A stretch of DNA of 64,000 nt from a virus (lineage: Duplodnaviria > Heunggongvirae > Uroviricota > Caudoviricetes), in the IMG/VR virus record IMGVR_UViG_2718218133_000001. One strand, written 5' to 3'. Of the stretch, positions 1 to 64,000 are shown one piece after another. The notes beneath the pieces were generated by a model. That model did no database searches. It saw only the letters and a program-made list of their open reading frames with translations, and was not told the origin of the DNA. How positions within the stretch are numbered: position 1 is the first letter of the stretch; each line of letters starts with the position of its first letter. A program made the position numbers and the translations under genes.

Positions 1-10750: not shown

Positions 10751-11394
10751 GCAAGATTGATTATCAAAAGCTTCGTGAAATCGCTGAAAAAACAAAAATT
10801 GCTGGTGAAGCACCTGTAATGCCTTTCGATCAGCGAATTAATGCGCTTAACGATTTTATGAAGCACTTTTCGCCAGATATCGCGCTGGCATTGTTGGATG
10901 AACGGGAAAGAAACCAGCAATACATCAAACGCCGCGACCAGGAGAACGAGGAAATTGCGCTAACGGTAGGGAAGCTGCGTGTTGAGCTGGAAGGCAAAGA
11001 CAGCAAAATAGCCAATCTTACCGCCGAACGCGATGCTCTTCGTGAAGGTGAGATGGGCGACGCTAGGCATAGCAACACACGGGCCGCAGCTGATATCTAC
11101 TTCCAACTGGTCGAGGAGTGCGAAATTCCTGCTGGCGGATCTCTGGTCGAGTACGTTGACGATATGCGCGAGAAGCTGGAAGCCGCAGAGAAGCGCATTG
11201 CAGAGTTAGAAAGTGGTTCTCAGGCACAAAAGTTAGTTGAAGCAATCATTGTTGCGATAGAAAACGAACAGGAAAGGCTTTTTGATGAAGATTACCTAAT
11301 GGATTCGAAAGAATGCATTGACGTAATTCGTGAAGAAGTAAAGCGATGGAATGATTCCCGTGCCGCTGGCATTCGCATCAACGGAGGTGAGTAG
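10747..11394 (+). CDS. hypothetical coiled-coil protein (Ead/Ea22-like composition)
   Basis: 215 aa; E/K-rich helical sequence. Confidence 0.4.
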   Translation: MSKIDYQKLREIAEKTKIAGEAPVMPFDQRINALNDFMKHFSPDIALALLDERERNQQYIKRRDQENEEIALTVGKLRVELEGKDSKIANLTAERDALREGEMGDARHSNTRAAADIYFQLVEECEIPAGGSLVEYVDDMREKLEAAEKRIAELESGSQAQKLVEAIIVAIENEQERLFDEDYLMDSKECIDVIREEVKRWNDSRAAGIRINGGE

Positions 11395-11756
11395 TGCGTG
11401 TGGCATGTATCGGCTTGTTACCGTACCCGACTCGTTTTTGGGCTTCTGCGCTAATTGCAAAGCCACATGTCCTGATGGCTGACAACATCATCCCGGCACC
11501 AAAGCGCCGCCATACCGGTATTGCAGCGGCACGACGAGCAGCAAAGAGACGCAGGAGAGCAAAGCGATGAAAAACCGTAAAGCAAAGATTCTGTTAGTTC
11601 GTAGAAACGCTCCTGGCGTCTGGCAGTGGGTGAGACTCAGCAACCGACGGATGGGGTTAATGAAACATTACGGGATGATGGATTGTGGTTTTTGCAAAAA
11701 GCCCAGCGCGGCGCAAAACCGCTGGAAAAACCACTTGCGTACTAAAGGAGAGTGAT

Positions 11757-11966
11757 ATGGCTATCGCTGCAAGTTACACCATGCATCTCTATTGTGACTG
11801 CCGTCAGTGCACGGAAGGTGTATATCCAGTGCCAGACTTCGGTGAGTATATAGGTACGTCATGGGCTGGCTGTGCAAAAGAGGCGCGCAAGGATGGCTGG
11901 CGAATAAGCAAAGACAAAACGCGTGCTTTTGCGCCCGGGCATAAAGTTTTGAGGATTAACAAATGA
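11757..11966 (+). CDS. hypothetical Cys-rich small protein
   Basis: ATG with aaggag RBS inside the 93-aa track ORF; CDCRQC motif. Confidence 0.35.
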   Translation: MAIAASYTMHLYCDCRQCTEGVYPVPDFGEYIGTSWAGCAKEARKDGWRISKDKTRAFAPGHKVLRINK

Positions 11967-13240
11967 CCACTATAACCAAAGAGCGACTGCTGACAATCAA
12001 GCAGTGGCGCGAAACATACGGACCGGGTAGCAACGTTGTACTGCCAGCAGAAGAAGCGGAAGAACTGGCACGGATTGCTCTGGCATCGCTGGAAGCAAAA
12101 CCAATAGGTGCATTCCACATTGCAGAACAGCAAGTTGACGGCACAAGTGACTACCTCAAGGATGGAGAATGGCCTATTGATAATGGAATTATTGAGGTCT
12201 ACGCCGCTCCCCCCGTTCCAGTAGTACCGGAAGAAAAACCAATGCCTAACGCTCTAAGCATGCTTGAAAGAGAGATCACACAACTGATTGGTGATGCGCA
12301 GGAAGCCACTGTTACTGGCTATGAGTTAATCGCTGAAGCTTGGCGTTTGATGGATGGACAAGACCCTAAAACCAGCGATTGGCATAGCAAGGCTTCGAAG
12401 TATTTAAATTCCAATATTGTAGAAAAAGTTGATGATGACCGTATTGAGGCTGTTAAGGCTGTTTTGCGTAGACTGGCTGGCAACTCTCCGGTAATTCCAG
12501 GTGAGGTGCTGTCAGCAATTATGAAGGTTGCCAGGGTTCGTGCCGATTTCGATGATTTTGACGGTGACAGGCGAGGTGTCGGTGATTGTCTGGATGAGGC
12601 TGAGCAAGAGCTTATCGTTACCATTAACAAATATGCCAGTCAGTTGGCAGCAGAACCGATAGCGACTAATAACGTTCGAGAGCAGCAGACAGCCGTTCCG
12701 CCAGTTCCGGAAATACAGGATGATGTCGCGCAAGCAATTGAAAATCTCAAGCAGAAGTTAGTGGAATGCAATCGCTATAACTACTGCGCAGATGCAGTTA
12801 AAGGCGTAGAGGATGCCTGCCACGCTGCCATGCTTCAGGGTAGCCAACCTGTAAGCCAAACTTACAAGTTGCCAGTTAATACACCTTGCCAAGATGCGCC
12901 AGCCCATATCTGGCTGCAAACGGCTGGAGTATGGCCAGAAGATGGCGAGTTAAGCGAATTAACGTGGTGCAGCCACAATCAGCACCATGATGACACGCTA
13001 TATGTTCGAGCTGACCTTGTGAATGGCAACTCTCCGGTAACTCCGGATGGTTGGATAAGCTGTAGTGAGCGAATGCCCGCTCAAGATGATTGGATTTTAA
13101 TTTATTCAAAGCACGGTGAGTATATGGCAGGACAGGTGCAAGGGGAATACGTAGAGTTGAGCGACGGCACTTTATCGTGGTTAGGGAACGCCTTGTTCTG
13201 GATGCTGCTACCAGAACCTCCCCAGGAGGCAGGTCAATGA
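11963..13240 (+). CDS. hypothetical protein with DUF551-like C-terminus
   Basis: 425 aa; C-terminal PDGWISCSERMP..WILIYSK segment resembles the phage DUF551 module. Confidence 0.45.
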   Translation: MTTITKERLLTIKQWRETYGPGSNVVLPAEEAEELARIALASLEAKPIGAFHIAEQQVDGTSDYLKDGEWPIDNGIIEVYAAPPVPVVPEEKPMPNALSMLEREITQLIGDAQEATVTGYELIAEAWRLMDGQDPKTSDWHSKASKYLNSNIVEKVDDDRIEAVKAVLRRLAGNSPVIPGEVLSAIMKVARVRADFDDFDGDRRGVGDCLDEAEQELIVTINKYASQLAAEPIATNNVREQQTAVPPVPEIQDDVAQAIENLKQKLVECNRYNYCADAVKGVEDACHAAMLQGSQPVSQTYKLPVNTPCQDAPAHIWLQTAGVWPEDGELSELTWCSHNQHHDDTLYVRADLVNGNSPVTPDGWISCSERMPAQDDWILIYSKHGEYMAGQVQGEYVELSDGTLSWLGNALFWMLLPEPPQEAGQ

Positions 13241-13304
13241 GCTGGCCTGAAGCATTCGCAACGGTAGGAATTGTGATGGCGGCAGCACTGGGTTTGTATT
13301 CAAT

Positions 13305-13556
13305 TTGTCGCTGGTGGTAACGATGGGAAAAATAACTTTTGTAGTCGAATTTGAGGATGGCAAAGAGCCACCTGTTAGCGCCAATCTTGATGTTGCTGGT
13401 GGCAGGCTTGTTTCGGTTCTATTTGGTGACTACCGAGATGACTTCTTCCAACCAGAAGAAGTTGATGTAGTGCGAGAGGCATTAAACGAGTTAAGTGTTG
13501 ATAACGATGATGCTCATGCGGAAATCATCCAAAAAATGGAACTGCTAACTCACTAA
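13305..13556 (+). CDS. hypothetical small acidic protein
   Basis: 83-aa ORF. Confidence 0.3.
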   Translation: MSLVVTMGKITFVVEFEDGKEPPVSANLDVAGGRLVSVLFGDYRDDFFQPEEVDVVREALNELSVDNDDAHAEIIQKMELLTH

Positions 13557-13604
13557 ATTATCAATTATGGTGCTATCACCTACGACACCGAGAGAAAATT
13601 TATA

Positions 13605-13727
13605 ATGTCAAAAGTAAATGTTTTGATTTTTTCAGCAATTGTTGGCTTTGGTTTTACTGCCGGAGTGCAGATTTATATTACGTGGGAAAAAATCATCAAC
13701 TACGCATGGAGTTGTTTTATTAAGTGA
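13605..13727 (+). CDS. possible 40-aa hydrophobic membrane peptide
   Basis: MSKVNVLIFSAIVGFGFTAGVQIYITWEKIINYAWSCFIK; below the track size cutoff; weak RBS. Confidence 0.25.
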   Translation: MSKVNVLIFSAIVGFGFTAGVQIYITWEKIINYAWSCFIK

Positions 13728-13734
13728 GGTAAGT

Positions 13735-14028
13735 ATGTGGAGAGGTAATAGTCATGGCAAAAGCCAGATGATACTTACCGAATATCAGTTTGACCATAAA
13801 ACCAATAAATCACGTTCAGTATATTTGCTTCGGCACAATAGCCGCGTAAGGAATACCGTGCTGGAGCAAAATCTGACTGTTGAAATGGATAATTACGGGG
13901 GCTTCAAGCCAACAATTTCGCTTGATGATTTTCCTCGTGGTTTAAGCGAAAGAGAAGCAATGCTGAAATTAGCAGAATGGCTACAAAGATTAAGCATTGC
14001 TATTGAAGATAACTGGTCTGAACCTTAA
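13735..14028 (+). CDS. hypothetical protein (AT-rich)
   Basis: ATG with GAGGT RBS inside the track ORF 13639..14028. Confidence 0.35.
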   Translation: MWRGNSHGKSQMILTEYQFDHKTNKSRSVYLLRHNSRVRNTVLEQNLTVEMDNYGGFKPTISLDDFPRGLSEREAMLKLAEWLQRLSIAIEDNWSEP

Positions 14029-14034
14029 ATTTAT

Positions 14035-14409
14035 ATGATGACACTAAAACATTTTCTTGACCGCCCATTATGGGCGGCAGCCGCAGGCTATGACTTTAAT
14101 TATATGGATTGCATGTCTTATACCGCCAATGCATACGACCATTCCTTCAGTCTGCTGTTTAATTCTTTAAGAATATTGCCGCAAACAGAAGTTGGAGAGC
14201 TTCATTTATGGCTATTGGGCTTTATCGCGGCTGTCGTTGGTATTGCTATATGGCCTTTTATTTTCTGGCTGGTGGCTGTTGTAGTGTGGGTTAAGTGCAA
14301 GACATACCGGAAAAAGTATTTCTTAGGTGATGGAATGACTGATATTGCCAAAATGAACATTGAAGAATGGACTAAGGAATGTGAAAAGAAATGGCGCAAA
14401 AAGAAATGA
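14035..14409 (+). CDS. hypothetical membrane protein
   Basis: 124 aa; hydrophobic stretch LWLLGFIAAVVGIAIWPFIFWLVAVVVWV; Lys-rich C-terminus. Confidence 0.4.
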   Translation: MMTLKHFLDRPLWAAAAGYDFNYMDCMSYTANAYDHSFSLLFNSLRILPQTEVGELHLWLLGFIAAVVGIAIWPFIFWLVAVVVWVKCKTYRKKYFLGDGMTDIAKMNIEEWTKECEKKWRKKK

Positions 14410-15041
14410 CCAGAATCACTGAAGAGCGCATATCAGAGATTATTTCCCGTATCGAAATGTATGGTCACGGTGCTGGATATACGGCAGATGAAGTATTGGA
14501 AATAGCCCAGCAGATGCTGGCCTTGAGACAAAAAGAGCAACATGAAAGTAATACGTGTAGATTGAATTTTGAGCATTGGCTGGAACAGCAACGCGGGAAA
14601 ATCGATGTGGACTGTGGTTGTGTGTCCACTGAAACATTCATGCACTGGCTGCGGGTAGCTTACGAGGCTGGCAACTATCCGGATATTCCGGATAGTTCGG
14701 TGCCAGCACCAGGAAAGGGCGTCACCGGTGAACGTATCCGAATTAAGCCGCATGTTTATCGCGAACTGGTTAACCGTCTCCACGATACAGCGATCAAGTG
14801 TGCTGGCACCCAGCAATTACGAGAAAGAATTAGCCGTGTTTTGGGCGACGTTATTACACCAGATCATCATAAACAAGCCGAGAAAAGTGGCCTGGAAAGG
14901 TGTCGCCTTGAGGCGGCATTAAACATTAAGCCGGGGCATACGCTTGGCATTATTGATGCACTATTGGTTCATAAGATGGCCAGGGCTTTATTGCCGCTGG
15001 TGGCTGAAAAGCATGAGGTGGACCATGCCAACGAAAGCTGA
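14391..15041 (+). CDS. hypothetical protein
   Basis: 216-aa ORF. Confidence 0.4.
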   Translation: MAQKEMTRITEERISEIISRIEMYGHGAGYTADEVLEIAQQMLALRQKEQHESNTCRLNFEHWLEQQRGKIDVDCGCVSTETFMHWLRVAYEAGNYPDIPDSSVPAPGKGVTGERIRIKPHVYRELVNRLHDTAIKCAGTQQLRERISRVLGDVITPDHHKQAEKSGLERCRLEAALNIKPGHTLGIIDALLVHKMARALLPLVAEKHEVDHANES

Positions 15042-15293
15042 ATTACAGGTGCGCGTAGATGAGCTTGAAAAAGAGAACGCGAGCCTCAAAAAAATGCTGT
15101 CGCGGGCGGAAAGGGAATTATCAGGCAAATTATTGCCAGAAGAACTGCCACCAGCAGATATACCTGATCGAGTGTCCTGGTGGATGAAGTATTTCCGTGC
15201 ACCGTGGGAGGCGTTTTGGTGCTACGACCATCGCAGATGGTGTGATGAACTTGATAGCAATTTTCCCTACTTTGCGGAAGGGAACACCTGCCC

Positions 15294-15644
15294 TCAATGC
15301 AGGGGATAGCATTTGACGAAATCGATCACCCTATCCTGAACTTCAGAAAGAAGGTCTTTTTCACGCGCCAGGACGTCAGGATATTGACGTTCTGGCCTTA
15401 CCAGATGCCGGAGCTTCCCATTAAGCAGAATGGCCTCAGAAAACACTTTTACGCTGTGCTTTATCCCCTCTGTTTCACTTTTCAGCGTCAAAATAAAGCG
15501 CAATTGCTTATTAGCCTGATTCGGATTCAATACACGAATTTGCAGTTCGTCTATGCTGTTCCGCAATGGGATTGATGCCACCACACTGGTGCAGTCTCTG
15601 ATTGTCTGAATTGAACGGCTAACATTGAGAACGTTATTGTGCAT
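15294..15644 (-). CDS. hypothetical protein
   Basis: 116-aa minus-strand ORF between plus-strand blocks. Confidence 0.3.
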   Translation of the reverse strand: MHNNVLNVSRSIQTIRDCTSVVASIPLRNSIDELQIRVLNPNQANKQLRFILTLKSETEGIKHSVKVFSEAILLNGKLRHLVRPERQYPDVLAREKDLLSEVQDRVIDFVKCYPLH

Positions 15645-15676
15645 GTGCCTGATCCACTAACTCCTGGAGGTTTCTT

Positions 15677-15928
15677 GTGTCAGATCGAAATATAGCAGCT
15701 AAAAGCCAGGAAGAGCGAGACAAGGTGAACGTAGACCTTGCCGCCAGCGGCGTTGCTTACAAAGAACGGCTGAATATACCTGTGATTGCAGAGCAGGTGG
15801 CCCGTGAGCAACCGGAAAACCTGCGCGCCTATTTCATGGAACGGCTACGGCACTACCGGCAGTTAAGCCTCCAGTTGCCAAAAGGGAGCGATCCGGTGTA
15901 TCAGAACGAGGATGCACCAAAAAAATAA
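15677..15928 (+). CDS. hypothetical small protein
   Basis: 83-aa ORF. Confidence 0.3.
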
Positions 15929-16013
15929 CGGCAAGATGGGGGAGAAATGTGATTAGCCCCCAGCGTGGCGCGCCTACAAACCCCGCTTTCACAAACTATG
16001 CCTTTTCAATGTA

Positions 16014-16033
16014 TACTGTATGAATAAACAGTA
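16014..16033 (+). promoter_or_regulatory. LexA (SOS) box
   Basis: tactgtatgaataaacagta fits CTGT-N8-ACAG, 19 bp upstream of the humD ATG and overlapping a -10-like tatact. Confidence 0.7.
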
Positions 16034-16051
16034 TCATTGAGGTAAAACGCT

Positions 16052-16441
16052 ATGGGCTTCCCTTCTCCTGCGGCGGATTATGTTGAAAGCCGAATTTCTC
16101 TTGATCAGCAGATAATTAGACATCCTTCAGCGACCTACTTCATGCGGGCAGCTGATAGCCATCACCGTGAGGGAATATTGCAGGGTGCTTTGCTGGTGGT
16201 TGATTCCTCGCTTACTCCGGTTGATGGTTCTCTGCTTGTGTGCGCTATGGAGGGTGAATATCGCATAAAGAGATACAGGAAGTATCCGCGCCAGCACCTG
16301 GAGGACTTAAGCACCGGGAAGAAAGAGGCGTTACCAGTAGATGACGATGGATACACGGGCAGTAATGCTGTTTTTGGTGTGATCACTCATGTCATCAATG
16401 ATGCCCGAAGTGGGGAATTTGATGATTGTCCGGTTATTTAA
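16052..16441 (+). CDS. humD: UmuD-like S24 peptidase (P1 HumD)
   Basis: 129 aa; LexA/UmuD-type C-terminal domain pattern; preceded by the LexA box. Confidence 0.8.
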   Translation: MGFPSPAADYVESRISLDQQIIRHPSATYFMRAADSHHREGILQGALLVVDSSLTPVDGSLLVCAMEGEYRIKRYRKYPRQHLEDLSTGKKEALPVDDDGYTGSNAVFGVITHVINDARSGEFDDCPVI

Positions 16442-16513
16442 GCTGCAAAGTGCTGGTGCTTTATGCCTGTGAAGTTTATAATTGTGTACACATAACGAGT
16501 ACACGAGGTGTTT

Positions 16514-16735
16514 ATGCAATCCATTAACTTCCGTACCGCGCGTGGCAACCTTTCTGAAGTGCTCAACAATGTTGAAGCCGGGGAAGAGGTTGAAATCACC
16601 CGCAGAGGCCGTGAGCCAGCAGTAATTGTCAGCAAGGCTACTTTCGAAGCCTACAAAAAAGCGGCGCTGGATGCTGAATTTGCATCCCTGTTTGACACCC
16701 TGGACTCCACCAACAAGGAACTGGTTAACCGATAA
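16514..16735 (+). CDS. phd: Phd antitoxin
   Basis: 73 aa, [32 protein letters not shown].. recognised as P1 Phd; stop overlaps the doc start (TAATG). Confidence 0.9.
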
Positions 16736-17115
16736 TGAGACATATATCACCGGAAGAACTTGTTGCGCTTCATGATGCGAATATAAGCCGCTACGGCGGC
16801 CTGCCGGGAATGTCTGATCCGGGTAGGGCAGAGGCCATTATCGGGAGAGTTCAGGCCAGAGTTGCCTACGAAGAGATCACCGACCTTTTCGAAGTCTCCG
16901 CCACCTACCTGGTGGCTACAGCGAGAGGGCATATATTCAATGATGCCAATAAGCGTACCGCGCTAAACAGTGCGCTGCTATTTCTACGCCGTAACGGGGT
17001 GCAGGTATTTGATTCACCTGAACTGGCAGACCTTACCGTAGGCGCTGCGACTGGCGAGATATCTGTATCTTCTGTCGCCGACACGTTACGTAGATTGTAT
17101 GGTTCTGCGGAGTAG
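16735..17115 (+). CDS. doc: Doc toxin (Fic-fold kinase)
   Basis: 126 aa, [22 protein letters not shown].. recognised as P1 Doc. Confidence 0.9.
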
Positions 17116-17326
17116 ATTAATGGCACGTAAATACAACAAGTTGTCCCGTGAAGCGTTAAAGATGCTTCTTGATGGCGTGAGCCGCCGCAAGGTAAAGCAA
17201 TACCTGGTTGGTAAGCAAATTGGAGTCAGGACCGCTATTGCTGTGTTATGCCGTCAGGAAATGGTTGTGCTTAAACAGAGAATGCCGGGCAGCAGATAAA
17301 GCCCAATCAGTGATTAAAGGTGTGAT

Positions 17327-18370
17327 GTGAAAGCCATAATTACTCCCTTTGTACAGAAAGAGCTTGGCCTCGCCACGTTCAAAGTGGATCAGGAGGTCAG
17401 AAAGCTGGTGGAGGCTGGCCGTAAATTTATTATGGAGCCGGTGCCGCGTGAGTTAATCGAGCACATGGAAGACGGCCTCGTTGTTACCGAGCAAACCATG
17501 GCAACAAATGAGGCGTTGCAGCCGTTTTTTAACAGCGATGAACTGTTTCGCCGTATTGGTGGAATTGACTCGCTGGTGGCGTGGTTGCGTAGGAAAGAGG
17601 GTCAATGCCAGGCCGCAGATCGTAGTTGGTGTGACAACCATATTGTCCACGCTGAACGAGACAATAGCGCGGTGTTGTTGTGCTGGCATCACGATAACCA
17701 TTACCGGATGCGTGGTTTTAATGAGCTGAAAGAAACGCTGCACAATAATCGCGTTAACTGGATACTGGATGTCGCCCGTCAGGAAATGGGCCTTTCAAAT
17801 AGCCATGATTTAAGTATTCAGGAGCTGTGCTGGTGGGCTTTCATGCGCAACATGATGCACCTGATGCCGGAAGAAGTCTGCCGCATATCAATAAATAAGA
17901 TGAAGGCTACTCCGCAGGATAGCGGACCTCTGAAAGAGGCGGATATTCGCCCGTATGACGATCGCGCTACAGCATATGTTCAGATGATGGAAGAACGCGC
18001 CGCGCCGATGCGTGCAAAAGTATGCCCTGTGGATGTTGACTCCGATCCAGGTATGGCGCATTTCAAAATACCAAAACTTCAATCGCTAAAATTGCCCGAG
18101 TACATGGACTTTGTGGCTTCCCGTCCATGCTGTGGCTGTGGAGCTGCGGGAGCTGGCGCTCACATTACGCCTTATATCGTTCGTCATAGTCGATTATGCG
18201 CGCATGACATTTATGCTATTCCTCTGTGCCAGTCATGCCAGCGTGATATTGAGCGTGACCGCGATAATTGGGAGAAGACGCACGGTAGGCTGGCGATGCA
18301 TCAACGATTGTTCTTTGATTACGCGCTTGGAGTCGGCGCTATCACAAGTCATTCGTCGAGCGTTAGATAA
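17327..18370 (+). CDS. hypothetical protein (post-doc position; pdcB-like by synteny)
   Basis: 347 aa; Cys/His-rich C-terminus ([18 protein letters not shown]). Confidence 0.45.
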
Positions 18371-18371
18371 A

Positions 18372-18388
18372 ATTGCTCTAATGTATTG
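18372..18388 (+). promoter_or_regulatory. C1 operator-like 17-mer upstream of lpa
   Basis: attgctctaatgtattg; P1 lpa is C1-controlled, as remembered. Confidence 0.5.
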
Positions 18389-18458
18389 CTATTTCTTTAA
18401 TCGAGGGTATTATATTCGACGTTGATTAGTTGACATGGGCTAATCAGTAGGTGACAGG

Positions 18459-18911
18459 ATGTTACTTAACTGGCAGGGACGCCACTTCATGGAAATAAAT
18501 CACTCACGAATAACATCGTACGAGATTGCGGATTACATGATCCGCACTAAATCTCTTCTATCAGCGAAAGAACTCGCAGCAATTCTTGAAAAGGAATACC
18601 CGCATCTGGATGTCGATAAGCGCGATGTTTATCTGCGCTTAAAGGCTATCGCTGTGTCTAAGTATTCGTCTGTTTTGATTGATGACAGTACACGCCCACG
18701 TAGATTTCAGATCCACTCTCTGAATCCTGAATTCTTTCGCCGCAGCCGCGCTCCGCGCCGGTTTGATGAAAAACTCCAGAACGAACTCTATATGACGCAG
18801 GACGAAAAGGAACGCCGGGAGCACCAGCCTTGGGTGATGGCGCGTCAACTTTTCAATAAGGTGGTCCGTCAGCACCGTCATTACGGTAATGCCACATCCG
18901 CACGTATCTGA
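18459..18911 (+). CDS. lpa: late promoter activator Lpa-like protein
   Basis: 150-aa ORF immediately upstream of pacA with a C1 operator in front; assignment by position and size. Confidence 0.5.
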   Translation: MLLNWQGRHFMEINHSRITSYEIADYMIRTKSLLSAKELAAILEKEYPHLDVDKRDVYLRLKAIAVSKYSSVLIDDSTRPRRFQIHSLNPEFFRRSRAPRRFDEKLQNELYMTQDEKERREHQPWVMARQLFNKVVRQHRHYGNATSARI

Positions 18912-18997
18912 TTGATTGCTTGCCCGTTCCGGGCCTTTTGACATGTGACTTTCGTTACCCTCGCGTCAAAAAGAGTTTTATACGAAAGGAAGCATAA

Positions 18998-20191
18998 GTG
19001 ACCTGGGACGATCACAAGAAGAATTTTGCTCGCCTGGCGCGAGATGGTGGTTACACCATCGCACAGTATGCCGCCGAGTTTAATCTTAACCCTAATACCG
19101 CACGTCGTTATCTCCGTGCCTTCAAAGAAGACACCAGGACAGCGGACAGCCGCAAGCCAAATAAGCCAGTCAGGAAGCCTCTAAAAAGCATGATCATTGA
19201 TCACGCTAATGATCAACGTGCAGGTGATCACATTGTGGCTGAAATGGCTGAAAAACAAAGAGTTAATGCTGTTGTCAGTGCCGCAGTCGAGAACGCTAAG
19301 CGCCAAAATAAGCGCATAAATGATCGTTCTGATGATCATGACGTGATCACCCGCGCCCACCGTACCTTACGTGATCGCCTGGAACGCGACACCCTGGATG
19401 ATGATGGTGAACGCTTTGAATTCGAAGCTGGCGATTACCTGATAGATAACGTTGAAGCGCGGAAGGCCGCGCGCGCTATGTTGCGTCGGTCCGGGGCCGA
19501 TGTTCTGGAAACCACTCTTCTGGAAAAGTCTCTTTCTCATCTCCTTATGCTGGAGAACGCCAGGGATACGTGTATTCGCCTGGTGCAGGAAATGCGCGAT
19601 CAGCAAAAAGACGATGATGAAGGTACTCCGCCTGAATACCGTATCGCGAGCATGCTAAACAGCTGTTCCGCGCAGATAAGCAGCCTGATCAATACCATTT
19701 ACAGCATCCGGAATAACTATCGAAAAGAAAGCCGGGAGGCGGAAAAGCACGCTTTATCTATGGGGCAAGCTGGCATTGTTAAGCTGGCATACGAACGAAA
19801 GCGTGAAAATAACTGGTCAGTGCTGGAAGCGGCTGAATTCATCGAGGCGCATGGAGGAAAAGTGCCTCCCCTGATGCTGGAGCAAATCAAAGCCGATCTG
19901 CGTGCTCCTAAGACCAATACCGATGATGAGGAAAACCAAACAGCATCTGGCGCTCCATCACTTGAAGATCTGGATAAAATCGCGCGAGAACGGGCCGCCA
20001 GCCGCCGCGCTGATGCCGCATTGTGGATTGAGCATCGTAGAGAAGAAATTGCCGATATCGTCGATACAGGTGGTTATGGTGATGTCGATGCGGAAGGCAT
20101 ATCAAACGAAGCATGGCTTGAACAGGATCTGGACGAAGACGAGGAGGAAGACGAAGAAGTTACCCGCAAACTGTACGGGGATGATGATTAA
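18998..20191 (+). CDS. pacA: terminase small subunit PacA
   Basis: 397 aa; the GATC-hexamer pac cluster lies inside its 5' part; acidic C-terminus; GTG start. Confidence 0.8.
19191..19349 (+). other. pac packaging site (clustered TGATCA/G hexamers)
   Basis: Four hexamers at 19191-19230 and three at 19321-19349, the 4+3 arrangement of the P1 pac site. Confidence 0.8.
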
Positions 20192-21675
20192 TGGCCAGAA
20201 GTTGCGTAACGGACCCACGTTGGCGCGAGCTGGTGGCGCTATATCGTTATGACTGGATTGCGGCCGCTGATGTGTTGTTTGGGAAGACACCAACCTGGCA
20301 GCAGGATGAGATCATTGAGTCCACGCAGCAGGACGGCAGTTGGACAAGTGTGACCTCCGGCCATGGTACTGGTAAATCGGATATGACGAGTATCATTGCA
20401 ATACTCTTCATCATGTTTTTCCCCGGCGCTCGCGTCATTCTGGTCGCTAACAAAAGACAGCAAGTCCTTGATGGTATTTTCAAATACATAAAGAGCAATT
20501 GGGCTACTGCTGTTAGCAGATTCCCGTGGTTGTCGAAGTATTTCATTCTTACAGAAACGTCTTTTTTTGAGGTGACTGGCAAGGGTGTTTGGACAATATT
20601 GATAAAGTCCTGTCGCCCCGGGAATGAGGAGGCGTTGGCTGGTGAACACGCCGATCATCTCTTGTATATCATCGACGAAGCGTCGGGTGTGAGTGATAAA
20701 GCATTCAGTGTGATAACAGGTGCGCTGACCGGTAAGGATAACCGTATTCTGCTTCTTTCCCAGCCTACGCGACCTTCAGGCTATTTCTACGATTCACACC
20801 ACAGACTAGCTATTCGCCCGGGAAATCCTGATGGATTGTTTACTGCGATAATACTGAATAGTGAAGAATCTCCGCTTGTAGATGCAAAATTTATACGAGC
20901 AAAACTTGCGGAGTATGGCGGTCGTGATAACCCCATGTACATGATCAAAGTACGTGGTGAATTTCCCAAATCTCAAGATGGCTTTCTTCTTGGTCGTGAT
21001 GAGGTTGAGCGGGCGACGCGGCGAAAGGTCAAGATTGCCAAAGGATGGGGCTGGGTTGCATGTGTTGACGTTGCTGGTGGCACAGGACGAGATAAGTCCG
21101 TTATTAATATCATGATGGTGTCCGGCCAGCGAAATAAACGCCGTGTAATCAACTATCGTATGCTGGAATACACAGACGTTACAGAAACGCAGTTAGCCGC
21201 CAAGATTTTCGCAGAATGTAACCCAGAACGGTTCCCGAACATAACCATAGCTATTGATGGCGATGGCTTGGGGAAATCGACGGCTGATCTAATGTACGAA
21301 CGCTATGGCATTACCGTCCAGCGTATCCGCTGGGGTAAAAAGATGCACAGCCGTGAAGATAAAAGCCTTTATTTCGATATGCGCGCTTTCGCGAATATTC
21401 AGGCGGCAGAAGCTGTAAAATCAGGGCGTATGAGGCTTGATAAGGGGGCTGCGACTATAGAGGAAGCATCAAAGATACCGGTAGGGATAAATTCCGCAGG
21501 TCAATGGAAGGTGATGTCAAAGGAAGATATGAAGAAAAAACTCAACCTGCACTCACCGGACCATTGGGATACATATTGTTTCGCTATGTTGGCGAACTAT
21601 GTTCCCCAGGATGAAGTGCTTAGCGTCGAAGACGAAGCGCAGGTTGATGAAGCTCTGGCATGGCTTAATGAATAA
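20191..21675 (+). CDS. pacB: terminase large subunit PacB
   Basis: 494 aa; Walker-A-like [12 protein letters not shown] motif; ATG overlaps the pacA stop. Confidence 0.85.
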
Positions 21676-21699
21676 CTCATTAACCATGCCGGATAGAAA

Positions 21700-22551
21700 C
21701 TATTGCGCGCTTTCGGGGTTGTCGTTTACTGGCTGCCCCTTCTTAGTTTTACGGCTGCGCGTAACTGATGCGGCTGATTTGACCTTTTTCTCTTCGCGAG
21801 TGATGGCAATTTGTTTTTTTACATTTTCAATATCTGCCAGGCGATATATTTTTGCCTGCGGCCAGCGGTCGCAGATGATCGGTTCTATAGAGTCATAAAG
21901 GCTAAATTTTGCTTTCTCGAATTCACCGTTGATGATGATTCCATCACGGAGAGTTTCATCGCAGATAAACACACCACACAGCGGCACATGGTAACTAACT
22001 GATTTACCATCATTGTAGTTAGGGCTACTGGAAATGTAATGGACGCGCAGCATTGTTTCGCTAAAGCCGTGTACACGCATACGGAATTTTTCATCCTCCG
22101 GGTACTGCTTCATTAGCTCTTTTGTTGCTTCCAGGTTCTCTATGTATTTCGCACTGTGCTCATTGATCCCCGCGCTTTTCTGGATGCGAATGTCCTTATC
22201 AATCAGATGAATAATGCGGCCAGCGGTCATGTTGACGCTGTTCACAGCTTCTGTCTGATAAGTTGTAACCTTACGCACACCGCGAAGGATGTTAGGCACT
22301 GGATATAAAATAGTCTTTGGGATATTGAGGTCTGGGTACTGTTCCAGTTCTCGCGCCATTAAAGTCCATTTATCAATTTCAGCCTGAATGCTGTCCGTTT
22401 CTTTGAACGGCAGAACGACAACCGGGCGTACAGGACGACCGTCGCTGGCGGCATCAACGTGTTGGGCGCGTGCAACAGCTTTTTTTAGAAAGAGATCCCT
22501 GAAGCTGACGAACTCCTGGTACAGTTGTTCGCCGTAGACATAATTTATCAT
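21700..22551 (-). CDS. c1: C1 repressor of lysis
   Basis: 283 aa starting MINYVYGEQLYQEF, recognised as P1 C1. Confidence 0.9.
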   Translation of the reverse strand: MINYVYGEQLYQEFVSFRDLFLKKAVARAQHVDAASDGRPVRPVVVLPFKETDSIQAEIDKWTLMARELEQYPDLNIPKTILYPVPNILRGVRKVTTYQTEAVNSVNMTAGRIIHLIDKDIRIQKSAGINEHSAKYIENLEATKELMKQYPEDEKFRMRVHGFSETMLRVHYISSSPNYNDGKSVSYHVPLCGVFICDETLRDGIIINGEFEKAKFSLYDSIEPIICDRWPQAKIYRLADIENVKKQIAITREEKKVKSAASVTRSRKTKKGQPVNDNPESAQ

Positions 22552-22646
22552 TGATCCTCCTCCAGAATTGACATGGCCAACAACTCACAGCGGATTACAC
22601 TGGGAGTTGTTGGCCACCATTATAGAAGGATCCAACGAAAATAATA

Positions 22647-22663
22647 GATTTATTAGTGCATTT
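22647..22663 (-). promoter_or_regulatory. C1 operator-like site between coi and c1
   Basis: Reverse complement aatgcactaataaatct (about 14/17). Confidence 0.4.
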
Positions 22664-22871
22664 ATTGTGAGTCTGGCTGGTTAGTGGCCATGAGATATTC
22701 GATTGTGTCAGTGAGATCATCCAGGTCGTCTTGGGTGATGCGGTACTCCTGATTGGATATCTTTGAGTAGTGTTCAGCAATGGCGCGGGCAGCGTCGGTT
22801 TCGGCAGGGTCTACAGATAAAGCGTTAGAGCAATGTCTAACGTCGTCGATGGTTGGTGGAATGAAAGCCAT
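22662..22871 (-). CDS. coi: Coi, C1 inactivator
   Basis: 69-aa ORF directly upstream of c1 on the same strand. Confidence 0.75.
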   Translation of the reverse strand: MAFIPPTIDDVRHCSNALSVDPAETDAARAIAEHYSKISNQEYRITQDDLDDLTDTIEYLMATNQPDSQ

Positions 22872-23109
22872 AATTATGCCTCACTGTATTGACAACACAG
22901 AGCCTGAAGCTCTGACCTACTGTTTCACCCATGATCCATGCTGGGGTAATCTAACAACATTGCGCTGTGTGTAAGATGAGCAATGCATAGCTGTAATGCC
23001 GTTGTATAAGGTTTCCCTGTTTGCTCATTTCCTTCTGAGCCGCTCTACAACGCTGAAGACACATTAAATAGTGAATCCAAAGTCGTATTACGAAACGGCG
23101 GCAAAACTA

Positions 23110-23126
23110 TAATTTATTAGAGCAAT
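23110..23126 (-). promoter_or_regulatory. C1 operator (immC region)
   Basis: Reverse complement attgctctaataaatta. Confidence 0.55.
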
Positions 23127-23192
23127 TGTCAAACAACAATGAAAAACAATCCAGTTTTTGGCTGGTGGAGTGGGATTTTTCTCTCAAAACTT

Positions 23193-23209
23193 ATTGCTCT
23201 AATAATTCT
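23193..23209 (+). promoter_or_regulatory. C1 operator (immC region, next to loxP)
   Basis: attgctctaataattct. Confidence 0.55.
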
Positions 23210-23252
23210 TGATTTTTATGCGCAGCTGGACGTAAACTCCTCTTCGGACCTA

Positions 23253-23286
23253 ATAACTTCGTATAGCATACATTATACGAAGTTAT
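23253..23286. other. loxP site-specific recombination site
   Basis: Perfect ATAACTTCGTATA-GCATACAT-TATACGAAGTTAT. Confidence 0.97.
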
Positions 23287-23358
23287 CTTAAGGGTTATTG
23301 AACATGATCAATTTACCTGTAAATCCATACAGTTCAATACCTTATCAGGTCAAATAGT

Positions 23359-23378
23359 GATCACTTGATCATTTGATC
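23359..23378 (+). promoter_or_regulatory. GATC cluster in the cre leader (Dam-sensitive promoter region)
   Basis: Three GATC within 20 bp and another at 23306; P1 cre promoters are Dam-regulated, as remembered. Confidence 0.4.
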
Positions 23379-23475
23379 AAGGTTGCGCTACGTAAAATCT
23401 GTGAAATGTTGGCAGTGTTAGTGCTCCAGATTTCGCGTAGCGCACTTAGCACCACCAATCAATCAGAGGTGAAAA

Positions 23476-23697
23476 ATGGGATATTCAGCTGCTAAAGTGT
23501 CCACTCATATTGAGCTTGAGAAAAACCGTGGTTACTGGCGGGCAAAAGGGTTTGATCGTGATAGTTGTCAACTGTCATTATCGCGCGGTGAAGAGAAAAT
23601 AGAACGCACGCGCGGTCGCTGGCGTTTCTATGACGAGAACCATAAACAGGTAAAGGCAGAGCCGATCCTGTACACTTTACTTAAAACCATTATCTGA
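23476..23697 (+). CDS. possible small leader ORF between loxP and cre
   Basis: 73-aa ORF with GAGGTG RBS; may be a real small gene or a non-coding leader. Confidence 0.25.
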   Translation: MGYSAAKVSTHIELEKNRGYWRAKGFDRDSCQLSLSRGEEKIERTRGRWRFYDENHKQVKAEPILYTLLKTII

Positions 23698-23704
23698 GTG
23701 TTAA

Positions 23705-24736
23705 ATGTCCAATTTACTGACCGTACACCAAAATTTGCCTGCATTACCGGTCGATGCAACGAGTGATGAGGTTCGCAAGAACCTGATGGACATGTTCAGG
23801 GATCGCCAGGCGTTTTCTGAGCATACCTGGAAAATGCTTCTGTCCGTTTGCCGATCGTGGGCGGCATGGTGCAAGTTGAATAACCGGAAATGGTTTCCCG
23901 CAGAACCTGAAGATGTTCGCGATTATCTTCTATATCTTCAGGCGCGCGGTCTGGCAGTAAAAACTATCCAGCAACATTTGGGCCAGCTAAACATGCTTCA
24001 TCGTCGGTCCGGGCTGCCACGACCAAGTGACAGTAATGCTGTTTCACTGGTCATGCGACGGATCCGAAAAGAAAACGTTGATGCCGGTGAACGTGCAAAA
24101 CAGGCACTGGCGTTCGAACGCACTGATTTCGACCAGGTTCGTTCACTCATGGAAAATAGCGATCGCTGCCAGGATATACGTAATCTGGCATTTCTGGGGA
24201 TTGCTTATAACACCCTATTACGTATAGCCGAAATTGCCAGGATCAGGGTTAAAGATATCTCACGTACTGACGGTGGGAGAATGTTAATCCATATTGGCAG
24301 AACGAAAACGCTGGTTAGCACCGCAGGTGTAGAGAAGGCACTTAGCCTGGGGGTAACTAAACTGGTCGAGCGATGGATTTCTGTCTCTGGTGTGGCTGAT
24401 GATCCGAATAACTACTTGTTTTGCCGTGTCAGAAAAAATGGTGTTGCCGCGCCATCTGCCACCAGCCAGCTATCAACTCGCGCCCTGGAAGGGATTTTTG
24501 AAGCAACTCATCGATTGATTTACGGCGCTAAGGATGACTCTGGTCAGAGATACCTGGCCTGGTCTGGACACAGTGCCCGTGTCGGAGCCGCGCGAGATAT
24601 GGCCCGCGCCGGAGTTTCAATACCGGAGATCATGCAAGCTGGTGGCTGGACCAACGTAAATATTGTCATGAACTATATCCGTAACCTGGATAGTGAAACG
24701 GGGGCAATGGTGCGCCTGCTGGAAGATGGCGATTAG
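23705..24736 (+). CDS. cre: Cre tyrosine recombinase
   Basis: 343 aa, MSNLLTVHQNLPALPVDATSDEVRKNLMDMFRDRQAFSEHTWKMLLSVCRSWAAWC.. recognised as Cre. Confidence 0.97.
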   Translation: MSNLLTVHQNLPALPVDATSDEVRKNLMDMFRDRQAFSEHTWKMLLSVCRSWAAWCKLNNRKWFPAEPEDVRDYLLYLQARGLAVKTIQQHLGQLNMLHRRSGLPRPSDSNAVSLVMRRIRKENVDAGERAKQALAFERTDFDQVRSLMENSDRCQDIRNLAFLGIAYNTLLRIAEIARIRVKDISRTDGGRMLIHIGRTKTLVSTAGVEKALSLGVTKLVERWISVSGVADDPNNYLFCRVRKNGVAAPSATSQLSTRALEGIFEATHRLIYGAKDDSGQRYLAWSGHSARVGAARDMARAGVSIPEIMQAGGWTNVNIVMNYIRNLDSETGAMVRLLEDGD

Positions 24737-24753
24737 CCGTTCATTTGCGTTTG

Positions 24754-24770
24754 ATTGCTCTAATTATTTG
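24754..24770 (+). promoter_or_regulatory. C1 operator-like 17-mer
   Basis: attgctctaattatttg just after the cre stop. Confidence 0.5.
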
Positions 24771-24786
24771 ATATTTATGGTGACGC

Positions 24787-25098
24787 ATGCGGAAGGATTT
24801 CAAAATAGACGGAAAATATGTGGTGCTGTCTGTAAGCTCTCAAATTCAGTCACCATCTGTCATTGTCACCGTAAAGTTGAGCGATAGGATGCCTGATATC
24901 GACTCGATATCTGTTGCGTTCCCCGTTAAAAGCATGCGGAGTGCTGAACATTTTGTGATGAATGCAACGGAGGAGGAAGCGCGGCGCGGGCTTACTAGAG
25001 TGATGGTGGAATTTGGCGAACTCCTGGGTAAGGTAAACAATGCCCTTTCAATCAGTTCAGCAAGATCCAAAGCGTTAACAGCTTCCATGATGAAATAA
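24787..25098 (+). CDS. hypothetical protein (cra/hxr position)
   Basis: 103-aa ORF; no HTH recognised. Confidence 0.35.
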   Translation: MRKDFKIDGKYVVLSVSSQIQSPSVIVTVKLSDRMPDIDSISVAFPVKSMRSAEHFVMNATEEEARRGLTRVMVEFGELLGKVNNALSISSARSKALTASMMK

Positions 25099-25102
25099 AA
25101 AA

Positions 25103-25123
25103 AGCCTGGCAAGGAGCCAGGCT
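25103..25123 (-). terminator. hairpin with A/T runs, oriented as a minus-strand intrinsic terminator
   Basis: agcctggc-aagg-gccaggct flanked by a9 on the left; reads as hairpin plus U-run only on the minus strand. Confidence 0.35.
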
Positions 25124-25229
25124 GCACAAAAGAGCGGTTTTGTATTCCGCATCCAATCAATCAAGAAGGAGTATAGCACACAGGTACTGAAGTGAAAAAA
25201 TGTGATTCGCGATTAACAAAATATCTACC

Positions 25230-25258
25230 ATTGCTCTAATTGATTGCTATAATTAAGC
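25230..25258 (+). promoter_or_regulatory. tandem overlapping C1 operators upstream of ref
   Basis: attgctctaattgattg and attgctataattaagcc; ref is C1-repressed in P1, as remembered. Confidence 0.55.
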
Positions 25259-25313
25259 CGCAGTTTTTGTCAACTACGAAGACGTTGCCATTACTTAACT
25301 CCTTGACATCATT

Positions 25314-25339
25314 GGCGGCCATTAGGCCGCCTTTTTTTT
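25314..25339 (+). terminator. strong intrinsic terminator/attenuator immediately upstream of the ref ATG
   Basis: ggcggcc-atta-ggccgcc followed by T8, ending 5 nt before the ATG. Confidence 0.6.
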
Positions 25340-25344
25340 GCCAT

Positions 25345-25905
25345 ATGAAAACAATCGAACAAAAACTTGAACAGCGCCGCGAGTGGCAGAAGGCAGCCAG
25401 AGAACGAGCGATCGCTCGGCAACGGGAAAAGTTGGCTGACCCCGCCTGGCGAGAATCGCAATATCAGAAAATGCGGGATTCTATCGACCGCCGTATCGCT
25501 AAACAGAAAGAGCGCCCACCAGCCAGCAAAACGCGGAAAAGTGCGGTAAAGATAAAATCTCGTGGCTTGAAGGGGCGAACATCGACAGCGGAGGAACGGA
25601 GCATCGCCAATGCTCTTGGCGCTCTCCCCTGCATTGCCTGCTACATGCATGGAGTAATATCTGAAGAGGTATCTCTGCACCATATCTCCGGTCGTACCGC
25701 GCCGGGTTGTCACAAAAAGCAATTGCCCCTTTGTAGATGGCACCACCAGCATGCAGCACCGGCTGAAGTAAGAGAAAAATACCCCTGGCTGGTCCCTGTT
25801 CATGCCGATGGTGTGGTTGGAGGCAAGAAAGAATTCACCTTGCTGAACAAGTCAGAGATGGAGTTGCTGGCTGACGCCTATGAGATGGCAAACATCATGC
25901 ACTAA
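25345..25905 (+). CDS. ref: Ref recombination enhancement function (HNH endonuclease)
   Basis: 186 aa starting MKTIEQKLEQRREW; basic N-terminus; C-terminal Cys/His HNH-like motif (CIACYMHG..HHISG..CRWHH). Confidence 0.85.
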   Translation: MKTIEQKLEQRREWQKAARERAIARQREKLADPAWRESQYQKMRDSIDRRIAKQKERPPASKTRKSAVKIKSRGLKGRTSTAEERSIANALGALPCIACYMHGVISEEVSLHHISGRTAPGCHKKQLPLCRWHHQHAAPAEVREKYPWLVPVHADGVVGGKKEFTLLNKSEMELLADAYEMANIMH

Positions 25906-26056
25906 TAAATATATTATTTTTAATCTGAAATAATTGACAACTGACAAGTGACTTCAGTCAGAATCATCACATGCCCGGTACGGATGGATCCCTTTTCAAA
26001 TATTCCATGGACGGCACAGTCTGAGTACCGGGCGCTACCTTCAGTTGTATTGCTAA

Positions 26057-26082
26057 GCCGCCGCTGGTGGCTTTTCTTTTTT
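26057..26082 (+). terminator. possible intrinsic terminator after ref
   Basis: Short GC stem (agccgcc / ggtggct) followed by ttttctttttt. Confidence 0.4.
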
Positions 26083-26094
26083 GTAGGGGGCGCT

Positions 26095-26736
26095 ATGGAT
26101 AAGAAAATATGCGTTGTTTCGATGAGCGTCGGCAAACCGGCGTCAATGACTGCTGCATGGATCAACAATGAGCTAATAATGGCTGAGCGGACCAGCTACC
26201 CTGAACGCCGCCGCGATATGGAACTCCAGCTGCTGCGCGAATTGCGAGAAAAAGAGGAAAAGGGTTTTATCGTGCTGGTGGAAGAGGAAAACAGCTTTAT
26301 TACTGGTCGAGTTGGCCAGCGTGTAAGGTTGCGCGATCCCTTCATGAACGGCAGACCGGTACTGATTGAAGCAATGCAGATTTACAAGGAATTGGAACGC
26401 CAGAAAGCGATCAAGTTACCGCGCAAGGAATCCGGCAAATACATCCTTCACCAAAGCATCTTCGATTCCGAACACGATAAAAAAGGCGATGAATTTTTCA
26501 ACATCAACTGGAGCGAAATAACGACAGAACATGTTCTGACGTTACTATGTTGCTTTGCGACGGAATACAACAACGTTGCCAGCGCCGACTACATCAGGGC
26601 AATGGTTGGAGAAGTTGAGGCCCGCCAGGAACCATCGTTACTAAGCCCTCTGATTAACATAATTCGCGGAACCCAAACGCTGGCACAAAAACAGGTGCCT
26701 AAGGGAGTATTAACAGGAAAAGGAAATTATCTATAA
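26095..26736 (+). CDS. hypothetical protein (backbone-like GC; possibly the P1 mat equivalent)
   Basis: First ATG with AGGGGG RBS inside track ORF 25948..26736; composition like the P1 backbone, unlike the AT-rich gene downstream. Confidence 0.4.
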   Translation: MDKKICVVSMSVGKPASMTAAWINNELIMAERTSYPERRRDMELQLLRELREKEEKGFIVLVEEENSFITGRVGQRVRLRDPFMNGRPVLIEAMQIYKELERQKAIKLPRKESGKYILHQSIFDSEHDKKGDEFFNINWSEITTEHVLTLLCCFATEYNNVASADYIRAMVGEVEARQEPSLLSPLINIIRGTQTLAQKQVPKGVLTGKGNYL

Positions 26737-26792
26737 ACGTCAATGCATTAGGGTATACTTCTCCGTAGAACTATAAGTAAATGGAGTAAGTA

Positions 26793-28100
26793 ATGAGCGA
26801 ATATGTTGAGTTAGCATACGCTGCCGCTACAAGCAGGCTTTGTCTATTTACCGGGACTGGCTTTTCAAAGGCAGTCTCGAACGGTGAAGCTCCAACGTGG
26901 AAGGAACTATTAAAAAAAGTTTGCAGCAAAGTTCACAATGCCAAAAAGTTGGAAGACACGTTATTCCCTGATGATAAACCACCAGCACTGAGTCTTGAAG
27001 AAGCCGCACAAATACTATCTTTGAAGCTCAATATTGAGGGTAAGTCGATTTATGATGAAATTGTTGACATCATATCTCCAATTCAACTTGGAGAAGACAT
27101 ATCAAATATAAAAGATTTTTTCCAAAAAAACTCATTCCGTGTCATTACAACAAATTATGACAAGTTGGCTGAATGCTTGGTTGGAGATGAAAGTGTGCAG
27201 TCTATCACGCCCGGCCTGCCAATTCCAAAGTATCCATCCAAGGTGAAAATATATCATGTTCATGGTTCTATTGATTCGCCAAAAAATATGATTGTCACTT
27301 CAGATGATTACTTCAGATTTATAAATTCCGATACTTATTTTTCACGAAAACTTAGTACGATGCTGCATGAAAATACAGTTGCGATATTAGGGTATTCTTT
27401 AAGCGACACAAATCTTAAAGCAATTATAAATGACTATAAAAAATTTTCGAAAAATAATGCCCTGTGCTCTAATATCTTTTTGATATCTCGCAACAAAGTA
27501 AGTCAAGATATGAAGGATTATTACTTCTATTGCTTTGGTATAAGGGTAATTGACAATACAGAAATAGATTGTTTCTTTAGTCGATTAAGTTATAAGATTT
27601 CTCTCATTAAAGACATCATTGAAAGAGCGCGCGAAAATATCAGAAAAGTTGTTTCGGGGGCTTACACTTATAAAAATGAATATCTTAAATTAGAGGATTC
27701 ATTTTATCAAATTATATCATCAATTATATCGGAAGGTTTAGATTGGAATGATGATAAAGTCGTTTCTCTTTTCGAAAGGATAATAGAAAAAAAGAGAAAG
27801 TTAACAAGGAATAACGGAGCGTGGGAGCAATATGAACAGTTGGCAAAATGGCTTATATATTTTGGAAGCATCATAGAGGTTAGCAATACTAAGTATGAAA
27901 AAACATATTTAGACGCAGTTGAATACTCGATGGGTCATATGAGTAAAGAAAGGAATTGGGGAGTTTCTTGGCATGCTTACAGAGCTTGGGAAACACGATG
28001 GCCTGCAATAATTGCCTCAAATAGATTAATGATAAAAAACCACATTGAAACATTAGGCACCTTGAAGGACGCCAACCTTATAGTTAAGAATATAGTGTAA
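26793..28100 (+). CDS. stand-alone SIR2-like (SIR2_2/ThsA-type) putative NAD+-hydrolysing defence protein with uncharacterised C-terminal domain
   Basis: 435 aa; motifs in canonical order: LFTGTGFSKA, ITTNYDKL, YHVHGSIDSP, ILGYSLSDTNL; putative catalytic Asn and His present; GGAG RBS; clearly more AT-rich than the flanking genes. Confidence 0.8.
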   Translation: MSEYVELAYAAATSRLCLFTGTGFSKAVSNGEAPTWKELLKKVCSKVHNAKKLEDTLFPDDKPPALSLEEAAQILSLKLNIEGKSIYDEIVDIISPIQLGEDISNIKDFFQKNSFRVITTNYDKLAECLVGDESVQSITPGLPIPKYPSKVKIYHVHGSIDSPKNMIVTSDDYFRFINSDTYFSRKLSTMLHENTVAILGYSLSDTNLKAIINDYKKFSKNNALCSNIFLISRNKVSQDMKDYYFYCFGIRVIDNTEIDCFFSRLSYKISLIKDIIERARENIRKVVSGAYTYKNEYLKLEDSFYQIISSIISEGLDWNDDKVVSLFERIIEKKRKLTRNNGAWEQYEQLAKWLIYFGSIIEVSNTKYEKTYLDAVEYSMGHMSKERNWGVSWHAYRAWETRWPAIIASNRLMIKNHIETLGTLKDANLIVKNIV

Positions 28101-28116
28101 TTGTGGTCGATAAAAA

Positions 28117-28146
28117 TTTATCGGGCAGATAAAACTGCCCGATAAA
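28117..28146. terminator. bidirectional intrinsic terminator between convergent genes
   Basis: tttatcgggcag-ataaaa-ctgcccgataaa; 11-12 bp stem with A/T runs on both sides. Confidence 0.6.
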
Positions 28147-28395
28147 TTAATCAGCATTCAGGAGCAATGCGTTATCTATGATGATCTGCTCCCATTCTTC
28201 GAATGCCCGGTCACGGACGCCCTGGGGAACGCTGTTAGTTTTGAAATCGACGACCGTACGCCATTTCCCGTCCGGACGGTACATGCGCAGAGCTTTACTT
28301 CCCCCTTCCCTGCGCACCTCAACGTTATGCTTATCAGCAAACTCTTGTAATGCTCGTAGCGTCCCATGCTTTACTGTGTAGTATCGCTTTTTCAA
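28147..28395 (-). CDS. small protein, candidate Lxc/Bof by synteny and size
   Basis: 82-aa ORF (TTG start in track) downstream of the ulx-position gene and darB. Confidence 0.45.
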   Translation of the reverse strand: MKKRYYTVKHGTLRALQEFADKHNVEVRREGGSKALRMYRPDGKWRTVVDFKTNSVPQGVRDRAFEEWEQIIIDNALLLNAD

Positions 28396-28832
28396 GTTTT
28401 CTCTCCAGCCTGTGCTAAGGCTTCAACTTCCAAATCGTAAGACTCAAACTCATAGTCCTGGTCGTCAACCTCTTCAGGCACTGGCAGTAAATGCCAGGCT
28501 GAGTATATCTGACCATTATCAAAACGCTCCTGGCTGTAGAGCGTCGCAGCTATGAGCGTCAGCGCCGGGCGGTCATAACGGTAAATTTTGCGAACGTCAC
28601 GGTCAACGAGACGACCGAAATTACCATAACCGCGCTCCAGTAATAATTTTTTAATTTCCGGCCAGTATGGACCATAGCTGCGGTACAGGCGGGGATTTTT
28701 CAGTAATCGCCCGCGTAGCCCTGACAGGAAGAAATCAACGTATTCGTCTTCTGTCTTTCCTAACAACGCTGTACGGAGTACCGCCTCAAGATATGTTTTA
28801 TTCGGTTTTATTGTATCAGATAGTGTGGCCAT
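28392..28832 (-). CDS. hypothetical protein (ulx position, between darB and lxc)
   Basis: 146-aa ORF immediately downstream of darB on the same strand. Confidence 0.45.
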   Translation of the reverse strand: MATLSDTIKPNKTYLEAVLRTALLGKTEDEYVDFFLSGLRGRLLKNPRLYRSYGPYWPEIKKLLLERGYGNFGRLVDRDVRKIYRYDRPALTLIAATLYSQERFDNGQIYSAWHLLPVPEEVDDQDYEFESYDLEVEALAQAGEKT

Positions 28833-28865
28833 ATTATGCGACGCCCGGCGAACCGGGCGCTCCTG

Positions 28866-31800
28866 TTATGCGTATTGTTGGATGACGGCCAGAACGTCCG
28901 CCAGGTTGTGTTTTGTCTCGATAATCCACCAGTTACCCGGGAAATCGCTGTTCTTCGCCTTCGCTGGCAGCCAGCGAGCGCCGAATTTCGCCTTGATTGC
29001 GTCTTTCGCACGGAAAAGAACGCCTTTCATGCCTGAGGCTTCCTGAAGCCCAAATACCTCGCCAGCGGCGAATTTTGGTGCGTACATCATCTTCAGGTCG
29101 GCGGTGGATACGCGATAATTCAGACCAAGAGACTGAGCTATGCTGGTGGCATCACCCTGTATTGATGATAACTCTTCTTGTTTCTCGTTTCTGGCGGCAA
29201 TTTCTTCCTCCGTGATGTTGCCAAGGGCCAGGTTTATCCGATCAGCGTCGGCCTGTTTCTCTTCATCGGTGCGCCCGGCAAGAACCGTGTTAATTCTCTG
29301 CAATATCTCCACATGATTCTTACGCATGCTGAGCAATTCCGGCGTAACTTCGTTAAGATCCACCAGCCCAAGGATGGCAAGGTCGGAAAACATTGATACC
29401 AGGTTGTAGGTCATGCGATAGCTGAGTTGGCCATAGGCTGATGGCAACTGCACCGCATCCATTTTATAGGCATCCATAAATTTAGAGCCGTCGTTTACGA
29501 CATCCGCAATTGCCGGTGTGATTTTTCCTGTGGTGGCGGCCTCCCTGATTGCTGTTACCCACGATTGAGTCAGCGCGGAAACTGCATGATTCAGATTGGC
29601 TTTGCGTTCTGCTGCAATGCGCGCGCTTGCAGCGTCCATTGACTGTTTGATCTCGTCTTTATTGCTGTAAATGCCAATGGTGCCAAACTGTGCTGTGGTG
29701 ATCTCATAATCTGACGCCCGGAACTCATTGGTACCGAAAATGGCATTGGTGACTTCAAGTTCAGAATCCCCGTTACGAGTAGCCCCCTGGCTTGTTTTTT
29801 CCGGCATTCTGGCGATCGCATCCGCTATTTTCTCCTGAATTGCTTCAGGGGATAGCGTATCTCCGTATGACGCGATTACATCGCCATAATTGGAGCCAAA
29901 CAGTTCAACCAGGAATGTTTCTGCCGAACGGATCTGGCGGTTATTCCCTTCCGACATCATACCAAGCACCCATTTTGCAATTGACGACTTCAGCGCGCCG
30001 TCACGGCGATCCGGGTAAACCGCATGCTTCAGTGGGTCCGTATAGGTACCAACAAAATCAATGCTATAGCCTGACTCTGTAGTCTGAACGCCGTATGAGT
30101 CAGTGATTTTGATCATGCCGCGCTGCTGGAAACGGTAGAAATCGTCACAGGAAATGATGTCGTTAATCCCGGCGATGGAGACGCCGCCACTGATTTTCTG
30201 CATAACAGCATCTTCATCGGGAGTTACATCAACCTGTTTATCCAGCGTCTTCACATCCCAGTTACCCGATTTGGTGCCTTTGAAGGTAAAGATGATCTCC
30301 ACGTCTGCGCGCTGGCTGTCGAAGTCCAGCGACTTAATGCGAACGATATCACCGGCACAATCGTAGTATTGGCCTACACGCCATGAGCGATCGCCGATAA
30401 CAAGGAACTCACTCGCATGGTTAACCAGGTCAGGATCAACATCCAGAATGCCTTTATTTATTGCATCCTCCACCAGCGGGCGCAGGCGTTTGATATCCGT
30501 CGCGGCCTTCTGAGTACGGTTCAATAATTTCTCATAGCGGGAGATGGCTTGAGAGATATTAGCCTTGCGCTGAATGGCGTTTTTCAACGACGCGCGATAC
30601 TGTGCTAACAACATACGGTCTGTGTGATGGACGCTCCCCCAGCGGGCCTTCCAGTCTGCGTTATCAGCTGCTTTGGCCATTACCGCCTGTTTGAATTTAG
30701 CTACCTCGGCGGTGGTCTTTTCAAGTTCCGCTTTGCTTCGCTCTAATTCAGCGGTAAGTACCTCCACATCCTCGCCAGCTGCGTGCTGCGCCTTGATGTA
30801 GTTCTGAAGGTCGATAGTAGCCTGTTCTTTCTGGCGAGCGCGTTGCGCGGCTTTCGCCTTATCCATTTGAACCTGCATCATTGCCAGACGTTCGCCATCA
30901 TCCTTAGCGGTATACATCTGCATTTCGATCATTTCGTTGGCGTCGGCGTTCTCCATTTCAGACTTATCTGAGCGGAGGATATCGGAGATCCAGCCTGCTT
31001 TACGCTTCAGCGTCTTCAGTCGGTATTCATCGAAAGAACCCTTGCCGCAGTAGTAGTGAACGCGAACGCTTGCACGGTTGGAGCCAACTCGTGCACCGCG
31101 ACCGTTACGTTGTGCGATACTGGCTGGTGTCCACGGCAACGTCAGGTGGTGGATATCCGTCGTTCCTCGATGCAGGTTGATACCCACCTCTGCCTTTTTG
31201 TTGCAGATGATGATCGGAGTCCGGCCCTCCTGGAAGTCGGCTGCAATCTTTTCCAGACCGCCCAACGACATTTCATTTTGCTGCGCGATATAGGCGTCAT
31301 ACAGAGCCATTTGCTCGTTGTATTTCGCTATCTGTGCATCTGTTGGTTCATCCGGTAGCTCTTTCGGCGGTTTAACCGCTTTCAGTTTCTTACCGGTTTT
31401 ACCTGCCTCGGCAACCGTCTGAGCATTCAGGATCCCCACCTTTGAAGGTTCAAGGTTAAGAGCATTGCAGATAATGCGCTTGAGCTTCTGGTGTTGCGTT
31501 TTTTCATCGGTGAAGATGATTTGCTTACCTTCCTGGAAAAACTCCTTCAGCGTGGCAATCAGCTTCGCGTATTTGGGCGTAACGGGGTGAGTTACGGTCT
31601 GTTCGTCAATGCCAAACCTGGCCAGGCGCTTATTCACTTCCTGCTCGAACGCTTCCGGAACCTGCAACTGAATAAACTCGCCCTTATCTATCAGGGAGTA
31701 TTGCGATTGCTGCGTGATTGAATCATCACTGTCGTCGTCTTCGCTGGTGGCTTGTTTAGGCAAACTGTCCGCCAGCTGCTGCACCGCATCGGCGTACTCC

Positions 31801-34800
31801 GGCAGGAAACGATAGGTGATCCGGCGATAGTACAGGTCCATGTCAGTACATACGCGGTCCATATCCCTGATTATTGAGAAGATCGGACGGGCTTTCTCGT
31901 GCTCAATCACGCCGTCTTCATTGACCGAGGTCGTTACGCCATTGTTGGCTTTGGCCGCCGCTTCCGCCTGCTGACGTAATTCTTCATACGCCGCCAGTTG
32001 TTCTTCAGTAAGTGGTGCATCCTGCTGGTGCTCGTCCAGTTCCGGGATCTCCACGGTATCCTTAACGTCTTCCGCCGTTTTAAGCGTTGTCCAGCGATGG
32101 AATATGCCGCGCAGCGCATCAAGGTTTTCAAAGCCCACCAGCGCCATTTTTTCTTCAACTTCACCGCTGATTTTCTGTACCGTTTCCAGCCTGGTCTTGC
32201 CGAAGAATTTAACGAAGTCATCAGGACCGTAGATCCCCATCTTCTGCCAGTATTCCTTCGGCAGCACATGAGAAAGCATGTTGTATGCATCGATCGGGGT
32301 GTTAACGACTGGCGTTGCAGTCAGGAGAACCGGTCCGCGCCCACCATTCTTTTTCATCAGGTACGCGTTTTTAATTGCCATATCCCGCGCCGATTGCGCC
32401 ACCGCGCTGGTGGGCAGATAGGCCAGTTGTGACGCTTCGCGACCATTTTTATAGCTATTGCGGTAGTTGTGACCTTCGTCAGCGATCACACTATCGAAGC
32501 CCATATCCTCAAAGTACGGATACTTCTCTGCTTTTTCGGTGCCGGTATCTGAATACTCCGACAATACCCGGCGACGCGCGGCCTCTTTGCGGTGGGAGTC
32601 GGAGTCCATTGCGCTGGCTACGCGCCCGGCGGCAACGAAGTCATAAAGCATATCCTGTGCATGCTCATCTACGGTGTCATCACGTAGCGGAATGCGGGCG
32701 TATTGTTCTTTGGTAAACACGACTGCACGGTAATTTGAGTGCGGGATCGCGTTCATCCGCGCCGTGATAGTGGCTTCATCTGCCAGTTTTAGGGCATCGC
32801 GCATAACTGGAGTGCCATCAGTACCAAGAACAGGTTTACCGTTCTCATCGAGCACCGGCACCTGGCGAATCTGATCGCCATCCATCAGCACATCAAGACC
32901 GACGAACAGGTAGTTACTGAATGCCTCTTCACTCAGGAATTCTTTTGCTTCGTAATACCAGTTTTCCAGCACTGATTTAGGCACTACATACGCAGTACGG
33001 GTGGAGCGACCGTTCTCATAGTTGAACGCTTCAAGCGCCAGCGCGGTCGTAGTTTTACCCAGCCCGGTGCCGAAGCCCAGGATGCCGCGCCCATCTTCGG
33101 ACAGTCGGCGCACTTCGCTATTCTGGTAATCAAATGGCTGGCGCTTACCGCTTAATCCCTTCAACCCAAGCGGATCGCCAGAGTGTTCATACGGGATATT
33201 GCTATTGAACACATCGTTGTATTTGGCAACCAGTTCATCGTAGCGATCGTGCGTCTTGATCCACTTATTGAACTGGTCCTCAAGCAGTGCCATCTGCTCG
33301 CGGTAGCCGTTCGCCGTCGCGCTATCTTTGCCACCGATACGCGCACCATTGAGATACTTTTCCAGCTGTGCCGGGAACCCGGTCGCGTTTTCACCTGATT
33401 TACGGTCCCACTCGTAGCGGATCTCGCCTGTTTCTTTATCCTTGCGCTGGACAACACCGTATCGGTGCCCGACGAACAGACCATCACCACCGTGATAGGT
33501 GTCAGAAACCATTTCGTCGCCTTCCAGCTGCACTGACTGCACATAGCGAAGATCCGGATAGCCGTTTTCCTGCAAAAATTCCAGAATGACGGAACGGTCG
33601 AACCAACGGCTATTGAGCTTAAAGCGGATATTCTCTGCTGGCGTCTTGATGCGCTTCTCTTCGATCGCTGCCAGCTGATTAAGGACGTTGTTCTTTACTG
33701 GACCGTCGGGGAGTGTGGCAAGGAATTCCTGTTTTGGTGCCACTATCTCGTTAATGTCGCCGCTGGTGGCGCGGGCGAACGGAACAATCCCGCCATACGG
33801 TGAAACCGCAATGCCAGGGGTGCTGGCCAATAAATTAAGCAACTCTTCATCACTGGCTGGCAATTCGCCGGTAAACGCAAGGCGGAAATCATCGAGCTGG
33901 ATTGGATCGCGGGTAAGATCGCTATAGAGATAACGCAGGGTGTCCTGATAGCTGGTGGAGTCATAACTGGCGCTGGAATCATGCGTAACCAGCTTTCCTG
34001 TCAGCTCGTCAGAAATAGTGCCATCCAGCTTAATTGCACCACGGAAAGCAAACCAGGCGCGCGCACCGCTTCCCGATAATTTAGCTATCGGACCGCGACC
34101 AGGGTTACCAAAACGGTCAATCTCTGCCTGCAAACGGGATACCAGAGAAAGGCGCTGCTGTTCGATTTGTTCAGCACTATGCCCGGCGGCCTTCATATCC
34201 TGATATTCAATTAACATCCGGCCAATCATCGCCCCACGATACAAGCGTTCACGGTATTTTTCAGGCTGGCTGTTAATCCAGTCCACCAGCTGCACCATAT
34301 CGTCGCTGATTGATGTGGTGTACTTATCGCGGACGTTTGCCATCTGGGTAAATGTCATACCGAGACGGCCTTCTGTTGTAGTCAGGTTACGCTGAAGAGC
34401 CTCCCAGCTATCCGCGCCATAACTGGCAGCATCAATTTTAAGTTCCTTCCCGGCATCAGCTTCAATCCAGCGACCACCAGCATATTTTTGCCATACGCCA
34501 TTAATCAGGCGCATTTCCCCTTCACCAACAACGTCTGCGGTCGGTGACGGTTCAACCATATCGAGCAAAGACCAGTCGATACGGCTTTCGAAACGATGAA
34601 TCAGCTTCGCTTTAAGAGCCTGGTTATCAATCTGACCGTCGGCACGAACCTCAATACGCCCCTGGAAGCCCTTTTCCTGGGTGCCATGAACAAACCGGCG
34701 GCCATCCTTTTCAAACCACTTGCCAGAAATAAACGTTGGCCAAAGCACATTTGCCGATTCAAGAGTGCTTTCATCCACCAGGGGGATTTTCTCAGCCATC

Positions 34801-35633
34801 TCTGCCGGATGTTTGCGCATCAGCACCACATCTACGACCGTACTGGTCCCGTTTGCGTCAAAAGTACCGGTAGGCAAGCGGTGGGCACCAAGAAATTCAG
34901 CTTTCCGTGATAGGCGCAGGCGTAACCGCTTCATGTTTGAACCTGAAACAATGGACGGCGGCACAATCACGCACATGAATCCGCCTGGCTTTATCTTGTC
35001 CAGCATGCGGAGCATGAAGTAAGAACCCATGTCCGTTTCTTCTGCGTAAGGCTTATCGATGTTGCGTGTGTTATCACGACCGCCGAACGGAACGTTACCC
35101 ACAACATGGTCGAATGAATCGTTAGGTGTGCTTATAGCCAGCTGTTCGAACGGGGAAATCTGTACGCTGTCTTCCGGGTGTAACAACTGGTTTATACGAC
35201 CGGAAACACTGCTGATCTCAGTCGCGGTCATCACCGTACCAACCGGTTTTGTCTCATTAAAAACGCCGGTTCCCGCCGATGGTTCCAGAGTGTTACCTAC
35301 GTCCGCGCCGTAGAGCTTCATGATCTCCCAGACACCTTCAGCGATCGGCTTTGGTGTGTAATATTCGGAGACGGACCCGCCAATGCCGCCTTCACCGGTG
35401 TACCCAGCCAGGATCTGGCGCTGTTCATCTGTCAGTGTCGCGCCGTCCACCAGCGAATTAAGCAAATCTATCGCCTTCTGATTCGCCTCCCGGCGCAGTC
35501 GGTCATAGCTTTTGCCTTCCACCTTTTCCACGCCGTATTTAATCGGCGCTCGGTGAGATTTTATTGCCCTAATGTATTTCAATATTTCGCTGACACTTGA
35601 ACAGCGAAACACCCCCATAGATAGCTTGTTCAT
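28866..35633 (-). CDS. darB: DarB antirestriction protein (N6-adenine methyltransferase plus DEAH-like helicase domains)
   Basis: 2255-aa ORF, the length remembered for P1 DarB; MTase-like GNVPFG motif; helicase motifs GTGLGKT and VIADEGHNY. Confidence 0.9.
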   Translation of the reverse strand: MNKLSMGVFRCSSVSEILKYIRAIKSHRAPIKYGVEKVEGKSYDRLRREANQKAIDLLNSLVDGATLTDEQRQILAGYTGEGGIGGSVSEYYTPKPIAEGVWEIMKLYGADVGNTLEPSAGTGVFNETKPVGTVMTATEISSVSGRINQLLHPEDSVQISPFEQLAISTPNDSFDHVVGNVPFGGRDNTRNIDKPYAEETDMGSYFMLRMLDKIKPGGFMCVIVPPSIVSGSNMKRLRLRLSRKAEFLGAHRLPTGTFDANGTSTVVDVVLMRKHPAEMAEKIPLVDESTLESANVLWPTFISGKWFEKDGRRFVHGTQEKGFQGRIEVRADGQIDNQALKAKLIHRFESRIDWSLLDMVEPSPTADVVGEGEMRLINGVWQKYAGGRWIEADAGKELKIDAASYGADSWEALQRNLTTTEGRLGMTFTQMANVRDKYTTSISDDMVQLVDWINSQPEKYRERLYRGAMIGRMLIEYQDMKAAGHSAEQIEQQRLSLVSRLQAEIDRFGNPGRGPIAKLSGSGARAWFAFRGAIKLDGTISDELTGKLVTHDSSASYDSTSYQDTLRYLYSDLTRDPIQLDDFRLAFTGELPASDEELLNLLASTPGIAVSPYGGIVPFARATSGDINEIVAPKQEFLATLPDGPVKNNVLNQLAAIEEKRIKTPAENIRFKLNSRWFDRSVILEFLQENGYPDLRYVQSVQLEGDEMVSDTYHGGDGLFVGHRYGVVQRKDKETGEIRYEWDRKSGENATGFPAQLEKYLNGARIGGKDSATANGYREQMALLEDQFNKWIKTHDRYDELVAKYNDVFNSNIPYEHSGDPLGLKGLSGKRQPFDYQNSEVRRLSEDGRGILGFGTGLGKTTTALALEAFNYENGRSTRTAYVVPKSVLENWYYEAKEFLSEEAFSNYLFVGLDVLMDGDQIRQVPVLDENGKPVLGTDGTPVMRDALKLADEATITARMNAIPHSNYRAVVFTKEQYARIPLRDDTVDEHAQDMLYDFVAAGRVASAMDSDSHRKEAARRRVLSEYSDTGTEKAEKYPYFEDMGFDSVIADEGHNYRNSYKNGREASQLAYLPTSAVAQSARDMAIKNAYLMKKNGGRGPVLLTATPVVNTPIDAYNMLSHVLPKEYWQKMGIYGPDDFVKFFGKTRLETVQKISGEVEEKMALVGFENLDALRGIFHRWTTLKTAEDVKDTVEIPELDEHQQDAPLTEEQLAAYEELRQQAEAAAKANNGVTTSVNEDGVIEHEKARPIFSIIRDMDRVCTDMDLYYRRITYRFLPEYADAVQQLADSLPKQATSEDDDSDDSITQQSQYSLIDKGEFIQLQVPEAFEQEVNKRLARFGIDEQTVTHPVTPKYAKLIATLKEFFQEGKQIIFTDEKTQHQKLKRIICNALNLEPSKVGILNAQTVAEAGKTGKKLKAVKPPKELPDEPTDAQIAKYNEQMALYDAYIAQQNEMSLGGLEKIAADFQEGRTPIIICNKKAEVGINLHRGTTDIHHLTLPWTPASIAQRNGRGARVGSNRASVRVHYYCGKGSFDEYRLKTLKRKAGWISDILRSDKSEMENADANEMIEMQMYTAKDDGERLAMMQVQMDKAKAAQRARQKEQATIDLQNYIKAQHAAGEDVEVLTAELERSKAELEKTTAEVAKFKQAVMAKAADNADWKARWGSVHHTDRMLLAQYRASLKNAIQRKANISQAISRYEKLLNRTQKAATDIKRLRPLVEDAINKGILDVDPDLVNHASEFLVIGDRSWRVGQYYDCAGDIVRIKSLDFDSQRADVEIIFTFKGTKSGNWDVKTLDKQVDVTPDEDAVMQKISGGVSIAGINDIISCDDFYRFQQRGMIKITDSYGVQTTESGYSIDFVGTYTDPLKHAVYPDRRDGALKSSIAKWVLGMMSEGNNRQIRSAETFLVELFGSNYGDVIASYGDTLSPEAIQEKIADAIARMPEKTSQGATRNGDSELEVTNAIFGTNEFRASDYEITTAQFGTIGIYSNKDEIKQSMDAASARIAAERKANLNHAVSALTQSWVTAIREAATTGKITPAIADVVNDGSKFMDAYKMDAVQLPSAYGQLSYRMTYNLVSMFSDLAILGLVDLNEVTPELLSMRKNHVEILQRINTVLAGRTDEEKQADADRINLALGNITEEEIAARNEKQEELSSIQGDATSIAQSLGLNYRVSTADLKMMYAPKFAAGEVFGLQEASGMKGVLFRAKDAIKAKFGARWLPAKAKNSDFPGNWWIIETKHNLADVLAVIQQYA

Positions 35634-35699
35634 TGGTAATCCTTAACAAGTGACTAGTGTTAAATTCCGTTCAAACACGATGCGAATTATTCTAATTAA

Positions 35700-37430
<1,731 letters not shown>

Positions 37431-38705
37431 ACGGCAAACATTCCCAATTCACAGAGTCCGACCTAAACCACATGAAGCGGCTTAGGAATTACAGACTCTC
37501 CAAGGGCTAACACTGCCAGCCCGGCAGCTTTTATATTACGGGCCGCGTTAATATCACGATCATGCTCTGCGCCACATTCCGGGCAGTGCCATTTACGAAT
37601 ATTAAGAGGCATTTTTTGCATGGTGAAGCCGCAACTGCTGCAACGTTTGGAAGAAGGGAAATACTGGTCGATAGCGACAATGCTACGTCCACCCCATTCT
37701 CCTTTGTACTGGAGTTGGCGTACAAGTTCGCTCCAGCCTGCGTCAGCTATTGCTTTAGATAGCTTCGGGTTACGGATCATGTTTTTCACTTTAAGGGATT
37801 CGACGCAAACAACTTGGTTTTCGTTAATCAGTTTGCGGGACAACTTATGCAGGTTATCCATCCGACAATCGACTATTCTCGCGTGGAGGCGGGCAACCTT
37901 TAAACGTGCTTTGGCGCGGTTCTTTGAGCCTTTTTGTTTCTTGCTCAATCTGCGCTGTAACACTGCTAATCGCTTCGCGTATTTAGCGTTGTGTCGAGGA
38001 TTGCCAGTTTTAAAACCGGTATCGGTGACGAACAAATCTTTTAAACCAATATCAATGCCGACCGTGGAAACGGTGATCGGCAGTGATACAGGCTCAAACT
38101 CGCAGAGACAGGATACAAAATATCGTCCGGCAGCATCCCTGGTGATAGTGACAGTGGATGGAGCAGACGGCAACGGACGGCTCCAGCGAACATCTAACGG
38201 CTCTTTGCTCTTTGCCATGTACAGCTTGCCGTCACGGTATTTAAATGCGCTGGCAGTTAGTTCTGCGGCCTGTTTATGCCGCTTGCTCTTAAAAACTGGG
38301 TATGCAGCACGCCCGGCGAAAAAGTTAGCAAAAGCCGTTTGTTGGTGGCGCAGAGACTGCTGGAGGGGGACGCAGGAAACGTCATTCAGCCAAGCGAATT
38401 CTGGTTCTTTTTTCAGTGCCGTTAATTTGGCGCTGGCTTGTGCATAGCCGACCCTCTCATGGCGTGCGTAGTACGCATCGGTGCGCCAGCGAAGGAGGCT
38501 GTTATAGACAAAACGCACACACCCAAAAGTCCGGGCTAATAGCTCGGTTTGTTCGGGAGTTGGATAGAATCGATATTTATAGGCACGCTTCATGTTCTAT
38601 ATAATACATTGAAACTAATGAGTATATAAATGAATACACGGACGAAAATGTTATCAAAGCCAATATACCAACAGACATTAGGTAAGGTAGCTGGAGGGCA
38701 ATATA
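37431..38705 (-). mobile_element. IS200/IS605-family tnpB-only insertion; ends not defined
   Basis: Intact tnpB on the opposite strand fills the gap between two co-directional head genes; no Y1 tnpA present; AT-rich 112-bp left flank. Confidence 0.55.
37463..38593 (-). CDS. tnpB: TnpB (OrfB) RNA-guided endonuclease-like transposon protein
   Basis: 376 aa starting MKRAYKYRFYPT; RuvC-I GIDIGLKD, RuvC-II VCVESL, zinc finger CSSCG..CPECG, RuvC-III HDRDINAARNI. Confidence 0.9.
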   Translation of the reverse strand: MKRAYKYRFYPTPEQTELLARTFGCVRFVYNSLLRWRTDAYYARHERVGYAQASAKLTALKKEPEFAWLNDVSCVPLQQSLRHQQTAFANFFAGRAAYPVFKSKRHKQAAELTASAFKYRDGKLYMAKSKEPLDVRWSRPLPSAPSTVTITRDAAGRYFVSCLCEFEPVSLPITVSTVGIDIGLKDLFVTDTGFKTGNPRHNAKYAKRLAVLQRRLSKKQKGSKNRAKARLKVARLHARIVDCRMDNLHKLSRKLINENQVVCVESLKVKNMIRNPKLSKAIADAGWSELVRQLQYKGEWGGRSIVAIDQYFPSSKRCSSCGFTMQKMPLNIRKWHCPECGAEHDRDINAARNIKAAGLAVLALGESVIPKPLHVV

Positions 38706-39725
38706 ATGACTGATGTTTTGAAAACGGTCACTGACCGCTTTTGTCTCTATAGCAATGCTCGAAAAGGTCGCCAGAACGGGCGACAGTATGTATTAAGCGC
38801 GGTTAAGACCATGCTTGAAAGCAAGGAAACTCAGGAAGGTTTACGCCTTGGAGAGCTTTTCGGCTATTACGGTCACGGTCGCCGACAGCTGACCGGCAAA
38901 CTGGAAGTACCAGAAACCAGCGTAATCATGGTGGAAGGTCGCCCGGTCGTAATCGACAATGTTCCAGCGTGCCGCACAGTGGCTATATCCGTTGACGACA
39001 ACGGCATCGTTACCCATACACAGGAAATTCTTAACACAGAGCCGGGTAAAATTGTCGCCGCGATGATCGAAAGCCGAGCTGGTGGCTGGAGCTGGGCCAC
39101 TGGCGGGCGTGAGTCCGGGAAAATCGCTGTAACCACCAGCTTCCATGGTGTGGATTATGTGACAACGCCGAACTATATCAGTCTGGATCATCCTGCCAGC
39201 GCCGGAATGTTTGAAAGCGCGGATTCTAAATCTTTACTGGCAGAGTCCCTGGCGGCGCATGGGTACTCCGACGAGTCAGTGCAGGCCGTTATATCCCATT
39301 ACGGCAAAATGGCTGAACTGGAAATGATGGTGGAGGCGACAGAGCGTACGGCAGAACTGGAAACTGCACTACTCGAAAGCCAGGGCCGCCACCTCGAAGC
39401 AATGGCTAAGATCGCAGATGCTGAAGCGCGAATCGCTTTGCTGGAGGAAACAGCGGGTATCCGCGACGATGTGCTGGCAGCAATGCAAGACGAACTGGAT
39501 AACCTCCCGATCTTCGTCTCCGCCGCCCAAAAAGACGCATTCCGCCTCAAAGAACCTGGTGATGCAAAAATCGTTGCCACACTTTTCGAATCTCTGATCA
39601 AAGTTGGCGCACGCAACTTGCCTGTCACCAAGAAAATTAAGGAGGTTCCGCAAGCGGCTAACGTCCAGGCACCGCGTGAGACAAGCATCATCACGTTTAA
39701 TAATTCAATCAATCCGTTTAAATAA
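38706..39725 (+). CDS. head-processing protease-position protein (Pro-like)
   Basis: 339-aa ORF with GGAGGG RBS; coiled-coil C-terminus; assignment by synteny only. Confidence 0.45.
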   Translation: MTDVLKTVTDRFCLYSNARKGRQNGRQYVLSAVKTMLESKETQEGLRLGELFGYYGHGRRQLTGKLEVPETSVIMVEGRPVVIDNVPACRTVAISVDDNGIVTHTQEILNTEPGKIVAAMIESRAGGWSWATGGRESGKIAVTTSFHGVDYVTTPNYISLDHPASAGMFESADSKSLLAESLAAHGYSDESVQAVISHYGKMAELEMMVEATERTAELETALLESQGRHLEAMAKIADAEARIALLEETAGIRDDVLAAMQDELDNLPIFVSAAQKDAFRLKEPGDAKIVATLFESLIKVGARNLPVTKKIKEVPQAANVQAPRETSIITFNNSINPFK

Positions 39726-40010
39726 CCACCAAAAATAACCCCGGCAGCTGCCGGGGTTCTCGTTAACTATTATCGCCTTCGTGCCATATATTTGCGCACC
39801 GCGCGGCGTGGACAATCTGAAGCGGTTTCTTTCTGCTGCATCAATCTCGCAGCCATGCTCAAAAATGTCAGGCACAGCCGAAGCCCGGCATACAATAGCG
39901 GTTCCAGTGGCCACGTCTCATTGAGCACATATACCGCCATGAAAATCGAGTCAAAAACTATCGCCGCCAGCGATAACTTCATTGTCGAAAGTCGGCGGAG
40001 CTGCCGGAGT

Positions 40011-40568
40011 TTATTCATTGACCAGTCCCGTCAGGCAAAGCTGGCGTTCTTTTTCACGGCGAATCTTTAAACCTCGCAGGGGCACGCCGTTACTGTTCAC
40101 GAAATCAGGGAGATGGTTACACATATTCACCCATTCCCCTTTCTGCGCCCACTTGTGGATGGACGTTTCTACTCGCATGCCTCGCGCTTTGCTGTAGTAG
40201 GTCCGTAAGCTATTGCATCCCATATTGAATGCCGCGCTTGTCATTGCACTGAAGGCATTATCGGGCATGTCTTTGCCCCGGAAGTGCTGATTAATACAGC
40301 GTTCAGCGATCAGGATATTCTTTTCCCAATCAGCGGCGATTTGCTGGTCTGTTTTTCGCACACCCGGCGTTACCCCGTGTGTATTACCGATCCCGTCAGT
40401 CCATACCCCTGCCGGGCACATGTATGGATCACGTCGGCAACCTTCAGCGTTACCAATCAGCTCAAGCCCCGCCTGGTTGGTTCGCACATTGCCATTACCC
40501 ATCACGATGGTAATCATCACCGCGATAGCGCAAATTGCACCGCCTCCTGCGGCTGTTTTTCCCTTCAT
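40011..40568 (-). CDS. lyz: SAR-type endolysin (lysozyme)
   Basis: Likely start at MKGKTAAGGGAICAIAVMITIVMG (signal-anchor-release segment), giving 185 aa; downstream glycosidase-like region. Confidence 0.8.
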   Translation of the reverse strand: MKGKTAAGGGAICAIAVMITIVMGNGNVRTNQAGLELIGNAEGCRRDPYMCPAGVWTDGIGNTHGVTPGVRKTDQQIAADWEKNILIAERCINQHFRGKDMPDNAFSAMTSAAFNMGCNSLRTYYSKARGMRVETSIHKWAQKGEWVNMCNHLPDFVNSNGVPLRGLKIRREKERQLCLTGLVNE

Positions 40569-40700
40569 AAAGACCTCATAAGCGAATTTTTTACGCTCCA
40601 GGACAAACACCCATTCACAGCCAATACCGACTGACTCGATCCCTTTAGAAGGCACAGGATAATGCAAATCACTTGTTAGCTACGTTTCAAAGATATACAT

Positions 40701-40717
40701 TATTGCTCTAATTATTT
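40701..40717 (+). promoter_or_regulatory. C1 operator-like 17-mer upstream of ssb
   Basis: attgctctaattatttt, 20 bp before the ssb start. Confidence 0.5.
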
Positions 40718-40737
40718 TATTTTATTAGGTAAGAAAA

Positions 40738-41226
40738 GTGGCACAACGCGGTGTAAACAAAGTCATCCTGATTGGTACCCTGGGGCAAGACCCGGAGATC
40801 AGGTATATACCAAATGGCGGCGCGGTCGGAAGACTCAGCATCGCAACGAATGAATCATGGCGCGACAAGCAAACGGGCCAACAGAAAGAGCAAACAGAAT
40901 GGCATAAAGTCGTTTTGTTCGGAAAACTTGCTGAAATTGCGAGTGAGTATTTACGAAAAGGTTCTCAGGTCTACATCGAAGGGAAACTTAAAACCCGTAA
41001 GTGGACAGATGACGCCGGTGTAGAACGTTACACGACGGAAATTATCGTCAGCCAGGGCGGCACCATGCAAATGATCGGCGCTCGCCGTGACGATTCACAG
41101 TCCTCAAATGGCTGGGGGCAATCAAACCAACCTCAAAACCACCAGCAATACAGTGGTGGCGGTAAACCTCAGAGCAACGCCAATAACGAACCTCCAATGG
41201 ACTTTGACGACGATATTCCGTTTTGA
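40738..41226 (+). CDS. ssb: single-stranded DNA-binding protein
   Basis: 162 aa, [23 protein letters not shown]..; Gly/Gln-rich tail ending DFDDDIPF. Confidence 0.9.
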
Positions 41227-41423
41227 ATGTGTAAAAAACGACTGAAAGAAAAGCGGTGGTCCAGACGCCGACAAAAGCACGAACTCGCAAACAAACGCCA
41301 AAGTTGGCAATGGCACGCGCTTTTCACGAAAAGAACACCCCGAGATATTGCGTTCGCTGGTGGGAAAACATTCCTGACCCACCTGAAGGCGCAATACATC
41401 AGGTTTTAAGCAGAGGAAAGACT

Positions 41424-42101
41424 ATGAATAACATGACAACGAAAGAGCTTTTGACGGCACTTCCAAAATACAAAAGCCATAAAACAGTTCGCGCCTCAAA
41501 AATCAAAGATATCGAAATTATCGCCCTAATGGATGTGGTCCTTTTTTGCAACATCGAAGTCGTTGAGCCAGAAGGGGTAAAAGTCCATGTTGATAAAATA
41601 TTTTTGCAAAAACACCGACCAGAAATTGGCGGATATCTGGTCGCTTATGAGGACGGATCTCTGTCCTATTCACCAGAAAAAACATTTGAAGAAGGCTTTA
41701 GTCGGACTAACGACTTCTTCGAAAATGGGGTATCGCTCAGCATTGAAGGTCACAATGGGGTGACATTCATTACAGCCAGGGACGTAACTATTTCTGCTGG
41801 CGGTATCGCTACTCTACAAGAAGAAATCGACCTTGAAGCAGCCGACTTTTCTGACGCGCTGATGTGGCTGAAGGATGGCAAGAAAGTTGCCCGACGCGGG
41901 TGGAACGGCGAAAACCAATTCTGCTGGCTGGTTCCTGAAGGACAGTACCCGGCACGAATGGAAGCCATTAAGGGATATTTCCCCGGCGACCTCGTTCCGT
42001 ATGGTGCTTATTTCGCCTTAAAAAATGCACAAGGTGTAGTTGTTCCGTGGGTTCCTTCTGTAGGCGACTTACTGGCATGTGACTGGTTTGTAGTGGAGTG
42101 A
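41424..42101 (+). CDS. hypothetical protein with DUF2829-like C-terminal domain
   Basis: ATG with GAGGAAAG RBS inside the track ORF; C-terminal ALMWLKDGKKVARRGWNG..FCWLV pattern. Confidence 0.4.
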   Translation: MNNMTTKELLTALPKYKSHKTVRASKIKDIEIIALMDVVLFCNIEVVEPEGVKVHVDKIFLQKHRPEIGGYLVAYEDGSLSYSPEKTFEEGFSRTNDFFENGVSLSIEGHNGVTFITARDVTISAGGIATLQEEIDLEAADFSDALMWLKDGKKVARRGWNGENQFCWLVPEGQYPARMEAIKGYFPGDLVPYGAYFALKNAQGVVVPWVPSVGDLLACDWFVVE

Positions 42102-42107
42102 TTTAAC

Positions 42108-42890
42108 GTGGAAAATACTAAAGCAATTCAATACCGCCTGCGTAATGGTCAGAGTGTCGAAGTGACCATCAATAATGATGGTGTGCCTGGCGAAAAGGTT
42201 TCGATCTCTGATCTGGCTATCGAAAAAACCATCATGTGCCACCTTGGCTTTACTGAAGAAGTGAGCAAAAAGCATGGTGTAGCAATCTGGAGCGCAATGG
42301 ATACTGGTATGCACAGATTCATTACTGCTCGTACCCCAGGGATGACCATGATGGACCTCATGCAGATTGCGCCGCTGTTTGAATGTGAGCCTTTAGATGT
42401 ATTCAGCAATCCAGCTATCTGCCAGCAGCTATATGGTGAGATGAAACTCGCGGTTACCCCCATTGTGCTGCATGAAGGATCGCTTGCTGGCGTGTGGAAA
42501 GTGGAGCGTATTTCAAGCTACATGCCTTTCCATGTCAACGGCGTAATCACTGGTGAAAATCAACCTGTTTCCGTTATAAAGTCAGACCTCAAGCGCGCAA
42601 TTCTTGAAGCAAGTTGTCGAGTTGTCGGCCTGGGCAAACAGTCTTATGTTTCCTTCCCGGCTGGCCCTGAAGGCCCGGCAGAAATTCTGATTATGGATGC
42701 CGATCTGCTCTGGCAAATACAGTTTCTGATTGGCAAAAGCATCATCCGCGCTGAAGAACTCGATCAGTACATTACCTGCACGATGACGGATGAAGTCAAA
42801 AGTGTGGCTATAGCCAATGCCCGGAACCTATGTCGTGCCGCATTAACAGAACTGCAAGAAAACACCACGGAAGAAGTGGAAAGCGATTAA
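42108..42890 (+). CDS. hypothetical protein
   Basis: 260-aa ORF, GTG start; ends at a bidirectional terminator. Confidence 0.4.
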   Translation: MENTKAIQYRLRNGQSVEVTINNDGVPGEKVSISDLAIEKTIMCHLGFTEEVSKKHGVAIWSAMDTGMHRFITARTPGMTMMDLMQIAPLFECEPLDVFSNPAICQQLYGEMKLAVTPIVLHEGSLAGVWKVERISSYMPFHVNGVITGENQPVSVIKSDLKRAILEASCRVVGLGKQSYVSFPAGPEGPAEILIMDADLLWQIQFLIGKSIIRAEELDQYITCTMTDEVKSVAIANARNLCRAALTELQENTTEEVESD

Positions 42891-42920
42891 AAAAAATCCC
42901 GCCGAGTGGCGGGATTTCTT
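42888..42920. terminator. bidirectional intrinsic terminator
   Basis: a8-atcccgcc-gagt-ggcgggat-ttt; perfect 8-10 bp GC stem between convergent stops. Confidence 0.7.
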
Positions 42921-43228
42921 CAATATACGATCTGGTCTACATGATCACCAAAATCATCGTCGTCGTCCTCATCGCCACCATCTACTGCTGGCCAATCAAC
43001 AAACCAGCCAGCGTAAAGATGCAGCGTTCGGAGAACATCACTTGCGGGAGCATCAAGGGTGTTAACGAATCCCATATAGCTATTGGGATTTGCCCCAGCT
43101 ATGGCTTCAGCGATCATGTCCTCGGTAATGTCACCGGAGATAATGCTTAAACGCCCGGAAACTTCTTCATTATCATCAAATTCGATAATGGCATCTCCAC
43201 CTAATGGCGCTGCGATTTTAATCTGCAT
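42920..43228 (-). CDS. hypothetical acidic protein
   Basis: 102-aa ORF downstream of the ddrB-position gene; DDDDD run. Confidence 0.35.
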   Translation of the reverse strand: MQIKIAAPLGGDAIIEFDDNEEVSGRLSIISGDITEDMIAEAIAGANPNSYMGFVNTLDAPASDVLRTLHLYAGWFVDWPAVDGGDEDDDDDFGDHVDQIVY

Positions 43229-46205
43229 TATTTAGCTCCTTTGCCACACCTAATAACAGTTCCAGCAATCCGTCACCATTCATCAGTGATGCGGCAGCGG
43301 CCTCTTTGTCATGATACAACTGAAGAGCCATAGAGAATACTTCCGTTGCTGACGTTTTGGAAATAGTCGGTGATTTCTGCCGAATTTTCCCGGTGTTACT
43401 TACTGAGGCTGGCGGGTATACCTTCGCCATATAAATATTACTCAATCGAGATCTGAAGCACCATTCAGGCTTGCCACGCCCACCGATATTGACGAAAGAT
43501 GGCTTATCCCCTTCAACATTGGCCTTCAGGAATGACCGGGCTTTCTCTAACAAACCAGGGTTACTGTACTCAAGATGATGACCCAGCTCGTGCCACAGTG
43601 CACTTGCATTTTCATCGTTCAAATTGACAGCAACAACACCATTTAGATTTGCATATGCCCTTCCCTGGTGGTGAACCACCTTTGATAAGGTCGATATTTT
43701 CCCGCCGGTCAGGCGATAAATATCAGCAAGTTCCTTGCGCAGGTCTATCCCACCATTCTGTCCAGCGCGGACTTCTTCCACTTCTTCTGTGATAAAAGAG
43801 TCGGCCCACTCAAGAGCTTTTTCTTCAGATACGGATGAGTTTGCGATCGCACTGTTCATGGCAGATAACACTTTCTCGTGGACCGAACCCATACTTCGCT
43901 GATTCATTTGCCAGCGTATCTGCGGGTTATATGAGAATCGCTTAAGTAGTTGGTCAAGCTGCTCAAGTTCTTCTTCACTGACATACTTTTTAGCCTCACC
44001 AATAATGCCAGGGAGAATATTGCCGTTAGGATTAAACGCTCGCGAAAGGAAGAGTTTCAGCGCCCCCATGCCCTCCGATGCTTCAATATCACCAATAACC
44101 CGGTTAACAATGGCCGCACTCTTCGGATTAGCATCCGCCAACGCTCTGGCTACGATTTGCAGGGACGATACGACCTCACGCTGCATATCAGTCCTGATCT
44201 CATCAATAAACTCTGGCGTTATGCCGTGCTCTTTAAGAATATCCCGGCCTTCCGCCGTTACCCCATCGATATCACCGACATGTTTATTAACACGACTTTG
44301 CAATGCCTTAAATGCCTTCAGAATTCCACGGGCATCATCCGCTTTACTAACGGCCTTCCTGAATGCTGGCAAGAAGTCTGAGTTAACCTCATTTTGTTGA
44401 TCGGCCCACTGAATGGAGGCTTCTTTCATCTCGTCCAGAGTCAGATCACCCAACGCGGTATGGTCTGTGAATATGAGCGACAACCTCTGAACCATTTCTG
44501 CCAATGGTGATGCCGAATGCGCCGCGCTAAGGAATGCTTTCACCCTGGTTGGGCGAATGGAAAACCAGTCAATAGCTGGTGGCATATCTCCGTTTTTTAT
44601 CGCCTGCGCTATCTCGTCAAAGCCATCGCGCCCAAGGGAGGATGCGTGATTTAACAAGCCGCGAAGTAACGAATTGCTGATACCGAATAATCGGCACCAT
44701 TTTTTCACGTCGGCAACAGGCATTCGAACAAAATGCGCAAGCACTTGTACAAGCTGTTCATCCTGGGGATCTGTGCGGGAAAGCAGCCTGATCAGATGAA
44801 TAATGTCTTTGATGCCGGATGCCCGATGTAATAGCAAACTGGTATACGGAGCAACACCGTTGTAACTACCGCCGGAAACGGACTCGAAAAGACCGCCGGA
44901 TATCCCTTGCATGCCTTCGTTTTCCAGTTCCTGAGACACCTGGCGAAGGATATCCTGTAACGACACATCGCCGCCGCCAAACATATCCCCCAGCGCCTGG
45001 CCCTGGTGCTGTAACTCATCATTGATACGTTGAGCCATCAACTTAAAGGCGGTGGCCATACGCTTCGCGCTACGGTTATTCGCGACGATGAACAACGCGA
45101 GTGCTTTCACTTCCGGGGCCGTTTCGCTGAACATATCCCCCTGAGCAATAACATCGGTAATATGCTGGCCTGACTCCTTCGATTGCCTTACCAGGTCTAC
45201 CGCATCTTTCAATGCCGCCAGCGCCTTTTTATCGAGGCTATCTGCTGTCTCAATGCCATCAACAATAGTTGTCACAGCCTGCTTGTGCGCTTCTCCTGAT
45301 AAAGCCTGCATCTGGACAAAATCATTGGCTGCCGCATTAAGCGCCGTCAGAACATTACGCATATCCGGATCAGGTTCTTCTGCAACCATCCTTACCAGGC
45401 GCGCATCCTTATATGCCTTGGCAAAGATCGCGTTTTGTATACGGTCTACAAGTTGCCGTGTTGGTCGCCCATCTTCAGTTACAAGGCCAGCCGCCTGTGT
45501 GGCACCAACTTGCGTCATAAATCCGCGAATAAACGCGTCATTACTGCGGCTAAGCAGATCTCCGCTTTCTGACGGGTTAAAAAGCGCCATCATCGCCGGT
45601 GTTATGCTGTCGGCATCAACAAAAGCTTTTTCACTGGCTGCCATTTCCTGAAGATCAGAAATATTTGAGTCCTTGGCAAACTGAACGCGGTCAACCTTAG
45701 TTAACCGGCGGCGCACCAGTACCGGAGCCGTCATTGATTCAACCTTTTCAGGAGGTATGCCGAATTCGGTCGCATGTTCAATCAGGTACTCACGATACCG
45801 ATCCGCATTGCCGTCCTGATAGGCTTTGATGATCCCCATGGTCCGTCCATTACCTGACTCAACGGCATTGTCCTCACCAATTATCGGCGCACCATGGCTG
45901 GATAAACCGGAATCAGTAAGCTGAGCTGGCCGCAAATCTTTGGATATCTGGTTAACCTGAAGAAGGCTGGATGCGCGGGTCCGGTCGCGCGGCTGAAGTT
46001 CCTGGGGATAGTCAGGATTAATTTTCCCATCCAGAGTATTGGATACCAAAAGAGCTGAGGCATCGACGATATCAAACGCTGTTTTTACCTCGTCTCCCTT
46101 CGCTGTCACCACATACGAAACCCGCCCATAATCGGGCAGGTTCTTTAGCAGCTCGATCAGCGTTTCTATGCTGGTGGCCATTACCACCTGATCGCTTAAG
46201 CTCAT
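43218..46205 (-). CDS. large dar-operon protein (DdrB-like by position and size)
   Basis: 995-aa ORF downstream of the darA- and ddrA-position genes. Confidence 0.55.
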   Translation of the reverse strand: MSLSDQVVMATSIETLIELLKNLPDYGRVSYVVTAKGDEVKTAFDIVDASALLVSNTLDGKINPDYPQELQPRDRTRASSLLQVNQISKDLRPAQLTDSGLSSHGAPIIGEDNAVESGNGRTMGIIKAYQDGNADRYREYLIEHATEFGIPPEKVESMTAPVLVRRRLTKVDRVQFAKDSNISDLQEMAASEKAFVDADSITPAMMALFNPSESGDLLSRSNDAFIRGFMTQVGATQAAGLVTEDGRPTRQLVDRIQNAIFAKAYKDARLVRMVAEEPDPDMRNVLTALNAAANDFVQMQALSGEAHKQAVTTIVDGIETADSLDKKALAALKDAVDLVRQSKESGQHITDVIAQGDMFSETAPEVKALALFIVANNRSAKRMATAFKLMAQRINDELQHQGQALGDMFGGGDVSLQDILRQVSQELENEGMQGISGGLFESVSGGSYNGVAPYTSLLLHRASGIKDIIHLIRLLSRTDPQDEQLVQVLAHFVRMPVADVKKWCRLFGISNSLLRGLLNHASSLGRDGFDEIAQAIKNGDMPPAIDWFSIRPTRVKAFLSAAHSASPLAEMVQRLSLIFTDHTALGDLTLDEMKEASIQWADQQNEVNSDFLPAFRKAVSKADDARGILKAFKALQSRVNKHVGDIDGVTAEGRDILKEHGITPEFIDEIRTDMQREVVSSLQIVARALADANPKSAAIVNRVIGDIEASEGMGALKLFLSRAFNPNGNILPGIIGEAKKYVSEEELEQLDQLLKRFSYNPQIRWQMNQRSMGSVHEKVLSAMNSAIANSSVSEEKALEWADSFITEEVEEVRAGQNGGIDLRKELADIYRLTGGKISTLSKVVHHQGRAYANLNGVVAVNLNDENASALWHELGHHLEYSNPGLLEKARSFLKANVEGDKPSFVNIGGRGKPEWCFRSRLSNIYMAKVYPPASVSNTGKIRQKSPTISKTSATEVFSMALQLYHDKEAAAASLMNGDGLLELLLGVAKELNNAD

Positions 46206-46217
46206 CCCTGTTACGCC

Positions 46218-46583
46218 TTATGCTGCCTCTTTAATGTTGGCGGCTATCCATGCCGCCGTGTGCTGTTTAACCTGGTCCAGGTCGATGTATGTGCCAACAT
46301 ATTGACTCAAATCCTGCAAGGTACCGATAAATGCATCGGTGCTCTGATCGACGAATTTATCAGCCAGGAAATCAGCAACCAGTTTTGGCACACCATCATG
46401 TACCGAAGGTTGTTTTTCCTCGCCACTACTGCCGCCGGACACACCGTACCCCATCTGTTGCATGATCTGGTCAATTTCATCGCTGATATCCAGCAACTCC
46501 ATGCCACTCGCGGTAGCCGCTTTGGACATCAGAGCATCCAACTTATCGCTGAGATCCATTAACTCAATAGCTGATAGTGTCAT
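46218..46583 (-). CDS. small dar-operon protein (DdrA-like by position and size)
   Basis: 121-aa ORF between the darA- and ddrB-position genes. Confidence 0.45.
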   Translation of the reverse strand: MTLSAIELMDLSDKLDALMSKAATASGMELLDISDEIDQIMQQMGYGVSGGSSGEEKQPSVHDGVPKLVADFLADKFVDQSTDAFIGTLQDLSQYVGTYIDLDQVKQHTAAWIAANIKEAA

Positions 46584-48499
46584 GCCGCTACCCCCGCTTT
46601 CTGGATTGCTACCAACAGATCAGCCAGGTGGCGAGCTGCGCCGTTAACCAGCTCTTCGTTTTCCTCAAAACGTCCGGCAGCCTGAAGGGCTGCAATCGCT
46701 TCCCGGACATTGCCCCGGGCGTTACGGATCTCCGCCATGTCAGTGCTTTGTATATCCATCACGTTATTGAGATATTCAATGGCTTTATTAGCCTCTGCAT
46801 CTGCTTCGCTAACCGTTTCATCAGGCTGTGCCGTGGCCGGTTCTGGCTGAGTAATCTCACCGACTTCGGCCTGCAATGCATTGATCATGCTCTGCACCAT
46901 TTTCTCGGTGCCAGCGCCCCCCGGAAACGCAATATTGGGGAAAGTTTTTTGAAACTGAGTTTTCAGCATTACGCGGAACTCGTCTGGTGAGCTGGTGGCC
47001 AGCTCCAGAGCTTTTTGTGCATATTTGCCAAACGGACCATTAGTAAGTGTCTTCGCCAGGAAGTCGAAAGAATCCTCGCGAGGCAATAACTTCAGGTCGT
47101 ACTCACTCATTTGCTGATCAGAAAGCGGGGTATCGTAAGTAGCAATGCCGTAGCGTGCATATTCATAATACGGGTCACCTTCATCAGGGCGCGGCAGAAT
47201 TGCTTTGTTACCTTCAGGTATTGCGCCAGGGGCCGCCGGACGCATTTGCAGGGCATATCGATATGCACCTACAGAGACTTCTGGTTCAGGCGAAGAGCTA
47301 CCGGTATCCTCCGCTGGTTCAGGTTCGACGTTTTCCGGTTTATGTTCTTCTGGTTGGACCAGGTATTCCGATACATTACCCGCTTTATAGGCTTTAAACA
47401 GCTTGCCGATCGCATCTGCCATGTCCACACCCTGTATGGATTTAGCCTTGATCATGTATACGCTGCCATCCGGATCGGTTAACTGGATATACCCTTCGCC
47501 GCCCCCAATGAATTGCTTCATTGATGCACCATTACTGAGCGTCACTTCCCCGTCCATATGCATACGATTTTTGATACTGGCAAGGCGATCCGTCAGCGCG
47601 CGAGAGTGCCCACCAGTCATCCCCGCTGGAGCAATGGTATCGCGCCCACCAGTGCGATTGAGCTGATCAATCTCCGTCTGCAAACGCTCATTCTCTTCAT
47701 AAAGAGAATCCGCTTCCGATGCAACAGCGTTAATTTTCTGCTCCAGATCTGCCTTCTGCCCTTCTACCGCTGCCACCTGATCCGCGAGGTCGCTCATGGC
47801 ATCCTCTTTCTGGTCACTGTCAGCCTGTAGTTGGGTTATTTCATCAACAAGGGCTTTTTTCTTCTTCTGCGCACGCTGGAATTTTGCCGAGTTTTTCTCT
47901 GCAAGGTTGGCAAGTTTCATGGTGACCTGCGCCAGCGTCATATCACGTCCACTCATCGGAGCAACGGTGTGAGTAACGTCTTTTTTATTCAGTAAGAACT
48001 GGAAAGCAACCAGCGTATCGCTATTGGTGATCCGGTTTTCCGCTGTCGGGCTATGAAACAGAATGCTGATAGTCTGACCATCACTGAGCGGAATAATGGC
48101 TGGCAAGACCGGCAGCCCGTTAACGTTACGTGCCCGGCCAATTTCAGCGCCGCCGATCGCGCGCGCGCCGCTCTGGGCCACATCCCCCGTTTTATCACTC
48201 CCCGCAGAGATTCCGGTACCATTCAGCTTCTGGTTCAATGCCCGGACAAATGCCTGCATGGTCCGGTGTAACTGCAAACGAGTAGAACTAATCGCCTCCA
48301 GTAAATCCGTAGCACACCAGTGGATCGGCGTGTCATAGAAGAACGTAGCCTCGATTTCCTCCAGGGTGTTGGATTCCGTCATCAGATAGCGGTCCTCACC
48401 GGCCATTAATGCGCGATATTCATCATCAGTCACTGGCGGGGGAAGCACGTCAAGCCCAGGCTTGATCGTCACCCCTTTATTGATATTGAACTGTTCCAT
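46580..48499 (-). CDS. darA: DarA-like antirestriction/capsid protein
   Basis: 639-aa ORF in the expected operon position after the hdf-position gene; central coiled-coil. Confidence 0.6.
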   Translation of the reverse strand: MEQFNINKGVTIKPGLDVLPPPVTDDEYRALMAGEDRYLMTESNTLEEIEATFFYDTPIHWCATDLLEAISSTRLQLHRTMQAFVRALNQKLNGTGISAGSDKTGDVAQSGARAIGGAEIGRARNVNGLPVLPAIIPLSDGQTISILFHSPTAENRITNSDTLVAFQFLLNKKDVTHTVAPMSGRDMTLAQVTMKLANLAEKNSAKFQRAQKKKKALVDEITQLQADSDQKEDAMSDLADQVAAVEGQKADLEQKINAVASEADSLYEENERLQTEIDQLNRTGGRDTIAPAGMTGGHSRALTDRLASIKNRMHMDGEVTLSNGASMKQFIGGGEGYIQLTDPDGSVYMIKAKSIQGVDMADAIGKLFKAYKAGNVSEYLVQPEEHKPENVEPEPAEDTGSSSPEPEVSVGAYRYALQMRPAAPGAIPEGNKAILPRPDEGDPYYEYARYGIATYDTPLSDQQMSEYDLKLLPREDSFDFLAKTLTNGPFGKYAQKALELATSSPDEFRVMLKTQFQKTFPNIAFPGGAGTEKMVQSMINALQAEVGEITQPEPATAQPDETVSEADAEANKAIEYLNNVMDIQSTDMAEIRNARGNVREAIAALQAAGRFEENEELVNGAARHLADLLVAIQKAGVAA

Positions 48500-48500
48500 G

Positions 48501-49112
48501 TTAATTTCCTGCTTTCAGTTGCTTAAGACGGCGTTTGAGTTCGCCATTTCGGGCCTTTTCGTTATTGAGTCGGCCTGTCTCCTTATCCAGCTTCGCCCGC
48601 AAATCAGTGATCTGCTGTTGATTGAAAGACACCGAGTTCTGCGCTGATTTATAAGCGGCAACCACCTGAGCATTCCGCTGTTTTGCCTCTTGCAGGCGCT
48701 GAAAGTTGGATTTTACTGCCGGTTTCTTGTCTACCGGATTGGCAACACGTTTCGCTTTGGCGATCAGTGAGTTCTGGAATTTTGCGGAGTTTTTGCGGGC
48801 CGCTTGCCCCATGACGGTACCAAGCGTCTTGATATCCGGCGATTGAGCGTTAGGAATAGCTTTTCCATTCAGCCTCACAGACGATATATCGCCAGTATCG
48901 TTTACCTGTATGGCAAGAATTTGTCCGTCGTTAAGAACCAGCTTTGCGGTTTTAACTTTAACGCCATCTTTCGTTGTTGCGCGGTTGCTGGAGTCAACCT
49001 CAATTACCGTAACACCGGTTTTATTGATCGCCGCGATAAGGGATTTCAGCCCCTTTTCATTAACCTGGTCAAAATCGACCGTTGCATACTTATTTTTCGT
49101 CATCTGACACAT
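48501..49112 (-). CDS. Hdf-like head morphogenesis protein (first gene of dar operon)
   Basis: 203-aa ORF directly upstream of darA; basic coiled-coil C-terminus. Confidence 0.5.
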   Translation of the reverse strand: MCQMTKNKYATVDFDQVNEKGLKSLIAAINKTGVTVIEVDSSNRATTKDGVKVKTAKLVLNDGQILAIQVNDTGDISSVRLNGKAIPNAQSPDIKTLGTVMGQAARKNSAKFQNSLIAKAKRVANPVDKKPAVKSNFQRLQEAKQRNAQVVAAYKSAQNSVSFNQQQITDLRAKLDKETGRLNNEKARNGELKRRLKQLKAGN

Positions 49113-49533
49113 CCTGTGCGAGATTTATTACGTAACTTCTGCGGATTTGCTGAGTAACAGGGAAAATCCGATACAACGGGTTAATGAACGAGTCGCCATG
49201 CGTAACCATGACGTTGAAATGCCACAGTCGCTCTCCTTTACCCATATATTCAGTGGGTATGTACAACCATTCACTGTTTTCGCCCTGTTCAGCCGACGTC
49301 AAACAACGTTGTTCGCCTTCAATCACTGTCGTCGGCTTCTGAACATCGCGGATCCAATATCTGACCGTTGCGCCGCGCAAAAACGGGAATTTAGACCGGT
49401 ATTTGAACGGCACCCGGATGAAACCCGGTTTAATTTCCACATCACCAAGTTCTAAATGCGTGATGTCCTTGCGTTTTAGCAAATAGCGATCGGCTAAGGC
49501 TAACGCAAGAACGCATACACCCCAGCCAATCAT
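49090..49533 (-). CDS. LydB-like antiholin-position protein
   Basis: 147-aa ORF overlapping the holin stop. Confidence 0.45.
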   Translation of the reverse strand: MIGWGVCVLALALADRYLLKRKDITHLELGDVEIKPGFIRVPFKYRSKFPFLRGATVRYWIRDVQKPTTVIEGEQRCLTSAEQGENSEWLYIPTEYMGKGERLWHFNVMVTHGDSFINPLYRIFPVTQQIRRSYVINLAQDVSDDEK

Positions 49534-49859
49534 TTCCCGCCTCCCTTTTTCACCAAACTTGTAAGAACATTCAGAATGCTATCGATATTCACTCGTTTCA
49601 TCCCTGAAATCACCTCATGACCGTTATTGCTGGCTATCGTTACCATTAAGTACGTAATTGATAACTCCCAGCCCTCGTGTTGCCCCAATAGGTACGCCAC
49701 CGCGCCAGCTGTCACTGCAACAAAGATCTCCGTAACCAATCCCAACAAATTGCCAGACTGGCGACCGTCTCGGACATCCATCAGGAACGTGCCTATCCCA
49801 CCAATTACTGAAAGCAGGAGCGCAATAGCAACTGGAGCTAATTCCTGTGTGTCAAGCAC
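49530..49859 (-). CDS. holin (LydA-like)
   Basis: 109 aa; hydrophobic segments; charged C-terminus. Confidence 0.6.
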   Translation of the reverse strand: MLDTQELAPVAIALLLSVIGGIGTFLMDVRDGRQSGNLLGLVTEIFVAVTAGAVAYLLGQHEGWELSITYLMVTIASNNGHEVISGMKRVNIDSILNVLTSLVKKGGGK

Positions 49860-49933
49860 AAGTTCCCTCCTACGTTGTCAGGAGGTAATGGTATGCAAAG
49901 TAACTTCTCAACCGGTTATGTTGCATAAGAGAC

Positions 49934-50197
49934 TTACCTATTCAACCGACTTTTGGAACCTTCAATAATAAGCCTGCTATTGGCGCTGAAAATAAGAACC
50001 ATGCAGCTCTGAAGGCTTTCATTCATATCCTTATATTCCGCGAGATACATGCCAATAAAGCCAGCAAGTACGGCGGAAATACATTCGGCCAGCAATTTCT
50101 TGCATGAAGACTCGTAACGGTTTTCACATAGCCCACTCAAATACGAATACACCCCACCAAGAAGGGATAACATCACGATATGTACATAAAATGTCAT
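49934..50197 (-). CDS. small membrane protein (possible second holin-like gene)
   Basis: 87 aa with two hydrophobic stretches. Confidence 0.4.
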   Translation of the reverse strand: MTFYVHIVMLSLLGGVYSYLSGLCENRYESSCKKLLAECISAVLAGFIGMYLAEYKDMNESLQSCMVLIFSANSRLIIEGSKSRLNR

Positions 50198-50324
50198 TTT
50201 TTACCTATACAACAGTAAGTTGAACAACATCTGAGAACGGTATGCACTTTGTGATTTCCACACACACTGGTTTTGTTAATTAAAACCTGTAGCTTGCAAT
50301 AAATAACGATAGTGGGCAGAAAAT

Positions 50325-50510
50325 ATGCTAATAGGCTATGTACGCATATAGACAAATGAACAAAACACAGCTATGCAGTGAAAAGCACTTGAAAGCGCAG
50401 GATGTGAGCTAATTTTTGCGAATAAGGCGAGCAGCAAAAAGGCTGGGCACCCTGGGTTAAAAAAGGTTCTGCGTATGCTTTCCAGAGGTGATACCCTAGT
50501 CTCGGGCTAG
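50325..50510 (+). pseudogene. degenerate 5' remnant of a cin/gin-type serine invertase gene
   Basis: Translation MLIGYVRI*TNEQNTAMQ*KALESAGCELIFANKASSKKAGHPGLKKVLRMLSRGDTLV matches the N-terminus of Cin/Gin invertases but has in-frame TAG (codon 9, where the catalytic Ser is expected) and TGA (codon 19), then diverges. Confidence 0.6.
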
Positions 50511-50632
50511 GGACAACATTTCGAGGACAGTTTTCATTAGCGGTCAGCAGGCGCTAGATACATCGAATTGATGTGCCGCGCGATAAATGTACCTATTCTA
50601 TCAAGATAAATTACACCGACGCGGCATTAGAA

Positions 50633-51205
50633 TTACAGCTCAGATTGAGTTTGGCGCTTCTCTACAGGATGATAACGATAAATCGTCGATACACCGATAT
50701 CGTAAATAATTGCCAACTGTTTCCTGCTGTAGCCATTTTCGATCAACCTCGCTATTTGCTCATGTTGTTCTTTTGTCAACTTCGGGCGACGTCCGCCAAT
50801 GCGTCCCTGTTCGCGTGCAGCTGCCAGTCCGGCCAGTGTTCTCTCAACAATTAATTCACGTTCCATTTCTGCTAAAGCCCCCATGACGTGAAAAAAGAAA
50901 CGCCCCATGGGTGTTGATGTGTCAATACTGTCTGTCAGACTACGGAAATTAACACCTTTTTCCCGCAACTCCTCTATAAGCGTGATAAGGTGTTTCATAC
51001 TTCTGCCAAGCCTATCCAGCTTCCAGACAACCAGCGTATCTCCTTCTGATAACGTTCTGAGCAGCTTTTTCAAGCCTGGTCTGGCTGACTTTGTTCCGCT
51101 TATTTTATCTTCAAAAATCAGTTCACATCCTGCGCAGTTCAGTGCATTTCTTTGTAAATCTGTGTTTTGGTCATTTGTTGACACACGAATGTAGCCAATT
51201 TGCAT
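50633..51205 (-). CDS. cin: Cin/Min-family serine DNA invertase
   Basis: From the ATG at 51203-51205: MQIGYIRVSTNDQNTDLQRNAL..; resolvase catalytic domain plus C-terminal HTH; adjacent to the first crossover site. Confidence 0.9.
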   Translation of the reverse strand: MQIGYIRVSTNDQNTDLQRNALNCAGCELIFEDKISGTKSARPGLKKLLRTLSEGDTLVVWKLDRLGRSMKHLITLIEELREKGVNFRSLTDSIDTSTPMGRFFFHVMGALAEMERELIVERTLAGLAAAREQGRIGGRRPKLTKEQHEQIARLIENGYSRKQLAIIYDIGVSTIYRYHPVEKRQTQSEL

Positions 51206-51259
51206 GAAAAACAACCTCTTTGTTTAGTTAAAAATACATCGTTGGTATAGGTAGGGATT

Positions 51260-51285
51260 AAGACTAAAACGTTGGTTTGGGGGAA
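51260..51285 (+). repeat. invertase crossover site 1 (hix/gix-like)
   Basis: ..aaaacg-TT-ggtttgggggaa; resembles the hix core AAAACC-AA-GGTTTTT; conserved half-site GGTTTGGGGGAA. Confidence 0.55.
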
Positions 51286-51752
51286 GGCTCTGCATTGCCT
51301 GTTGGTGTACCTGTTCCATGGCCCTCAGCCACACCACCAACGGGGTGGCTAAAATGTAACGGAGCAGCATTTTCTTCTGAAAAGTACCCAAATCTGGCAA
51401 AGGTTTACCCAACGTTAAAATTACCTGATTTACGCGGTGAGTTTATCCGTGGTTGGGATGATGGGCGCGGGGTGGATGCGGGACGTGCTTTATTGAGCAT
51501 TCAGACAGGAATGCTGGAAAAGCACCGACATATTGTTGTAGCCAATGATGGTTACGACACAAAAGATGAATGGGAGCTGGCGACAATTTTCAAAAAAACA
51601 TACACACAAGGACGGGGCTTGATGCCTCAAATACAGGAGGGAATTTGATTCCATCACCGACACTTCATTCTCGAGGGAGTATTGGTAATACTGGCGGGAG
51701 TGAAACCCGTCCACGAAATATCGCATTTAATTACATCGTAAGGGCGGCATAA
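51277..51752 (+). pseudogene. tail-fibre variable cassette 1 (frameshifted)
   Basis: Conserved N-terminal module GEGSALPVGVPVPWPSATPPTGWLKCNGAAFSSE.. in frame 1 (track ORF 51277..51648); conserved C-terminal ETRPRNIAFNYIVRAA only in another frame (track ORF 51570..51752). Confidence 0.45.
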
Positions 51753-51771
51753 AAACGTTGGTTTGGGGGAA
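51746..51771 (+). repeat. invertase crossover site 2
   Basis: Same core aaaacg-TT-ggtttgggggaa. Confidence 0.55.
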
Positions 51772-52260
51772 GGCTCTGCATTGCCTGTTGGCGTACCTGT
51801 TCCGTGGCCATCAGCCACACCTCCAACGGGGTGGCTGAAATGCAATGGTGCAGCATTTTCTTCTGAAAAGTACCCAAATCTGGCAAAGGCTTATCCCACC
51901 AATAAATTACCGGATTTACGGGGAGAATTTATTCGTGGCTGGGATGATGGGCGTGGCATTGATCCTAGACGTGCCTTGCTAAGTCTTCAGAATGGAGGAG
52001 TGGAATCACACACCCACCAAGGGCAGCTCTTCAGAGTTAGTGATTATCGTACAAATGAAATACCAGCATCAGAAGTTATGGGAAGAAACTATCTTGCAAG
52101 CCTGACGCCGGGTGCTAATAGCCCACTTGATTTTGATGATTATCCTGTAGCTCTTATTCCAAATGGATATTTTGTCGGGAATCAGAGAACAACAGCATAT
52201 GGGATAAATGAAACCCGTCCACGGAATATTGCATTTAATTACATCGTAAGGGCGGCATAA
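51763..52260 (+). CDS. tail-fibre variable cassette 2 (promoterless 3' gene segment)
   Basis: Starts in-frame inside the crossover site with no ATG; conserved N- and C-terminal modules, unique middle. Confidence 0.6.
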   Translation: MGEGSALPVGVPVPWPSATPPTGWLKCNGAAFSSEKYPNLAKAYPTNKLPDLRGEFIRGWDDGRGIDPRRALLSLQNGGVESHTHQGQLFRVSDYRTNEIPASEVMGRNYLASLTPGANSPLDFDDYPVALIPNGYFVGNQRTTAYGINETRPRNIAFNYIVRAA

Positions 52261-52279
52261 AAACGTTGGTTTGGGGGAA
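52254..52279 (+). repeat. invertase crossover site 3
   Basis: Same core. Confidence 0.55.
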
Positions 52280-52699
52280 GGCTCTGCACTGCCTGTTGGT
52301 GTGCCCGTTCCGTGGCCCTTAGAAACACCACCAACGGGCTGGCTAAAATGTAACGGAGCAGCATTTTCTTCTGAAATGTATCCCAAACTGGCAAAAGCCT
52401 ACCCCACCAATAAATTACCGGATTTACGCGGTGAATTTATCCGTGGCTGGGATGATGGGCGCGGGATTGATGCGGGACGTACCCTGCTTTCAGGGCAGGA
52501 TGGTACAAGTTTTTCTCATTACGGAGGTAATTTCGACATTGGGTCTGGTCATTCAATCAATAACTATGACCAAATTGTTTCTAACCAACCAGGATTTTCC
52601 CGTTTTTCATTTGCAGGGCCTTCACGAGGTGATGGGGTTAATTATGTAACCATTCGTCCTCGTAACATTGCGTTTAATTATATCGTAAGGGCGGCATGA
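52271..52699 (+). CDS. tail-fibre variable cassette 3
   Basis: As cassette 2; different central segment. Confidence 0.6.
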   Translation: MGEGSALPVGVPVPWPLETPPTGWLKCNGAAFSSEMYPKLAKAYPTNKLPDLRGEFIRGWDDGRGIDAGRTLLSGQDGTSFSHYGGNFDIGSGHSINNYDQIVSNQPGFSRFSFAGPSRGDGVNYVTIRPRNIAFNYIVRAA

Positions 52700-52718
52700 A
52701 AACGTTGGTTTGGGAGAA
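52693..52718 (+). repeat. invertase crossover site 4 (variant half-site GGTTTGGGAGAA)
   Basis: Same core with one substitution. Confidence 0.5.
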
Positions 52719-53207
52719 GGCTCTGCATTACCTGTTGGTGTCCCTGTTCCGTGGCCTTCAGCCACTCCGCCAACAGGCTGGCTGAAATGCAACGGTGCGG
52801 CTTTTTCTGCTGAAGAATACCCGGAACTGGCAAAGGCTTACCCGACAAATAAATTGCCTGATTTACGTGGTGAGTTCATTCGTGGCTGGGATGACGGGCG
52901 CGGGATTGATCCAGGTCGCTCTATTTTAAGCGAGCAAGGATATGCAACGGAGGATCATGCTCACGGATTACCGTCAAAATCAACCGTAGCAACTGACAGC
53001 TCAATTAATTTCTACTTTGACGAGGCATGGGCTACTAGTGGTAATACGGGAGTTATCAGATGGGGGAACACAAGCGATGCAGGATTGCCAGCCCCTAATT
53101 ATGGAACTTTTAAAACATATAAACAGTCCGTAGCTAATTTAGGTACTGCTGGCTTAGAAACCCGCCCTCGTAATATTGCATTTAATTATATTGTGAGGGC
53201 GGATTAA
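52710..53207 (+). CDS. tail-fibre variable cassette 4
   Basis: As cassette 2; different central segment. Confidence 0.6.
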   Translation: MGEGSALPVGVPVPWPSATPPTGWLKCNGAAFSAEEYPELAKAYPTNKLPDLRGEFIRGWDDGRGIDPGRSILSEQGYATEDHAHGLPSKSTVATDSSINFYFDEAWATSGNTGVIRWGNTSDAGLPAPNYGTFKTYKQSVANLGTAGLETRPRNIAFNYIVRAD

Positions 53208-53212
53208 TTATA

Positions 53213-53824
53213 TCAACTGGCTGTAGAAAGTTGTTTTTCAGGCCAGTTGAGATCTGGTGCCGTGGTTAAATCCATCGCGTTCAGCTCGTCTATATAATCT
53301 AGCACGGAGTTAAGCTGCGTGGTTTCTGCCTGCGTCAACTTCCGTCCAGCCCGTAATTTCAACTGAATCAGACTAATGGAATCCATCGCAGTATCAATCA
53401 ATGACTGACGTTTTGTTTCTGCTGCCTCTACAGCTGCACTATGTTGAGCCTCAGTATCAACCACCCATTTCTCTCCATCCCATTTGTCGTATGGTGTTAG
53501 CGGGGCGATAGTGGTTGTATTTTCCGGATAGTCACCCAACACCGTGATTTCTTCGGGATTCCCTGTGTCAATGCTATAGACAGTTTCGCCACGATGATCT
53601 GGCACATACTCCCATGAACTTAAATCCTCTGAACGGAGAATCGCATAACCTGCTTTATGTGAGCCTGGAGCATCCAAACAAGAATGTGCCGGAATACCAA
53701 CGCCAACAGCAAGATATTCAGTTGATGCAGAAATATATTCCCGATTACCACCATCATAGTTATAAACGATAATGTTTCCTGCCTGTATGGCTATAAGTTC
53801 GCTATTTAATATCGCATTATCCAT
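53213..53824 (-). CDS. U: tail fibre assembly protein (U-like)
   Basis: 203-aa ORF whose ATG overlaps the cassette 5 stop (TAATG coupling); Tfa-like composition. Confidence 0.7.
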   Translation of the reverse strand: MDNAILNSELIAIQAGNIIVYNYDGGNREYISASTEYLAVGVGIPAHSCLDAPGSHKAGYAILRSEDLSSWEYVPDHRGETVYSIDTGNPEEITVLGDYPENTTTIAPLTPYDKWDGEKWVVDTEAQHSAAVEAAETKRQSLIDTAMDSISLIQLKLRAGRKLTQAETTQLNSVLDYIDELNAMDLTTAPDLNWPEKQLSTAS

Positions 53825-54282
53825 TATGCTGCTCTCACAATATAATTGAAGGCAATGTTACGTGGGCGGGTTTCATTCCCCCCAGATAACTCCGTTCTGT
53901 ATTGACTGGTAAATTTACCATTAATCGCTCCTTCTTGGACGGCGTTATCTGTCGACAACAGGCTATCCCCCCCTCTGTCATTTGGCACCAATACCGTGTT
54001 ATCCCACGCGTCCCATGACCGAATATTATGATAATGACTTCCTGTTAACCACCCCTGTATGCTTAAGATGACCCTTCCCGCATCCACACCTCGCCCATCA
54101 TCCCAACCACGGATAAACTCACCGCGTAAATCAGGTAATTTTAACGTTGGGTAAACCTTTGCCAGATTTGGGTACTTTTCAGAAGAAAATGCTGCGCCAT
54201 TGCATTTCAGCCACCCCGTTGGAGGTGTGGCTGATGGCCACGGAACGGGCACGCCAACGGGCAGTGCAGAGCCTTCCCCCAA
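53824..54282 (-). CDS. tail-fibre variable cassette 5 (minus orientation, coupled to U)
   Basis: Same conserved N- and C-terminal modules on the minus strand, starting inside crossover site 5. Confidence 0.6.
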   Translation of the reverse strand: MGEGSALPVGVPVPWPSATPPTGWLKCNGAAFSSEKYPNLAKVYPTLKLPDLRGEFIRGWDDGRGVDAGRVILSIQGWLTGSHYHNIRSWDAWDNTVLVPNDRGGDSLLSTDNAVQEGAINGKFTSQYRTELSGGNETRPRNIAFNYIVRAA

Positions 54283-54299
54283 ACCAACGTTTTATGCCG
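54274..54299 (-). repeat. invertase crossover site 5 (inverted orientation)
   Basis: Reverse complement of the core: ttcccccaaacc-AA-cgtttt. Confidence 0.55.
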
Positions 54300-54717
54300 C
54301 CCTTACGATGTAATTAAATGCAATGTTACGAGGACGATGGTTACATATTACGACCATCAATCGTGAATGTCCAGTATAATGAAAAACTCAATAATTCCGT
54401 CTTAGGCTGTAGATAATACTTGTCATAGTTATGATTGAATGACCAGACTCAATGTCGAAATTACCTCCGTAAAGAAAACAATATGTCTGATCCTGCCATT
54501 CTGAATAGCAGTACGTCCAGATCAATCCCCGCCCATCATCCCAGCCGCGATAAATTCACCCGTAAATCCGGTAATTTATTGTGGGTAGCCTTTGCCAGTT
54601 TGGGATACTTTCAGAAGAAAATGCTGCACCGTTGCATTTCAGCCACCCCGTTGGAGGTGTGGCTGATGGCCACGGAACGGGCACGCCAACAGGCAGTGCA
54701 GAGCCTTCCCCCAAACC
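54300..54717 (-). pseudogene. degenerate variable cassette currently joined to the S constant region
   Basis: Paralogue of cassette 3 with multiple single-base deletions; reading frame from the constant part stops at 54556 after ..AAFSSE-SIPNWQRLPTINYRIYG. Confidence 0.55.
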
Positions 54718-57135
54718 AAGGTAATTAAGAACGCTCTGAATACTGGGCTTACTAAGAATTGCACGTCCAACACTTGTCAGTGCAGTTAACGCGGCACGAT
54801 CAACCCCTGTGAAATAAGGGAGTTTATCTGCTGCGGTAGCTAGTGCCGCTAGAGCAGTGAGCGTAGCGTCTGCCGCTTGCTTTCCATTAGCCAAATCATA
54901 TGCAGCCTTGACAGCTTTCGGTGTAGCGGCCAGCACTTCAGACGTGCTGTTAGTGGCACTACTGAGCTGAGTGATGCCTTTCGCTGTCAATGAAGCTGTT
55001 GGCACACCAGTAATCTGATTCCAGGGATGTGTATGACTGGATGGTGCTTTTTCGGCTGCTAGATCGTATGCAGCTTTAACCGCTTTTGGCGTTGCAGCTA
55101 ATGTTTCAGAAGTGCTGTTGGTGTCGCTACTGAGCTGAACTATCCCTTTTTGTGTCGTGGTTGCATCCTGGGCTGTATACTTCCCGTTAGCCAGGTCATA
55201 TGCAGCCTTGACAGCTTTCGGTGTGGCGGCCAGCACTTCAGACGTGCTGTTAGTGGCACTACTGAGCTGAGTGATGCCTTTCGCTGTCAATGAAGCTGTT
55301 GGCACACCAGTGATCTGATTCCAGGGATGTGTATGACTGGATGGTGCCTTTCCGGCTGCTAGATCGTATGCAGCTTTAACCGCTTTTGGCGTTGCAGCTA
55401 ATGTTTCAGAAGTGCTGTTGGTGTCGCTACTGAGCTGAACTATCCCTTTTTGTGTCGTGGTTGCATCCTGGGCTGTATACTTCCCGTTAGCCAGGTCATA
55501 TGCAGCCTTGACAGCTTTCGGTGTGGCGGCCAGCACTTCAGACGTGCTGTTAGTGGCACTACTGAGCTGAGTGATGCCTTTCGCTGTCAATGAAGCTGTT
55601 GGCACACCAGTGATCTGATTCCAGGGATGTGTATGACTGGATGGTGCCTTTCCGGCTGCTAGATCGTATGCAGCTTTAACTGCTTTTGGCGTTGCAGCTA
55701 ATGTTTCAGAAGTGCTGTTGGTGTCGCTACTGAGCTGAACTATCCCTTTTTGTGTCGTGGTTGCATCCTGGGCTGTATACTTCCCGTTAGCCAGGTCATA
55801 TGCAGCCTTGACAGCTTTCGGTGTGGCGGCCAGCACTTCAGACGTGCTGTTAGTGGCACTACTGAGCTGAGTGATGCCTTTCGCTGTCAATGAAGCTGTT
55901 GGCACACCAGTGATCTGATTCCAGGGATGTGTATGACTGGATGGTGCCTTTCCGGCTGCTAGATCGTATGCAGCTTTAACCGCTTTTGGCGTTGCAGCTA
56001 ATGTTTCAGAAGTGCTGTTGGTGTCGCTACTGAGCTGAACTATCCCTTTTTGTGTCGTGGTTGCATCCTGGGCTGTATACTTCCCGTTAGCCAGGTCATA
56101 TGCAGCCTTGACAGCTTTCGGTGTGGCGGCCAGCACTTCAGACGTGCTGTTAGTGGCACTACTGAGCTGAGTGATGCCTTTCGCTGTCAATGAAGCTGTT
56201 GGCACACCAGTGATCTGATTCCAGGGATGTGTATGACTGGATGGTGCCTTTCCGGCTGCTAGATCGTATGCAGCTTTAACCGCTTTTGGCGTTGCAGCTA
56301 ATGTTTCAGAAGTGCTGTTGGTGTCGCTACTGAGCTGAACTATCCCTTTTTGTGTCGTGGTTGCATCCTGGGCCGTATACTTCCCGTTAGCCAGGTCATA
56401 TGCAGCCTTGACAGCTTTCGGTGTGGCGGCCAGCACTTCGGACGTGCTGTTAGTAGCACTGCTGAGCTGAACTAATCCCTTTTGCGTTGTGCTTGCATCC
56501 TGCGCCGTATACTTGCTTTTCGCCAGATCGTAGGCTTTTTTAACTGCCAGCGAACTTGCAGCGACATCACTTCTGGTACTGGTTACAGAGTCGGAAATTT
56601 CAATGCCTATCGTGAGATCGATGCGGTCGGATACATCTATCATTTCCTGAGTAATAGCAGATACGCCAGCAGGGATATTCACCGTACAAACAAGCAGTTC
56701 CCCATCTCCTAACTGATATGAATCGGTATAGGTTCTGGCAACAAATTCAGCTGCATGAATATGTGACGCGGTATTCACCTGATAGGTATCTTCTCCAAGA
56801 AGGTATCTTCCCTTCAGCACAATTGCATATTTCTTGCCTGCGTTAAGTGCAAGAGAGATATCCTTACGATGCTGAATAGTTACCTGGTAGAATTCACCAA
56901 TATCCACTGACGCCGCGCCAGCGGTTTTATCTCCATCCACTGAGGTGATTAACAGGTTCATCCCACCGCCAGGCTTAGGCAAGAAACCAGCATAAAATCC
57001 CGGGTCAACAATTCCCCTGAATTTTCGGTTTAGAGCGGCTGACAGATATGGTTCGTGGTATTGCACATCAGCCACCAGAGCCAACGACTCGGGTGATGGG
57101 TAAGTAACCGATGTAACAACTGTAACGTCATTCAT
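54556..57135 (-). CDS. S: tail fibre protein S, constant part plus fused degenerate cassette
   Basis: Likely start MNDVTVVTSV (the track ORF extends to 57222); about five 100-aa repeats with HTHPWNQITGVP motifs; ends in the crossover-site-encoded LGEGSALPVG. Confidence 0.8.
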   Translation of the reverse strand: MNDVTVVTSVTYPSPESLALVADVQYHEPYLSAALNRKFRGIVDPGFYAGFLPKPGGGMNLLITSVDGDKTAGAASVDIGEFYQVTIQHRKDISLALNAGKKYAIVLKGRYLLGEDTYQVNTASHIHAAEFVARTYTDSYQLGDGELLVCTVNIPAGVSAITQEMIDVSDRIDLTIGIEISDSVTSTRSDVAASSLAVKKAYDLAKSKYTAQDASTTQKGLVQLSSATNSTSEVLAATPKAVKAAYDLANGKYTAQDATTTQKGIVQLSSDTNSTSETLAATPKAVKAAYDLAAGKAPSSHTHPWNQITGVPTASLTAKGITQLSSATNSTSEVLAATPKAVKAAYDLANGKYTAQDATTTQKGIVQLSSDTNSTSETLAATPKAVKAAYDLAAGKAPSSHTHPWNQITGVPTASLTAKGITQLSSATNSTSEVLAATPKAVKAAYDLANGKYTAQDATTTQKGIVQLSSDTNSTSETLAATPKAVKAAYDLAAGKAPSSHTHPWNQITGVPTASLTAKGITQLSSATNSTSEVLAATPKAVKAAYDLANGKYTAQDATTTQKGIVQLSSDTNSTSETLAATPKAVKAAYDLAAGKAPSSHTHPWNQITGVPTASLTAKGITQLSSATNSTSEVLAATPKAVKAAYDLANGKYTAQDATTTQKGIVQLSSDTNSTSETLAATPKAVKAAYDLAAEKAPSSHTHPWNQITGVPTASLTAKGITQLSSATNSTSEVLAATPKAVKAAYDLANGKQAADATLTALAALATAADKLPYFTGVDRAALTALTSVGRAILSKPSIQSVLNYLGLGEGSALPVGVPVPWPSATPPTGWLKCNGAAFSSESIPNWQRLPTINYRIYG
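54706..54731 (-). repeat. invertase crossover site 6 at the 3' end of the S constant region
   Basis: ttcccccaaacc-AA-ggtaatta; left half-site differs from the cassette sites. Confidence 0.55.
54880..56470. repeat. tandem array of about 5.3 x 300-bp near-identical coding repeats inside S
   Basis: The 60-bp lines at 55201, 55501, 55801 and 56101 are identical or differ by a single base (the 55501 line has an extra T-to-C); the 54901 copy is slightly diverged. Confidence 0.85.
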
Positions 57136-57146
57136 CAAGCATATCC

Positions 57147-57581
57147 TTATGCTGTAGTCGAGTTTATGGCCATAACTGCGGTATATGTTTTGCCCACATA
57201 CAGCGAGTCTTCCTGGACACAAATAATGGCGATTGGCTTATTCTCGTTATCCAGAACAACCAGAGTGTTGAATGGGTAGTTTTTCCCTTCCTGCAACTGA
57301 CTTTGATCAAGGTCCATTCGGACAGTAATTATCCCGCCTGAGTAGGTTGGGACGAGGTTGATGGTGCAAAATTGACTGGTCAGTTCTGCCAGATCGAAAG
57401 CCTTTGGCAGTTCTCCAATCTCATAAGTGCCATCTCCTTTCTTAGTAACCAGTGAACTGGTACCGAAAACGGCCTTGCTGATTAAAAATCGAGAGCCTTT
57501 GTTAATGGACGATTCAGCGCGCCGCTGATAGTAATAGTCCAACAACTGACTCTTATAGAGGTTTGTTGAGACGTCAGACAT
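57147..57581 (-). CDS. tail-fibre-region protein (P1 R position)
   Basis: 144-aa ORF immediately upstream of S. Confidence 0.45.
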   Translation of the reverse strand: MSDVSTNLYKSQLLDYYYQRRAESSINKGSRFLISKAVFGTSSLVTKKGDGTYEIGELPKAFDLAELTSQFCTINLVPTYSGGIITVRMDLDQSQLQEGKNYPFNTLVVLDNENKPIAIICVQEDSLYVGKTYTAVMAINSTTA

Positions 57582-57631
57582 GATTTTCCCTAATCAATGT
57601 TGTGAAGCCTCATTGTAAGATAAGTAACTTG

Positions 57632-57656
57632 TCACCCCGCCCTGCGGACGGGGTGA
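57632..57656 (-). terminator. GC-rich hairpin (weak terminator-like)
   Basis: caccccgcc-ctgcg-gacggggtg; no strong U-run. Confidence 0.3.
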
Positions 57657-57659
57657 TTG

Positions 57660-58379
57660 TCACGCATCGCTATCCAACAGCAAATCATCTGCGCGGGTGC
57701 GATCAAACGTAGGCGTTGCTTTCACAATAGTGCCACCAGGCGTTGCGGTGATCGGGGCGCTAATCGACGTAACTCCAGTAAGCGAAGTTGTATCCGAAGT
57801 TTCAAACCAGCAGAATGCTTTTTCGGTATCAGAAATCTCGTTCAAAGTGATCATGTCGGCCTGTTCATTTACAACAACCGACAAATAGAGCGTAAGCCCA
57901 TCAAACACTATATGCAGTGGCAGTAGAGGCTTTACGAACTGATTAAACTTTCTGAGAATTTCTTCTGTAATTGCGGACTGATCTATCGTTCCAGTAATAC
58001 CCATTGTCCGGGCCAGGTCGTTTATGGGAATACTGATCATTCCTCTGGAAGTCAGAAACATCTCGCCGAATGTGCCGCCGGTGGTTTCCAGTGTGCTTTC
58101 TGGAATCAGGACCGTACCATAGGGATGACGTTCAAAGTCCACCGGAGCATATATGGGATCCCATAAAACCGATATACCGTTAAATTCGCGATAAATTGTC
58201 TGGTTTATAGGGCGTTCAGTGCCCTTAAAATGGATCTCATCAAACCGCTGTTGTAGCAACATCGGAACGGAAGATGAATTCGACGTTCTGATAGTAAAAA
58301 ACTGGCCAAGTTCATTTGTCCTGGTCTCCAGATCCTCCTTGCTCATGGAGAAAATAGACTTCCGGTTGGTAGTCAACAA
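57660..58379 (-). CDS. baseplate-region structural protein (P1 gene 16 position)
   Basis: 239-aa ORF in the tail/baseplate block. Confidence 0.4.
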   Translation of the reverse strand: MLTTNRKSIFSMSKEDLETRTNELGQFFTIRTSNSSSVPMLLQQRFDEIHFKGTERPINQTIYREFNGISVLWDPIYAPVDFERHPYGTVLIPESTLETTGGTFGEMFLTSRGMISIPINDLARTMGITGTIDQSAITEEILRKFNQFVKPLLPLHIVFDGLTLYLSVVVNEQADMITLNEISDTEKAFCWFETSDTTSLTGVTSISAPITATPGGTIVKATPTFDRTRADDLLLDSDA

Positions 58380-58478
58380 AGGTGTCCATCATTGACTGAA
58401 CCAAATCAGCCAATGATTTATAAAGTAATGACTTTTGCTTAGCTGATGTAAGCCGGTTATTAAACCAGGAACGCTGCA

Positions 58479-59912
58479 TCACTCCTCCTCATACGAAATA
58501 TTAAAGGTGGAGTTTTCTGTATCCAGATAAACGAAATCGTAAAAGCCGTTGGACTCATTCCACTCGACAAATTCCAGATAAAAGTCGCGGAAATAGCCCA
58601 GCGTTTCGATAAACGCCCAAACGTCTTTTTTCTTAATCAGGATGTACTTTCCGACGCGGTTCGGATCAAAGAAAGTTGAGTCGCGCCCAAATTTTGTTTC
58701 CAGTGCCGACTTCAGCTCATCGGTCACGTTCTCAATGGTCAGGCTTGCCGATATTCGCCCGGTGATGGTGATCTTAAAGGGTAGTTTTCTGACCTCTTTA
58801 TACGAAAATTTCTTGTTCAACTCATTCGGCACCTTCTTAAAAGCGGCCAGGATCATTTCCTCAAGCTCTGACTGACTTTTATTCGGATGCCATCCTGAAA
58901 TAAATATCTTATTGATATTCCGAACATTATAAGCACCATCTAATTTCTCTTGCTGGCCTTCGCCCCATGCCTTTACCCAGGACAGTCCCGGGATGTTACG
59001 CACCAGAAAATACGTATAGTCCCCGCCCCATACGACCTGATCATCATAGGCAAGGTAATATTGTGCACGATTACGTGTGATCTCCGTTGTTTCGGCATCG
59101 GTACCTGCGGTTATGGGTGTCGTTGTCTTAACTGAAATCAAATTAGCTAAATTAGCCGCAGAATCGACAGGCGTCAGATTTTGGCCAGCAACCAAGGTTA
59201 TATCTCCGTTGGTGCACCATACCTTAAGTGTAATGGTCGAGCCTTCTGGCGGTATTTGCCCAATTAGCCCATCACCGAATCGAACCCCCAACTGCTCGGA
59301 TGGTTTATAAAACTCAACGTAGACCTGGCTTTTACTACCGGCTAACCGGAACATAGTGCTGGAAGACCACTGCGTGGTCTTACCATCGGTCGTCACGAAT
59401 ACTTCCAGCTTATAGCAGACAGCAGTGAGAGCCTTTGATAACACGACTTCCAGAAATTCTTTGGCTGCCGTAACGGTATATGTCACCTCCTGGATTTCCA
59501 ACTGTGCCACTTCTACCGTACCGGTGCCGTCAACCAACCTGCATACATCCATAGTCATGTAAGGGTACTGGTCGTCAGATATTAAAGGCATATTTTTGGG
59601 GATTACCGCTGGGGCATCTTCACTTGTGGCGGTGATCTCAATCATCCCCGATGACGGTGTTGGCTTGGTACCAACGTAACTATTCGTTTCTGCCGCTGCC
59701 AGGATAGAGGAACGCCGCGTCGCGGTCGATATAAAGCCTTCAGCCAGCGCCGCATCGGCATACTGAAAGCACCTGTAGACAATCTGGGTAATAAACAATG
59801 TCAGCATCGAGACAAATTGAGAGCCGACAAACTTCGACCAGAATGAATCTTTCTCGACAAGCTCTTCAAACTCTGCACGAATACTGTCTTTAGTCGGTGT
59901 TGTTTTACTCAT
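58479..59912 (-). CDS. baseplate protein (BplA/gpJ-like)
   Basis: 477-aa ORF upstream of the gp25-like gene. Confidence 0.45.
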   Translation of the reverse strand: MSKTTPTKDSIRAEFEELVEKDSFWSKFVGSQFVSMLTLFITQIVYRCFQYADAALAEGFISTATRRSSILAAAETNSYVGTKPTPSSGMIEITATSEDAPAVIPKNMPLISDDQYPYMTMDVCRLVDGTGTVEVAQLEIQEVTYTVTAAKEFLEVVLSKALTAVCYKLEVFVTTDGKTTQWSSSTMFRLAGSKSQVYVEFYKPSEQLGVRFGDGLIGQIPPEGSTITLKVWCTNGDITLVAGQNLTPVDSAANLANLISVKTTTPITAGTDAETTEITRNRAQYYLAYDDQVVWGGDYTYFLVRNIPGLSWVKAWGEGQQEKLDGAYNVRNINKIFISGWHPNKSQSELEEMILAAFKKVPNELNKKFSYKEVRKLPFKITITGRISASLTIENVTDELKSALETKFGRDSTFFDPNRVGKYILIKKKDVWAFIETLGYFRDFYLEFVEWNESNGFYDFVYLDTENSTFNISYEEE

Positions 59913-60268
59913 AGCACCACGTCCTGTGTGATAGTTATATCCCTGATACGAATGGATATTTTCAACTTATCAAAAGCATCTCCCTCGGCTACTGACAAGC
60001 CAGAAATCGGTATGTCAGGTAAATCTACCGTCAGTTTTTGCAACAGCATTGCCTCAACCGCAATTTGAACATGCGACAAGTTGGTCGGTTCGTGTTTAAA
60101 CTGCGGTAAAACATTGCCCCATGACGGATCTCCGTATACCTCACCCTGATAAGTGTTTAGCCACTCATATAAACGAGCGCCCCAGGCCTCCTCCTGGGAC
60201 TCATACGTTTTTACGCCGGATAACTCCAGCGTCAGCAAAGGATCAATTTCGTTATTGTTGGCCATCAA
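59909..60268 (-). CDS. baseplate wedge protein (GPW/gp25-like)
   Basis: 119-aa ORF overlapping the sit stop. Confidence 0.45.
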   Translation of the reverse strand: MMANNNEIDPLLTLELSGVKTYESQEEAWGARLYEWLNTYQGEVYGDPSWGNVLPQFKHEPTNLSHVQIAVEAMLLQKLTVDLPDIPISGLSVAEGDAFDKLKISIRIRDITITQDVVL

Positions 60269-63200
60269 TCAACTCTCGCGTAGTCATTCATCAACGGATC
60301 ATCAATTGACAGTGGTACCGTGCGCATAACGCCCGGCTGAGGCGTGCTGACCTTTACGACAGTTCCCTGGCCTTTCGCCGAGTCTTTGGTGTGCTCTTCA
60401 ATCCTGGCAAGCAATGAGGTCATCTGCGCAAACAGCCGCTTCGTTTCACCATCAAGTGAAACGGTATTATCAGCCAACTGCATTGTCGGCTTGGCACCGG
60501 AACCGCCAAGGTCACTAATAACCTGCCCGTCTATCTGCATACGACCGGTTGGTTGCTGCAAATCGTTGGCGACAGTCGTCATCTGGGACGTGGAAGCTGG
60601 TTGAGGAGAATTATTTGAGCGCATTCCCCGGGCATTAATGAGTTTGTCATACAGTCCATCAATCCCCATTTGTGCGCCGAGCTGGTCAAAGTAACTTGAG
60701 TTGTTGGCCACCGGACGTGCCTCTTCAACTGGCATAGGTGTATCAACATACACATTGCCAGCTGCCGTTGCGGTTCCCCTTCCTCGTGCACGTTCTTCGA
60801 GGGTTCCCTGGACGACTTCCCGACGCATCCCCCGGCCATTCATGAATTTGTTGACCAGATCGTTAACGCCAACAGCATTGCCGATTTTGTCTACCAGACC
60901 GCCTTTCTCAAACGGGCTATCACCAGGGGTAAACGCCAGACCAGTAGACTGATCGATAACAGCGTTATCAGGCAGTGGTCCCCTCACTCCATATTGCGCC
61001 CCACCCTGTGCTCCTGCCCCAGGTGTATAGATTTCACCACCTAAATAGCGAGCACGATGAGTATTGACCTTGATCGCGTACTCACGGTTTTCTTTCGATA
61101 AGTCACCTGTGCCTTTTTTCCACTTATTGATAGTGCCAAACCCTGCGTTATATGCAGTGATGGCCTCGTTTAAGTCTCCATTGGCTTGCTTCAGATACTT
61201 GCTCATGAGAAGAGCCGCAGCTTCTGCCGATTTCACAGGATCAAATGCATCCTGTTCCGATATCCCTGTCTCTTTACGAGCAATACTCGTGAACTGGAAC
61301 ATCCCGAGTGCGCCACCACTTAACTTTCCATCTGGTGATCTTGTAAGCGGAGACTTTGCGTTAGGATCCCCTCCTGATTCAGTTGCAGCAATCGCGTAAA
61401 GAGTGCCTTCTGGAAGACCATATTTATTCTCTAGTTCAGCAAAATATGGAGCCAACTTATCGAGATTTGCCTTACCTTCAGCGCCAAGACTTCCTACTTT
61501 TACATCCAAGTTGCCATTGTTGTAGGTATCCGCAGCTTTCTGAATATCATTCCTGGTTCCAGTAGTATTACGCGACGATGATGACGAGCTATTTTGACCA
61601 ATAGCTTTATCAATTTTCTGCAACGCGCTATTGCCCGTTTCTACAGCATTTGCATTGATTATCTGATTGGCAGTTTCTTTAACTGTTTTATTGCTATCTT
61701 TCGCCGTATCTAGAGATGCATTTACAACACGAGTGACAATATTAGCCTTTTTAGAGGTATATTCAGTCTTAGGAGCATTGTCCTCCTGACGTTCTTTAGC
61801 AGGTGTTTTTAATTCAGGTGTAACCTCTTTCGCATCCGCTTTATTGACTAGCTTTGATGCAACCCAGGCCACTGGGGTGCTCTGAACAGCGGCATCTGCA
61901 ACCTCACCTGAAAGCTCTTTTGCGGCACTCCATAGATTACTGCCAGCTTCTTTAATGTATTTCCCTGGGTTCTTAATGAAATCAATTGCACTATCAATTG
62001 CATCACTGAAAACCTTTTTCAGGTTATCGACAGTAAAGAAGTCTTTGATGGCGTCTAATTTTTCGTTCAGACTCTTGGTTGTGTCACTGAACCAGGCTGA
62101 AATAGCATCGCCAATCTTGGCTGTGTAATCGTTGAATGTTGTGGATATGGTGTCACCAAGGTTAGAAATATATGTTTCTAAATTGGTAATCCCACTATCA
62201 ATGGCCTGGGCAATACTTTCCGTCGAAAATGATTGCAACATATTGCCGATATCCTCAAATCCAAGTGATTTGAGAACGCCACCAATGGCATTGCTAATAC
62301 CAGATACCAGTCCTCCCATATCGAGAACGTTAGCCAGTGTATAAGCCGCTTTTTGCTGAAAAGATGGATCTTCCCCATCCTTAAGCCCAAAGGTCCGACG
62401 TTGTGCTTCTGTATCATTCCAACCGGTTACCGCATCATAGATACCTCCAGCCACCGTGCCGACTAGCGGAATTGCGCGTAAAGCCCCCTTTGCAAAAGCC
62501 TTAACACCTAGTTTCTCCAATCCCTTAGTTGCAAGTTTTCCGGCACCGCGAGTAGCCAATTCGCCAGCTTCTTTGGCAGCAGCTTTTTTCCCACCAAAGC
62601 CCAATAAGCTTGCAACTTTTTTTATACCTAAAGCGCCTAGTGCCATCGAGCCAACTTTCTTTAGTGCCCCACGGCCAAAAATAAGGGAAGCAATACCACC
62701 GGCCCCCTTCCCTAACAGGCTAAATAATTTGGACAGCAAGCCGCCCTTCTTTTTCCCGGTGTTTTTGGCTATCTGATCAAGGGCGCTGAGAATCTTGTCA
62801 TTGCCCTCTTTAATTTCGCTGGTCTGATCCTGAAGTTCCTGAACCGTCCGTTTTTGGGTGTTAACCTGAACGACATCGGCACTATTTTGCGATTTACGCC
62901 TAAAAAAACCTTTTCTACGGCTGTTATCGTCATTGCCACGAATCACATCGGCAATAGACTTTCTGGCGCCATTAAGCGATCCACCAACTTCTTTTGATAT
63001 CCCGCCAAGCTCCTTCCCTGCTGCCCACAATGGACCAGCAACGGCATAACCTAACGCATCGACGGCACGAGTCTCTGAAGGGTTACCTATGCCTTCAGCT
63101 ACTTTTGACAGTTTTTTTAATAAACCTGATTCAGCATTTAGACGCTCATCATCCTCTTTGCGCCTGGCCTTTTCAGCACGTTCAGCACGGGCATCTTCCG

Positions 63201-63990
63201 CTGCGGCCTTACTCCCTGACTTTCCAATAAAACGACCACGCGCATCGCGTTGGTTTTGGCTTTTTTGCGCACCGCCTTTTTGATCGAACATTTCGCGAGC
63301 GTGTTCGGCTGCTTCGGTCCGTTGTGCCTTTATATCCTCTGATATAGCCTTCCTGCGTCTTTTTTTACCCTTTGGTGTAGTTGATTTGGCCTGCTGTTCC
63401 TGTTGAGCAATGCCCTCCTGAACTACACGAGAAACGTCCCCTAAATTAAGCCGTTTCATTGCGTCAACAATAGGGTCTACTGATGGCGCATTGGCCACAA
63501 AGTCTGGCCGGGAATTTTCGATTGTTCGATTTAATGCCGACACACTGCGAGATACTGGGTCAACCGTTGCAACGCGTTCCCCTTTCAAATCACGAGCGAG
63601 TTTGACCGTTTCTAACCGCTGTGCTTTAACATCCTCTGTTATTGCCTCTCTTCGTCTATTTGGGGGATTGTGCGCTGTTGGTGCAGCCTGCTGTTCACGG
63701 TTAGTGACTTTGTCCTCCCGTATACGAGAAGCGTCCCCTAAATTAAGCCGTTTCATTGCGTCAACAATAGAGTCCACTGATGGCACATTGGTCACAAAGT
63801 CAGGACGTGAATTTTCGATTGTGCGATTTAATGCCGACACACTGCGAGAGACAGGATCAACAGTTGCAACTCGTTCCCCTTTCAAATCTTCAACAGCTTC
63901 CCGAATACCTGCAAGCTCTTCCAGCTCTTTCGCGCTGGCGGTTTCAACTGTCCTTATAACATCGTCAATATTGGCGTTTTTTCTTTCCAT
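60265..63990 (-). CDS. sit: Sit-like tape-measure/injection protein with C-terminal lytic transglycosylase domain
   Basis: 1241 aa; Gly/Ala-rich segments; SLT motifs AIAATESGG..GMFQF..AYNAG; duplicated 55-aa motif near the N-terminus. Confidence 0.8.
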   Translation of the reverse strand: MERKNANIDDVIRTVETASAKELEELAGIREAVEDLKGERVATVDPVSRSVSALNRTIENSRPDFVTNVPSVDSIVDAMKRLNLGDASRIREDKVTNREQQAAPTAHNPPNRRREAITEDVKAQRLETVKLARDLKGERVATVDPVSRSVSALNRTIENSRPDFVANAPSVDPIVDAMKRLNLGDVSRVVQEGIAQQEQQAKSTTPKGKKRRRKAISEDIKAQRTEAAEHAREMFDQKGGAQKSQNQRDARGRFIGKSGSKAAAEDARAERAEKARRKEDDERLNAESGLLKKLSKVAEGIGNPSETRAVDALGYAVAGPLWAAGKELGGISKEVGGSLNGARKSIADVIRGNDDNSRRKGFFRRKSQNSADVVQVNTQKRTVQELQDQTSEIKEGNDKILSALDQIAKNTGKKKGGLLSKLFSLLGKGAGGIASLIFGRGALKKVGSMALGALGIKKVASLLGFGGKKAAAKEAGELATRGAGKLATKGLEKLGVKAFAKGALRAIPLVGTVAGGIYDAVTGWNDTEAQRRTFGLKDGEDPSFQQKAAYTLANVLDMGGLVSGISNAIGGVLKSLGFEDIGNMLQSFSTESIAQAIDSGITNLETYISNLGDTISTTFNDYTAKIGDAISAWFSDTTKSLNEKLDAIKDFFTVDNLKKVFSDAIDSAIDFIKNPGKYIKEAGSNLWSAAKELSGEVADAAVQSTPVAWVASKLVNKADAKEVTPELKTPAKERQEDNAPKTEYTSKKANIVTRVVNASLDTAKDSNKTVKETANQIINANAVETGNSALQKIDKAIGQNSSSSSSRNTTGTRNDIQKAADTYNNGNLDVKVGSLGAEGKANLDKLAPYFAELENKYGLPEGTLYAIAATESGGDPNAKSPLTRSPDGKLSGGALGMFQFTSIARKETGISEQDAFDPVKSAEAAALLMSKYLKQANGDLNEAITAYNAGFGTINKWKKGTGDLSKENREYAIKVNTHRARYLGGEIYTPGAGAQGGAQYGVRGPLPDNAVIDQSTGLAFTPGDSPFEKGGLVDKIGNAVGVNDLVNKFMNGRGMRREVVQGTLEERARGRGTATAAGNVYVDTPMPVEEARPVANNSSYFDQLGAQMGIDGLYDKLINARGMRSNNSPQPASTSQMTTVANDLQQPTGRMQIDGQVISDLGGSGAKPTMQLADNTVSLDGETKRLFAQMTSLLARIEEHTKDSAKGQGTVVKVSTPQPGVMRTVPLSIDDPLMNDYARVD
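63430..63890. repeat. about 155-bp imperfect direct duplication inside sit
   Basis: Copies at about 63436-63590 and 63732-63886 (about 90% identical), encoding DLKGERVATVDPVSRSVSALNRTIENSRPDF. Confidence 0.6.
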
Positions 63991-64000
63991 GATCTTATCG

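Follow-up and report, generated by a model that had tools for sequence, protein, structure and literature searches.

The AT-rich islet described here is optional cargo of the pmgT operon in variable region 8 (pmgT-humD) of P1-like elements. Its genes are probably dispensable early-lytic accessory genes, two of whose products would act at the inner membrane, and not exclusion or abortive-infection factors expressed in the lysogen. The basis of this functional assignment is the genomic context; homology and fold searches were uninformative. The window, the whole stretch of 64,000 nucleotides that was analysed, is by its sequence a P1-like phage-plasmid. The records closest to it are Punavirus 813R1, SJ46 and RCS47, with identities of 95-98%. 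The features are listed in Table 1.

Table 1. Features of the islet and its surroundings (positions in the window).
Feature	Position	Strand	Description
C1 repressor operator (Op88/OpmgT equivalent)	8513..8529	+	Heads the operon containing the islet; matches the C1 consensus at 16/17 positions
Accessory array	9403..14659	+	5,257 bp of same-strand genes without counterpart in reference P1 (blastn, window vs P1)
Linker motif copy 2 (GGCAACTCTCCGGTAA.TCC)	13021..13063	+	Direct-repeat family D1; on a module breakpoint
ORF77	13323..13556	+	77 aa, strongly acidic; phrog_3876, E 6e-53; just left of the interval first reported
ORF40	13605..13727	+	40-aa predicted single-pass membrane peptide; phrog_5525
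ORF97	13735..14028	+	97 aa, predicted soluble; phrog_1258
ORF124	14035..14409	+	124-aa predicted single-pass inner-membrane protein; phrog_2638
216-aa gene	14391..15041	+	Start overlaps the end of ORF124; N-terminus with Ea22-type 'ITxE(R/W)' motif
Linker motif copy 3	14666..14708	+	Repeat family D1; right joint of the block missing from P1

The islet is the 3' end of the accessory array, in which domain matches also identified a PAPS-reductase-like gene, an Ead/Ea22 gene and an EaA/DUF551 gene. In P1, the sequence corresponding to window positions 8000-9402 joins that of 14660-15006 directly, with nothing between them in the blastn comparison. The flanks (8000-9402 and 14660-16500) are 95-98% identical to the pap-pmgT and pmgU-humD region of P1, which places the islet between pap/Op88 and pmgV-hot-humD of the P1-like backbone. 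The 216-aa gene spans the right joint, and its C-terminal half equals P1 PmgU. In a Pseudocitrobacter prophage the ORF124 homologue likewise overlaps an Ea22-like gene.

The pmgT-humD segment is a published variable region of P1-like genomes (PMC9603915), and pmgT, pmgU and pmgV are non-essential in P1 (PMC10695390). Variable region 8 resembles the site of the islet in lying downstream of pap and Op88 and upstream of pmgV, hot and humD, and in its presence/absence polymorphism amid otherwise conserved P1-like genomes (PMC9603915). In JL22, pmgT is replaced by a cluster of unknown genes (PMC9603915). That paper handles the region as a block; it gives no gene functions and does not discuss the islet genes. 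Its list of low-G+C regions omits variable region 8.

On sequence evidence, ORF40, ORF97 and ORF124 are real genes and not chance open reading frames. All three match PHROG families end to end (E 1e-24, 1e-49 and 4e-63, respectively). The dN/dS values against RCS47 are 0.28 for ORF97 and 0.24 for ORF124. The AlphaFold2 models of these two proteins are confident (pLDDT 81 and 88), and 40-aa homologues of ORF40 with 45-53% identity are found in unrelated phages. The start of ORF97 is an ATG inside a mechanical 129-aa reading frame, with GAGG 5 nt upstream. ORF77 is carried as an annotated CDS in 813R1 and in RefSeq plasmids.

The islet was described at first as accessory, and its distribution bears this out. 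It lies outside the P1 core, and part of it is carried by 309 of the 679 pmgS-positive plasmids in PLSDB. At least 80% of the islet is present in 220 of these 679 plasmids (about 32%), and about 45% of the P1-like PLSDB plasmids carry both ORF97 and ORF124. It was found in 8 of 19 pmgS-positive phage records and was not found in the reference genomes P1, P7, D6 and JL22. Among complete E. coli genomes, 308 of 5426 have the islet, and 313 of its 317 places are on plasmids. Public copies, in P1-like plasmids by the hundred and in several phage records, are 97-100% identical and are annotated throughout as hypothetical proteins. The islet and its variable region are thus already known from public sequence, and the finding is an ordinary one. 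Transmembrane segments are predicted and the islet is missing from the P1 core. Accessory presence and absence together with predicted membrane helices are the opposite of what the first-pass annotation had named as fatal to its reading, namely a lack of transmembrane segments combined with homologues throughout the core.

The composition of the interval 13600-14410 had been reported to drop, and its GC content is 0.387 against 0.482 for the whole window. Only 1.6% of 811-bp windows (mean GC 0.482, sd 0.034) are as low. In a 300-bp profile, the stretch from about 13300 to about 14600 has a GC of 0.36-0.41, down from about 0.49. The low GC was therefore correctly seen, and the left border was not: the trough starts about 250 bp further left and takes in a fourth gene, ORF77. 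The sole region of the window with lower GC is at about 26.3-28.5 kb (GC 0.31). The GC3 of the islet genes is 0.33-0.42 (0.33 for ORF77), against 0.44-0.56 for neighbours in the same operon. Low GC as an intrinsic trait of these protein families was rejected, as the homologues in N15, EC.W1-9 and one N15-like contig have normal GC3. That GC3 is low in these alleles and not in their relatives points to a fairly recent arrival, presumably from a donor of lower GC.

The three proteins noted in the first-pass annotation are all present, and hydropathy predicts membrane helices in two of them. ORF40 has one hydrophobic transmembrane helix (residues 7-25; Kyte-Doolittle value of 1.83 for a 19-residue window) and a conserved motif, GFG..AG..YI.W..IN.AWS. 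It is probably a peptide of one helix whose small residues (G/A) form a packing motif, like those peptides that bind to another protein of the membrane. In phiv142-3 (Uetakevirus) and EC.W1-9 (no genus assigned), its homologues immediately follow eaa/ea22 genes.

ORF97 has no hydrophobic segment (maximum 0.21 in the same 19-residue Kyte-Doolittle window) and is predicted to be soluble. In its AlphaFold2 model, an antiparallel sheet of four strands precedes a C-terminal helix that is highly conserved. It is a member of a widespread enterobacterial prophage family, which includes N15 gp44, phiKO2 Gp43 and nin-region ORFs of P22-like and lambda-like phages. N15 gp44, 55% identical to ORF97, lies downstream of the repressor, cro and Q-like genes and upstream of the Ea22-like gp45. 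In SPN9CC and mEp235, the relatives lie between ninF and the HNH/rusA genes. ORF97 is probably a cytoplasmic binding protein that works alone.

ORF124 has the Lys-rich tail described for it: one transmembrane helix is followed by a basic tail of 38 residues, 13 of them K or R, ending in KKWRKKK. The hydrophobic run is about 30 residues long (57-86; Kyte-Doolittle maximum 2.62). The protein is composed of a conserved helical N-terminal domain (residues 1-52), the transmembrane helix, in which a P..FW motif is conserved, and a C-terminal helix that is basic. ORF124 is predicted to insert into the inner membrane. By the positive-inside rule, the basic tail would be cytoplasmic and the conserved N-terminal domain of about 55 residues outside. 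The topologies proposed for ORF124 and ORF40 are based on charge distribution and hydropathy. The ORF124 family is narrow and well conserved, with 23 representative clusters among 1.84 billion proteins. No annotated relative was found; an exhaustive HMMER search returned the small family only. Relatives with 52-55% identity lie between RNase_T exonuclease and Dam genes of N15-like contigs. One is found in an early operon of Yersinia phage P840, and another, in the Pseudocitrobacter prophage, lies between early genes and xis/int, upstream of Ea22-like and exonuclease genes.

The relatives of the islet genes in other phages are always in early operons, either of N15-like phage-plasmids or in the ea and nin regions of lambdoid phages. 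Each of the three ORFs belongs to its own PHROG and travels separately elsewhere. The four families are never adjacent outside P1-like elements, and a profile search of genome contigs returned only four loci. ORF97 and ORF124 as a two-gene system were considered and rejected, since they are neighbours only in P1-like elements.

The islet is embedded in a run of same-strand genes from 8708 to 15309 with gaps of -19 to +82 nt. The operator at the head of this run coincides exactly in position with the OpmgT annotated in P1, and the block that holds it is 98% identical to P1. C1-operator-like sites number 13 in the window, against 0.31 expected by chance. No sigma-70-like plus-strand site was found by consensus scan in or directly upstream of the islet. 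Plus-strand terminator-like sites are absent between 10001 and 14930, so that none brackets the islet, and the -22 motif of P1 late promoters is absent between 8 and 16 kb. Rfam gave no match over 12800-15200. Promoter-like sites show no excess, with 8 found versus 11.9 in shuffled sequence. A weak one (12528-12556, 9/12 matches) is located within the EaA gene upstream, and at 13601-13606 there is a perfect TATAAT that has no -35 element. Because of these two, the islet may have some C1-independent expression.

A classical moron with its own promoter and terminator was rejected, as the consensus scan found neither in or flanking the islet, though base composition differs. A holin or antiholin was also rejected. 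The transmembrane segment and basic tail are present, but the operon is an early, operator-controlled one that lacks a late-promoter motif and has no lysis gene close by.

The interval probably consists of independent modules of one gene each, placed side by side (ORF77, ORF40, ORF97 and ORF124). Modules of this kind fill the 'ea' and 'nin' regions of lambdoid phages and, in N15-like elements, the early right operon. The array would be read from the pmgT promoter, blocked by C1 at Op88; the operator and the tight packing are observed, and co-transcription is deduced from them. Since C1 blocks the pmgT promoter, synthesis of the proteins would be expected soon after infection or induction and would not take place in a stable lysogen. 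The most probable role of ORF124 and ORF40 would be a dispensable function in host takeover or competition at the cell envelope during lytic growth.

The gene sets of the lambdoid ea/exo-xis and nin regions, which consist of non-essential early genes, share with the array the Ead/Ea22 and EaA/DUF551 genes, tight packing, overlaps and exchange at gene borders. Relatives of ORF40 and ORF124 are found in the ea region, and those of ORF97 in the nin region between ninF and rusA. The three islet families are not among the characterised exo-xis genes. The control also differs: lambda-type N antitermination from pL/pR in the lambdoid regions, and a C1 operator on a P1-type phage-plasmid here. In the early right operon of N15-like elements, which are linear phage-plasmids (N15 genes 41-47), the ORF97 relative gp44 is followed by an Ea22-like gene, and ORF124 relatives occupy the equivalent place. 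In N15-like elements no more than one of the families was found at any one place; in P1-like elements the families are neighbours.

The T4 proteins Imm and Sp are small membrane proteins, made early, which shut out superinfecting phage while lytic growth proceeds. The islet proteins are like them in small size, predicted membrane location and presumed early expression. The likeness is in kind only, with no sequence or fold similarity detected. Exclusion of other phages during the lytic phase in the manner of Imm and Sp is the leading specific possibility for the two membrane proteins, though of low probability. A broader proposal is that ORF124, perhaps with ORF40, represents an unrecognised early inner-membrane family common to P1-like elements, N15-like phage-plasmids and lambdoid prophages. 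In the lytic cycle, its conserved N-terminal 'KHF.DRP.WAAAAGYDF' domain would serve to keep out competing phages or to knock out a function of the host envelope. This proposal is doubtful.

The islet could instead serve counter-defence (anti-restriction or anti-immunity), mainly through ORF97 and ORF77, which would guard the incoming or induced genome, with the membrane proteins as unrelated passengers. The genes are positioned for early expression. Relatives of ORF97 and ORF124 lie beside orphan Dam/N6 methyltransferase, DinI and exonuclease genes in phiKO2, N15-like contigs and P840, and the array also holds PAPS-reductase-like and ASCH genes. ORF77 has a net charge of -12 over its 77 residues, and DNA mimics are very acidic proteins. 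Counter-defence is rated an unlikely explanation. The searches for function were uninformative. PADLOC gave no match at E<=1 for ORF40, ORF97, ORF124, ORF77 or the 216-aa neighbour, and all matched PHROGs are labelled 'unknown function'. No match beyond noise to the three ORFs and their neighbours was found in Pfam and NCBIfam, including the exclusion and Abi families of those libraries. A Pfam scan of every member of two family alignments gave only weak transmembrane-type matches (LapA_dom, Cpta_toxin). Profile searches against PDB sequences gave no match for ORF97 and noise only for ORF124 (E 0.4-1.6). A Foldseek search of viral models (BFVD) returned only unnamed family members, and literature searches by protein accession and peptide string found no paper.

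The first-pass annotation had suggested superinfection exclusion or abortive infection, stating that small membrane proteins in accessory islets of temperate phages are often such factors. The small membrane proteins and the AT-rich accessory islet stand; the function itself received no positive support from the PADLOC, Pfam, NCBIfam and PHROG searches. In its lysogenic form, ORF124 and/or ORF40 in the inner membrane of the lysogen would block DNA entry or kill infected cells. It agrees with two of the three products being small membrane proteins and with genes that are accessory and foreign in composition. Homology searches also overlook many known exclusion proteins, which are small orphan membrane proteins. 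However, a C1 operator controls the operon in which the genes are embedded, and they have neither a promoter-like site within or just upstream nor a bracketing terminator. Their relatives are in early lytic operons, not beside repressor or immunity genes nor at the late-region positions of morons. No annotated match was obtained in PADLOC, Pfam or PHROG, and no sequence or profile similarity to the characterised SieA, SieB, Imm, Sp, Sim, gp15, Cor/Llp and Ltp types was detected (Pfam E<=1, PHROG, BFVD fold search). Exclusion by the lysogen is accordingly rated quite unlikely. The window contains a clearer defence candidate, a SIR2-domain gene pair at 25948-28100, which was also counted against it.

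The composition of the array from Ead/Ea22 and EaA/DUF551 genes suggests another role, in tuning host physiology or the choice between lysis and lysogeny, as is reported for genes of the lambdoid exo-xis region. Relatives of ORF124 and ORF40 are found in ea regions beside Ead/Ea22-type genes, and two papers describe an influence of exo-xis genes on lysogenisation and induction (PMC3824215, PMC7093339). However, the characterised Ea22, Ea8.5, Orf60a, Orf61, Orf63 and Orf73 are not homologous to the three ORFs, whose PHROG matches are to separate families labelled 'unknown function'. Lysogeny in P1 is controlled by C1, Coi and Ant, a circuit unlike that of lambda. A role of this kind is improbable. 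It is highly improbable that ORF40 aids plasmid maintenance as an addiction peptide or one resembling a type I toxin. In favour are its hydrophobic character and length of 40 aa, its place on a plasmid prophage, and two minus-strand promoter-like sites just downstream (13796->13768 and 13760->13732) as a conceivable antisense RNA source. Against it, such sites are no commoner than in shuffled sequence, Rfam has no match, the gene runs in the direction of the operon and is packed closely among its genes, homologues follow eaa/ea22 genes in non-plasmid phages, and both an IS1 insertion at its position and the lack of the gene in RCS47-type elements are tolerated.

As probable early-lytic accessory genes, the islet genes resemble the classical prophage morons (HK97 gp15, lambda bor/lom) in deviant composition, accessory status and small membrane products. 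Unlike those morons, the islet sits in a repressor-controlled early operon and not in the late region, without a promoter-like site or terminator of its own. The value of the islet is modest, as a pointer to the functions of 'ea/nin-type' early genes in temperate phages. ORF124 and ORF97 are cheap candidates for expression screens, and the islet genes call for tests in the lytic phase, not only in lysogens.

Variants of the islet include ORF97 alone, truncations and an IS1 insertion, which in pAVS0973-B interrupts the position of ORF40. RCS47 has eaa and ASCH genes in place of ORF77 and ORF40, with breakpoints at gene borders, at 13230 and 13729. The homology of the window to 813R1 and RCS47 begins at 13024/13025, within linker motif copy 2. 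At the other end, the P1 joint at 14660 lies beside linker motif copy 3.

The window is a P1-like phage-plasmid; among phage records, vB_EcoM-813R1, SJ46, and RCS47 (Punavirus) come closest to it, with 95-98% identity. The islet, the AT-rich interval 13600-14410, is already known as sequence: it is present in hundreds of public records, its region is described, and it is 100% identical in the 94.7-kb plasmid of E. coli VL7S7. The three ORFs that the first-pass annotation placed here were recovered at the same positions, and they are genes, named by their length in amino acids. They show full-length PHROG matches (ORF40, phrog_5525; ORF97, phrog_1258; ORF124, phrog_2638; E 1e-24 to 4e-63). Measured against the RCS47 alleles, ORF97 has a dN/dS of 0.28 and ORF124 one of 0.24. 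ORF40 has homologues of equal length in unrelated phages (45-53% identity) with an invariant G-F-G...A-G...Y-I.W...I-N.A-W-S pattern.

Positions of the islet genes and of other features in the window
Feature	Position	Remark
C1 operator match (16/17)	8513-8529	coincides with annotated OpmgT (Op88) of P1
GC-rich palindrome	8562-8584	just upstream of 28-aa ORF
28-aa hydrophobic ORF (MNTAFKIIMAAIYFWLFSITFGGIVAHG)	8613-8699	AGGAG ribosome-binding site; between Op88 and first gene of operon
242-aa first gene of operon	8708-9436	
PAPS-reductase-domain protein, 292 aa	9440-10318	same operon as islet; not in reference P1
Ead/Ea22-family coiled-coil protein, 215 aa	10747-11394	same operon as islet; not in reference P1
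Repeated motif (GGCTGGCAACTCTCCGGTAATTCC...), 25-43 nt	12475-12517, 13021-13063, 14666-14708	within Ea-type genes
Weak promoter-like site (9/12)	12528-12556	only + strand site upstream of islet (consensus scan)
ORF77	13323-13556	net charge -12; phrog_3876; GC3 0.33
ORF40	13605-13727	ORF list
ORF97	13735-14028	ATG with GAGG 5 nt upstream, inside longer mechanical TTG ORF
ORF124	14035-14409	ORF list
216-aa gene	14391-15041	+ strand
ref-like gene	25240-25905	
262-aa protein	25948-26736	no family match
435-aa protein	26793-28100	SIR2_2 domain

The drop in composition reported earlier is real. The GC content of the islet is 0.387, against 0.482 for the whole window, and just 1.6% of same-size windows (mean 0.482, sd 0.034) are as low. 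In a 300-bp profile, GC falls from ~0.49 to 0.36-0.41 between ~13300 and ~14600, so the trough begins ~250 bp to the left of the reported start and includes a fourth gene, ORF77. Third-codon-position GC (GC3) is 0.33-0.42 in the four trough genes versus 0.44-0.56 in other genes of the operon. GC3 is normal (0.49-0.56) in the homologues from N15, EC.W1-9, and one N15-like contig; thus low GC is a property of the alleles in the window, suggesting their arrival from a lower-GC donor.

Genes on the + strand form an unbroken run from 8708 to 15309, spaced -19 to +82 nt apart, and pmgQ, pmgR, pmgS, and pap are located upstream of this operon. Consensus scans found no + strand terminator-like site at 10001-14930 and no excess of promoter-like sites over shuffled sequence. 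The -22 motif of P1 late promoters is absent from 8-16 kb. The annotation, together with the operator, the gene packing, and the scans, indicates that the islet is part of a repressor-controlled early operon, presumably co-transcribed. Near the place of the 28-aa ORF, RefSeq annotates a 44-aa CDS in a related plasmid.

The islet is the 3' end of a 5,257-bp block (9403-14659) containing PAPS-reductase-like, Ead/Ea22, and EaA/DUF551 genes. This block is extra relative to reference P1, because both flanks are contiguous there. The P1 genes pmgT and pmgU appear to be what a 5,257-bp deletion left behind, corresponding to joints 9402 and 14660 in the window. PmgT residues 1-232 match the product of the 242-aa gene at 99% identity (NC_005856, region 4307-5376), with no further match beyond residue 232 to the protein of the 216-aa gene, while PmgU corresponds to residues 104-204 of the latter (94%). 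The pmgT/pmgU joint lies at a GGGT microhomology. The interval from pmgT to humD has been published as variable region 8 of P1-like phage-plasmids (PMC9603915), and pmgT, pmgU, and pmgV of P1 are non-essential (PMC10695390).

Exchange is also seen within the block. In RCS47, eaa and ASCH genes replace 13231-13728 (ORF77 and ORF40), and the two sequences match again from 13729, immediately ahead of the ribosome-binding site of ORF97. Some plasmids have ORF97 without ORF124. In pAVS0973-B (NZ_CP124473.1, about 700-1500), IS1 occupies the ORF40 position between the 77-aa and 97-aa genes in an islet otherwise 99% identical, indicating that loss of ORF40 is tolerated. The repeated motif encodes a G-N-S/Y-P-x-(I/T)-P linker. 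Since module breakpoints fall on two of its three copies, at 13021 (813R1 and RCS47; 13024/5) and 14666 (P1; 14660), it resembles a joint at which modules are exchanged by recombination.

As first proposed, the islet is accessory, not core. Part of it is present in 309 of 679 pmgS-bearing PLSDB plasmids, and at least 80% of it in 220 of them. ORF97 and ORF124 occur together in 8 of 19 pmgS-bearing phage records. The islet was found in 308 of 5,426 complete E. coli genomes, at 317 places of which 313 are on plasmids. Reference P1, P7, D6, and JL22 lack it.

The description of the products as membrane or hydrophobic proteins holds for ORF40 and ORF124. ORF97 has no transmembrane-length segment by hydropathy. 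ORF40 has one such segment (residues 7-25), and its small-residue motif appears to be of a type that lets helices pack against each other. In ORF124, a stretch of ~30 hydrophobic residues (57-86) precedes a tail of 38 residues, 13 of them Lys/Arg. Modelling with AlphaFold2 from family alignments gave confident structures for both larger proteins. ORF124 (pLDDT 88) is all-helical, and a continuous helix (53-97) includes the hydrophobic run. Conservation peaks in an N-terminal 'KHF.DRP.WAAAAGYDF..DC' segment, and P..FW is conserved within the membrane helix. Net charge is -2 before the helix, with 13 K/R versus 6 D/E after it; by the positive-inside rule, the tail is predicted to be cytoplasmic and the N-terminal domain outside. 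ORF97 (pLDDT 81) shows four antiparallel strands and a long C-terminal helix, where its invariant residues cluster, which suggests a binding surface. ORF77 might act as a DNA mimic or as a decoy for binding.

The ORF97 family is widespread in enterobacterial prophages (128 clusters at 90% identity). Relatives include phiKO2 Gp43 (67%), N15 gp44 (55%), and a nin-region ORF (42%) between ninF and HNH/rusA genes in P22-like and lambda-like phages. The ORF124 family is narrow: a search of 1.84 billion proteins gave 23 representative clusters. Its members lie between RNase_T exonuclease and Dam methylase genes in N15-like contigs and in an early operon of Yersinia phage P840, and a Pseudocitrobacter prophage has one upstream of an Ea22-like gene that overlaps it, an exonuclease gene, xis, and int. 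In phiv142-3 (Uetakevirus) and EC.W1-9, relatives of ORF40 come after eaa/ea22 genes. At these loci no two of the four families are adjacent, which rules out the islet as a multi-gene system. The nearest known systems are variable region 8, the early right operon of N15, and the nin and ea/exo-xis gene sets of lambdoid phages; the islet fits all three by position and homologue context. As a classical moron it fails, with no promoter or terminator of its own detected; it shows no similarity to known exclusion or defence families, and it fails likewise as a type I toxin and as a holin.

Pfam, NCBIfam, PADLOC, PDB sequence profiles, Foldseek against viral models, and literature searches by protein accession and peptide string were uninformative on the function of the islet proteins. 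The genes are probably accessory ones of the ea/nin type, dispensable and early-lytic, which would be expressed on C1 inactivation, with two products acting at the inner membrane. The leading guess at their role, a tentative one, is that they exclude competitors during the lytic phase or interfere with a protein of the host envelope. Early counter-defence, mainly by ORF97 and the acidic ORF77, is rather unlikely. Behind it comes the idea of the first-pass annotation, superinfection exclusion or abortive infection, in a form expressed in the lysogen; it is doubtful, since both its setting in the operon and the absence of any homology speak against it. Modulation of the lysis-lysogeny decision of the exo-xis kind is more improbable still, and ORF40 as a type I toxin can hardly be entertained.

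The window is most AT-rich at 25948-28100 (GC about 0.31), a far more pronounced islet situated just after the ref-like gene, where P1 presumably carries res/mod. It encodes the 262-aa and 435-aa proteins, the latter matching PADLOC models PDC-S25, ThsA, and LmuA. This putative anti-phage defence pair is the better defence candidate in the window, compared with the islet at 13600-14410.

Follow-up and report, generated by a model that had tools for sequence, protein, structure and literature searches.

The gene preceding SIR2 in a P1-like phage-plasmid is very probably the backbone gene mat and not a partner of SIR2

The open reading frame of 213 codons that precedes a SIR2 gene on a P1-like phage-plasmid is almost certainly mat, a conserved backbone gene and not part of the SIR2 cargo; its adjacency to SIR2 is positional, and the SIR2 cassette sits in the slot occupied in P1 by res and mod. 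The gene is thus an ordinary, previously annotated member of the backbone. The window analysed here is a stretch of 64,000 nucleotides from such a phage-plasmid, and the features under discussion are collected in Table 1. Comparative data, as far as they reach, refute the idea that this gene and SIR2 make up a two-gene system, and no functional tie of mat to SIR2 is detectable in the loci and records compared.

Table 1. Features in and around the mat-lxc slot (window coordinates)
Feature	Position	Strand	Basis or remarks
cre	23705-24736		ORF list
C1 repressor operator Omat	25896..25913	-	identical to annotated P1 Omat, P1 2628-2645
Pmat (sigma-70: -35 TTGACA, -10 CAGAAT) overlapping late promoter LPmat (-22 box AAGTGACTT)	25934..25964	+	annotated P1 elements 2666-2696, identical
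mat 5' leader (first 37 codons of the 250-aa Mat in the P1 record)	25965..26094	+	hairpin 26055-26073 with T-run (to 26083); SD AGGGGG 26085-26090
mat (maturation control protein), 213 aa (MDKKICVV...)	26095..26736	+	ATG 26095; TAA 26734-26736
mat 3' tail, recombination shoulder of the slot (Mat residues 171-213)	26605..26736	+	GC3 and allele comparison
Candidate sigma-70 cargo promoter TTAACA-N16-TATAAA	26710..26737	+	consensus 10/12; -10 overlaps mat stop codon
mat-SIR2 spacer, 56 nt	26737..26792	+	SD GGAG at 26783-26786; read directly
SIR2 gene, 435 aa, cargo of the slot	26793..28100	+	PF13289 SIR2_2, E 1.1e-23
SIR2-lxc spacer	28101..28146		hairpin GGGCAG...CTGCCC; read directly
lxc (28147-28395) and ulx (28392-28832)	28147..28832	-	backbone, right border of the slot; 97-99% identical to P1, RCS47 and SJ46

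Central to the identification is the likeness to P1. When both proteins are read from the start annotated in P1, the Mat of the window and P1 Mat (YP_006475.1, P1_gp006) agree at 240 of 250 residues (96%), residues 1-199 being identical and 11 substitutions all falling within the last 51 residues. DNA identity of the reading frame to the mat genes of P1, P7, RCS47, SJ46 and other Punavirus members is 93-98%, and phrog_1837 matches the protein over residues 1-213 (4.3e-113), the PHROG families that Mat matches being exclusively of unknown function. These annotated matches, together with full-length relatives down to ~20% identity, establish that the reading frame is a real gene. The gene order cre-c8-ref-mat-[slot]-lxc-ulx-darB is common to the window and P1: the Ref nuclease gene ends at 25905, with PacA and PacB encoded upstream, and DarB (2255 aa, minus strand) lies beyond the slot. 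Moreover, the control region carries the same Omat and the same Pmat/LPmat as P1, the facts on mat regulation being taken from the P1 GenBank annotation, such that full-length similarity, position between ref and lxc-ulx-darB and the control region all agree with membership in P1 Mat. Two features set the window apart, namely a same-strand SIR2 gene in the slot where P1 has the convergent res-mod genes, and a favoured start codon 37 codons further downstream than in the P1 record. On the need for mat in P1 the literature is mixed: it has been counted essential from amber mutants, although CRISPRi knock-down lowered the EOP only to 0.28 (PMC10695390).

The original prediction, made from the letters of this DNA, had placed a 213-residue reading frame 56 nt upstream of SIR2, with backbone-like base composition and no terminator in between. 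The list of open reading frames agrees with these coordinates, and a terminator scan of 25800-28450 predicts no plus-strand terminator between 26074 and 28100, while the RNA of the mat-SIR2 spacer folds no better than shuffled sequences (z -0.07). The GC content of mat is 47.2%, close to that of the window (48.2%), cre (50.4%) and darB (51.9%), as against 34.9% for SIR2. The alignment to P1 Mat that had been proposed as a check gives the clear identity described above.

The borders of the slot are sharp. Collinearity with P1 extends over 23270-26730, ending six bases before the mat stop, and takes up again at the lxc stop codon (28147); the AT-rich SIR2 cassette of 1.4 kb therefore replaces the res-mod genes of P1, where the slot measures 6.3 kb and holds res and mod (type III restriction-modification) and IS5 on the opposite strand. 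Other relatives carry other contents at the same place: in RCS47 the slot is empty, reduced to 39 bp with one GC-rich hairpin; SJ46 has a RelA/SpoT-family gene, AP026755 two hypothetical genes, CP126933 and CP057856 a DUF2971 gene on the other strand, CP081715 an EAL-domain gene, IS5 and an HTH gene, and NC_017653 a disrupted SIR2 gene. mat is present in every slot state compared. That the res-mod slot is variable is already known and published. In PMC9603915, res-mod is one of eight low-GC, highly variable regions of P1-like phage-plasmids, and the segment described here agrees with that region 1 in being the same replaceable low-GC segment bordered by mat and lxc. It differs from it in that its content is a single SIR2 gene. 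An exchanged segment reaching ~130 nt into mat, as found here, is a feature of which the sections of PMC9603915 consulted contain no description.

How far the two genes depend on each other can be judged from their separate distributions. The SIR2 gene has homologues in at least 678 clusters (~434 aa) from Xenorhabdus, Pantoea, Vibrio, Pseudomonas, Halomonas, Rhizobium and many others; Mat forms 56 clusters, all from enterobacterial contigs of ~95 kb. Among plasmid records, 695 carry mat and 60 carry this SIR2, and ~91% of the mat carriers are without SIR2. All carriers of the SIR2 cassette that were found are filed as plasmids, megablast of the cassette (26700-28150) against 50,697 phage records gave no match, and the carriers examined have it in the mat-lxc slot, in three allele groups of ~100, 87-85 and 83% identity. 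Further, 80 loci around SIR2 relatives were fetched, one genome per species and 927 kb in total, in which tblastn with Mat found no match at E<=10, the positive controls P1, RCS47 and SJ46 giving 1e-129 to 1e-156. Clustering of the reading frames within 3.5 kb of SIR2 revealed no conserved neighbour, no flanking family occurring in more than 4 of ~70 loci. With neither Mat nor any shared flanking family, the SIR2 gene therefore stands alone elsewhere; an E. coli chromosomal homologue (60% identical), for example, adjoins a prophage integrase and is without Mat. SIR2 homologues in other genomes are thus never preceded by a homologue of the reading frame, contrary to what a partnership would have called for, and the suggestion that the gene might be the second component of a two-gene SIR2 system falls with it (no Mat in 80 loci, 695 against 60 records). 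The earlier leaning toward a conserved gene in the mat position, over co-acquired cargo, holds up on the same observation and on the identity to P1 Mat.

The known multi-gene SIR2 systems (Thoeris ThsA/ThsB, SIR2-HerA, SIR2/pAgo) have a co-occurring partner with a characteristic domain, and neither is found here. Mat has no matches in Pfam, NCBIfam or PADLOC and hence no TIR, HerA or pAgo/APAZ domain, and the SIR2 gene of the window, unlike those systems, is without a SLOG, TIR, HerA or pAgo partner. Its product has a SIR2_2 domain with invariant TTNYD and H-x-HGS motifs, for which the SIR2 domains of ThsA, LmuA, Dsr1 and Dsr2 were the relatives compared; it scores 26 and 22 bits against Dsr1 and Dsr2, for which the NCBIfam cut-offs are 1400. 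The best PADLOC match is PDC-S25, a single-gene SIR2 candidate (1.4e-26, covering residues 100-259 only), with which the gene shares, beside the HMM match, the property of standing alone; a search of the literature on PDC-S25 found no experimental report of anti-phage activity. The SIR2 gene is stand-alone cargo and a candidate defence gene.

Natural cases with only one of the two genes intact are also at hand. In NC_017653 (plasmid p12579_1 of E. coli O55:H7 RM12579), SIR2 is split into two open reading frames (6608-7911), probably a pseudogene, next to an intact mat, and in CP057733 an intact SIR2 adjoins a mat that has lost its promoter and ~83 codons to a Tn3-family transposon. In p12579_1, genes for an MBL-fold hydrolase, an HTH protein and an ester cyclase take the place of the ref region. 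As a separate observation, a protein on four contigs (the longest 14.8 kb) joins residues 1-80 of Mat in frame to a SIR2 that starts at about residue 125, probably the result of a deletion that removed the N-terminal part of the SIR2 domain.

The two ends of mat differ in composition and conservation. The first 510 nt are 96-100% identical across all cargo states and have a GC3 of 0.58. In the last 132 nt the GC3 falls to 0.34, close to the 0.33 of SIR2, and the last 66 nt share 92-100% identity within the SIR2 carriers, as against 52-76% in other cargo states. With a uniform core, a tail allele that follows the cargo and a drop in GC3, it follows that cassette exchange crosses over inside mat. 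Since its sequence tracks the cargo, the last ~130 nt of the gene are not pure backbone, and the last ~40 codons appear to travel with the cargo. The near-invariant last 66 nt and spacer among SIR2 carriers could, taken alone, be read as co-adaptation. However, the terminal motif VP-G-LTGK-N-[YI]-[LF] is found in every tail allele, including that of the empty site and those of lineages in which mat precedes gene 26, and the pattern as a whole points to linkage and not to co-adaptation.

The only plausible link between mat and SIR2 would then lie in cis, by read-through from Pmat/LPmat, by a promoter in the last codons of mat, or by both. It is quite conceivable, if somewhat short of probable, that expression of SIR2 needs the DNA of mat in one of these ways and not the Mat protein, a reading that is compatible with the identification of mat as backbone. 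The promoter-like element TTAACA-N16-TATAAA over the mat stop is kept in five of five SIR2 carriers; at the same position, two other plus-strand cargo types have TATAAT, and empty or minus-strand states have poor hexamers. The spacer, with one mismatch, is conserved far beyond the SIR2 coding sequence, whose alleles are 13-17% apart. On the other hand, the case for the promoter is one of consensus matches, its -10 box is without the final T, a standard scan did not list it, and only three independent alleles were compared with four, which makes it a lead only; it may drive SIR2 in the lysogen. As for read-through, a hairpin follows mat in each of RCS47, P1 and SJ46 and none does so in the window. 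With no predicted terminator between the genes, transcripts from Pmat/LPmat could read into SIR2, and mat and SIR2 may share a transcript. Against this, Pmat is C1-repressed and the mat leader contains a terminator-like hairpin, so that read-through may be weak in lysogens.

The leader also bears on the start of the protein. No stop codon interrupts the frame between a GTG at 25948 and the TAA, and the P1 GenBank record, along with some database entries, gives a long form of Mat, which would make the true product a protein of 250 residues starting at 25984. That reading is very unlikely. Each of the 32 distant homologues aligned starts at the short ATG, and none has the 37-residue extension; the strong SD AGGGGG stands 4 nt before 26095, as against only ACGG before 25984; the nucleotides of the leader are kept in the 73% and 58% lineages, in which indels shift the frame between lineages; and the 213-residue form is the one used in RCS47, SJ46 and NCBI-annotated plasmid records. 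The 37 codons, moreover, coincide with a hairpin and T-run, and a PHROG search with the extension gave no match. The start at 26095 implied by the original prediction is therefore better supported than that of the P1 record, and the extension annotated in P1 is predicted to be a non-coding leader. A hairpin with a T-run just before the SD recurs in five lineages with a different stem in each. Since the energy z-score of the hairpin is unremarkable, the case for it is one of shape and recurrence across lineages and not of energy; Rfam gave no match on 25850-26850. The leader could serve as an attenuator between Pmat/LPmat and mat. A long-range leader stem (GCCCGGUA / UACCGGGC) was also seen to have a few compensatory changes among lineages.

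Two further readings give the Mat protein itself a role toward the cargo. It is highly improbable that each cargo has its own protein-level adaptation of the tail (residues 171-213): tail alleles do track the cargo, but the SIR2-linked tail differs from the empty-site tail of RCS47 at only 3 of 43 residues, the terminal motif is common to all alleles, disorder is predicted for the tail (pLDDT below 50), and linkage to a recombination hotspot yields just such a pattern. The least probable of all, that Mat is the sensor or partner of a SIR2 effector in a two-gene defence system, has in its favour the adjacency on one strand across 56 nt with no predicted terminator and the link between tail allele and SIR2 cargo, and is contradicted by the many mat-bearing plasmids without SIR2, by the at least seven other slot states that mat adjoins (one of them empty), by the lack of Mat or any conserved neighbour at SIR2 homologues, by NC_017653 and CP057733, by the want of any PADLOC or defence-domain match in Mat, and by the place of mat in other lineages as part of a tail/baseplate operon.

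That place becomes visible with the distant relatives of Mat. A word-index search with the Mat alignment gave few of them, and an exhaustive HMMER search returned 95 representatives at E<=1e-3, many full-length (200-230 aa) at 20-41% identity. Six divergent lineages, with identities of 73, 58, 44, 42, 40 and 24%, have mat immediately ahead of, and on one strand with, homologues of P1 genes 26, 25, 7, 24, 6 and 5 in that order, which form the late baseplate/tail operon of P1 and have their counterparts in the window at 2-2648 on the minus strand; none of these six loci has SIR2. In P1 and the window, mat and the gene 26-25-7-24-6-5 operon lie ~23 kb apart, and the comparison argues that the P1 arrangement is derived. 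Across the wider family, mat would thus be the first gene of a morphogenesis operon, in keeping with its classical name, and its place beside the cargo slot in P1 and P7 would be the derived state. In one metagenomic lineage (L099, 3972-4979), an N6/N4 DNA methyltransferase gene separates the homologues of genes 26 and 25 in the stretch that directly follows mat.

What Mat does may be approached through its predicted fold. An AF2 model, built from only 13 sequences, has residues 1-160 at pLDDT above 80, and this predicted fold resembles the RNase H-like nuclease domain of the terminase type. The comparators E217 TerL (8dkr), T4 gp17 (3cpe) and G20c (5m1f) have 7-10% sequence identity to Mat, and unlike the large terminases, Mat is free-standing, of 213 residues and without an ATPase domain. 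Across 33 homologues, the two acidic residues at 63-64 never vary and E145-H146 is frequent, while positions 5-11 read I-x-V-V-[STC]-L-S, with no conserved D or E on strand 1, where the canonical Asp is absent; these positions were mapped by secondary structure and not by residue-level superposition. At the level of sequence, Mat has no Pfam terminase match, and its profile found no terminase among PDB sequences, the only matches being insignificant ones to ABC-ATPases. The possibility that Mat is a recent duplicate of the PacB nuclease domain was considered and rejected, hhalign of the Mat profile against PacB giving a probability of 0.5%. Equally rejected was the notion that Mat supplies a nuclease missing from the P1 terminase: PacB is itself a full-length TerL, matching phrog_2 over residues 32-473, which makes Mat an additional protein and not a domain that the terminase lacks.

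With a terminase-nuclease-like predicted fold and the first place in a baseplate/tail operon, Mat would most likely act in virion or DNA maturation. One tentative proposal, less likely than not and the weakest step of the argument, is that Mat is terminase-nuclease-like with an incomplete active site and serves the maturation of DNA or particles through binding and not through canonical cleavage. A fuller version is a little less likely still: Mat would be a free-standing relative of the terminase nuclease domain, probably degenerate in its catalysis, with an ancestral place at the head of the baseplate/tail operon and control over DNA or particle maturation, its conserved structured leader with the terminator-like hairpin giving attenuation and its last codons doubling as a promoter for same-strand cargo. 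If this were true, mat would belong to the backbone while its 3' end had come to serve as an expression adaptor for the defence genes exchanged beside it.

Given the identification as mat, SIR2 counts here as a single-gene cargo of the known res-mod slot, and mat is to be left out when a defence system is cloned or scored. For P1 biology, the predicted by-products are a corrected start codon for mat, a fold hint linking Mat to terminase nucleases, an ancestral link of mat to the baseplate/tail operon and a cassette exchange that crosses over inside mat.

Finally, the interval between ref and mat, on the other side of the gene, has the look of another site for cargo. Its content varies in the Salmonella-type (73%) and 58% lineages (L095-L098), where it includes Tad2-like and Sequestin anti-defence genes and a HigB/HTH toxin-antitoxin pair, and the transposons Tn1721 and TnAs3 lie in or beside the ref-mat interval of SJ46 and CP057733.

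Follow-up and report, generated by a model that had tools for sequence, protein, structure and literature searches.

DSR2, a defence protein of Bacillus subtilis 29R (PDB 8WKT/8K98), is a single polypeptide that acts without a partner gene; its N-terminal SIR2_2 NADase domain leads into a repeat region made up entirely of helices. ThsA, the SIR2 protein of Thoeris, likewise begins with a SIR2_2 NADase domain. A third example, sole-Sir2, is a stand-alone protein of ~440 aa with a Sir2 domain like the one in DSR2; it turns NAD+ into ADPR in vitro, and E. coli is protected against T2 and T4 by a homologue without a CRISPR link (10.1101/2024.12.27.630466). Defence genes are also carried by P1-like elements, in which CapRel-SJ46, the cargo that SJ46 holds between mat and lxc, has been validated experimentally (PMC9712102), and the res-mod region between these two genes has been termed 'variable region 1' (PMC9603915).

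We analysed a window of 64,000 nucleotides from a P1-like phage-plasmid (IMG/VR record IMGVR_UViG_2718218133_000001), in which the space between mat and lxc holds one gene for a 435-aa SIR2-family protein. This gene probably encodes a complete anti-phage defence in one polypeptide, which would act by destroying NAD+, and is carried as a swappable cargo ('moron') of the mat-lxc slot. The protein has the same GxG, TTNYD and VHG motifs as DSR2, which is both its top PDB sequence match (E 4.5e-10) and its top fold match, although DSR2 (about 1000 aa) senses through a long stretch of helical repeats, whereas the 435-aa protein has a solenoid of about 180 aa. ThsA is similar in size (about 476 aa) and has the same catalytic motifs. 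Sole-Sir2 is alike in standing alone and in its length; however, by the preprint's description its Sir2 domain is C-terminal and its N-terminal part unassigned, whereas here SIR2 is N-terminal. Moreover, sole-Sir2 lies inside type I-C cas operons, whereas no cas context was seen around the SIR2-solenoid loci that we examined; for divergent members of ~440 aa, the contigs were either short or free of cas genes. Judged from its sequence, the protein is most likely a compact DSR-like sensor-effector NADase.

An N-terminal SIR2 domain of the defence type

The gene and the parts of its product are as follows.

26793..28100, + strand: SIR2-family gene, 435 aa, ATG start; product identical to WP_023156640.1
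26793..27557, + strand: N-terminal SIR2 (Rossmann-type) domain, residues 1-255, from PF13289, alignment to DSR2 and Foldseek
26853-26861, + strand: GxG motif (G21-T-G23)
27153-27155, + strand: codon of Asn121
27261-27263, + strand: codon of His157
27558..28097, + strand: C-terminal all-alpha HEAT/ARM-like solenoid, residues 256-435, a putative sensor/regulatory domain

An initial annotation of this DNA had pointed out four SIR2 motifs in order within the open reading frame, and we recovered all of them: FTGTGFSK (G21-x-G23), ITTNYD (N121), HVHGS (H157) and GYSLSDTNLK, each invariant across 60 homologues. It had also predicted a PF13289 domain over residues ~10-260. The SIR2_2 family was indeed matched in Pfam (84.4 bits, with the cut-off at 24.5; E 1.1e-23), but the profile spans only residues 117-252, and it is the structure that extends the domain to residues ~1-255. 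In a sequence alignment with DSR2, N121 corresponds to N133 and H157 to H171, the GxG motif also aligns, and the chain of the DSR2 H171A mutant places an Ala in the H157 column. The protein thus has both the Asn and the His that serve as catalytic residues in DSR2 and ThsA, together with an intact NAD-binding GxG. One segment near the active site (residues 202-225) is modelled with a pLDDT below 50.

Foldseek matched the SIR2 domain to DSR2, ThsA and KomC at E 2e-7 to 4e-5, with target-normalised TM-scores of about 0.55-0.6 against SIR2-only chains of these proteins, and its top matches were exclusively defence NADases (DSR2, ThsA, KomC, Avs5 and SIR2-HerA). PADLOC ranked PDC-S25, ThsA, SIR2-type LmuA and Dsr1/2 highest. 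The comparisons support a SIR2 domain of the defence-NADase type, with DSR2, ThsA, KomC and Avs5 nearest in both sequence and fold.

The SIR2 fold supports several chemistries and may also catalyse deacylation or ADP-ribosylation, which counts against a defence reading, and RefSeq now calls the product a 'SIR2 family NAD-dependent protein deacylase'. The protein could then be a sirtuin that modifies other proteins, by deacylation or ADP-ribosylation, and that is regulatory or acts like a toxin, for instance in plasmid stabilisation, rather than an NAD+-depleting defence. We regard this as very unlikely, given that every significant sequence and fold neighbour is a defence NADase, that the canonical sirtuin model PF02146 found no match in Pfam at E <= 1, and that the 435-aa sequence has none of the CxxC zinc-ribbon pairs of deacylase sirtuins. 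A stabilisation role is further disfavoured by the content of the cassette, in which there is no antitoxin-like gene, and by phd-doc, which P1 backbones already carry.

The C-terminal solenoid and the question of a partner

The C-terminal 180 aa are confidently predicted to form a HEAT-like alpha-solenoid, with no sequence match in Pfam or the PDB and no detectable sequence similarity to DSR2 chains. The domain had been described earlier as unrecognised and not SLOG, and this holds: it matches no named family, and its predicted structure has neither a SLOG or Macro fold nor another known nucleotide-binding fold. A profile search of 1.84 billion representative proteins returned 96 representatives of this domain, and every full-length one had SIR2_2 at its N terminus; the shorter matches were fragments, and no other architecture was found. 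Two weak glycoside hydrolase/lectin matches to the profile were dismissed as spurious.

We compared the protein with each known SIR2 system and found, as the initial annotation had proposed, that its architecture falls outside Thoeris, DSR1/DSR2 and SIR2-HerA, and outside the pAgo systems too. For DSR2, the score was 22.5 bits against an equivalog cut-off of 1400 (NCBIfam NF041819), for a protein of 435 aa rather than about 1000; for DSR1, which is about 1200 aa long, it was 26.2 bits, again against a cut-off of 1400 (NF041818). Thoeris would call for a SLOG or Macro domain in place of the alpha-solenoid and for an adjacent TIR gene, ThsB, and the neighbours are mat, lxc, ulx and darB. Neither the cassette nor its flanks contain the HerA gene of SIR2-HerA (Nezha) or the short Argonaute/APAZ gene of SIR2-pAgo (SPARSA), and the corresponding SIR2 models in PADLOC gave weak matches of E 1e-5 to 1e-7, confined to residues 27-133. 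The LmuA profile of Lamassu was matched at positions 14-238 of 433 only, and no SMC/AAA gene (LmuB) is adjacent. The top PADLOC match, PDC-S25 (E 1.4e-26), is a single-gene, SIR2-containing defence candidate that is itself uncharacterised, and only its SIR2 core was aligned (profile positions 127-289 of 517), leaving both the remainder of the profile and the C-terminal domain of the 435-aa protein unaligned. In the literature that we searched, PDC-S25 received one passing mention.

ThsA and KomC, which the SIR2 domain resembles, are both activated by a signal. It is therefore conceivable that the protein is an effector whose C-terminal domain binds a small molecule, as in Thoeris or Kongming, made by a TIR/ThsB-like or a nucleotide-modifying enzyme that is encoded on the chromosome or at another place on the plasmid; our search for such a partner covered the immediate neighbourhood only. 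When we clustered the open reading frames within 6 kb on either side of 52 homologous loci from different species, we found no conserved partner: the largest shared cluster comprised four of the 52, at varying distance and strand, and we took the recurrent type I HsdR and resolvase neighbours as context. The family is spread across Proteobacteria at prophage ends, R-M loci and mobile elements; one E. coli homologue sits at a prophage end next to an integrase, and others adjoin a dGTPase-like HD protein, type I HsdR genes or resolvases. Together with the unchanged P1 backbone genes around the present locus, these results bear out the view that the gene stands alone, with no TIR, HerA or Argonaute partner nearby. 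Given that no gene co-occurs with the family within 6 kb in the 52 genomes, that the SIR2 gene travels alone between P1-like plasmids, prophages and chromosomes, and that the C-terminal fold is an alpha-solenoid and not a nucleotide-binding one, dependence on a distant partner seems unlikely.

In a self-contained defence, the SIR2 enzyme would be kept inactive in an uninfected lysogen. The solenoid could then recognise a phage-made protein, much as the far longer helical-repeat region of DSR2 recognises a tail tube, or it could instead mediate an oligomeric switch. The SIR2 domain would thereupon hydrolyse NAD+ to ADP-ribose and nicotinamide, so that metabolism would collapse and the infection be aborted, protecting sister cells that carry the plasmid. 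We infer both NAD+ depletion and phage protection for the 435-aa protein.

The cassette and its expression

The cassette and its surroundings comprise the following features.

25948..26736, + strand: mat, left border of the slot and part of the P1 backbone (94-97% nucleotide identity to mat of P1, RCS47 and SJ46)
26737..28146, + strand: cargo cassette, 1410 bp, 35% GC, between the stop codons of mat and lxc (from blastn against P1, RCS47 and SJ46, and from GC content)
26737..26792, + strand: leader of 56 nt from the mat stop to the SIR2 start, with a GGAG ribosome-binding site at 26783-26786
28115..28148: hairpin AAUUUAUCGGGCAG-6 nt-CUGCCCGAUAAAUU, with a stem of 14 bp and -21 to -24 kcal/mol; resembles a terminator of the lxc-ulx-darB operon on the minus strand, but only weakly so on the plus strand
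28147-28395, - strand: lxc, right border of the slot (97-99% nucleotide identity to P1, RCS47 and SJ46)
28392-28832, - strand: ulx, beyond lxc (97-99% nucleotide identity to P1, RCS47 and SJ46)
28866-35633: darB, next after ulx

The P1 gene order is retained, as had been supposed: c1, cre, c8, ref and mat, then the SIR2 gene, then lxc, ulx and darB. Homology to P1, RCS47 and SJ46 in blastn was lost at the mat stop codon (26736) and resumed at the lxc stop codon (28147). The interval measures 6.3 kb in P1, with res, mod and IS5, or ~5.1 kb without the IS, in keeping with the statement that about 5 kb of R-M genes had been replaced. The SIR2 gene has 34.9% GC (GC3 0.33) compared with 46-51% (GC3 0.53-0.58) in its flanks, so that the AT-richness reported for it holds. 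The cassette as a whole, at 35% GC between flanks of 47-52%, is foreign by composition, in line with the proposed horizontal acquisition. The claim that it ends in a bidirectional terminator stands only in part: on the minus strand the hairpin is followed by a U-run, but on the plus strand its tail is UAAUCAGC, and a consensus scan called the hairpin as a terminator on neither strand. A different hairpin occupies this position for each cargo type.

The three SIR2 alleles found in this slot share an identical leader (100%), which is absent from slots that hold CapRel or R-M genes or are empty. Neither consensus nor relaxed scans revealed a convincing sigma-70 promoter in or upstream of the leader; the only candidate in it is a weak -10 sequence (TATACT, 26754-26759) combined with a poor -35. 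The expression of the gene in the lysogen is accordingly only presumed, and transcripts that begin at the C1-controlled or late mat promoter might read through into it. Rfam matched no RNA family in the window.

The gene might belong to the lytic programme rather than to lysogen defence, co-transcribed with mat from a C1-repressed or late promoter and inactive until the phage is derepressed or enters a new cell. It could remodel host metabolism, exclude competitors during lytic growth or counter NAD-dependent host immunity. The arrangement would allow this: the SIR2 gene lies in the same orientation as mat and 56 nt from it, with no recognisable promoter or terminator between them, and an operator-like site, judged by what we take to be the consensus, is conserved at the position of Omat in P1. 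Nevertheless, an NADase active in P1's own lytic cycle would harm P1, and most homologues of the gene lie on chromosomes or at the ends of prophages and not within a late operon. CapRel-SJ46, which sits where the SIR2 gene does and points the same way, defends the lysogen (PMC9712102). We thus consider a lytic role improbable.

Exchange of cargos in the mat-lxc slot

We surveyed the slot in 708 P1-like plasmids (PLSDB) and found at least 8 cargo types, which included SIR2, CapRel-SJ46, R-M systems, the PADLOC candidates PDC-S31 and PDC-S34 and several uncharacterised cargos; some slots were empty. The slot is hypervariable and holds the known defences EcoP1I (P1) and CapRel-SJ46 (SJ46), and the suggestion that the ref-lxc region is a defence hotspot is thereby upheld. 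These two occupy the same mat-lxc position as the SIR2 gene, and CapRel-SJ46 is also a single polypeptide in which an effector is fused to a phage-protein sensor. The proteins are unrelated to the SIR2 protein, however, and their chemistry differs, CapRel acting by tRNA pyrophosphorylation and EcoP1I by type III restriction. With EcoP1I, CapRel-SJ46 and SIR2 among its contents, the 'res-mod' variable region of P1-like elements is a site at which defence cargos are exchanged.

The three SIR2 alleles, at 100, 86 and 59% aa identity, are mosaic, and their C-terminal domain diverges more; they may accordingly differ in trigger specificity. A broader reading, which we offer only tentatively, is that the 180-residue solenoid is a minimal sensor of phage proteins that directly gates the SIR2 NADase, that the three alleles recognise different phage triggers, that the mat-lxc slot is the P1 counterpart of the P2/P4 defence hotspots, and that its other cargos (YaaC with a 103-aa protein, DUF2971, EAL with HTH, GNAT and PIN) include further undescribed defence systems.

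The low GC content, the lack of a promoter in our scans and frameshifted copies in a few plasmids could instead indicate that the gene is a passenger, silent or in decay, which at present does nothing for the P1-like element. Its conservation and distribution make this highly improbable: the 435-codon frame is intact despite its AT-rich DNA and 99-100% conserved in about 40 plasmids, the catalytic motifs are invariant across the family, and one or another of the alleles occurs in about 17% of the sampled P1-like plasmids and in 133 of 5426 complete E. coli genomes (about 2.5%).

If the gene is the defence that we propose, E. coli and a classic model phage would have a very small single-gene SIR2 immune protein of their own, for which trigger identification, structure determination and domain swaps would be unusually tractable, and three alleles in an identical genomic frame would make a ready-made specificity series. 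Should the solenoid be its sensor, it would be the smallest DSR-like sensor-effector. P1-like elements also spread ESBL genes, and their defence cargo is therefore relevant to phage therapy.

The novelty is smaller than the initial annotation assumed, given that more than 100 plasmid records already annotate the gene as 'SIR2 family protein' and that a preprint describes sole-Sir2 as a functional stand-alone protein of similar size; nor is NAD+ depletion by a single SIR2 protein a conceptual surprise, being established for DSR1/2 and sole-Sir2. Our literature search found no paper linking SIR2 with P1-like elements, nor any mention of the accession numbers looked for. In deposited phage genomes neither megablast nor tblastn located the gene (matches were of at most 27% identity), and a full-length PHROG, phrog_7567, exists for the 435-aa protein.

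The SIR2 gene and its cassette

The initial annotation had placed a SIR2-like gene in the res/mod slot of a P1-type hotspot, and we found there a 435-aa ORF on the plus strand with all four of the motifs it had named (FTGTGFSK, ITTNYD, HVHGS and GYSLSDTNLK) in order. The gene is as AT-rich as had been claimed, at 34.9% GC and a GC3 of 0.33, compared with 46-51% GC in the flanks and a GC3 of 0.53 in mat and 0.58 in darB; a 435-codon ORF at 35% GC is no chance event. Since blastn homology to the P1-like elements P1, RCS47 and SJ46 breaks off precisely at the stop codon of mat and restarts precisely at that of lxc, the cargo cassette could be delimited to the base.

Features of the SIR2 cassette and the surrounding P1-like backbone
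21700-22551, minus strand, c1, backbone
23705-24736, cre, backbone
24787-25098, c8, backbone
between c8 and mat in gene order, ref, backbone
ending at 26736, mat, backbone, left of the SIR2 gene
26737-28146, cargo cassette, 1410 bp, from blastn against P1, RCS47 and SJ46
26793-28100, plus strand, SIR2 ORF, ATG start, 435 aa
28115-28148, GC-rich hairpin, 14-bp stem, -21 to -24 kcal/mol
28147-28395, minus strand, lxc, backbone, right of the SIR2 gene
28392-28832, minus strand, ulx, backbone
28866-35633, minus strand, darB, backbone

Upstream of mat, at 25896-25912, lies a sequence resembling a P1 C1 operator (CATGCACTAATAAATAT), with four mismatches to the consensus, at the position of Omat in P1.

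The hairpin at the end of the cassette had been described as a bidirectional terminator. Because its U-run is found on the minus strand only, it resembles a terminator for transcripts of lxc-ulx-darB and weakly so for the SIR2 transcript, and the claim therefore held for one strand and was weak for the other. Shortly ahead of the lxc stop, each cargo type has a GC-rich hairpin of its own, and it seems that the lxc-ulx-darB terminator is swapped along with the cargo. A different hairpin sits immediately downstream of the lxc stop in every variant, including the empty slot (window 28101-28148; comparison loci L015 2238-2276, L016 3471-3507 and L002 7306-7346). Rfam returned zero RNA families at the gathering threshold across window positions 1-64000.

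Catalytic domain, solenoid and proposed mechanism

Pfam SIR2_2 (PF13289), which had been expected over residues ~10-260, matched with a score of 84.4 bits (cut-off 24.5), although the profile spans only residues 117-252; in an AlphaFold model built with 60 homologues (pLDDT 83.5), an alpha/beta SIR2 domain occupies residues ~1-255 and is followed by an all-helical region at 258-435. None of the GxG, TTNYD, HxHGS and GYSLxDxNLK motifs varies across the 60 homologues, and residues 202-225, beside the last of these, are poorly modelled. The best sequence matches in the PDB were DSR2 (E 4.5e-10, residues 14-282), KomC of Kongming and ThsA. The putative catalytic Asn and His were supported by alignment, with N121 falling on DSR2 N133 and H157 on DSR2 H171, a column in which the deposited H171A chain has Ala. 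A Foldseek search with the full model ranked DSR2, ThsA, KomC, Avs5 and SIR2-HerA, each of which is a defence NADase. The Pfam search gave no match to the canonical sirtuin family PF02146, and inspection of the sequence found no CxxC pairs able to form the zinc ribbon of sirtuin structures. The protein belongs to the SIR2_2 defence NADase superfamily.

A profile of the C-terminal domain drew only 96 matches among 1.84 billion representative proteins. Full-length matches were 406-480 aa long, with the domain at ~255-450, and since SIR2_2 preceded it in every one that we checked, this alpha-solenoid is private to this one SIR2 family. We also considered whether the domain occurs in other architectures and rejected this; the shorter matches were fragments, and two weak ones were spurious.

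The SIR2 protein thus joins a private solenoid to a catalytic apparatus of the defence type that, judged from its alignments, is intact, and it is encoded by a singly mobile gene in a slot that proven defences also occupy. We infer that it is an autoinhibited NADase, the solenoid of which would sense a phage product or control an oligomeric switch, and that activation would deplete NAD+ and abort infection. DSR2 binds the phage tail tube through a long region of helical repeats; the SIR2 protein may parallel this logic at less than half the size, working as a miniature DSR.

No sigma-70 promoter for the SIR2 gene turned up in a scan of its leader (56 nt) and of mat's 3' end; the best candidate was a TATACT -10 whose -35 element is poor. 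As co-transcription with mat is possible, this leaves room for the enzyme to act instead in the element's own lytic programme, expressed with mat from a C1-controlled or late promoter; if the two genes do share a transcript, SIR2 would be under C1 control. The NADase mechanism gains plausibility, by analogy, from sole-Sir2, a stand-alone protein of ~440 aa that converts NAD+ to ADPR and a homologue of which protects against T2 and T4 (bioRxiv 10.1101/2024.12.27.630466). This 2024 preprint describes the Sir2 domain as C-terminal and the gene as lying inside type I-C cas operons; compared by description only, sole-Sir2 possibly anticipates our family.

The SIR2 protein had been thought to fit neither Thoeris, DSR1/DSR2 nor SIR2-HerA. 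We looked for a defining feature of each of these, and of pAgo-SIR2, Lamassu and the PADLOC candidate PDC-S25, and found none of them, so membership in all seven was rejected. We regard the SIR2 protein as a sound and experimentally attractive candidate that holds no conceptual surprise.

The family, its alleles and their genomic contexts

Searching 5.8 billion protein clusters gave 678 relatives, the best 120 of which are almost all full-length (431-437 aa) and 52-62% identical. A scan of GTDB representative genomes found ~52 full-length members in Gamma-, Beta- and Alphaproteobacteria, with a few in Actinobacteria, Desulfobacter, a cyanobacteria-related MAG and Treponema. When neighbouring ORFs within 6 kb were clustered across the 52 loci, no conserved partner emerged (the largest cluster covered 4 loci). 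We therefore conclude that the family is a true single-gene unit that moves with mobile and defence-island DNA. An E. coli homologue sits at the very end of a prophage as its final gene, directly after the integrase, and a resolvase adjoins the homologue in three further genomes.

Other neighbours differ from locus to locus. In Pantoea sp. Mb-10 (L009 4628-5857) the homologue lies directly downstream of an HD + HD_assoc gene resembling dGTP triphosphohydrolases, enzymes known as nucleotide-depleting defences, and the pair may be a small defence island. Homologues in Massilia and a Treponema MAG adjoin a type I HsdR gene (L041 6792-9965, L071 8476-11616) and appear to be embedded in or beside a type I R-M locus. 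In Paracidovorax avenae (L013 8335-12278), ~1 kb downstream of the homologue and on the opposite strand, are a pair of genes for a 189-aa AAA_23/SMC_N fragment and a 1135-aa protein without Pfam matches, which may be another defence system.

The window's gene recurs, identical or 99% identical, in ~40 E. coli IncY-type plasmids (WP_023156640.1, 'SIR2 family protein'), and alleles with 86% and 59% protein identity sit in exactly the same slot of other P1-like plasmids. A SIR2 allele was found in 133 of 5426 RefSeq complete E. coli genomes, on plasmids at 134 of 136 places. The gene was absent from the deposited phage genomes searched; in PHROGs, the full-length family phrog_7567 matches, with no function assigned there. 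The 56-nt leader (26737-26792) is 100% identical among the three alleles, as are the first codons (window versus L002 and L004). Given this identical start, and given that the 86% allele keeps nucleotide identity for the gene's initial ~400 nt, diverging only after that, the sequences indicate a recombination mosaic with breakpoints inside the gene. The C-terminal domain has diverged more: in that allele it is 66-83% identical versus 86-100% for the SIR2 domain, and family-wide the majority-residue fractions are 0.67 and 0.78, respectively.

Contents of the mat-lxc slot

In P1 the slot spans 6.3 kb with res, mod and IS5, so the SIR2 gene does stand in the res/mod place, as the initial annotation had it; in RCS47 the slot is 39 bp. 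In Salmonella phage SJ46 it holds the RelA/SpoT-family gene CapRel-SJ46 (L016 2349-3470), placed and oriented exactly as the SIR2 gene is. Experiments have validated CapRel-SJ46 as a defence in which toxin and antitoxin are fused (PMC9712102); PADLOC 2.0 still lists CapRel only as the candidate PDC-S33.

A survey of the slot across P1-like plasmids had been set beforehand as a check. Megablast found 708 such plasmids with slot and borders in PLSDB, and we counted slot contents in 60 of them, evenly spaced. SIR2 occupied ~10 of the 60, RelA/SpoT (CapRel) ~8, an EAL protein, frequently accompanied by an HTH protein, ~10, a YaaC-family protein (346 aa) with a 103-aa protein ~7, a DUF2971 protein ~7, a GNAT acetyltransferase 2 and a PIN (PIN_12) protein 1; one slot was empty, and ~12 held cargos too large to bridge, such as R-M. 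These contents make the mat-lxc slot a hypervariable hotspot. A published list for P1-like phage-plasmids already names the region, as 'variable region 1 (res-mod)', and notes its low GC (PMC9603915); we found no mention of the SIR2 cargo in the literature searched.

PADLOC matched the DUF2971 and PIN cargos to PDC-S31 and PDC-S34, respectively, and gave no match for the YaaC, EAL, HTH or GNAT cargos. The YaaC + 103-aa, EAL + HTH, DUF2971, GNAT and PIN_12 cargos, seen in L017, L018, L019, L020 and L021, could each supply a new function in defence or counter-defence. In plasmid pRHB16-C13_3, which carries the 86% allele (L004 1-5518), a TnAs3-family Tn3 transposon containing a class 1 integron (intI1, dfrA12) lies just upstream of the SIR2 gene in place of mat, so resistance transposons land at the slot border as well.

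Follow-up and report, generated by a model that had tools for sequence, protein, structure and literature searches.

A tnpB-only IS200/IS605-type element docked at the pro start codon of a P1-like phage-plasmid, with a predicted guide matching the uninterrupted site

The prt/pro locus and the ends of the insert

The window, i.e., the whole 64-kb stretch of DNA analysed here (64,000 nucleotides), is a P1-like phage-plasmid in which darB (28866-35633, minus strand) is followed by the portal gene prt (35709-37430, plus strand), the head-processing gene pro (38706-39725, plus strand) and then lyz and ssb. In phage P1, a classical genetic system, the last 8 nt of prt (17312-19021) also belong to pro (19014-20033), and there is no insert. 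In the window, pro is intact, prt has an altered C-terminus, and 1.3 kb of additional DNA now parts pro from prt and from the late promoter. This DNA is a tnpB-only IS200/IS605-type element of 1,295 bp on the minus strand (37411-38705), with its left end (LE) at 38705 and its right end (RE) at 37411.

Alignment to insert-free P1-like genomes, which the earlier note had expected to reveal the ends, defined them to the base. At the insertion point, the uninterrupted P1 sequence reads GGGAAACGATA|ATGACTG, and base-by-base comparison places the extra DNA of the window there, with a 3-bp ATA ambiguity at the boundary. The right ends of relatives settle this ambiguity: every relative aligned terminates in TCAA, which is part of GTCAA in all but two, and these two read TGTCAA. 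The ends of the element are therefore 37411 and 38705. Of the interval proposed previously (37431-38705), the end at 38705 stands, whereas the end at 37431 has to be moved 20 bp further left, into the prt reading frame. Since phage P1 and 20 of 21 P1-like phage records are without it, this is a real insertion with defined ends. Judged against the P1 empty site, it has neither a target duplication nor inverted terminal repeats. On the tnpB strand LE directly follows TCAT, which is the target and the putative TAM; read on the plus strand, this tetranucleotide is ATGA (38706-38709), made up of the pro start codon and one more base. The same type of insertion, 3′ of a tetranucleotide and without duplication, was seen directly both at the empty P1 site and at the empty ybhB site.

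With base precision, the insertion point parts the pro ATG, itself unchanged, from the ribosome-binding site that precedes it in P1. On the RE side, comparison with P1 shows that the last 20 nt of prt (37411-37430, plus strand) are element DNA and form a new 3′ end, with codons I-D-N-C-P-P and a stop. The C-terminus of Prt changes from NDND* in P1 to NDIDNCPP*, and its length from 569 to 573 aa; the match of the PHROG portal profile to the window protein ends at residue 567. On the LE side, the end of the element supplies GGAGGG (38693-38698, plus strand) 7 nt upstream of the pro ATG in place of the native GAGGG, so that the window reads GGAGGG-CAATATA-ATG where P1 reads GAGGG-AAACGATA-ATG. 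A GGAGG-N7-ATG arrangement is also present in relatives. Both the new Shine-Dalgarno sequence and the new prt stop are there in the insert. It is reasonable to suppose that the insertion would be tolerated on both sides, RE closing the prt frame after four extra residues and LE giving pro a new Shine-Dalgarno sequence of the form GGAGGG-N7, and pro is presumably expressed from the insert-bearing copy.

The only late promoter annotated in P1 for the prt-pro pair is LPpro, upstream of prt, and pro stands 1.3 kb further from it in the window than in P1, which agrees with the earlier suggestion that the insertion physically separates pro from upstream transcription. A candidate outward sigma-70-like promoter facing pro, TTTATA-18-TATAAT (38576-38605, plus strand), is a consensus match only, in a region with four promoter-like matches against 3.4 expected by chance, i.e., with no excess over shuffles. 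The prt-sense strand of the element also bears several terminator-like hairpins, again as consensus matches only, among them a hairpin with a T-run (37513-37527, plus strand) that is the complement of omega-RNA helix 1; pro may therefore be under-expressed.

TnpB, the omega-RNA-like structure and the decayed left end

The tnpB gene (37463-38593, minus strand) encodes 376 aa and runs antisense between prt and pro, as described in the earlier note, and the coordinates agree with the 32 bp given there between the tnpB stop codon (37463-37465) and the end of prt at 37430. The Pfam families HTH_OrfB_IS605, OrfB_IS605 and Cas12f1-like_TNB all match above their cut-offs, and residues 3-365 align to the structures of ISDra2 TnpB (8exa/8bf8) with E = 6.6e-77. 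In this alignment the RuvC residues D181, E265 and D347 fall on D191, E278 and D361 of ISDra2, and C318, C321, C337 and C340 fall on its zinc-finger cysteines; the motifs reported previously are thus all in place, and the catalytic residues are intact as judged by alignment. TnpB-derived repressors that are nuclease-dead are known as TldR. A regulator of the TldR type was considered here and ruled out because the catalytic residues D181, E265 and D347 are all kept. The element already carries a TnpB label in automatic annotation.

The reading frame is intact in every copy inspected. Unique differences in tnpB among the P1 copies examined comprise 12 synonymous and 11 non-synonymous changes, for a dN/dS of about 0.3 that rests on 23 substitutions only; one copy (L089) has seven non-synonymous and six synonymous changes. 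The copies differ by at most 1.2%, with zero differences in LE.

Upstream of RE, we aligned 140 nt from 44 family members and tested a five-helix structure. The structured part is the 118 nt before RE (37411-37528, minus strand); it shares 63 nt with the 3′ end of tnpB and extends as far as RE, and beyond 37411 stands the 3′ end of prt. Across 35 pairs in the 44 sequences, 90.9% are standard pairs, compared with 38-47% when the partners are slid, and compensatory changes on both sides are found in 23 of the 35 pairs; none of 500 shuffles reached the observed values. The same helices were recovered independently by RNAalifold, and a covariance model of the omega-RNA has one match in the window. 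Helix 5 of the covariation alignment is the RE hairpin (37420-37439, minus strand), where the window departs from the consensus in one flipped G-C pair, a U-A pair and some G-U pairs; every one of them stays in register, so that RNA pairing of this hairpin is preserved. At the level of sequence, the covariation supports the earlier prediction of a guide RNA overlapping the 3′ end of tnpB and heading into the 3′ end of the portal gene, and we call the structure omega-RNA-like. No Rfam family matched the region at its gathering score. RAGATH-18 (RF03064) gives a weak match exactly on the omega-RNA core of the window (21.8 against a gathering score of 44.9) and HgcC (RF00062) gives weak matches on the core of distant relatives (30 and 25 against 50); with scores this far below gathering, the RNA is assignable to neither.

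The omega-RNA of ISDra2 runs past RE into the flank, which gives the guide. By its position 3′ of RE and by analogy with ISDra2 TnpB, the predicted guide-encoding flank in the window is 5′-UAUCGUUUCCCUCUUUAAAG (37391-37410, minus strand), and the guide would be 16-20 nt of this sequence if the RNA continues past 37411. These nucleotides run antisense to the last part of prt and to the ribosome-binding site that pro has in P1. The element would then make TnpB together with an omega-RNA of roughly 120-140 nt running out of RE, the expression of which we presume.

The left end (38594-38705, minus strand) is 112 nt long and holds the 5′ region of tnpB. Its first ~22 nt are homologous to LE of relatives. 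Of these, the close relative L010 folds into an 8-bp G+C hairpin here, and L006 into a weaker stem. No stable subterminal hairpin exists in the window copy: the single-stranded DNA fold of LE reaches -1.5 kcal/mol (z = +0.76), no better than shuffled sequence. Subterminal hairpins at the two ends are where TnpA binds in this family; the window copy keeps the one at RE and is missing the one at LE. The Shine-Dalgarno-like CCTCC may double as part of the LE stem in relatives. The missing hairpin had escaped the earlier note, as had the intrusion into prt and the docking at the pro ATG with a new Shine-Dalgarno sequence.

The absence of tnpA noted previously was borne out by tblastn, which found no Y1 transposase homologue in the whole 64-kb window. 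Within 2.5 kb of any close relative there is none either, and Y1 transposases are present only beside relatives at about 40% identity. Searches of the window with blastn, tblastn and the covariance model found no second copy and no orphan omega-RNA. With tnpA absent and the LE hairpin lost, the window copy can probably no longer transpose, and the single location of its lineage fits such immobility. The missing TnpA also fits the classification of the element, which is a non-autonomous, tnpB-only member of IS200/IS605 (IS1341-type) related to ISEc42 and to gipA of Gifsy-1. An IStron, i.e., a group I intron combined with IS200/IS605, was ruled out, as no intron family of Rfam matched in 36900-39200.

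Docking at start codons and spread among P1-like plasmids

A scan of relatives, reduced to one genome per species, gave 79 loci. Several sites within one Serratia genome and within one Klebsiella genome speak for mobility of the relatives; multi-copy genomes are Serratia proteamaculans CBSDS_009 and Klebsiella sp. MISC125. The relatives fall into two target groups, one with TCAT followed by CAGAATGCCTCC... and one with TTAT or TTAC followed by CAATTTGCGCG...; some insertions of the latter lie in terminator T-tracts. TCAT is the target at 38 or more independent sites. Of 38 compared, 32 have a CAT that reads on the opposite strand as the first codon, ATG, of an ORF of at least 80 aa, compared with 26% of random TCAT sites in the same loci. 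A stricter test on reconstructed empty sites, which asked for an ORF of at least 80 aa together with an in-frame stop within 30 codons upstream, gave 20 of 32 sites versus 7.1% of controls (binomial 1e-15). Full-length NCBIfam models for YbhB, MiaB, Grx2, CyaY, PdxB and LptG align from model position 1 or 2 within the first six residues of the encoded proteins, and the docked ATGs, as read from these comparisons, are true gene starts. The flank past RE is the gene's own spacer, with a recognisable Shine-Dalgarno sequence at 17 of 28 sites, and the predicted empty ybhB site was found uninterrupted in 4,947 E. coli genomes.

On the host-gene strand, the LE terminus reads GGAGG-N7-ATG at 26 of the 38 TCAT sites, covering most enterobacterial TCAT elements. 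A Halomonas-type subgroup is without this GGAGG, yet most of its copies adjoin ORF starts. Phage-borne copies adjoin the start codons of the U homologue (lambda U) in Gifsy-1 and of minor tail, tail-completion, baseplate-hub and connector genes, and one copy is docked at the start of trbC on a mobilizable IncU plasmid. Relatives thus dock alike in phages and plasmids, and the P1 insertion is one instance of a general family strategy. The bias itself may come from target choice by the cognate TnpA or from the survival of harmless insertions. In the literature that could be searched, which left ISfinder and many journals outside, we found no description of docking at start codons or Shine-Dalgarno sequences, nor of a TnpB with a TCAT TAM, and ISEc42 appears in IS lists only. 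The kind of element is already known; noteworthy are the base-precise docking with a donated ribosome-binding site, its recurrence as a family habit, and the mixture of occupied, matching empty and mismatched empty alleles among P1-like phage-plasmids.

The earlier note had allowed that the gene might stand at this position in all P1-like phages. It is found in only one of 21 P1-like phage records, vB_EcoM-673R5, a prophage predicted in silico. Complete E. coli genomes contain 38 records with a copy at 95% identity or more; the eight such loci with inspected context all adjoin pro on P1-like replicons, and for the other matches at this identity the annotation beneath agrees with a pro-adjacent site. 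The prt/pro region occurs in 490 E. coli genomes and is uninterrupted in 447, and with approximately 38 carriers the occupancy is about 8%. In PLSDB, the insert is also found in P1-like plasmids of E. albertii and E. fergusonii. Further copies, as suggested earlier, do exist in the form of relatives at many other sites, whereas the exact lineage occupies the one P1 site only. Chromosomal matches in ST2747 were considered as an independent site and rejected: they are the same pro-adjacent copy within a rearranged P1-like segment, the flank of which diverges 50 bp past RE and not at RE.

It would appear that the insert entered an ancestral P1-like phage-plasmid once, 3′ of TCAT and on the minus strand, and is now a polymorphism. 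The 2,420 bp of flanks compared place occupied plasmids on several haplotypes that are also found in empty ones, with no occupied cluster; occupied L091 is nearest to empty L093, for example, and occupied L090, judged by its pro haplotype, to empty L095. Even the 100 bp next to the junction contain SNPs that differ. These flanks are mosaic, and monophyly of the occupied plasmids was not found from them; such a pattern would be expected if the element was copied from one backbone to another, and equally so if ordinary recombination followed a single old insertion.

The predicted target and its explanations

By construction, TCAT followed by the 20-mer UAUCGUUUCCCUCUUUAAAG is the empty prt/pro junction. 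The predicted TAM and target of the empty site read TCAT+TATCGTTTCCCTCTTTAAAG, with a TAM deduced from flanks only. The exact 43-nt site (the TAM, 11 nt upstream and 28 nt of flank) is present in 269 E. coli genomes. A further 153 empty genomes have TCT in place of TAT, a substitution at target position 2 beside the TAM that alters one Prt residue (D to E), while all occupied copies inspected have TAT there. In carriers, the 20-mer is preceded by TCAA and not by TCAT, and the carrier's own copy would therefore be spared. If the guide and the TCAT TAM specify the uninterrupted junction, element-free P1-like genomes would be cut. Repair of the break from a copy with the element would amount to homing or retention; otherwise the rival genome would be lost. 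Cleavage and homing by the TnpB complex are thus predictions from the match between guide and empty site. The TCT dimorphism may be a resistance allele or may be neutral; about 5% of sites vary in the prt/pro flanks. Occupancy is low (8%) for an efficient drive, and the position-2 mismatch in 153 empty genomes also counts against this explanation.

Taken together, the explanation that we favour, with moderate confidence, is that a tnpB-only element inserted at TCAT is tolerated, is probably immobile and retains a predicted TnpB/omega-RNA capacity for homing or exclusion. The plainest competitor holds that it is an inert passenger, a decaying remnant of a harmless insertion whose TnpB and RNA are intact only through youth, and which persists also because its deletion would damage the pro ribosome-binding site and ATG. 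The lost LE hairpin, the lack of tnpA in the window and in close relatives and the confinement of the lineage to a single site at 8% frequency all suit a passenger, as do copies so similar (at most 1.2% difference) that there was little time for decay, one of them with at least as many non-synonymous as synonymous changes. We nevertheless judge it unlikely, if worth serious attention, given a reading frame intact in every copy inspected with an overall synonymous excess, an RE hairpin in which compensatory and G-U changes have maintained RNA pairing, and the presence of the element on several flank haplotypes.

Two further explanations give the TnpB and its RNA another purpose. P1-like plasmids compete through incompatibility, and the complex might serve mainly as a weapon that destroys incoming or co-resident insert-free P1 relatives, with exclusion and not copying of the element as its function. 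Such competition would be in its favour, as would a guide matching a conserved essential late region in 269 genomes and a TAM-proximal dimorphism at position 2 that would confer resistance on 153. We consider it improbable as a separate account: it is indistinguishable from homing, the cut being the same and the outcome set by repair, and the dimorphism amounts to a single SNP in flanks with about 5% variable sites. A regulatory role, in which tnpB/omega-RNA transcripts, antisense to the prt 3′ end and to read-through transcripts, modulate prt and pro or TnpB is host-directed as claimed for GipA, seems very improbable to us. The antisense position of the guide region, over the end of prt and the original ribosome-binding site of pro, would allow it, and its gipA relative (79.7% nucleotide identity) is annotated as a Peyer's-patch virulence factor; moreover, the sense-overlapping RNAs of IS1341-type tnpB genes are reportedly functional in archaea (PMC4615843). 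The catalytic residues are intact, unlike those of nuclease-dead TldR, and 92% of P1-like plasmids do without the element.

A bolder extension of the favoured homing-or-exclusion explanation, which we hold tentatively and expect may well be wrong, joins it to the family pattern. TCAT elements would be "start-codon dockers" that enter between the ribosome-binding site of a gene and its ATG, many of them with a portable Shine-Dalgarno sequence: because LE supplies this sequence, the host gene survives, which in turn permits life inside essential operons, phage late operons included. The P1 copy would then be a non-transposing, RNA-guided gene drive or exclusion device, with TCT as the resistance allele.

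The occupied allele (~8%), the matching empty allele (269 genomes) and the seed-mismatched empty allele (153 genomes) form a natural set with which RNA-guided homing or exclusion could be tested in P1 crosses. Elements that dock together with a ribosome-binding site of their own need not kill their carriers, which would account for the persistence of tnpB-only elements within operons, the structural modules of phages and a cluster of conjugation genes; insertion cassettes that do no harm might be designed along the same lines. For genome editing, a TnpB of 376 aa from enterobacteria with a putative TCAT TAM could be of practical interest. If TnpB is inactive, the finding reduces to an ordinary, already annotated insertion polymorphism.

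Among known systems, TnpB of ISDra2 from Deinococcus radiodurans (PDB 8exa, 8bf8, 8h1j) is alike over its full length, in its D-E-D triad and in its CxxC..CxxC finger. ISDra2 is also alike in having a structured RNA that overlaps the tnpB 3′ end up to RE, and in inserting 3′ of a short target without duplication. It carries tnpA and uses TTGAT, whereas the P1 element is without tnpA, has the putative target and TAM TCAT and docks at a start codon. Closer relatives are ISEc42 (the ISfinder name, from the annotation of ON470615) and the E. coli tnpB element at ybhB|bioA, at about 80% nucleotide identity. They share the tnpB-only layout of ~1.29 kb, the RE GTCAA, the TCAT target and the LE Shine-Dalgarno sequence, and differ in occupying another locus and in keeping a folding LE stem. 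The gene gipA of the Salmonella prophage Gifsy-1 is likewise tnpB-only and antisense between co-directional late genes (homologues of Z and U), with its TCAT adjoining the U-like start codon; it is annotated as a virulence factor, and its phage family and gene pair differ from those of the P1 copy. We know of no virulence phenotype for the P1 copy.

Meers et al. (bioRxiv 10.1101/2023.03.14.532601) described TnpB-mediated transposon retention, in which donor sites are cut again after excision by TnpA. The P1 element resembles this case, and homing endonuclease genes, in having one polymorphic site and a nuclease predicted to cut the empty allele only. It differs from the case of Meers et al. 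in that, being without TnpA, any drive would act between phage-plasmid genomes, and the P1 element is thus a candidate for drive between co-resident or infecting ones.

Docking at start codons and the sister subgroup

The tnpB-only relatives that target TCAT are found among loci L006 and L008–L065 from the genome scan and L120–L147 from the viral scan. At 32 of 38 independent sites, the insertion of these relatives separates the ATG of an opposite-strand gene from its native ribosome-binding site. Within the left end of most enterobacterial TCAT-targeting copies there is a GGAGG, 7 nt from the abutted ATG. The window's own instance of this start-codon docking, at the ATG of pro, spans 38693–38709. 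A sister subgroup (L007, L017, L018, L022, L024, L025, L035, L038–L040, L044, L051, L056 and L061) targets TTAT or TTAC rather than TCAT and has a left end without a Shine–Dalgarno sequence; several of its copies (e.g., L039 and L024) lie within the T-tract 3′ of a terminator-like hairpin.

Two features of the insert resemble expression signals, each as a consensus match only. An intrinsic-terminator-like feature in the prt sense, i.e., the complement of helix 1 of the predicted omega-RNA followed by CTTTTATATT, is located at 37513–37527 (+), and a promoter-like TTTATA-18-TATAAT in the left end, directed at pro, is located at 38576–38605 (+).

Empty sites and other carriers

Empty prt/pro junctions of P1-like sites in E. 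coli present two alleles, defined at the position equivalent to window 37409 (+). The allele ...CGATA|ATG (269 genomes) perfectly matches the predicted guide and was found in every occupied copy inspected. The other, ...CGAGA|ATG (153 genomes), has a mismatch at target position 2, beside the inferred TAM.

The same pro-adjacent element, as part of a P1-like segment, is assembled in chromosome records of E. coli ST2747 (CP007392-4, L003). There, the sequence diverges from prt 50 bp past the right end, and the DNA beyond this point holds a ref gene with a frameshift as well as non-phage genes. An 85%-identity relative is carried by the mobilizable IncU plasmid p112298-KPC of Citrobacter freundii (L092, 3897–5190), antisense amid conjugation genes and with the trbC start adjoining its left end; this copy was found again on many Citrobacter and Enterobacter plasmids. 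The annotation of vB_EcoM-673R5 (ON470615, L002) splits prt into two fragments and gives tnpB as a truncated CDS of 243 aa. Compared with the window, prt in this record contains a 1-nt shift, which suggests sequencing or assembly errors there.

The predicted omega-RNA and known RNA families

In the right-end hairpin of the omega-RNA, U-G is the commonest or a frequent state across the family at A1 alignment columns 118/135 and 121/132. Such positions pair as RNA, and they would be T-G mismatches in the TnpA-bound single-stranded DNA form.

Sub-threshold matches to the Rfam families RAGATH-18 and HgcC are positioned exactly on the omega-RNA core, at 37441–37506 (−) in the window, 3606–3730 in the related locus L057 and 3629–3716 in L050. 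This coincidence suggests that RAGATH-18 and HgcC are omega-RNAs of other TnpB lineages.

Follow-up and report, generated by a model that had tools for sequence, protein, structure and literature searches.

A stop-interrupted 5' remnant of a cin-type invertase gene beside the Min-type invertase module of a P1-like phage-plasmid

The window (the whole 64,000-nucleotide [nt] stretch of DNA that was analyzed) is a P1-like phage-plasmid, and in it the 5' end of a second invertase gene faces the intact invertase gene across a short spacer. We are highly confident that this region is a nonfunctional fossil, consisting of the leader and the first 177 nt, at the promoter end, of a P1-type cin gene, left behind when a Min module replaced what lay beyond. 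The remnant is a real, ordinary, and already known pseudogene scar. We present it as a tidy example of mosaic evolution and as a note on annotation; it is not a discovery, and it raises no new biological question.

The cin remnant and its lesions

Alignment to P1 cin, Pfam, and BLASTP define a cin coding remnant of codons 1 to 59 at positions 50325 to 50501 on the plus strand. Translation of the frame from the ATG at 50325 to 50327 gives MLIGYVRI*TNEQNTAMQ*KALESAGCELIFANKASSKKAGHPGLKKVLRMLSRGDTLVSG*, in which the asterisks are stops. Codon 9 is TAG (50349 to 50351); at this place P1 has TCA, encoding Ser9, which is the catalytic nucleophile of the Cin/Gin serine invertases. Codon 19 is TGA (50379 to 50381), and the P1 codon is CGA. 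The similarity to invertases stops after codon 59, at 50501, and the third in-frame stop, a TAG at 50508 to 50510, is past the end of the P1 homology. A first-pass annotation, made from the letters of the DNA, had described an ATG followed by the stop-interrupted N terminus of a Cin/Gin-type invertase, with one stop where the catalytic serine is expected, a second stop ten codons later, and a break after about 60 codons. The translation and the alignment to P1 Cin bear out this description in every part.

The product of the remnant can be aligned without gaps to residues 1 to 59 of P1 Cin (AAQ14003.1), with 49 of the 59 amino acids identical (83%; BLASTP, E = 1e-34). It also matches the Pfam Resolvase family (PF00239) over profile positions 2 to 68 of 145, with a score of 37.5 bits (E = 3e-9) against a gathering cutoff of 23.3 bits. 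At the nucleotide level, megablast aligned 50236 to 50501 with P1 31570 to 31836 at 89.9% identity over 267 bp, with one gap (E = 6e-92). Most public annotations leave the stretch unannotated, as would be expected of plain intergenic DNA with an incidental coding resemblance, but that reading is refuted by these alignments, and we give it a negligible probability. The similarity is not limited to a few residues, since 59 codons plus a 114-bp leader match P1; in addition, the equivalent stretch of plasmid pB20159_2 has been called a recombinase pseudogene by PGAP.

We compared the first 177 nt of the invertase genes with each other. The remnant matches P1 cin at 158 of the 177 positions (89%) but matches the intact neighboring invertase gene at only 119 (67%); the corresponding values for e14 pin and Mu gin are 118 and 113. 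The intact neighbor shares 128 of 177 nt with P1 cin and 144 of 177 nt with e14 pin, and 55 of 59 amino acids with the N terminus of the e14 protein. By these alignments the remnant is cin-type, the intact gene is pin/min-type, and the remnant is not a partial copy of its neighbor. The first-pass annotation had placed the remnant nearer than the intact gene to P1 Cin, and had asked for both to be aligned with P1 cin and Mu gin; on this point it was correct.

We then considered what an active serine invertase of this family has. The remnant retains homology to the N-terminal catalytic domain of the resolvases. However, the catalytic serine is not in an open frame, because codon 9 is TAG, and the full catalytic domain plus C-terminal helix-turn-helix (HTH) domain (∼185 to 195 amino acids in all) is reduced to homology that goes only to codon 59. 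The internal two-site Fis-dependent enhancer of such a gene likewise appears to be reduced to a single Fis-like site (see below). A pseudogene, in contrast, is recognized by homology combined with lesions that are fixed among relatives, and the lesions of the remnant are fixed in 22 loci.

By manual count, 19 substitutions separate the remnant from P1 cin, 11 of which are nonsynonymous or nonsense and 8 of which are synonymous, giving a rough dN/dS of ∼0.45 from only these 19 changes. A dN/dS below 1 is expected if the divergence partly predates inactivation, but so small a number of substitutions does not discriminate between the models. The substitutions are consistent with a mix of divergence before inactivation and decay after it, although they are too few for a formal test.

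Colinearity with P1 and the match to p15B

The backbone to the left of the remnant is that of P1. According to blastn, window positions 42922 to 50501 are colinear with P1 24246 to 31836, and the block ends exactly at cin nt 177. It includes ddrB, ddrA, darA, hdf, lydB, lydA, and lydC, all on the minus strand (43218 to 50197) and in the P1 gene order. The last of these, the holin-like gene lydC (49934 to 50197, minus strand; placed by the open reading frame [ORF] list and the P1 annotation), is transcribed away from the remnant, as its P1 counterpart is from cin, and is 71 to 86% identical to that counterpart in 100-nt bins. In the P1 annotation, leftward-transcribed lydC is followed by the cin promoter region and by rightward-transcribed cin, whose 3' end overlaps the cixL site; next come the C segment and S. 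Thus, the remnant is in the same place and the same orientation as P1 cin, adjoining lydC, and its 59 codons and 114-bp leader are homologous to the beginning of that gene. Unlike P1, the window has no cin DNA past nt 177, and so has no HTH domain, no cixL, and none of the remaining catalytic domain.

The first P1-colinear block after the substitution (56389 to 61744, matching P1 37095 to 42467 at 95.8% by blastn) begins inside the tail-fiber gene S. The 5.9 kb between 50501 and 56389 therefore stands in the place of cin nt 178 to 561, the C segment, and part of S. This insert contains a Min/Pin-type invertase gene in the opposite orientation, tail-fiber C-terminal cassettes, and six crossover sites. 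It had been proposed in the first-pass annotation that an ancestral cin was displaced by the multicassette module, and the position and orientation of the remnant, together with the breakpoints relative to P1, support that proposal. The distance from the end of the lydC start codon (50197) to the stop of the invertase gene (50633) is 435 bp and is free of long ORFs, in agreement with the 430-bp intergenic region given earlier; the remnant, on the plus strand, and the invertase gene, on the minus strand, are convergent and thus do face each other, as had been claimed.

The intact gene, at 50633 to 51205 on the minus strand, encodes a Min/Pin-type serine invertase of 190 amino acids when read from its ATG; there is also an upstream TTG at 51214. 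The protein has both the Pfam Resolvase domain (E = 2e-51) and HTH_7, and has exactly the sequence of an old UniProt entry named "DNA-invertase" (UniRef Q05517_ECOLX). As in Mu and e14, the gene is transcribed away from the invertible DNA. The multicassette invertible region, delimited by a pattern search and by the cassettes in the ORF list, extends from 51266 to 54725. Its crossover sites are at 51266, 51752, 52260, and 52699 on the plus strand and at 54293 and 54725 on the minus strand; the pattern search with the 25-bp site sequence gave these 6 matches, with 0 expected by chance.

Two side observations can be added here. In gene S (54556 to 57222, minus strand), a 300-bp unit is repeated in tandem 5.3 times (54880 to 56470), and the copies, with 98% identity, encode five near-identical 100-amino-acid repeats; the equivalent place in P1 has only short a/b repeated elements. 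In phage vB_EcoM-813R1 (ON470617.2), the stump region of which is identical to that of the window, the Min-type invertase gene (2936 to 3507) has been split in the annotation into two overlapping CDSs, "Hin1" and "Hin2"; the split points to a frameshift or a sequencing error in the deposited genome.

The colinear block is not uniform in its identity to P1. At ∼49900, between lydA and lydC, the mosaic has a sharp boundary, past which identity to P1 drops from 100% to 71 to 91% over 600 bp. Identity to P1 is 99 to 100% in lydA and lydB but only 71 to 91% in the patch from ∼49900 to 50501, which includes lydC and the remnant. From this contrast it follows that the patch has a history different from that of the backbone, and that what was displaced was a diverged allele of cin and not P1's own. 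The same contrast is the one point in favor of the reading that the stump copies part of the resident min or arrived from a donor together with the Min module. We regard this reading as most improbable. The remnant shares 89% of its nucleotides with P1 cin and only 67% with min, and both its leader and the adjoining lydC are P1-type and in the P1 order. Furthermore, copies of the Min-like module in chromosomes have no stump, and in another plasmid lineage the same module adjoins a different cin stump.

Remnant and substitution can both be recognized in the prior record of plasmid p15B of E. coli 15T- (GenBank X62121). The P1 GenBank record (AF234172) carries notes that refer to p15B, under the locus name ECP15BG. 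In these notes, p15B nt 7147 to 7408 match P1 31570 to 31832, i.e., the cin leader and 5' end, at 89% with one gap; nt 7483 to 7638 match lydC at 84%; and nt 7728 to 8294 match lydA and lydB at 99%. A match to the Cin enhancer, at nt 6463 to 6533 (83%), is inside min, and nt 1 to 1712 match P1 37152 to 38867, in the S/R region, at 96%. The window has the same P1 start coordinate, the same identity, the same single gap, and the same point of resumption in S. The order of the parts is also common to the two: lydA and lydB, lydC, the stump, and min with its own enhancer match. The elements by which a p15B-type locus can be recognized, a stump, a convergent Min gene, a six-site region, and the resumption of P1 homology in S, are all present in the window. 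The window locus thus appears to be the p15B locus; identity in every base, including both stops, is presumed from the matching alignment statistics.

The truncated 5' part of an invertase gene was reportedly described beside min by Iida et al. (1990, Mol Microbiol 4:991), and Min was reportedly interpreted by Sandmeier et al. (1992, J Bacteriol 174:3936) as a substitution of a Cin-like system in ancestral p15B, with the ends of the substitution mapped. Although text searches of the literature for the pseudogene by name returned nothing relevant, we consider both the remnant and the substitution as already known on the basis of the p15B notes in the P1 GenBank record and of these papers. A further link to p15B is provided by plasmid pJIE250-3: Venturini et al. 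2019 (PMC6906374) give 98.5% identity between its invertase and Min of p15B. We found that the stump region of pJIE250-3 is identical to that of the window.

Leader, enhancer relic, and spacer

A relic of the cin upstream region and leader, at 50211 to 50324 on the plus strand, was located by alignment to P1. It spans the positions of the P2cin and P1cin promoters and of the Shine-Dalgarno sequence, and the 114 bp upstream of the remnant's ATG are by homology the P1 cin leader. With a more sensitive alignment, the homology to P1 is unbroken across 50211 to 50501, at 87% identity. P1cin and P2cin are promoters predicted in the P1 GenBank record. At the -10 position of P1cin the window has TAAAAC and P1 has TAAAAT; at that of P2cin the window has CAACAT and P1 has TATCAT. 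A consensus scan of 50150 to 51350 found no promoter-like site.

Within the remnant, cin nt 19 to 90 (50343 to 50414, plus strand) correspond to the recombinational enhancer annotated in P1 at 31678 to 31749. This relic differs from P1 at 10 of its 72 positions. Its identity to P1 (86%) is lower than that of the next 87 nt (90%), and it is the most diverged part of the remnant; the enhancer part is thus not preferentially conserved relative to P1. We scored Fis-like sites as 15-mers with a degenerate Fis consensus based on the literature on these enhancers. The cin, min, pin, and gin genes each have two such sites, centered at nt 30 and nt 78 and thus 48 bp apart, and both Fis sites are needed in the Hin, Gin, and Cin enhancers. 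In the remnant the site at nt 78 is unchanged and the site at nt 30 has been destroyed by the change that created the TAG. The enhancer-like pair of min is its own. Among 12 window-type variants there were 0 variable sites in the enhancer relic and 4 in the next 87 nt; these numbers are too small to indicate constraint, and they are no evidence for neutrality either.

These results bear on the question of whether the stump has been co-opted, either as a second Fis-dependent enhancer for Min inversion or as a promoter for an antisense RNA into min. The remnant does span what the P1 annotation gives as the Cin enhancer and still has the Fis-like site at nt 78, no more than 131 bp separate it from min, which it faces, and its variation across well over a hundred plasmids is small. 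Nevertheless, we consider co-option to be very unlikely. The second Fis-like site, 48 bp away and common to four functional genes, is gone; no part of the remnant has diverged more from P1 than the enhancer stretch; the two predicted -10 hexamers are altered at conserved positions, and the scan found no promoter. In addition, the stumps of other lineages vary in state and in length, from 52 to 307 nt, and min already has an enhancer-like pair of sites. That the stump is active in any such way, with its Fis-like site or a weak promoter affecting Min inversion, is accordingly a reading to which we give little credence.

The P1 homology ends at 50501, and homology to the flank of the module in pB20159_2 begins at ∼50514. 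Between them, at 50502 to 50513, is a junction filler that holds the third in-frame stop. The DNA from 50514 to 50632 is the 3' flank of the Min module and is common to a second plasmid lineage; its right half is also found in the chromosome of E. coli ATCC 43896, in a prophage remnant by rcsC, where it lies directly 3' of a Min-like invertase gene that has no cin stump beside it. Because the same flank is 3' of a Min-like invertase gene in this stump-free prophage, the flank belongs to the incoming module, whereas the stump is part of the recipient backbone.

We considered two other origins for the spacer (50502 to 50632) and rejected both. The first was further decayed invertase sequence: on both strands, local alignments of the spacer to the 3' parts of cin, min, pin, and gin were no better than those of shuffled sequence, and its six-frame translation was blank. 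The second was the intergenic DNA between pin and mcrA of e14, to which there was no significant match; the only part of the spacer that recurs elsewhere is a hairpin. This imperfect 54-nt hairpin (50572 to 50625) is just past the min stop codon and is also 3' of Min-like invertase genes in chromosomal prophages (e.g., that by rcsC in ATCC 43896). Its folding energy was not significant (z = -1.7), and it has no U-run; it could act as a weak terminator or be no more than a palindrome. A promoter/terminator arrangement for antisense regulation was also considered and rejected, given the lack of a promoter-like site and a hairpin that is not significant and has no U-run.

Distribution of cin stumps and history of the locus

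The region between lydC and min is widespread. Some 146 plasmids in PLSDB contain at least 80% of 50198 to 50640, and among the 456 PLSDB records with a match to this stretch, identity was ≥99% in 106 and 95 to 99% in 41. The spacer was present in 171 of 5,426 complete E. coli genomes, almost always on plasmids. With a conserved spacer motif we fetched 23 IMG/VR contigs and 1 GTDB contig. Twenty-two of the fetched loci were window-type, and counting the window there were 12 distinct sequences. Both nonsense codons and the same break were present in all 22; the remnant is thus shared by related plasmids, which the first-pass annotation had suggested searching.

By megablast, PLSDB contained no intact cin gene closer to the stump than P1's, the best intact genes being 89.9% identical. 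The only closer match was itself a stump, that of pTB502, at 92.1%. Stumps in several other plasmids (pB20159_2, pTB502, p1_020032, pYLMB49b, and p_unnamed2 of A1_181) are likewise the 5' end of cin beside the lyd genes with a different tail-fiber module on the right, but they have other endpoints (52, 212 or 217, 234, and 307 nt versus 177 nt) and other lesions. The stump of pTB502, cin nt 1 to 234, has no early stops and is beside a different convergent invertase gene. Those of p1_020032 and pYLMB49b, nt 1 to 212 or 217, are beside a tail-fiber module with no annotated invertase gene, and in the plasmid of an Alaskan gull isolate only cin nt 1 to 52 are left. Truncated cin genes have also been described in pSvP1 and pTZ20_1P (Venturini et al. 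2019, PMC6906374). From these stumps of differing length in several P1-like plasmids, the 5' end of cin can be seen as a recurrent scar of tail-fiber module exchange. In the 5-kb stretch examined to the right of the stump, p1_020032, A1_181 p_unnamed2, and pYLMB49b have no annotated invertase gene, which suggests that the host-range switch has been lost in these plasmids.

The most informative comparison is with pB20159_2 and one IMG/VR contig, which have the same Min module as the window (95.8% identity over 683 nt). Their stump, which is the one that PGAP annotated as a pseudogene, comprises cin nt 1 to 307, is ∼80% identical to that of the window, and has frameshifts, but its Ser9 codon is kept. 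The flank of the Min module begins 13 to 18 nt past the end of both stumps, the one of 177 nt and the one of 307 nt. A single replacement does not fully explain one module end beside two stumps of different length. The shared end could reflect one replacement followed by deletion and exchange of flanks, or two insertions with a fixed module end. It could also mean that the Min module travels among P1-like backbones by a site-defined mechanism, in place of a single ancestral replacement, a reading that seems to us quite improbable.

Our preferred reading, that the region is a fossil left by replacement with the Min module, would entail the following history. A Min-type module would have taken the place of the remainder of cin, of the two-state C segment, and of part of S, bringing with it a Pin-like invertase gene in the opposite orientation and six crossover sites. 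Truncation would have killed the stump first; the two nonsense mutations, the promoter changes, and the loss of one Fis site would have come later. The longer stumps of other lineages do not have the two early stops, and therefore the nonsense mutations are probably later than the truncation, i.e., the two stops in the window are probably secondary decay of a gene that was already truncated. The stump would now be inert and would persist because nothing selects for its removal. Both this order of events and the stump's lack of function are what we infer from the homology, breakpoints, lesions, and fixation observed.

As a marker of the modular evolution of P1-like phage-plasmids, the stump is clean: it marks the exact site at which the two-state host-range switch of Cin and the C segment gave way to the six-site, multicassette Min switch, and it shows that the point at which this junction area was cut varies among lineages. 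In annotation, the stretch should be labeled a recombinase pseudogene instead of intergenic DNA or short ORFs. The stump can also be used for typing p15B-like tail-fiber modules in surveys of plasmids.

One window-type locus has been altered on its other side. In IMGVR_UViG_2541047595_000008 the stump is of the window type, and the lydC side has been replaced to the left of the equivalent of window position ∼50240 by what is presumably a Tn903/aph(3')-Ia flank, which suggests that a resistance element inserted at the leader of the stump.

Follow-up and report, generated by a model that had tools for sequence, protein, structure and literature searches.

The region lies in a window of 64,000 nucleotides (the whole stretch of DNA that was analysed) and extends from a DNA invertase gene, min, through an array of cassettes headed by crossover (mix) sites to a P1-type tail-fibre operon. 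The features, in order of position, are as follows.

50236 to 50560, plus strand: psi-cin, a P1-cin-like invertase gene of which the promoter region and 5' part remain, with in-frame stops
50633 to 51205, minus strand: min, intact serine DNA invertase gene, 190 amino acids, PF00239 and PF02796
51111 to 51187, minus strand: recombinational enhancer homologue within the min 5' end, the closest crossover site being ~85 bp away
51260 to 51285, plus strand: mix site 1 (min-proximal), AAGACTAAAACG TT GGTTTGGGGGAA
51274 to 51752, plus strand: cassette 1 (c1), silent, with a 1-nt deletion that inactivates its collar-domain tip
51746 to 51771, plus strand: mix site 2, from the AAACGTTGGTTTGGGGGAAGG search
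51760 to 52260, plus strand: cassette 2 (c2), silent, intact, 166 codons, PF07484
52254 to 52279, plus strand: mix site 3, from the AAACGTTGGTTTGGGGGAAGG search
52268 to 52699, plus strand: cassette 3 (c3), silent, intact, 143 codons, PF07484, ending ..TIRPRNIAFNYIVRAA
52693 to 52718, plus strand: mix site 4, with one mismatch, GGTTTGGGAGAA
52707 to 53207, plus strand: cassette 4 (c4), silent, intact, 166 codons, PF07484, one end of the double-ended segment
53213 to 53824, minus strand: tfa, tail-fibre assembly (chaperone) gene, PF02413, E 3e-30
53824 to 54285, minus strand: cassette 5 (c5), silent, intact, 153 codons, PF07484 and weak PF14928, other end of the double-ended segment
54274 to 54299, minus strand: mix site 5, from the AAACGTTGGTTTGGGGGAAGG search
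54292 to 54717, minus strand: cassette 6 (c6), decayed relative of cassette 3, now fused to Sc
54706 to 54731, minus strand: mix site 6, at the 3' end of Sc, TTCTTAATTACC TT GGTTTGGGGGAA
54720 to 57141, minus strand: Sc, 808 codons, the constant 5' portion of S (a P1-type tail-fibre gene), 12 PF03406 repeats
57147 to 57581, minus strand: R homologue, first gene of the tail-fibre operon, an ORF in an ungapped block 95.9% identical to P1
57612 to 57630, minus strand: LPs late promoter (-22 box and -10), identical to the annotated P1 LPs

LPs drives R, S and anything downstream of them, and no late-promoter motif is present inside the invertible region. The 5' part of Sc is 95.9% identical to P1, and a tandem repeat of 5.3 x 300 nt (identified with TRF) occupies 54880-56470.

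The Min protein matches PF00239 (E 2e-51) and PF02796 (HTH_7, E 3e-15), shares 74% identity with P1 Cin and can be aligned with the Mu Gin structures 4M6F (E 3.9e-92) and 3UJ3 (E 1.9e-91) over residues 1-185. With the MxIGYxRVSTNDQ motif retained, including Ser9, Min is classed from its sequence as a serine invertase of the Gin/Cin (Din) family. The exact protein is UniRef entry Q05517_ECOLX and is found on at least 1000 contigs, and the DNA of the gene is 99.65-100% identical to the recombinase gene of six related plasmid loci (L001-L006). Within min, an ungapped stretch of 71 nt (51111-51181) is 83.1% identical to P1 31684-31754; the P1 enhancer is annotated at 31678-31749 and contains the matched P1 region. 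This 83% identity suggests that 51111-51187 may act as an enhancer dependent on Fis. A second invertase sequence, psi-cin, is 90.1% identical to P1 31570-31832 and carries its own copy of the cin enhancer at 50352-50418 (89.6% identical to the P1 enhancer). The min gene is on the strand opposite to psi-cin and is thus inverted relative to P1 cin.

A search of the 64 kb on both strands with AAACGTTGGTTTGGGGGAAGG, allowing up to 3 mismatches, returns six matches, starting at 51267, 51753, 52261 and 52700 on the plus strand and lying at 54272-54292 and 54704-54724 on the minus strand. None of 100 shuffles contains a match, giving a chance expectation of none. Written as 12+2+12 (26 bp), all six sites have TT as the core dinucleotide and a near-perfect right half-site, and their inner bases, AAACG/GGTTT, agree with the published consensus quoted in PMC4134206. 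The four direct and two inverted sites counted in the earlier note are those found here, and the span it gave, 51260-54731, runs from the outer end of the first site to that of the last.

The cassettes number six and are promoterless, each being placed in frame after a site, with lengths of 143-166 codons. The encoded protein has a collar domain resembling that of T4 gp37, its middle part being hypervariable; a cassette profile matches both the tip of T4 gp37 (2XGF, E 1e-19) and a short tail fibre (9CUY, E 1e-22), the C-terminal NIAFNYIVR strand included. The PF07484 Collar domain is present in each of the four intact cassettes, c2, c3, c4 and c5. Four cassettes are single, each running from a right half-site to a left half-site. 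The double-ended segment is 1.6 kb long with a right half-site at both ends, and contains two convergent cassettes and the sole tfa gene, whose ATG overlaps the stop codon of c5 (TAATG). The tfa product has no significant similarity to P1 U, and the assembly gene is of the lambda Tfa type and not of the P1 U type.

All six fusions built in silico remain in the Sc frame, with c2 to c5 giving ORFs of 951-974 codons, and a database protein (P0122) identical to the predicted Sc-c2 product at 276 of 277 residues represents a natural Sc-c2 fusion. The variable part of c2 is 100% identical in six P1-like plasmids. Cassette 3 is 98-100% identical to cassettes of L001, L002 and L004, its counterpart in L002 and L004 being on the opposite strand relative to min, every relative has c4 in convergent orientation to tfa, and identity to the counterparts is 94-100% for c5 and 99.5-100% for tfa. 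Cassette 1 is 94% identical with one gap to intact homologues in L001, L004 and L006, in which TTGGAT occurs in place of TTGAT; the deletion changes the frame after ..TQGRGL, and the ending ..ETRPRNIAFNYIVRAA is reached only via the frameshift. Cassette 6 has at least four frameshifts, with several 1-nt deletions within otherwise conserved codons, and its variable part is ~76% identical to c3; searches of E. coli genomes, plasmids, IMG/VR and metagenomes give no closer match. Over its first ~110 nt, c6 is closer to c5 and c2 than to its own family. Because c6 is frameshifted, S ends at 54556, 53 codons into the cassette, and with Sc now joined to this decayed cassette, S is therefore truncated in the present record. 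The earlier note had correctly placed the cassette starts in frame inside the sites and had described five cassettes, all of which are found, but the sixth (54292-54717), headed by the site at the end of Sc, had been missed. The implied integrity of all cassettes does not hold for c1 and c6, and the proposed common ending needs qualification, c1 having it only out of frame and c3 ending differently. The single assembly gene coupled to c5 was rightly recognised, its description as U-like was not.

The position of a garbled cassette beside Sc could be explained by a cassette order that existed in no single molecule but is the consensus of mixed arrangements. In public assemblies, related plasmids do have garbled or duplicated cassettes beside Sc, illustrated by L004_7713, a frameshifted copy 97% identical to an intact cassette in the same record, and by L011, in which the tfa segment is scrambled and a clean copy is located on another contig, of 2 kb (L010). 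In its variable part, however, c6 shares only ~76% identity with any other cassette and differs by many substitutions, and it is for this reason not a mis-polished copy. The backbone is also free of indels compared with pToe51-2 across blocks of 13 kb and 8.5 kb, and the arrangement obeys the grammar of inversion exactly, making an assembly artefact very unlikely.

According to a breadth-first search, exactly 240 arrangements can be reached by inversion, with eight inversions open from the present state. Eleven related plasmid loci contain the same cassettes in other orders and orientations, all consistent with inversion at these sites, although these are differences between lineages and not switching within a clone. 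Among the relatives c1, c2, c3 and the tfa segment are seen in both orientations and in varied orders, and in the 10 related plasmid loci scanned for polarity every site faces the tfa segment. The number of crossover sites per related plasmid ranges from 2 to 13, so the six sites in the window are unremarkable.

The breakpoints bear on whether the rearrangements arise by inversion at the sites or by recombination between the cassettes themselves. Inverted repeats of 113-240 nt, with 80-91% identity, connect the heads of plus- and minus-strand cassettes, and the rearrangements could be produced mainly by RecA acting on these heads and not by an invertase at the 26-bp sites; the resemblance of the first ~110 nt of c6 to c5 and c2 suggests that some gene conversion has occurred. 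Repeats at 80-91% identity are poor substrates for RecA. In the 11 loci, moreover, the switch occurs within a few bases of the TT core and not across the 200-nt heads: the 43-nt min-side flank of mix site 1 is identical in all of them, this invariant flank continues up to the core, and the sequence, varying from the right half-site on, is at once cassette-specific. With a dedicated, intact invertase and an enhancer homologue adjoining the array, homologous recombination is the least probable explanation considered.

The Min multiple DNA-inversion system of plasmid p15B from E. coli 15T- was reportedly described by Iida et al. in 1990 and by Sandmeier, Iida, Arber and colleagues in 1990-1992, and is said to comprise a region of ~3.5 kb with six sites. 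A passage in PMC2481393 gives 240 isomeric forms for p15B Min, the number computed here, and passages in PMC6109161 and PMC6906374 also cite the system. The likeness to p15B rests on secondary citation, on annotations of the P1 GenBank record and on a proxy plasmid, pMCR_SCKP-LL83, for which 99% identity of the invertible region to p15B min is reported (PMC5786510). The min gene in the window is 99.65% identical to that of the proxy, which shares the c1, c3, c4 and c5 types and tfa at 92-99.7% identity; c2 and c6 are absent from it. In the P1 record notes the cin enhancer corresponds to p15B nt 6463-6533 at 83.1% identity, the same figure as here, and the cin promoter and 5' part to p15B nt 7147-7408 at 89%. 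The spacing of these two p15B segments equals that in the window within 1 bp, and the homology notes likewise imply that min in p15B is inverted relative to P1 cin and adjacent to a cin remnant. Also shared are a P1-related plasmid backbone, a Din-family serine invertase and a constant S 5' part joined to alternative 3' cassettes, the region measuring 3472 bp here. Between the P1-homologous end of Sc and the min enhancer, the interval here exceeds by ~514 bp the one implied by the p15B coordinates, and the two are therefore not the same molecule; further differences are the decay of c1 and c6 and the five 300-nt repeats in Sc here.

The region, carried by a P1-like phage-plasmid, is thus very probably a multiple DNA-inversion region of the p15B Min type. 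The 240 arrangements, the inverted min beside psi-cin and the identity with the proxy min all support the earlier note in its preference for p15B Min over P1 cin; its contrast with a simple two-site C segment is right as to the number of sites and overstates their rarity, given the 2 to 13 of the relatives. The system is one already described and is common on E. coli plasmids; the window contains an unexceptional case of it, in which two of the tips are decayed.

Compared with the Cin system and C segment of P1 (and Mu Gin with the G segment, e14 Pin and Salmonella Hin), the recombinase family, the 12+2+12 sites, the position of the enhancer (here a putative one) in the 5' end of the invertase gene and the logic of exchanging the S 3' end are conserved, as are the LPs promoter, the R gene and the 5' part of S in P1. 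P1 has two sites and two states in place of six sites and 240 arrangements, the opposite orientation of the invertase gene, and cassettes of ~530 codons each with its own U, whereas the window has collar-domain tips of 143-166 codons and a single chaperone of the lambda Tfa type that has no sequence relationship to P1 U. Prophage Phi2 of E. coli EC958 has the sites GAGAGATAAACG TT GGTTTGGGGGAA and TCCTCAATTACC TT GGTTTAGGAGAA, and its inversion is directly seen as alternative PacBio contigs (PMC4134206). Each site of this pair agrees at 22 of 26 positions with its counterpart type here, Sc-proximal or internal, with one right half identical, and Phi2 similarly combines a Phage_fibre_2 constant part with a Tail Collar variable part; it differs in being a chromosomal prophage with two sites and a single invertible segment (PMC4134206). 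In the R64 shufflon (Rci) and the bifidophage Rin shufflon overlapping inversions also select one 3' end for a constant 5' part and so determine recipient or host specificity. These systems rely on tyrosine recombinases with short asymmetric repeats, sfx or rix (19-bp sfx in R64, where the target is the pilus adhesin pilV), and their parts have no homology to those described here. Membership of the R64 type is rejected, as the recombinase is a serine invertase and no tyrosine recombinase lies beside the region, and the term shufflon fits only by analogy.

LPs transcribes R and S, and Sc ends in one 26-bp site, with five more copies lying downstream. In the proposed p15B-type mechanism, Min, the enhancer in its own gene and host Fis would pair any two oppositely oriented sites, and Min would cut at the TT core and invert the intervening DNA. 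Repeated inversions would permute the segments through the 240 arrangements, each placing one of the six cassettes on Sc and so setting the receptor-binding tip and the host range of the progeny.

The decay at the locus raises the question of whether the switch still operates. The array could be a fossil of past Min-type inversions, now static in a defective prophage kept only as a plasmid, with its cassettes decaying: compared with P1 and pToe51-2, gene 16 is frameshifted by a deletion of 17 bp, c1 has one 1-nt deletion and c6 several, and the cassette on Sc is a dead one, so that a functional fibre is currently unencoded. With c1, c6 and gene 16 frameshifted the element looks partly decayed, and selection on the switch may therefore be relaxed. 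A static array is nevertheless unlikely, since min is intact and its exact product is widespread, the TT core and near-perfect right half are kept in every site and the enhancer homologue is intact. An invertase can, in addition, still act on its sites after phage function has been lost.

Two further layers of the Min-type switch may be envisaged, although this reading is very improbable. In 96 of the 240 arrangements Sc is joined to a decayed cassette (c1 or c6), and these would be null states with truncated fibres. Only 120 of the 240 place tfa in the same direction as the operon driven by LPs, and with no internal late promoter the supply of Tfa would therefore depend on the orientation of the double-ended segment, which would gate it. 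If true, and if selected and not accidental, these layers would amount to an OFF or bet-hedging state built into the host-range shufflon of a phage.

A search of the 64-kb window with AAACGTTGGTTTGGGGGAAGG, allowing up to three mismatches, returns exactly six matches with four on the + strand and two on the - strand, as the earlier note had proposed in describing six sites of which two are inverted, and the same search of 100 dinucleotide-preserving shuffles gave zero matches in any of them. The region limits of that note correspond to the outer edges of site 1 and site 6. The sites are laid out below in the invertase format of 12+2+12 positions (half-site, core, half-site), and the core TT is common to all six.

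Crossover (mix) sites
51260-51285, + strand, site 1, AAGACTAAAACG TT GGTTTGGGGGAA
51746-51771, + strand, site 2, GGCATAAAAACG TT GGTTTGGGGGAA
52254-52279, + strand, site 3, GGCATAAAAACG TT GGTTTGGGGGAA
52693-52718, + strand, site 4, GGCATGAAAACG TT GGTTTGGGAGAA
54274-54299, - strand, site 5, CGGCATAAAACG TT GGTTTGGGGGAA
54706-54731, - strand, site 6, TTCTTAATTACC TT GGTTTGGGGGAA

The six sites bound five segments carrying six cassettes (c1-c6, the alternative 3' parts of the S tail-fibre gene) rather than the five first described, the one overlooked being c6, which is currently fused to the constant 5' part of S (Sc). The cassettes c4 and c5 together with the assembly gene tfa form a single 1.6-kb segment having a cassette head at both ends.

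Cassettes and assembly gene
51274-51752, + strand, c1, 1-nt deletion (TTGGAT to TTGAT)
51760-52260, + strand, c2, intact
52268-52699, + strand, c3, intact
52707-53207, + strand, c4, intact
53213-53824, - strand, tfa, tail-fibre assembly gene (PF02413), ATG overlapping the c5 stop codon
53824-54285, - strand, c5, intact
54292-54717, - strand, c6, several frameshifts, now fused to Sc

The PF07484 Collar domain is encoded by each of c2, c3, c4 and c5. The cassettes are not all intact as had been supposed, with two of them decayed (c1 and c6) including the one now expressed. The c1 frame is broken after ..TQGRGL, the deletion being judged against intact homologues in other plasmids. In c6 several single-base deletions fall in codons that are invariant across every other cassette, and because of these S ends early in the current fusion, at a stop at 54556, 53 cassette codons in. 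An origin of c6 as a mis-polished copy of another cassette is ruled out as its variable part is only ~76% identical to c3, its nearest relative. The best matches to c6 reach 87% identity overall, falling to about 80% within the variable part, with no closer relative found in 5,426 E. coli genomes, PLSDB, IMG/VR and the JGI metagenomes; a 26-mer specific to c6 has no match in IMG/VR or the JGI metagenomes, and no database record of the truncated S protein was found. The presence of a single assembly gene stands as first read, and its label "U-like" holds by function only, the similarity of tfa to P1 U being non-significant and the encoded chaperone being of the Tfa type in sequence. Within Sc a 300-nt unit is tandemly repeated 5.3 times (98% identity, 54880-56470, - strand), each unit corresponding to 100 amino acids, with 12 Phage_fibre_2 repeats in all; related plasmids vary in the number of repeats, implying that fibre length is variable.

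The 3' end of Sc is itself a site, and all six cassettes carry on its frame past the TT core. Fusing Sc in silico to c2, c3, c4 and c5 yields ORFs of 974, 951, 974 and 961 codons, respectively, and the product is truncated when c1 or c6 is joined instead. Every single cassette extends between a right half-site at its head and a left half-site at its tail; right half-sites bound the tfa segment on both sides, and the two outer flanks present left ones. A breadth-first search permitting inversion only between oppositely oriented sites reaches exactly 240 arrangements, the number given for p15B Min in the passage of PMC2481393 that cites Sandmeier et al. 1990. Eight inversions are open from the present state, a single one being enough to bring any of c1-c4 to Sc and two being needed for c5. 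By analogy with the established Hin/Gin/Cin mechanism, Min dimers on two sites would join a Fis-bound enhancer, cleavage would take place at the core followed by subunit rotation, and inversion would be favoured over deletion.

In an alignment of 11 cassettes from the window and its relatives, the N-terminal ~77 residues (GLGEGSALPVGVPVPWP...RGWDDGRG) and the C-terminal RPRN(I/V)AFNYIVRA are invariant, enclosing a hypervariable middle of 60-90 residues. The fold was assessed by profile search against PDB sequences, in which the 11-cassette profile hits gp37 of T4 at the distal tip of the long tail fibre (PDB code 2XGF, E 1e-19), taking in the cassette N-terminal part and the C-terminal NIAFNYIVR strand, and also matches a short tail fibre (PDB code 9CUY, E 1e-22). 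An AlphaFold2 model of c2 built on a 4-sequence alignment was unusable (pLDDT 33). The profile matches suggest that each cassette would encode a complete collar domain into which a receptor-binding tip is inserted.

The invertase gene min lies directly outside the array beside a remnant resembling P1 cin.

Invertase gene and cin remnant
50633-51205, - strand, min, intact 190-aa serine invertase with resolvase and HTH_7 domains
50236-50560, + strand, cin-like remnant, 90% identity with the promoter and 5' end of P1 cin

The Min protein shares 74% identity with P1 Cin, and its alignment with the Mu Gin structures (PDB codes 4M6F and 3UJ3, E about 1e-92) is end to end. Its exact sequence is UniRef100 entry Q05517_ECOLX, found on at least 1000 contigs, which may be the p15B entry; the label Min is absent from the protein-database names, where only "recombinase family protein" is used. 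Transcription of min runs away from the cassettes and is inverted relative to P1 cin, and the remnant, which has in-frame stops, sits between a lydC homologue and min. The P1 GenBank record annotates the cin enhancer at 31678-31749, and its homology notes pair two p15B stretches with P1: nt 6463-6533 with this enhancer, at 83% identity, and nt 7147-7408 with the promoter and 5' part of cin. The enhancer homologue in the window is located within min (51111-51181, 83.1% identical to P1), and its spacing to the remnant is within 1 bp of the p15B coordinates. The remnant also keeps a copy of the cin enhancer (50352-50418, 89.6% identical to P1), and because this copy is closer to P1 than the one in min (83%) it is a possible second enhancer, so that two such elements may be present in cis. 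Upstream of R lies the late promoter LPs, identical in sequence to that of P1. A scan of the region for sigma-70 promoters and terminators was uninformative, giving fewer sites than in shuffles, and no tRNA or Rfam families were found in the window.

The region is matched by 268 PLSDB records, mostly non-mobilizable E. coli plasmids of ~95 kb. For comparison 11 related plasmid loci were taken, and 10 were scanned for sites. The site count ranges from 2 to 13 per locus, the lowest being pToe51-2 (a related plasmid used as backbone reference), which has the tfa segment only, and in all 10 loci every site points towards the tfa segment, the exact prediction of inversion-only rearrangement. The same cassette types are found on either side of the tfa segment in the loci compared: c1, c2 and c3 are all reversed in the window; c1 is so in L002 too and forward in L001 (pMCR_SCKP-LL83) and L004, c3 is forward in L001, L002, L004 and L008, c2 is forward in L008, and the tfa segment is flipped in L001. 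At site 1 the 43 nt on the min side are identical across 11 loci and cassette-specific sequence starts inside the right half-site, placing the exchange point at the core and outside the 200-nt conserved cassette heads. The partial database tail-fibre protein P0122 agrees with the predicted Sc-c2 recombinant at 276/277 residues across the junction. Inversion has been seen for a site pair in the E. coli EC958 prophage Phi2 (PMC4134206), and both of these sites match those of the window at 22/26 positions.

In public "complete" assemblies of related plasmids the cassette adjoining Sc is often a frameshifted near-copy of another, and pieces of the invertible region turn up as separate 2-5-kb contigs. 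These garbled cassettes and extra contigs (L004, 7200-7715; L011, 6438-8491; L005, 5292-5755; and L010) are probably assembly or polishing artefacts of mixed arrangements in culture. The comparison of L010 with L011 is only suggestive of alternative arrangements within one strain, and the small contig L009 was rejected as such a case, being collinear with L004 at 99.6% identity. The relative with 13 sites, L014 (NZ_LR882977.1), has further frameshifted collar-type cassettes at 9845-11001, outside the main array and beyond the lyd and odaE genes.

The closest known system is Min of p15B, reportedly described in 1990-1992. The plasmid p15B was compared via pMCR_SCKP-LL83, the P1 record notes and secondary citations. 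Min regions like that of p15B have been noted in P1/P7-like plasmids, and the pMCR_SCKP-LL83 region is reported to be 99% identical to p15B min at 92% coverage (PMC5786510). Between the window and pMCR_SCKP-LL83, min (99.65%), tfa (99.67%) and c3 (99.1%) are nearly identical, c1, c4 and c5 are 92-94% identical, and c2 and c6 are absent from the latter; six further P1-like plasmids carry c2 with a variable part that is 100% identical. The window and p15B are distinct, as the stretch from the P1-homologous end of Sc to the min enhancer is ~514 bp longer in the window than the p15B coordinates imply. The 240 arrangements, the inverted min beside a cin remnant and the identity with pMCR_SCKP-LL83 support, at the level of sequence, the p15B Min-type reading of the earlier note. 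P1 Cin shares the recombinase family, site design and logic, but has two sites rather than six, ~530-codon Sv segments in place of short collar tips and two U genes in place of one Tfa-type chaperone. The term "shufflon" fits by analogy only, the recombinases of R64 and of the bifidophage Rin system being of the tyrosine type (PMC6109161).

Outside the array, the homologue of gene 16 (baseplate or tail tube; 57660-58496, - strand) has a 17-bp deletion, CCATGGTTGGAGCGAAT (window 58300-58510), relative to both P1 and pToe51-2, shifting the frame after about codon 36. The backbone is without indels against pToe51-2 over 13-kb and 8.5-kb blocks, so the record is not generally error-prone. The gene 16 deletion and the decayed c1 and c6 suggest that the prophage is in part defective, with a switch that may still operate but under relaxed selection on its output. 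Several other loci differ from pToe51-2. A SIR2-like domain protein (26793-28100, + strand; PF13289, E 1e-23) occupies the position of a RelA/SpoT-domain protein, and this locus is a probable hot spot for defence genes. At 41256-42890 (+ strand), an ORF of unknown function and a protein with a domain like Thoeris anti-defence 2 (Tad2; PF11195, E 2.5e-22) lie where pToe51-2 has an anti-phage dGTPase gene, and a block of PAPS-reductase-like, Ead/Ea22-like and DUF551 ORFs (8703-16437), without counterpart in pToe51-2, lies where that plasmid carries a type I restriction-modification system. A TnpB/IS605 OrfB-type ORF (37463-38593, - strand; PF01385, PF07282, PF12323) is present in both.

The system has been described before and is found commonly in P1-like plasmids, and the corrections to cassette number, decay and chaperone count for annotation and not for novelty. 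Annotation routinely turns the promoterless cassettes into separate "phage tail protein" genes, and the one adjoining Sc is often garbled in public assemblies. Since min regions are mixed populations, the one order that an assembly shows is arbitrary. P1-like phage-plasmids carry resistance genes (mcr-1, for example), and predictions of the host range of these elements should weigh all intact cassettes and not just the fused one.
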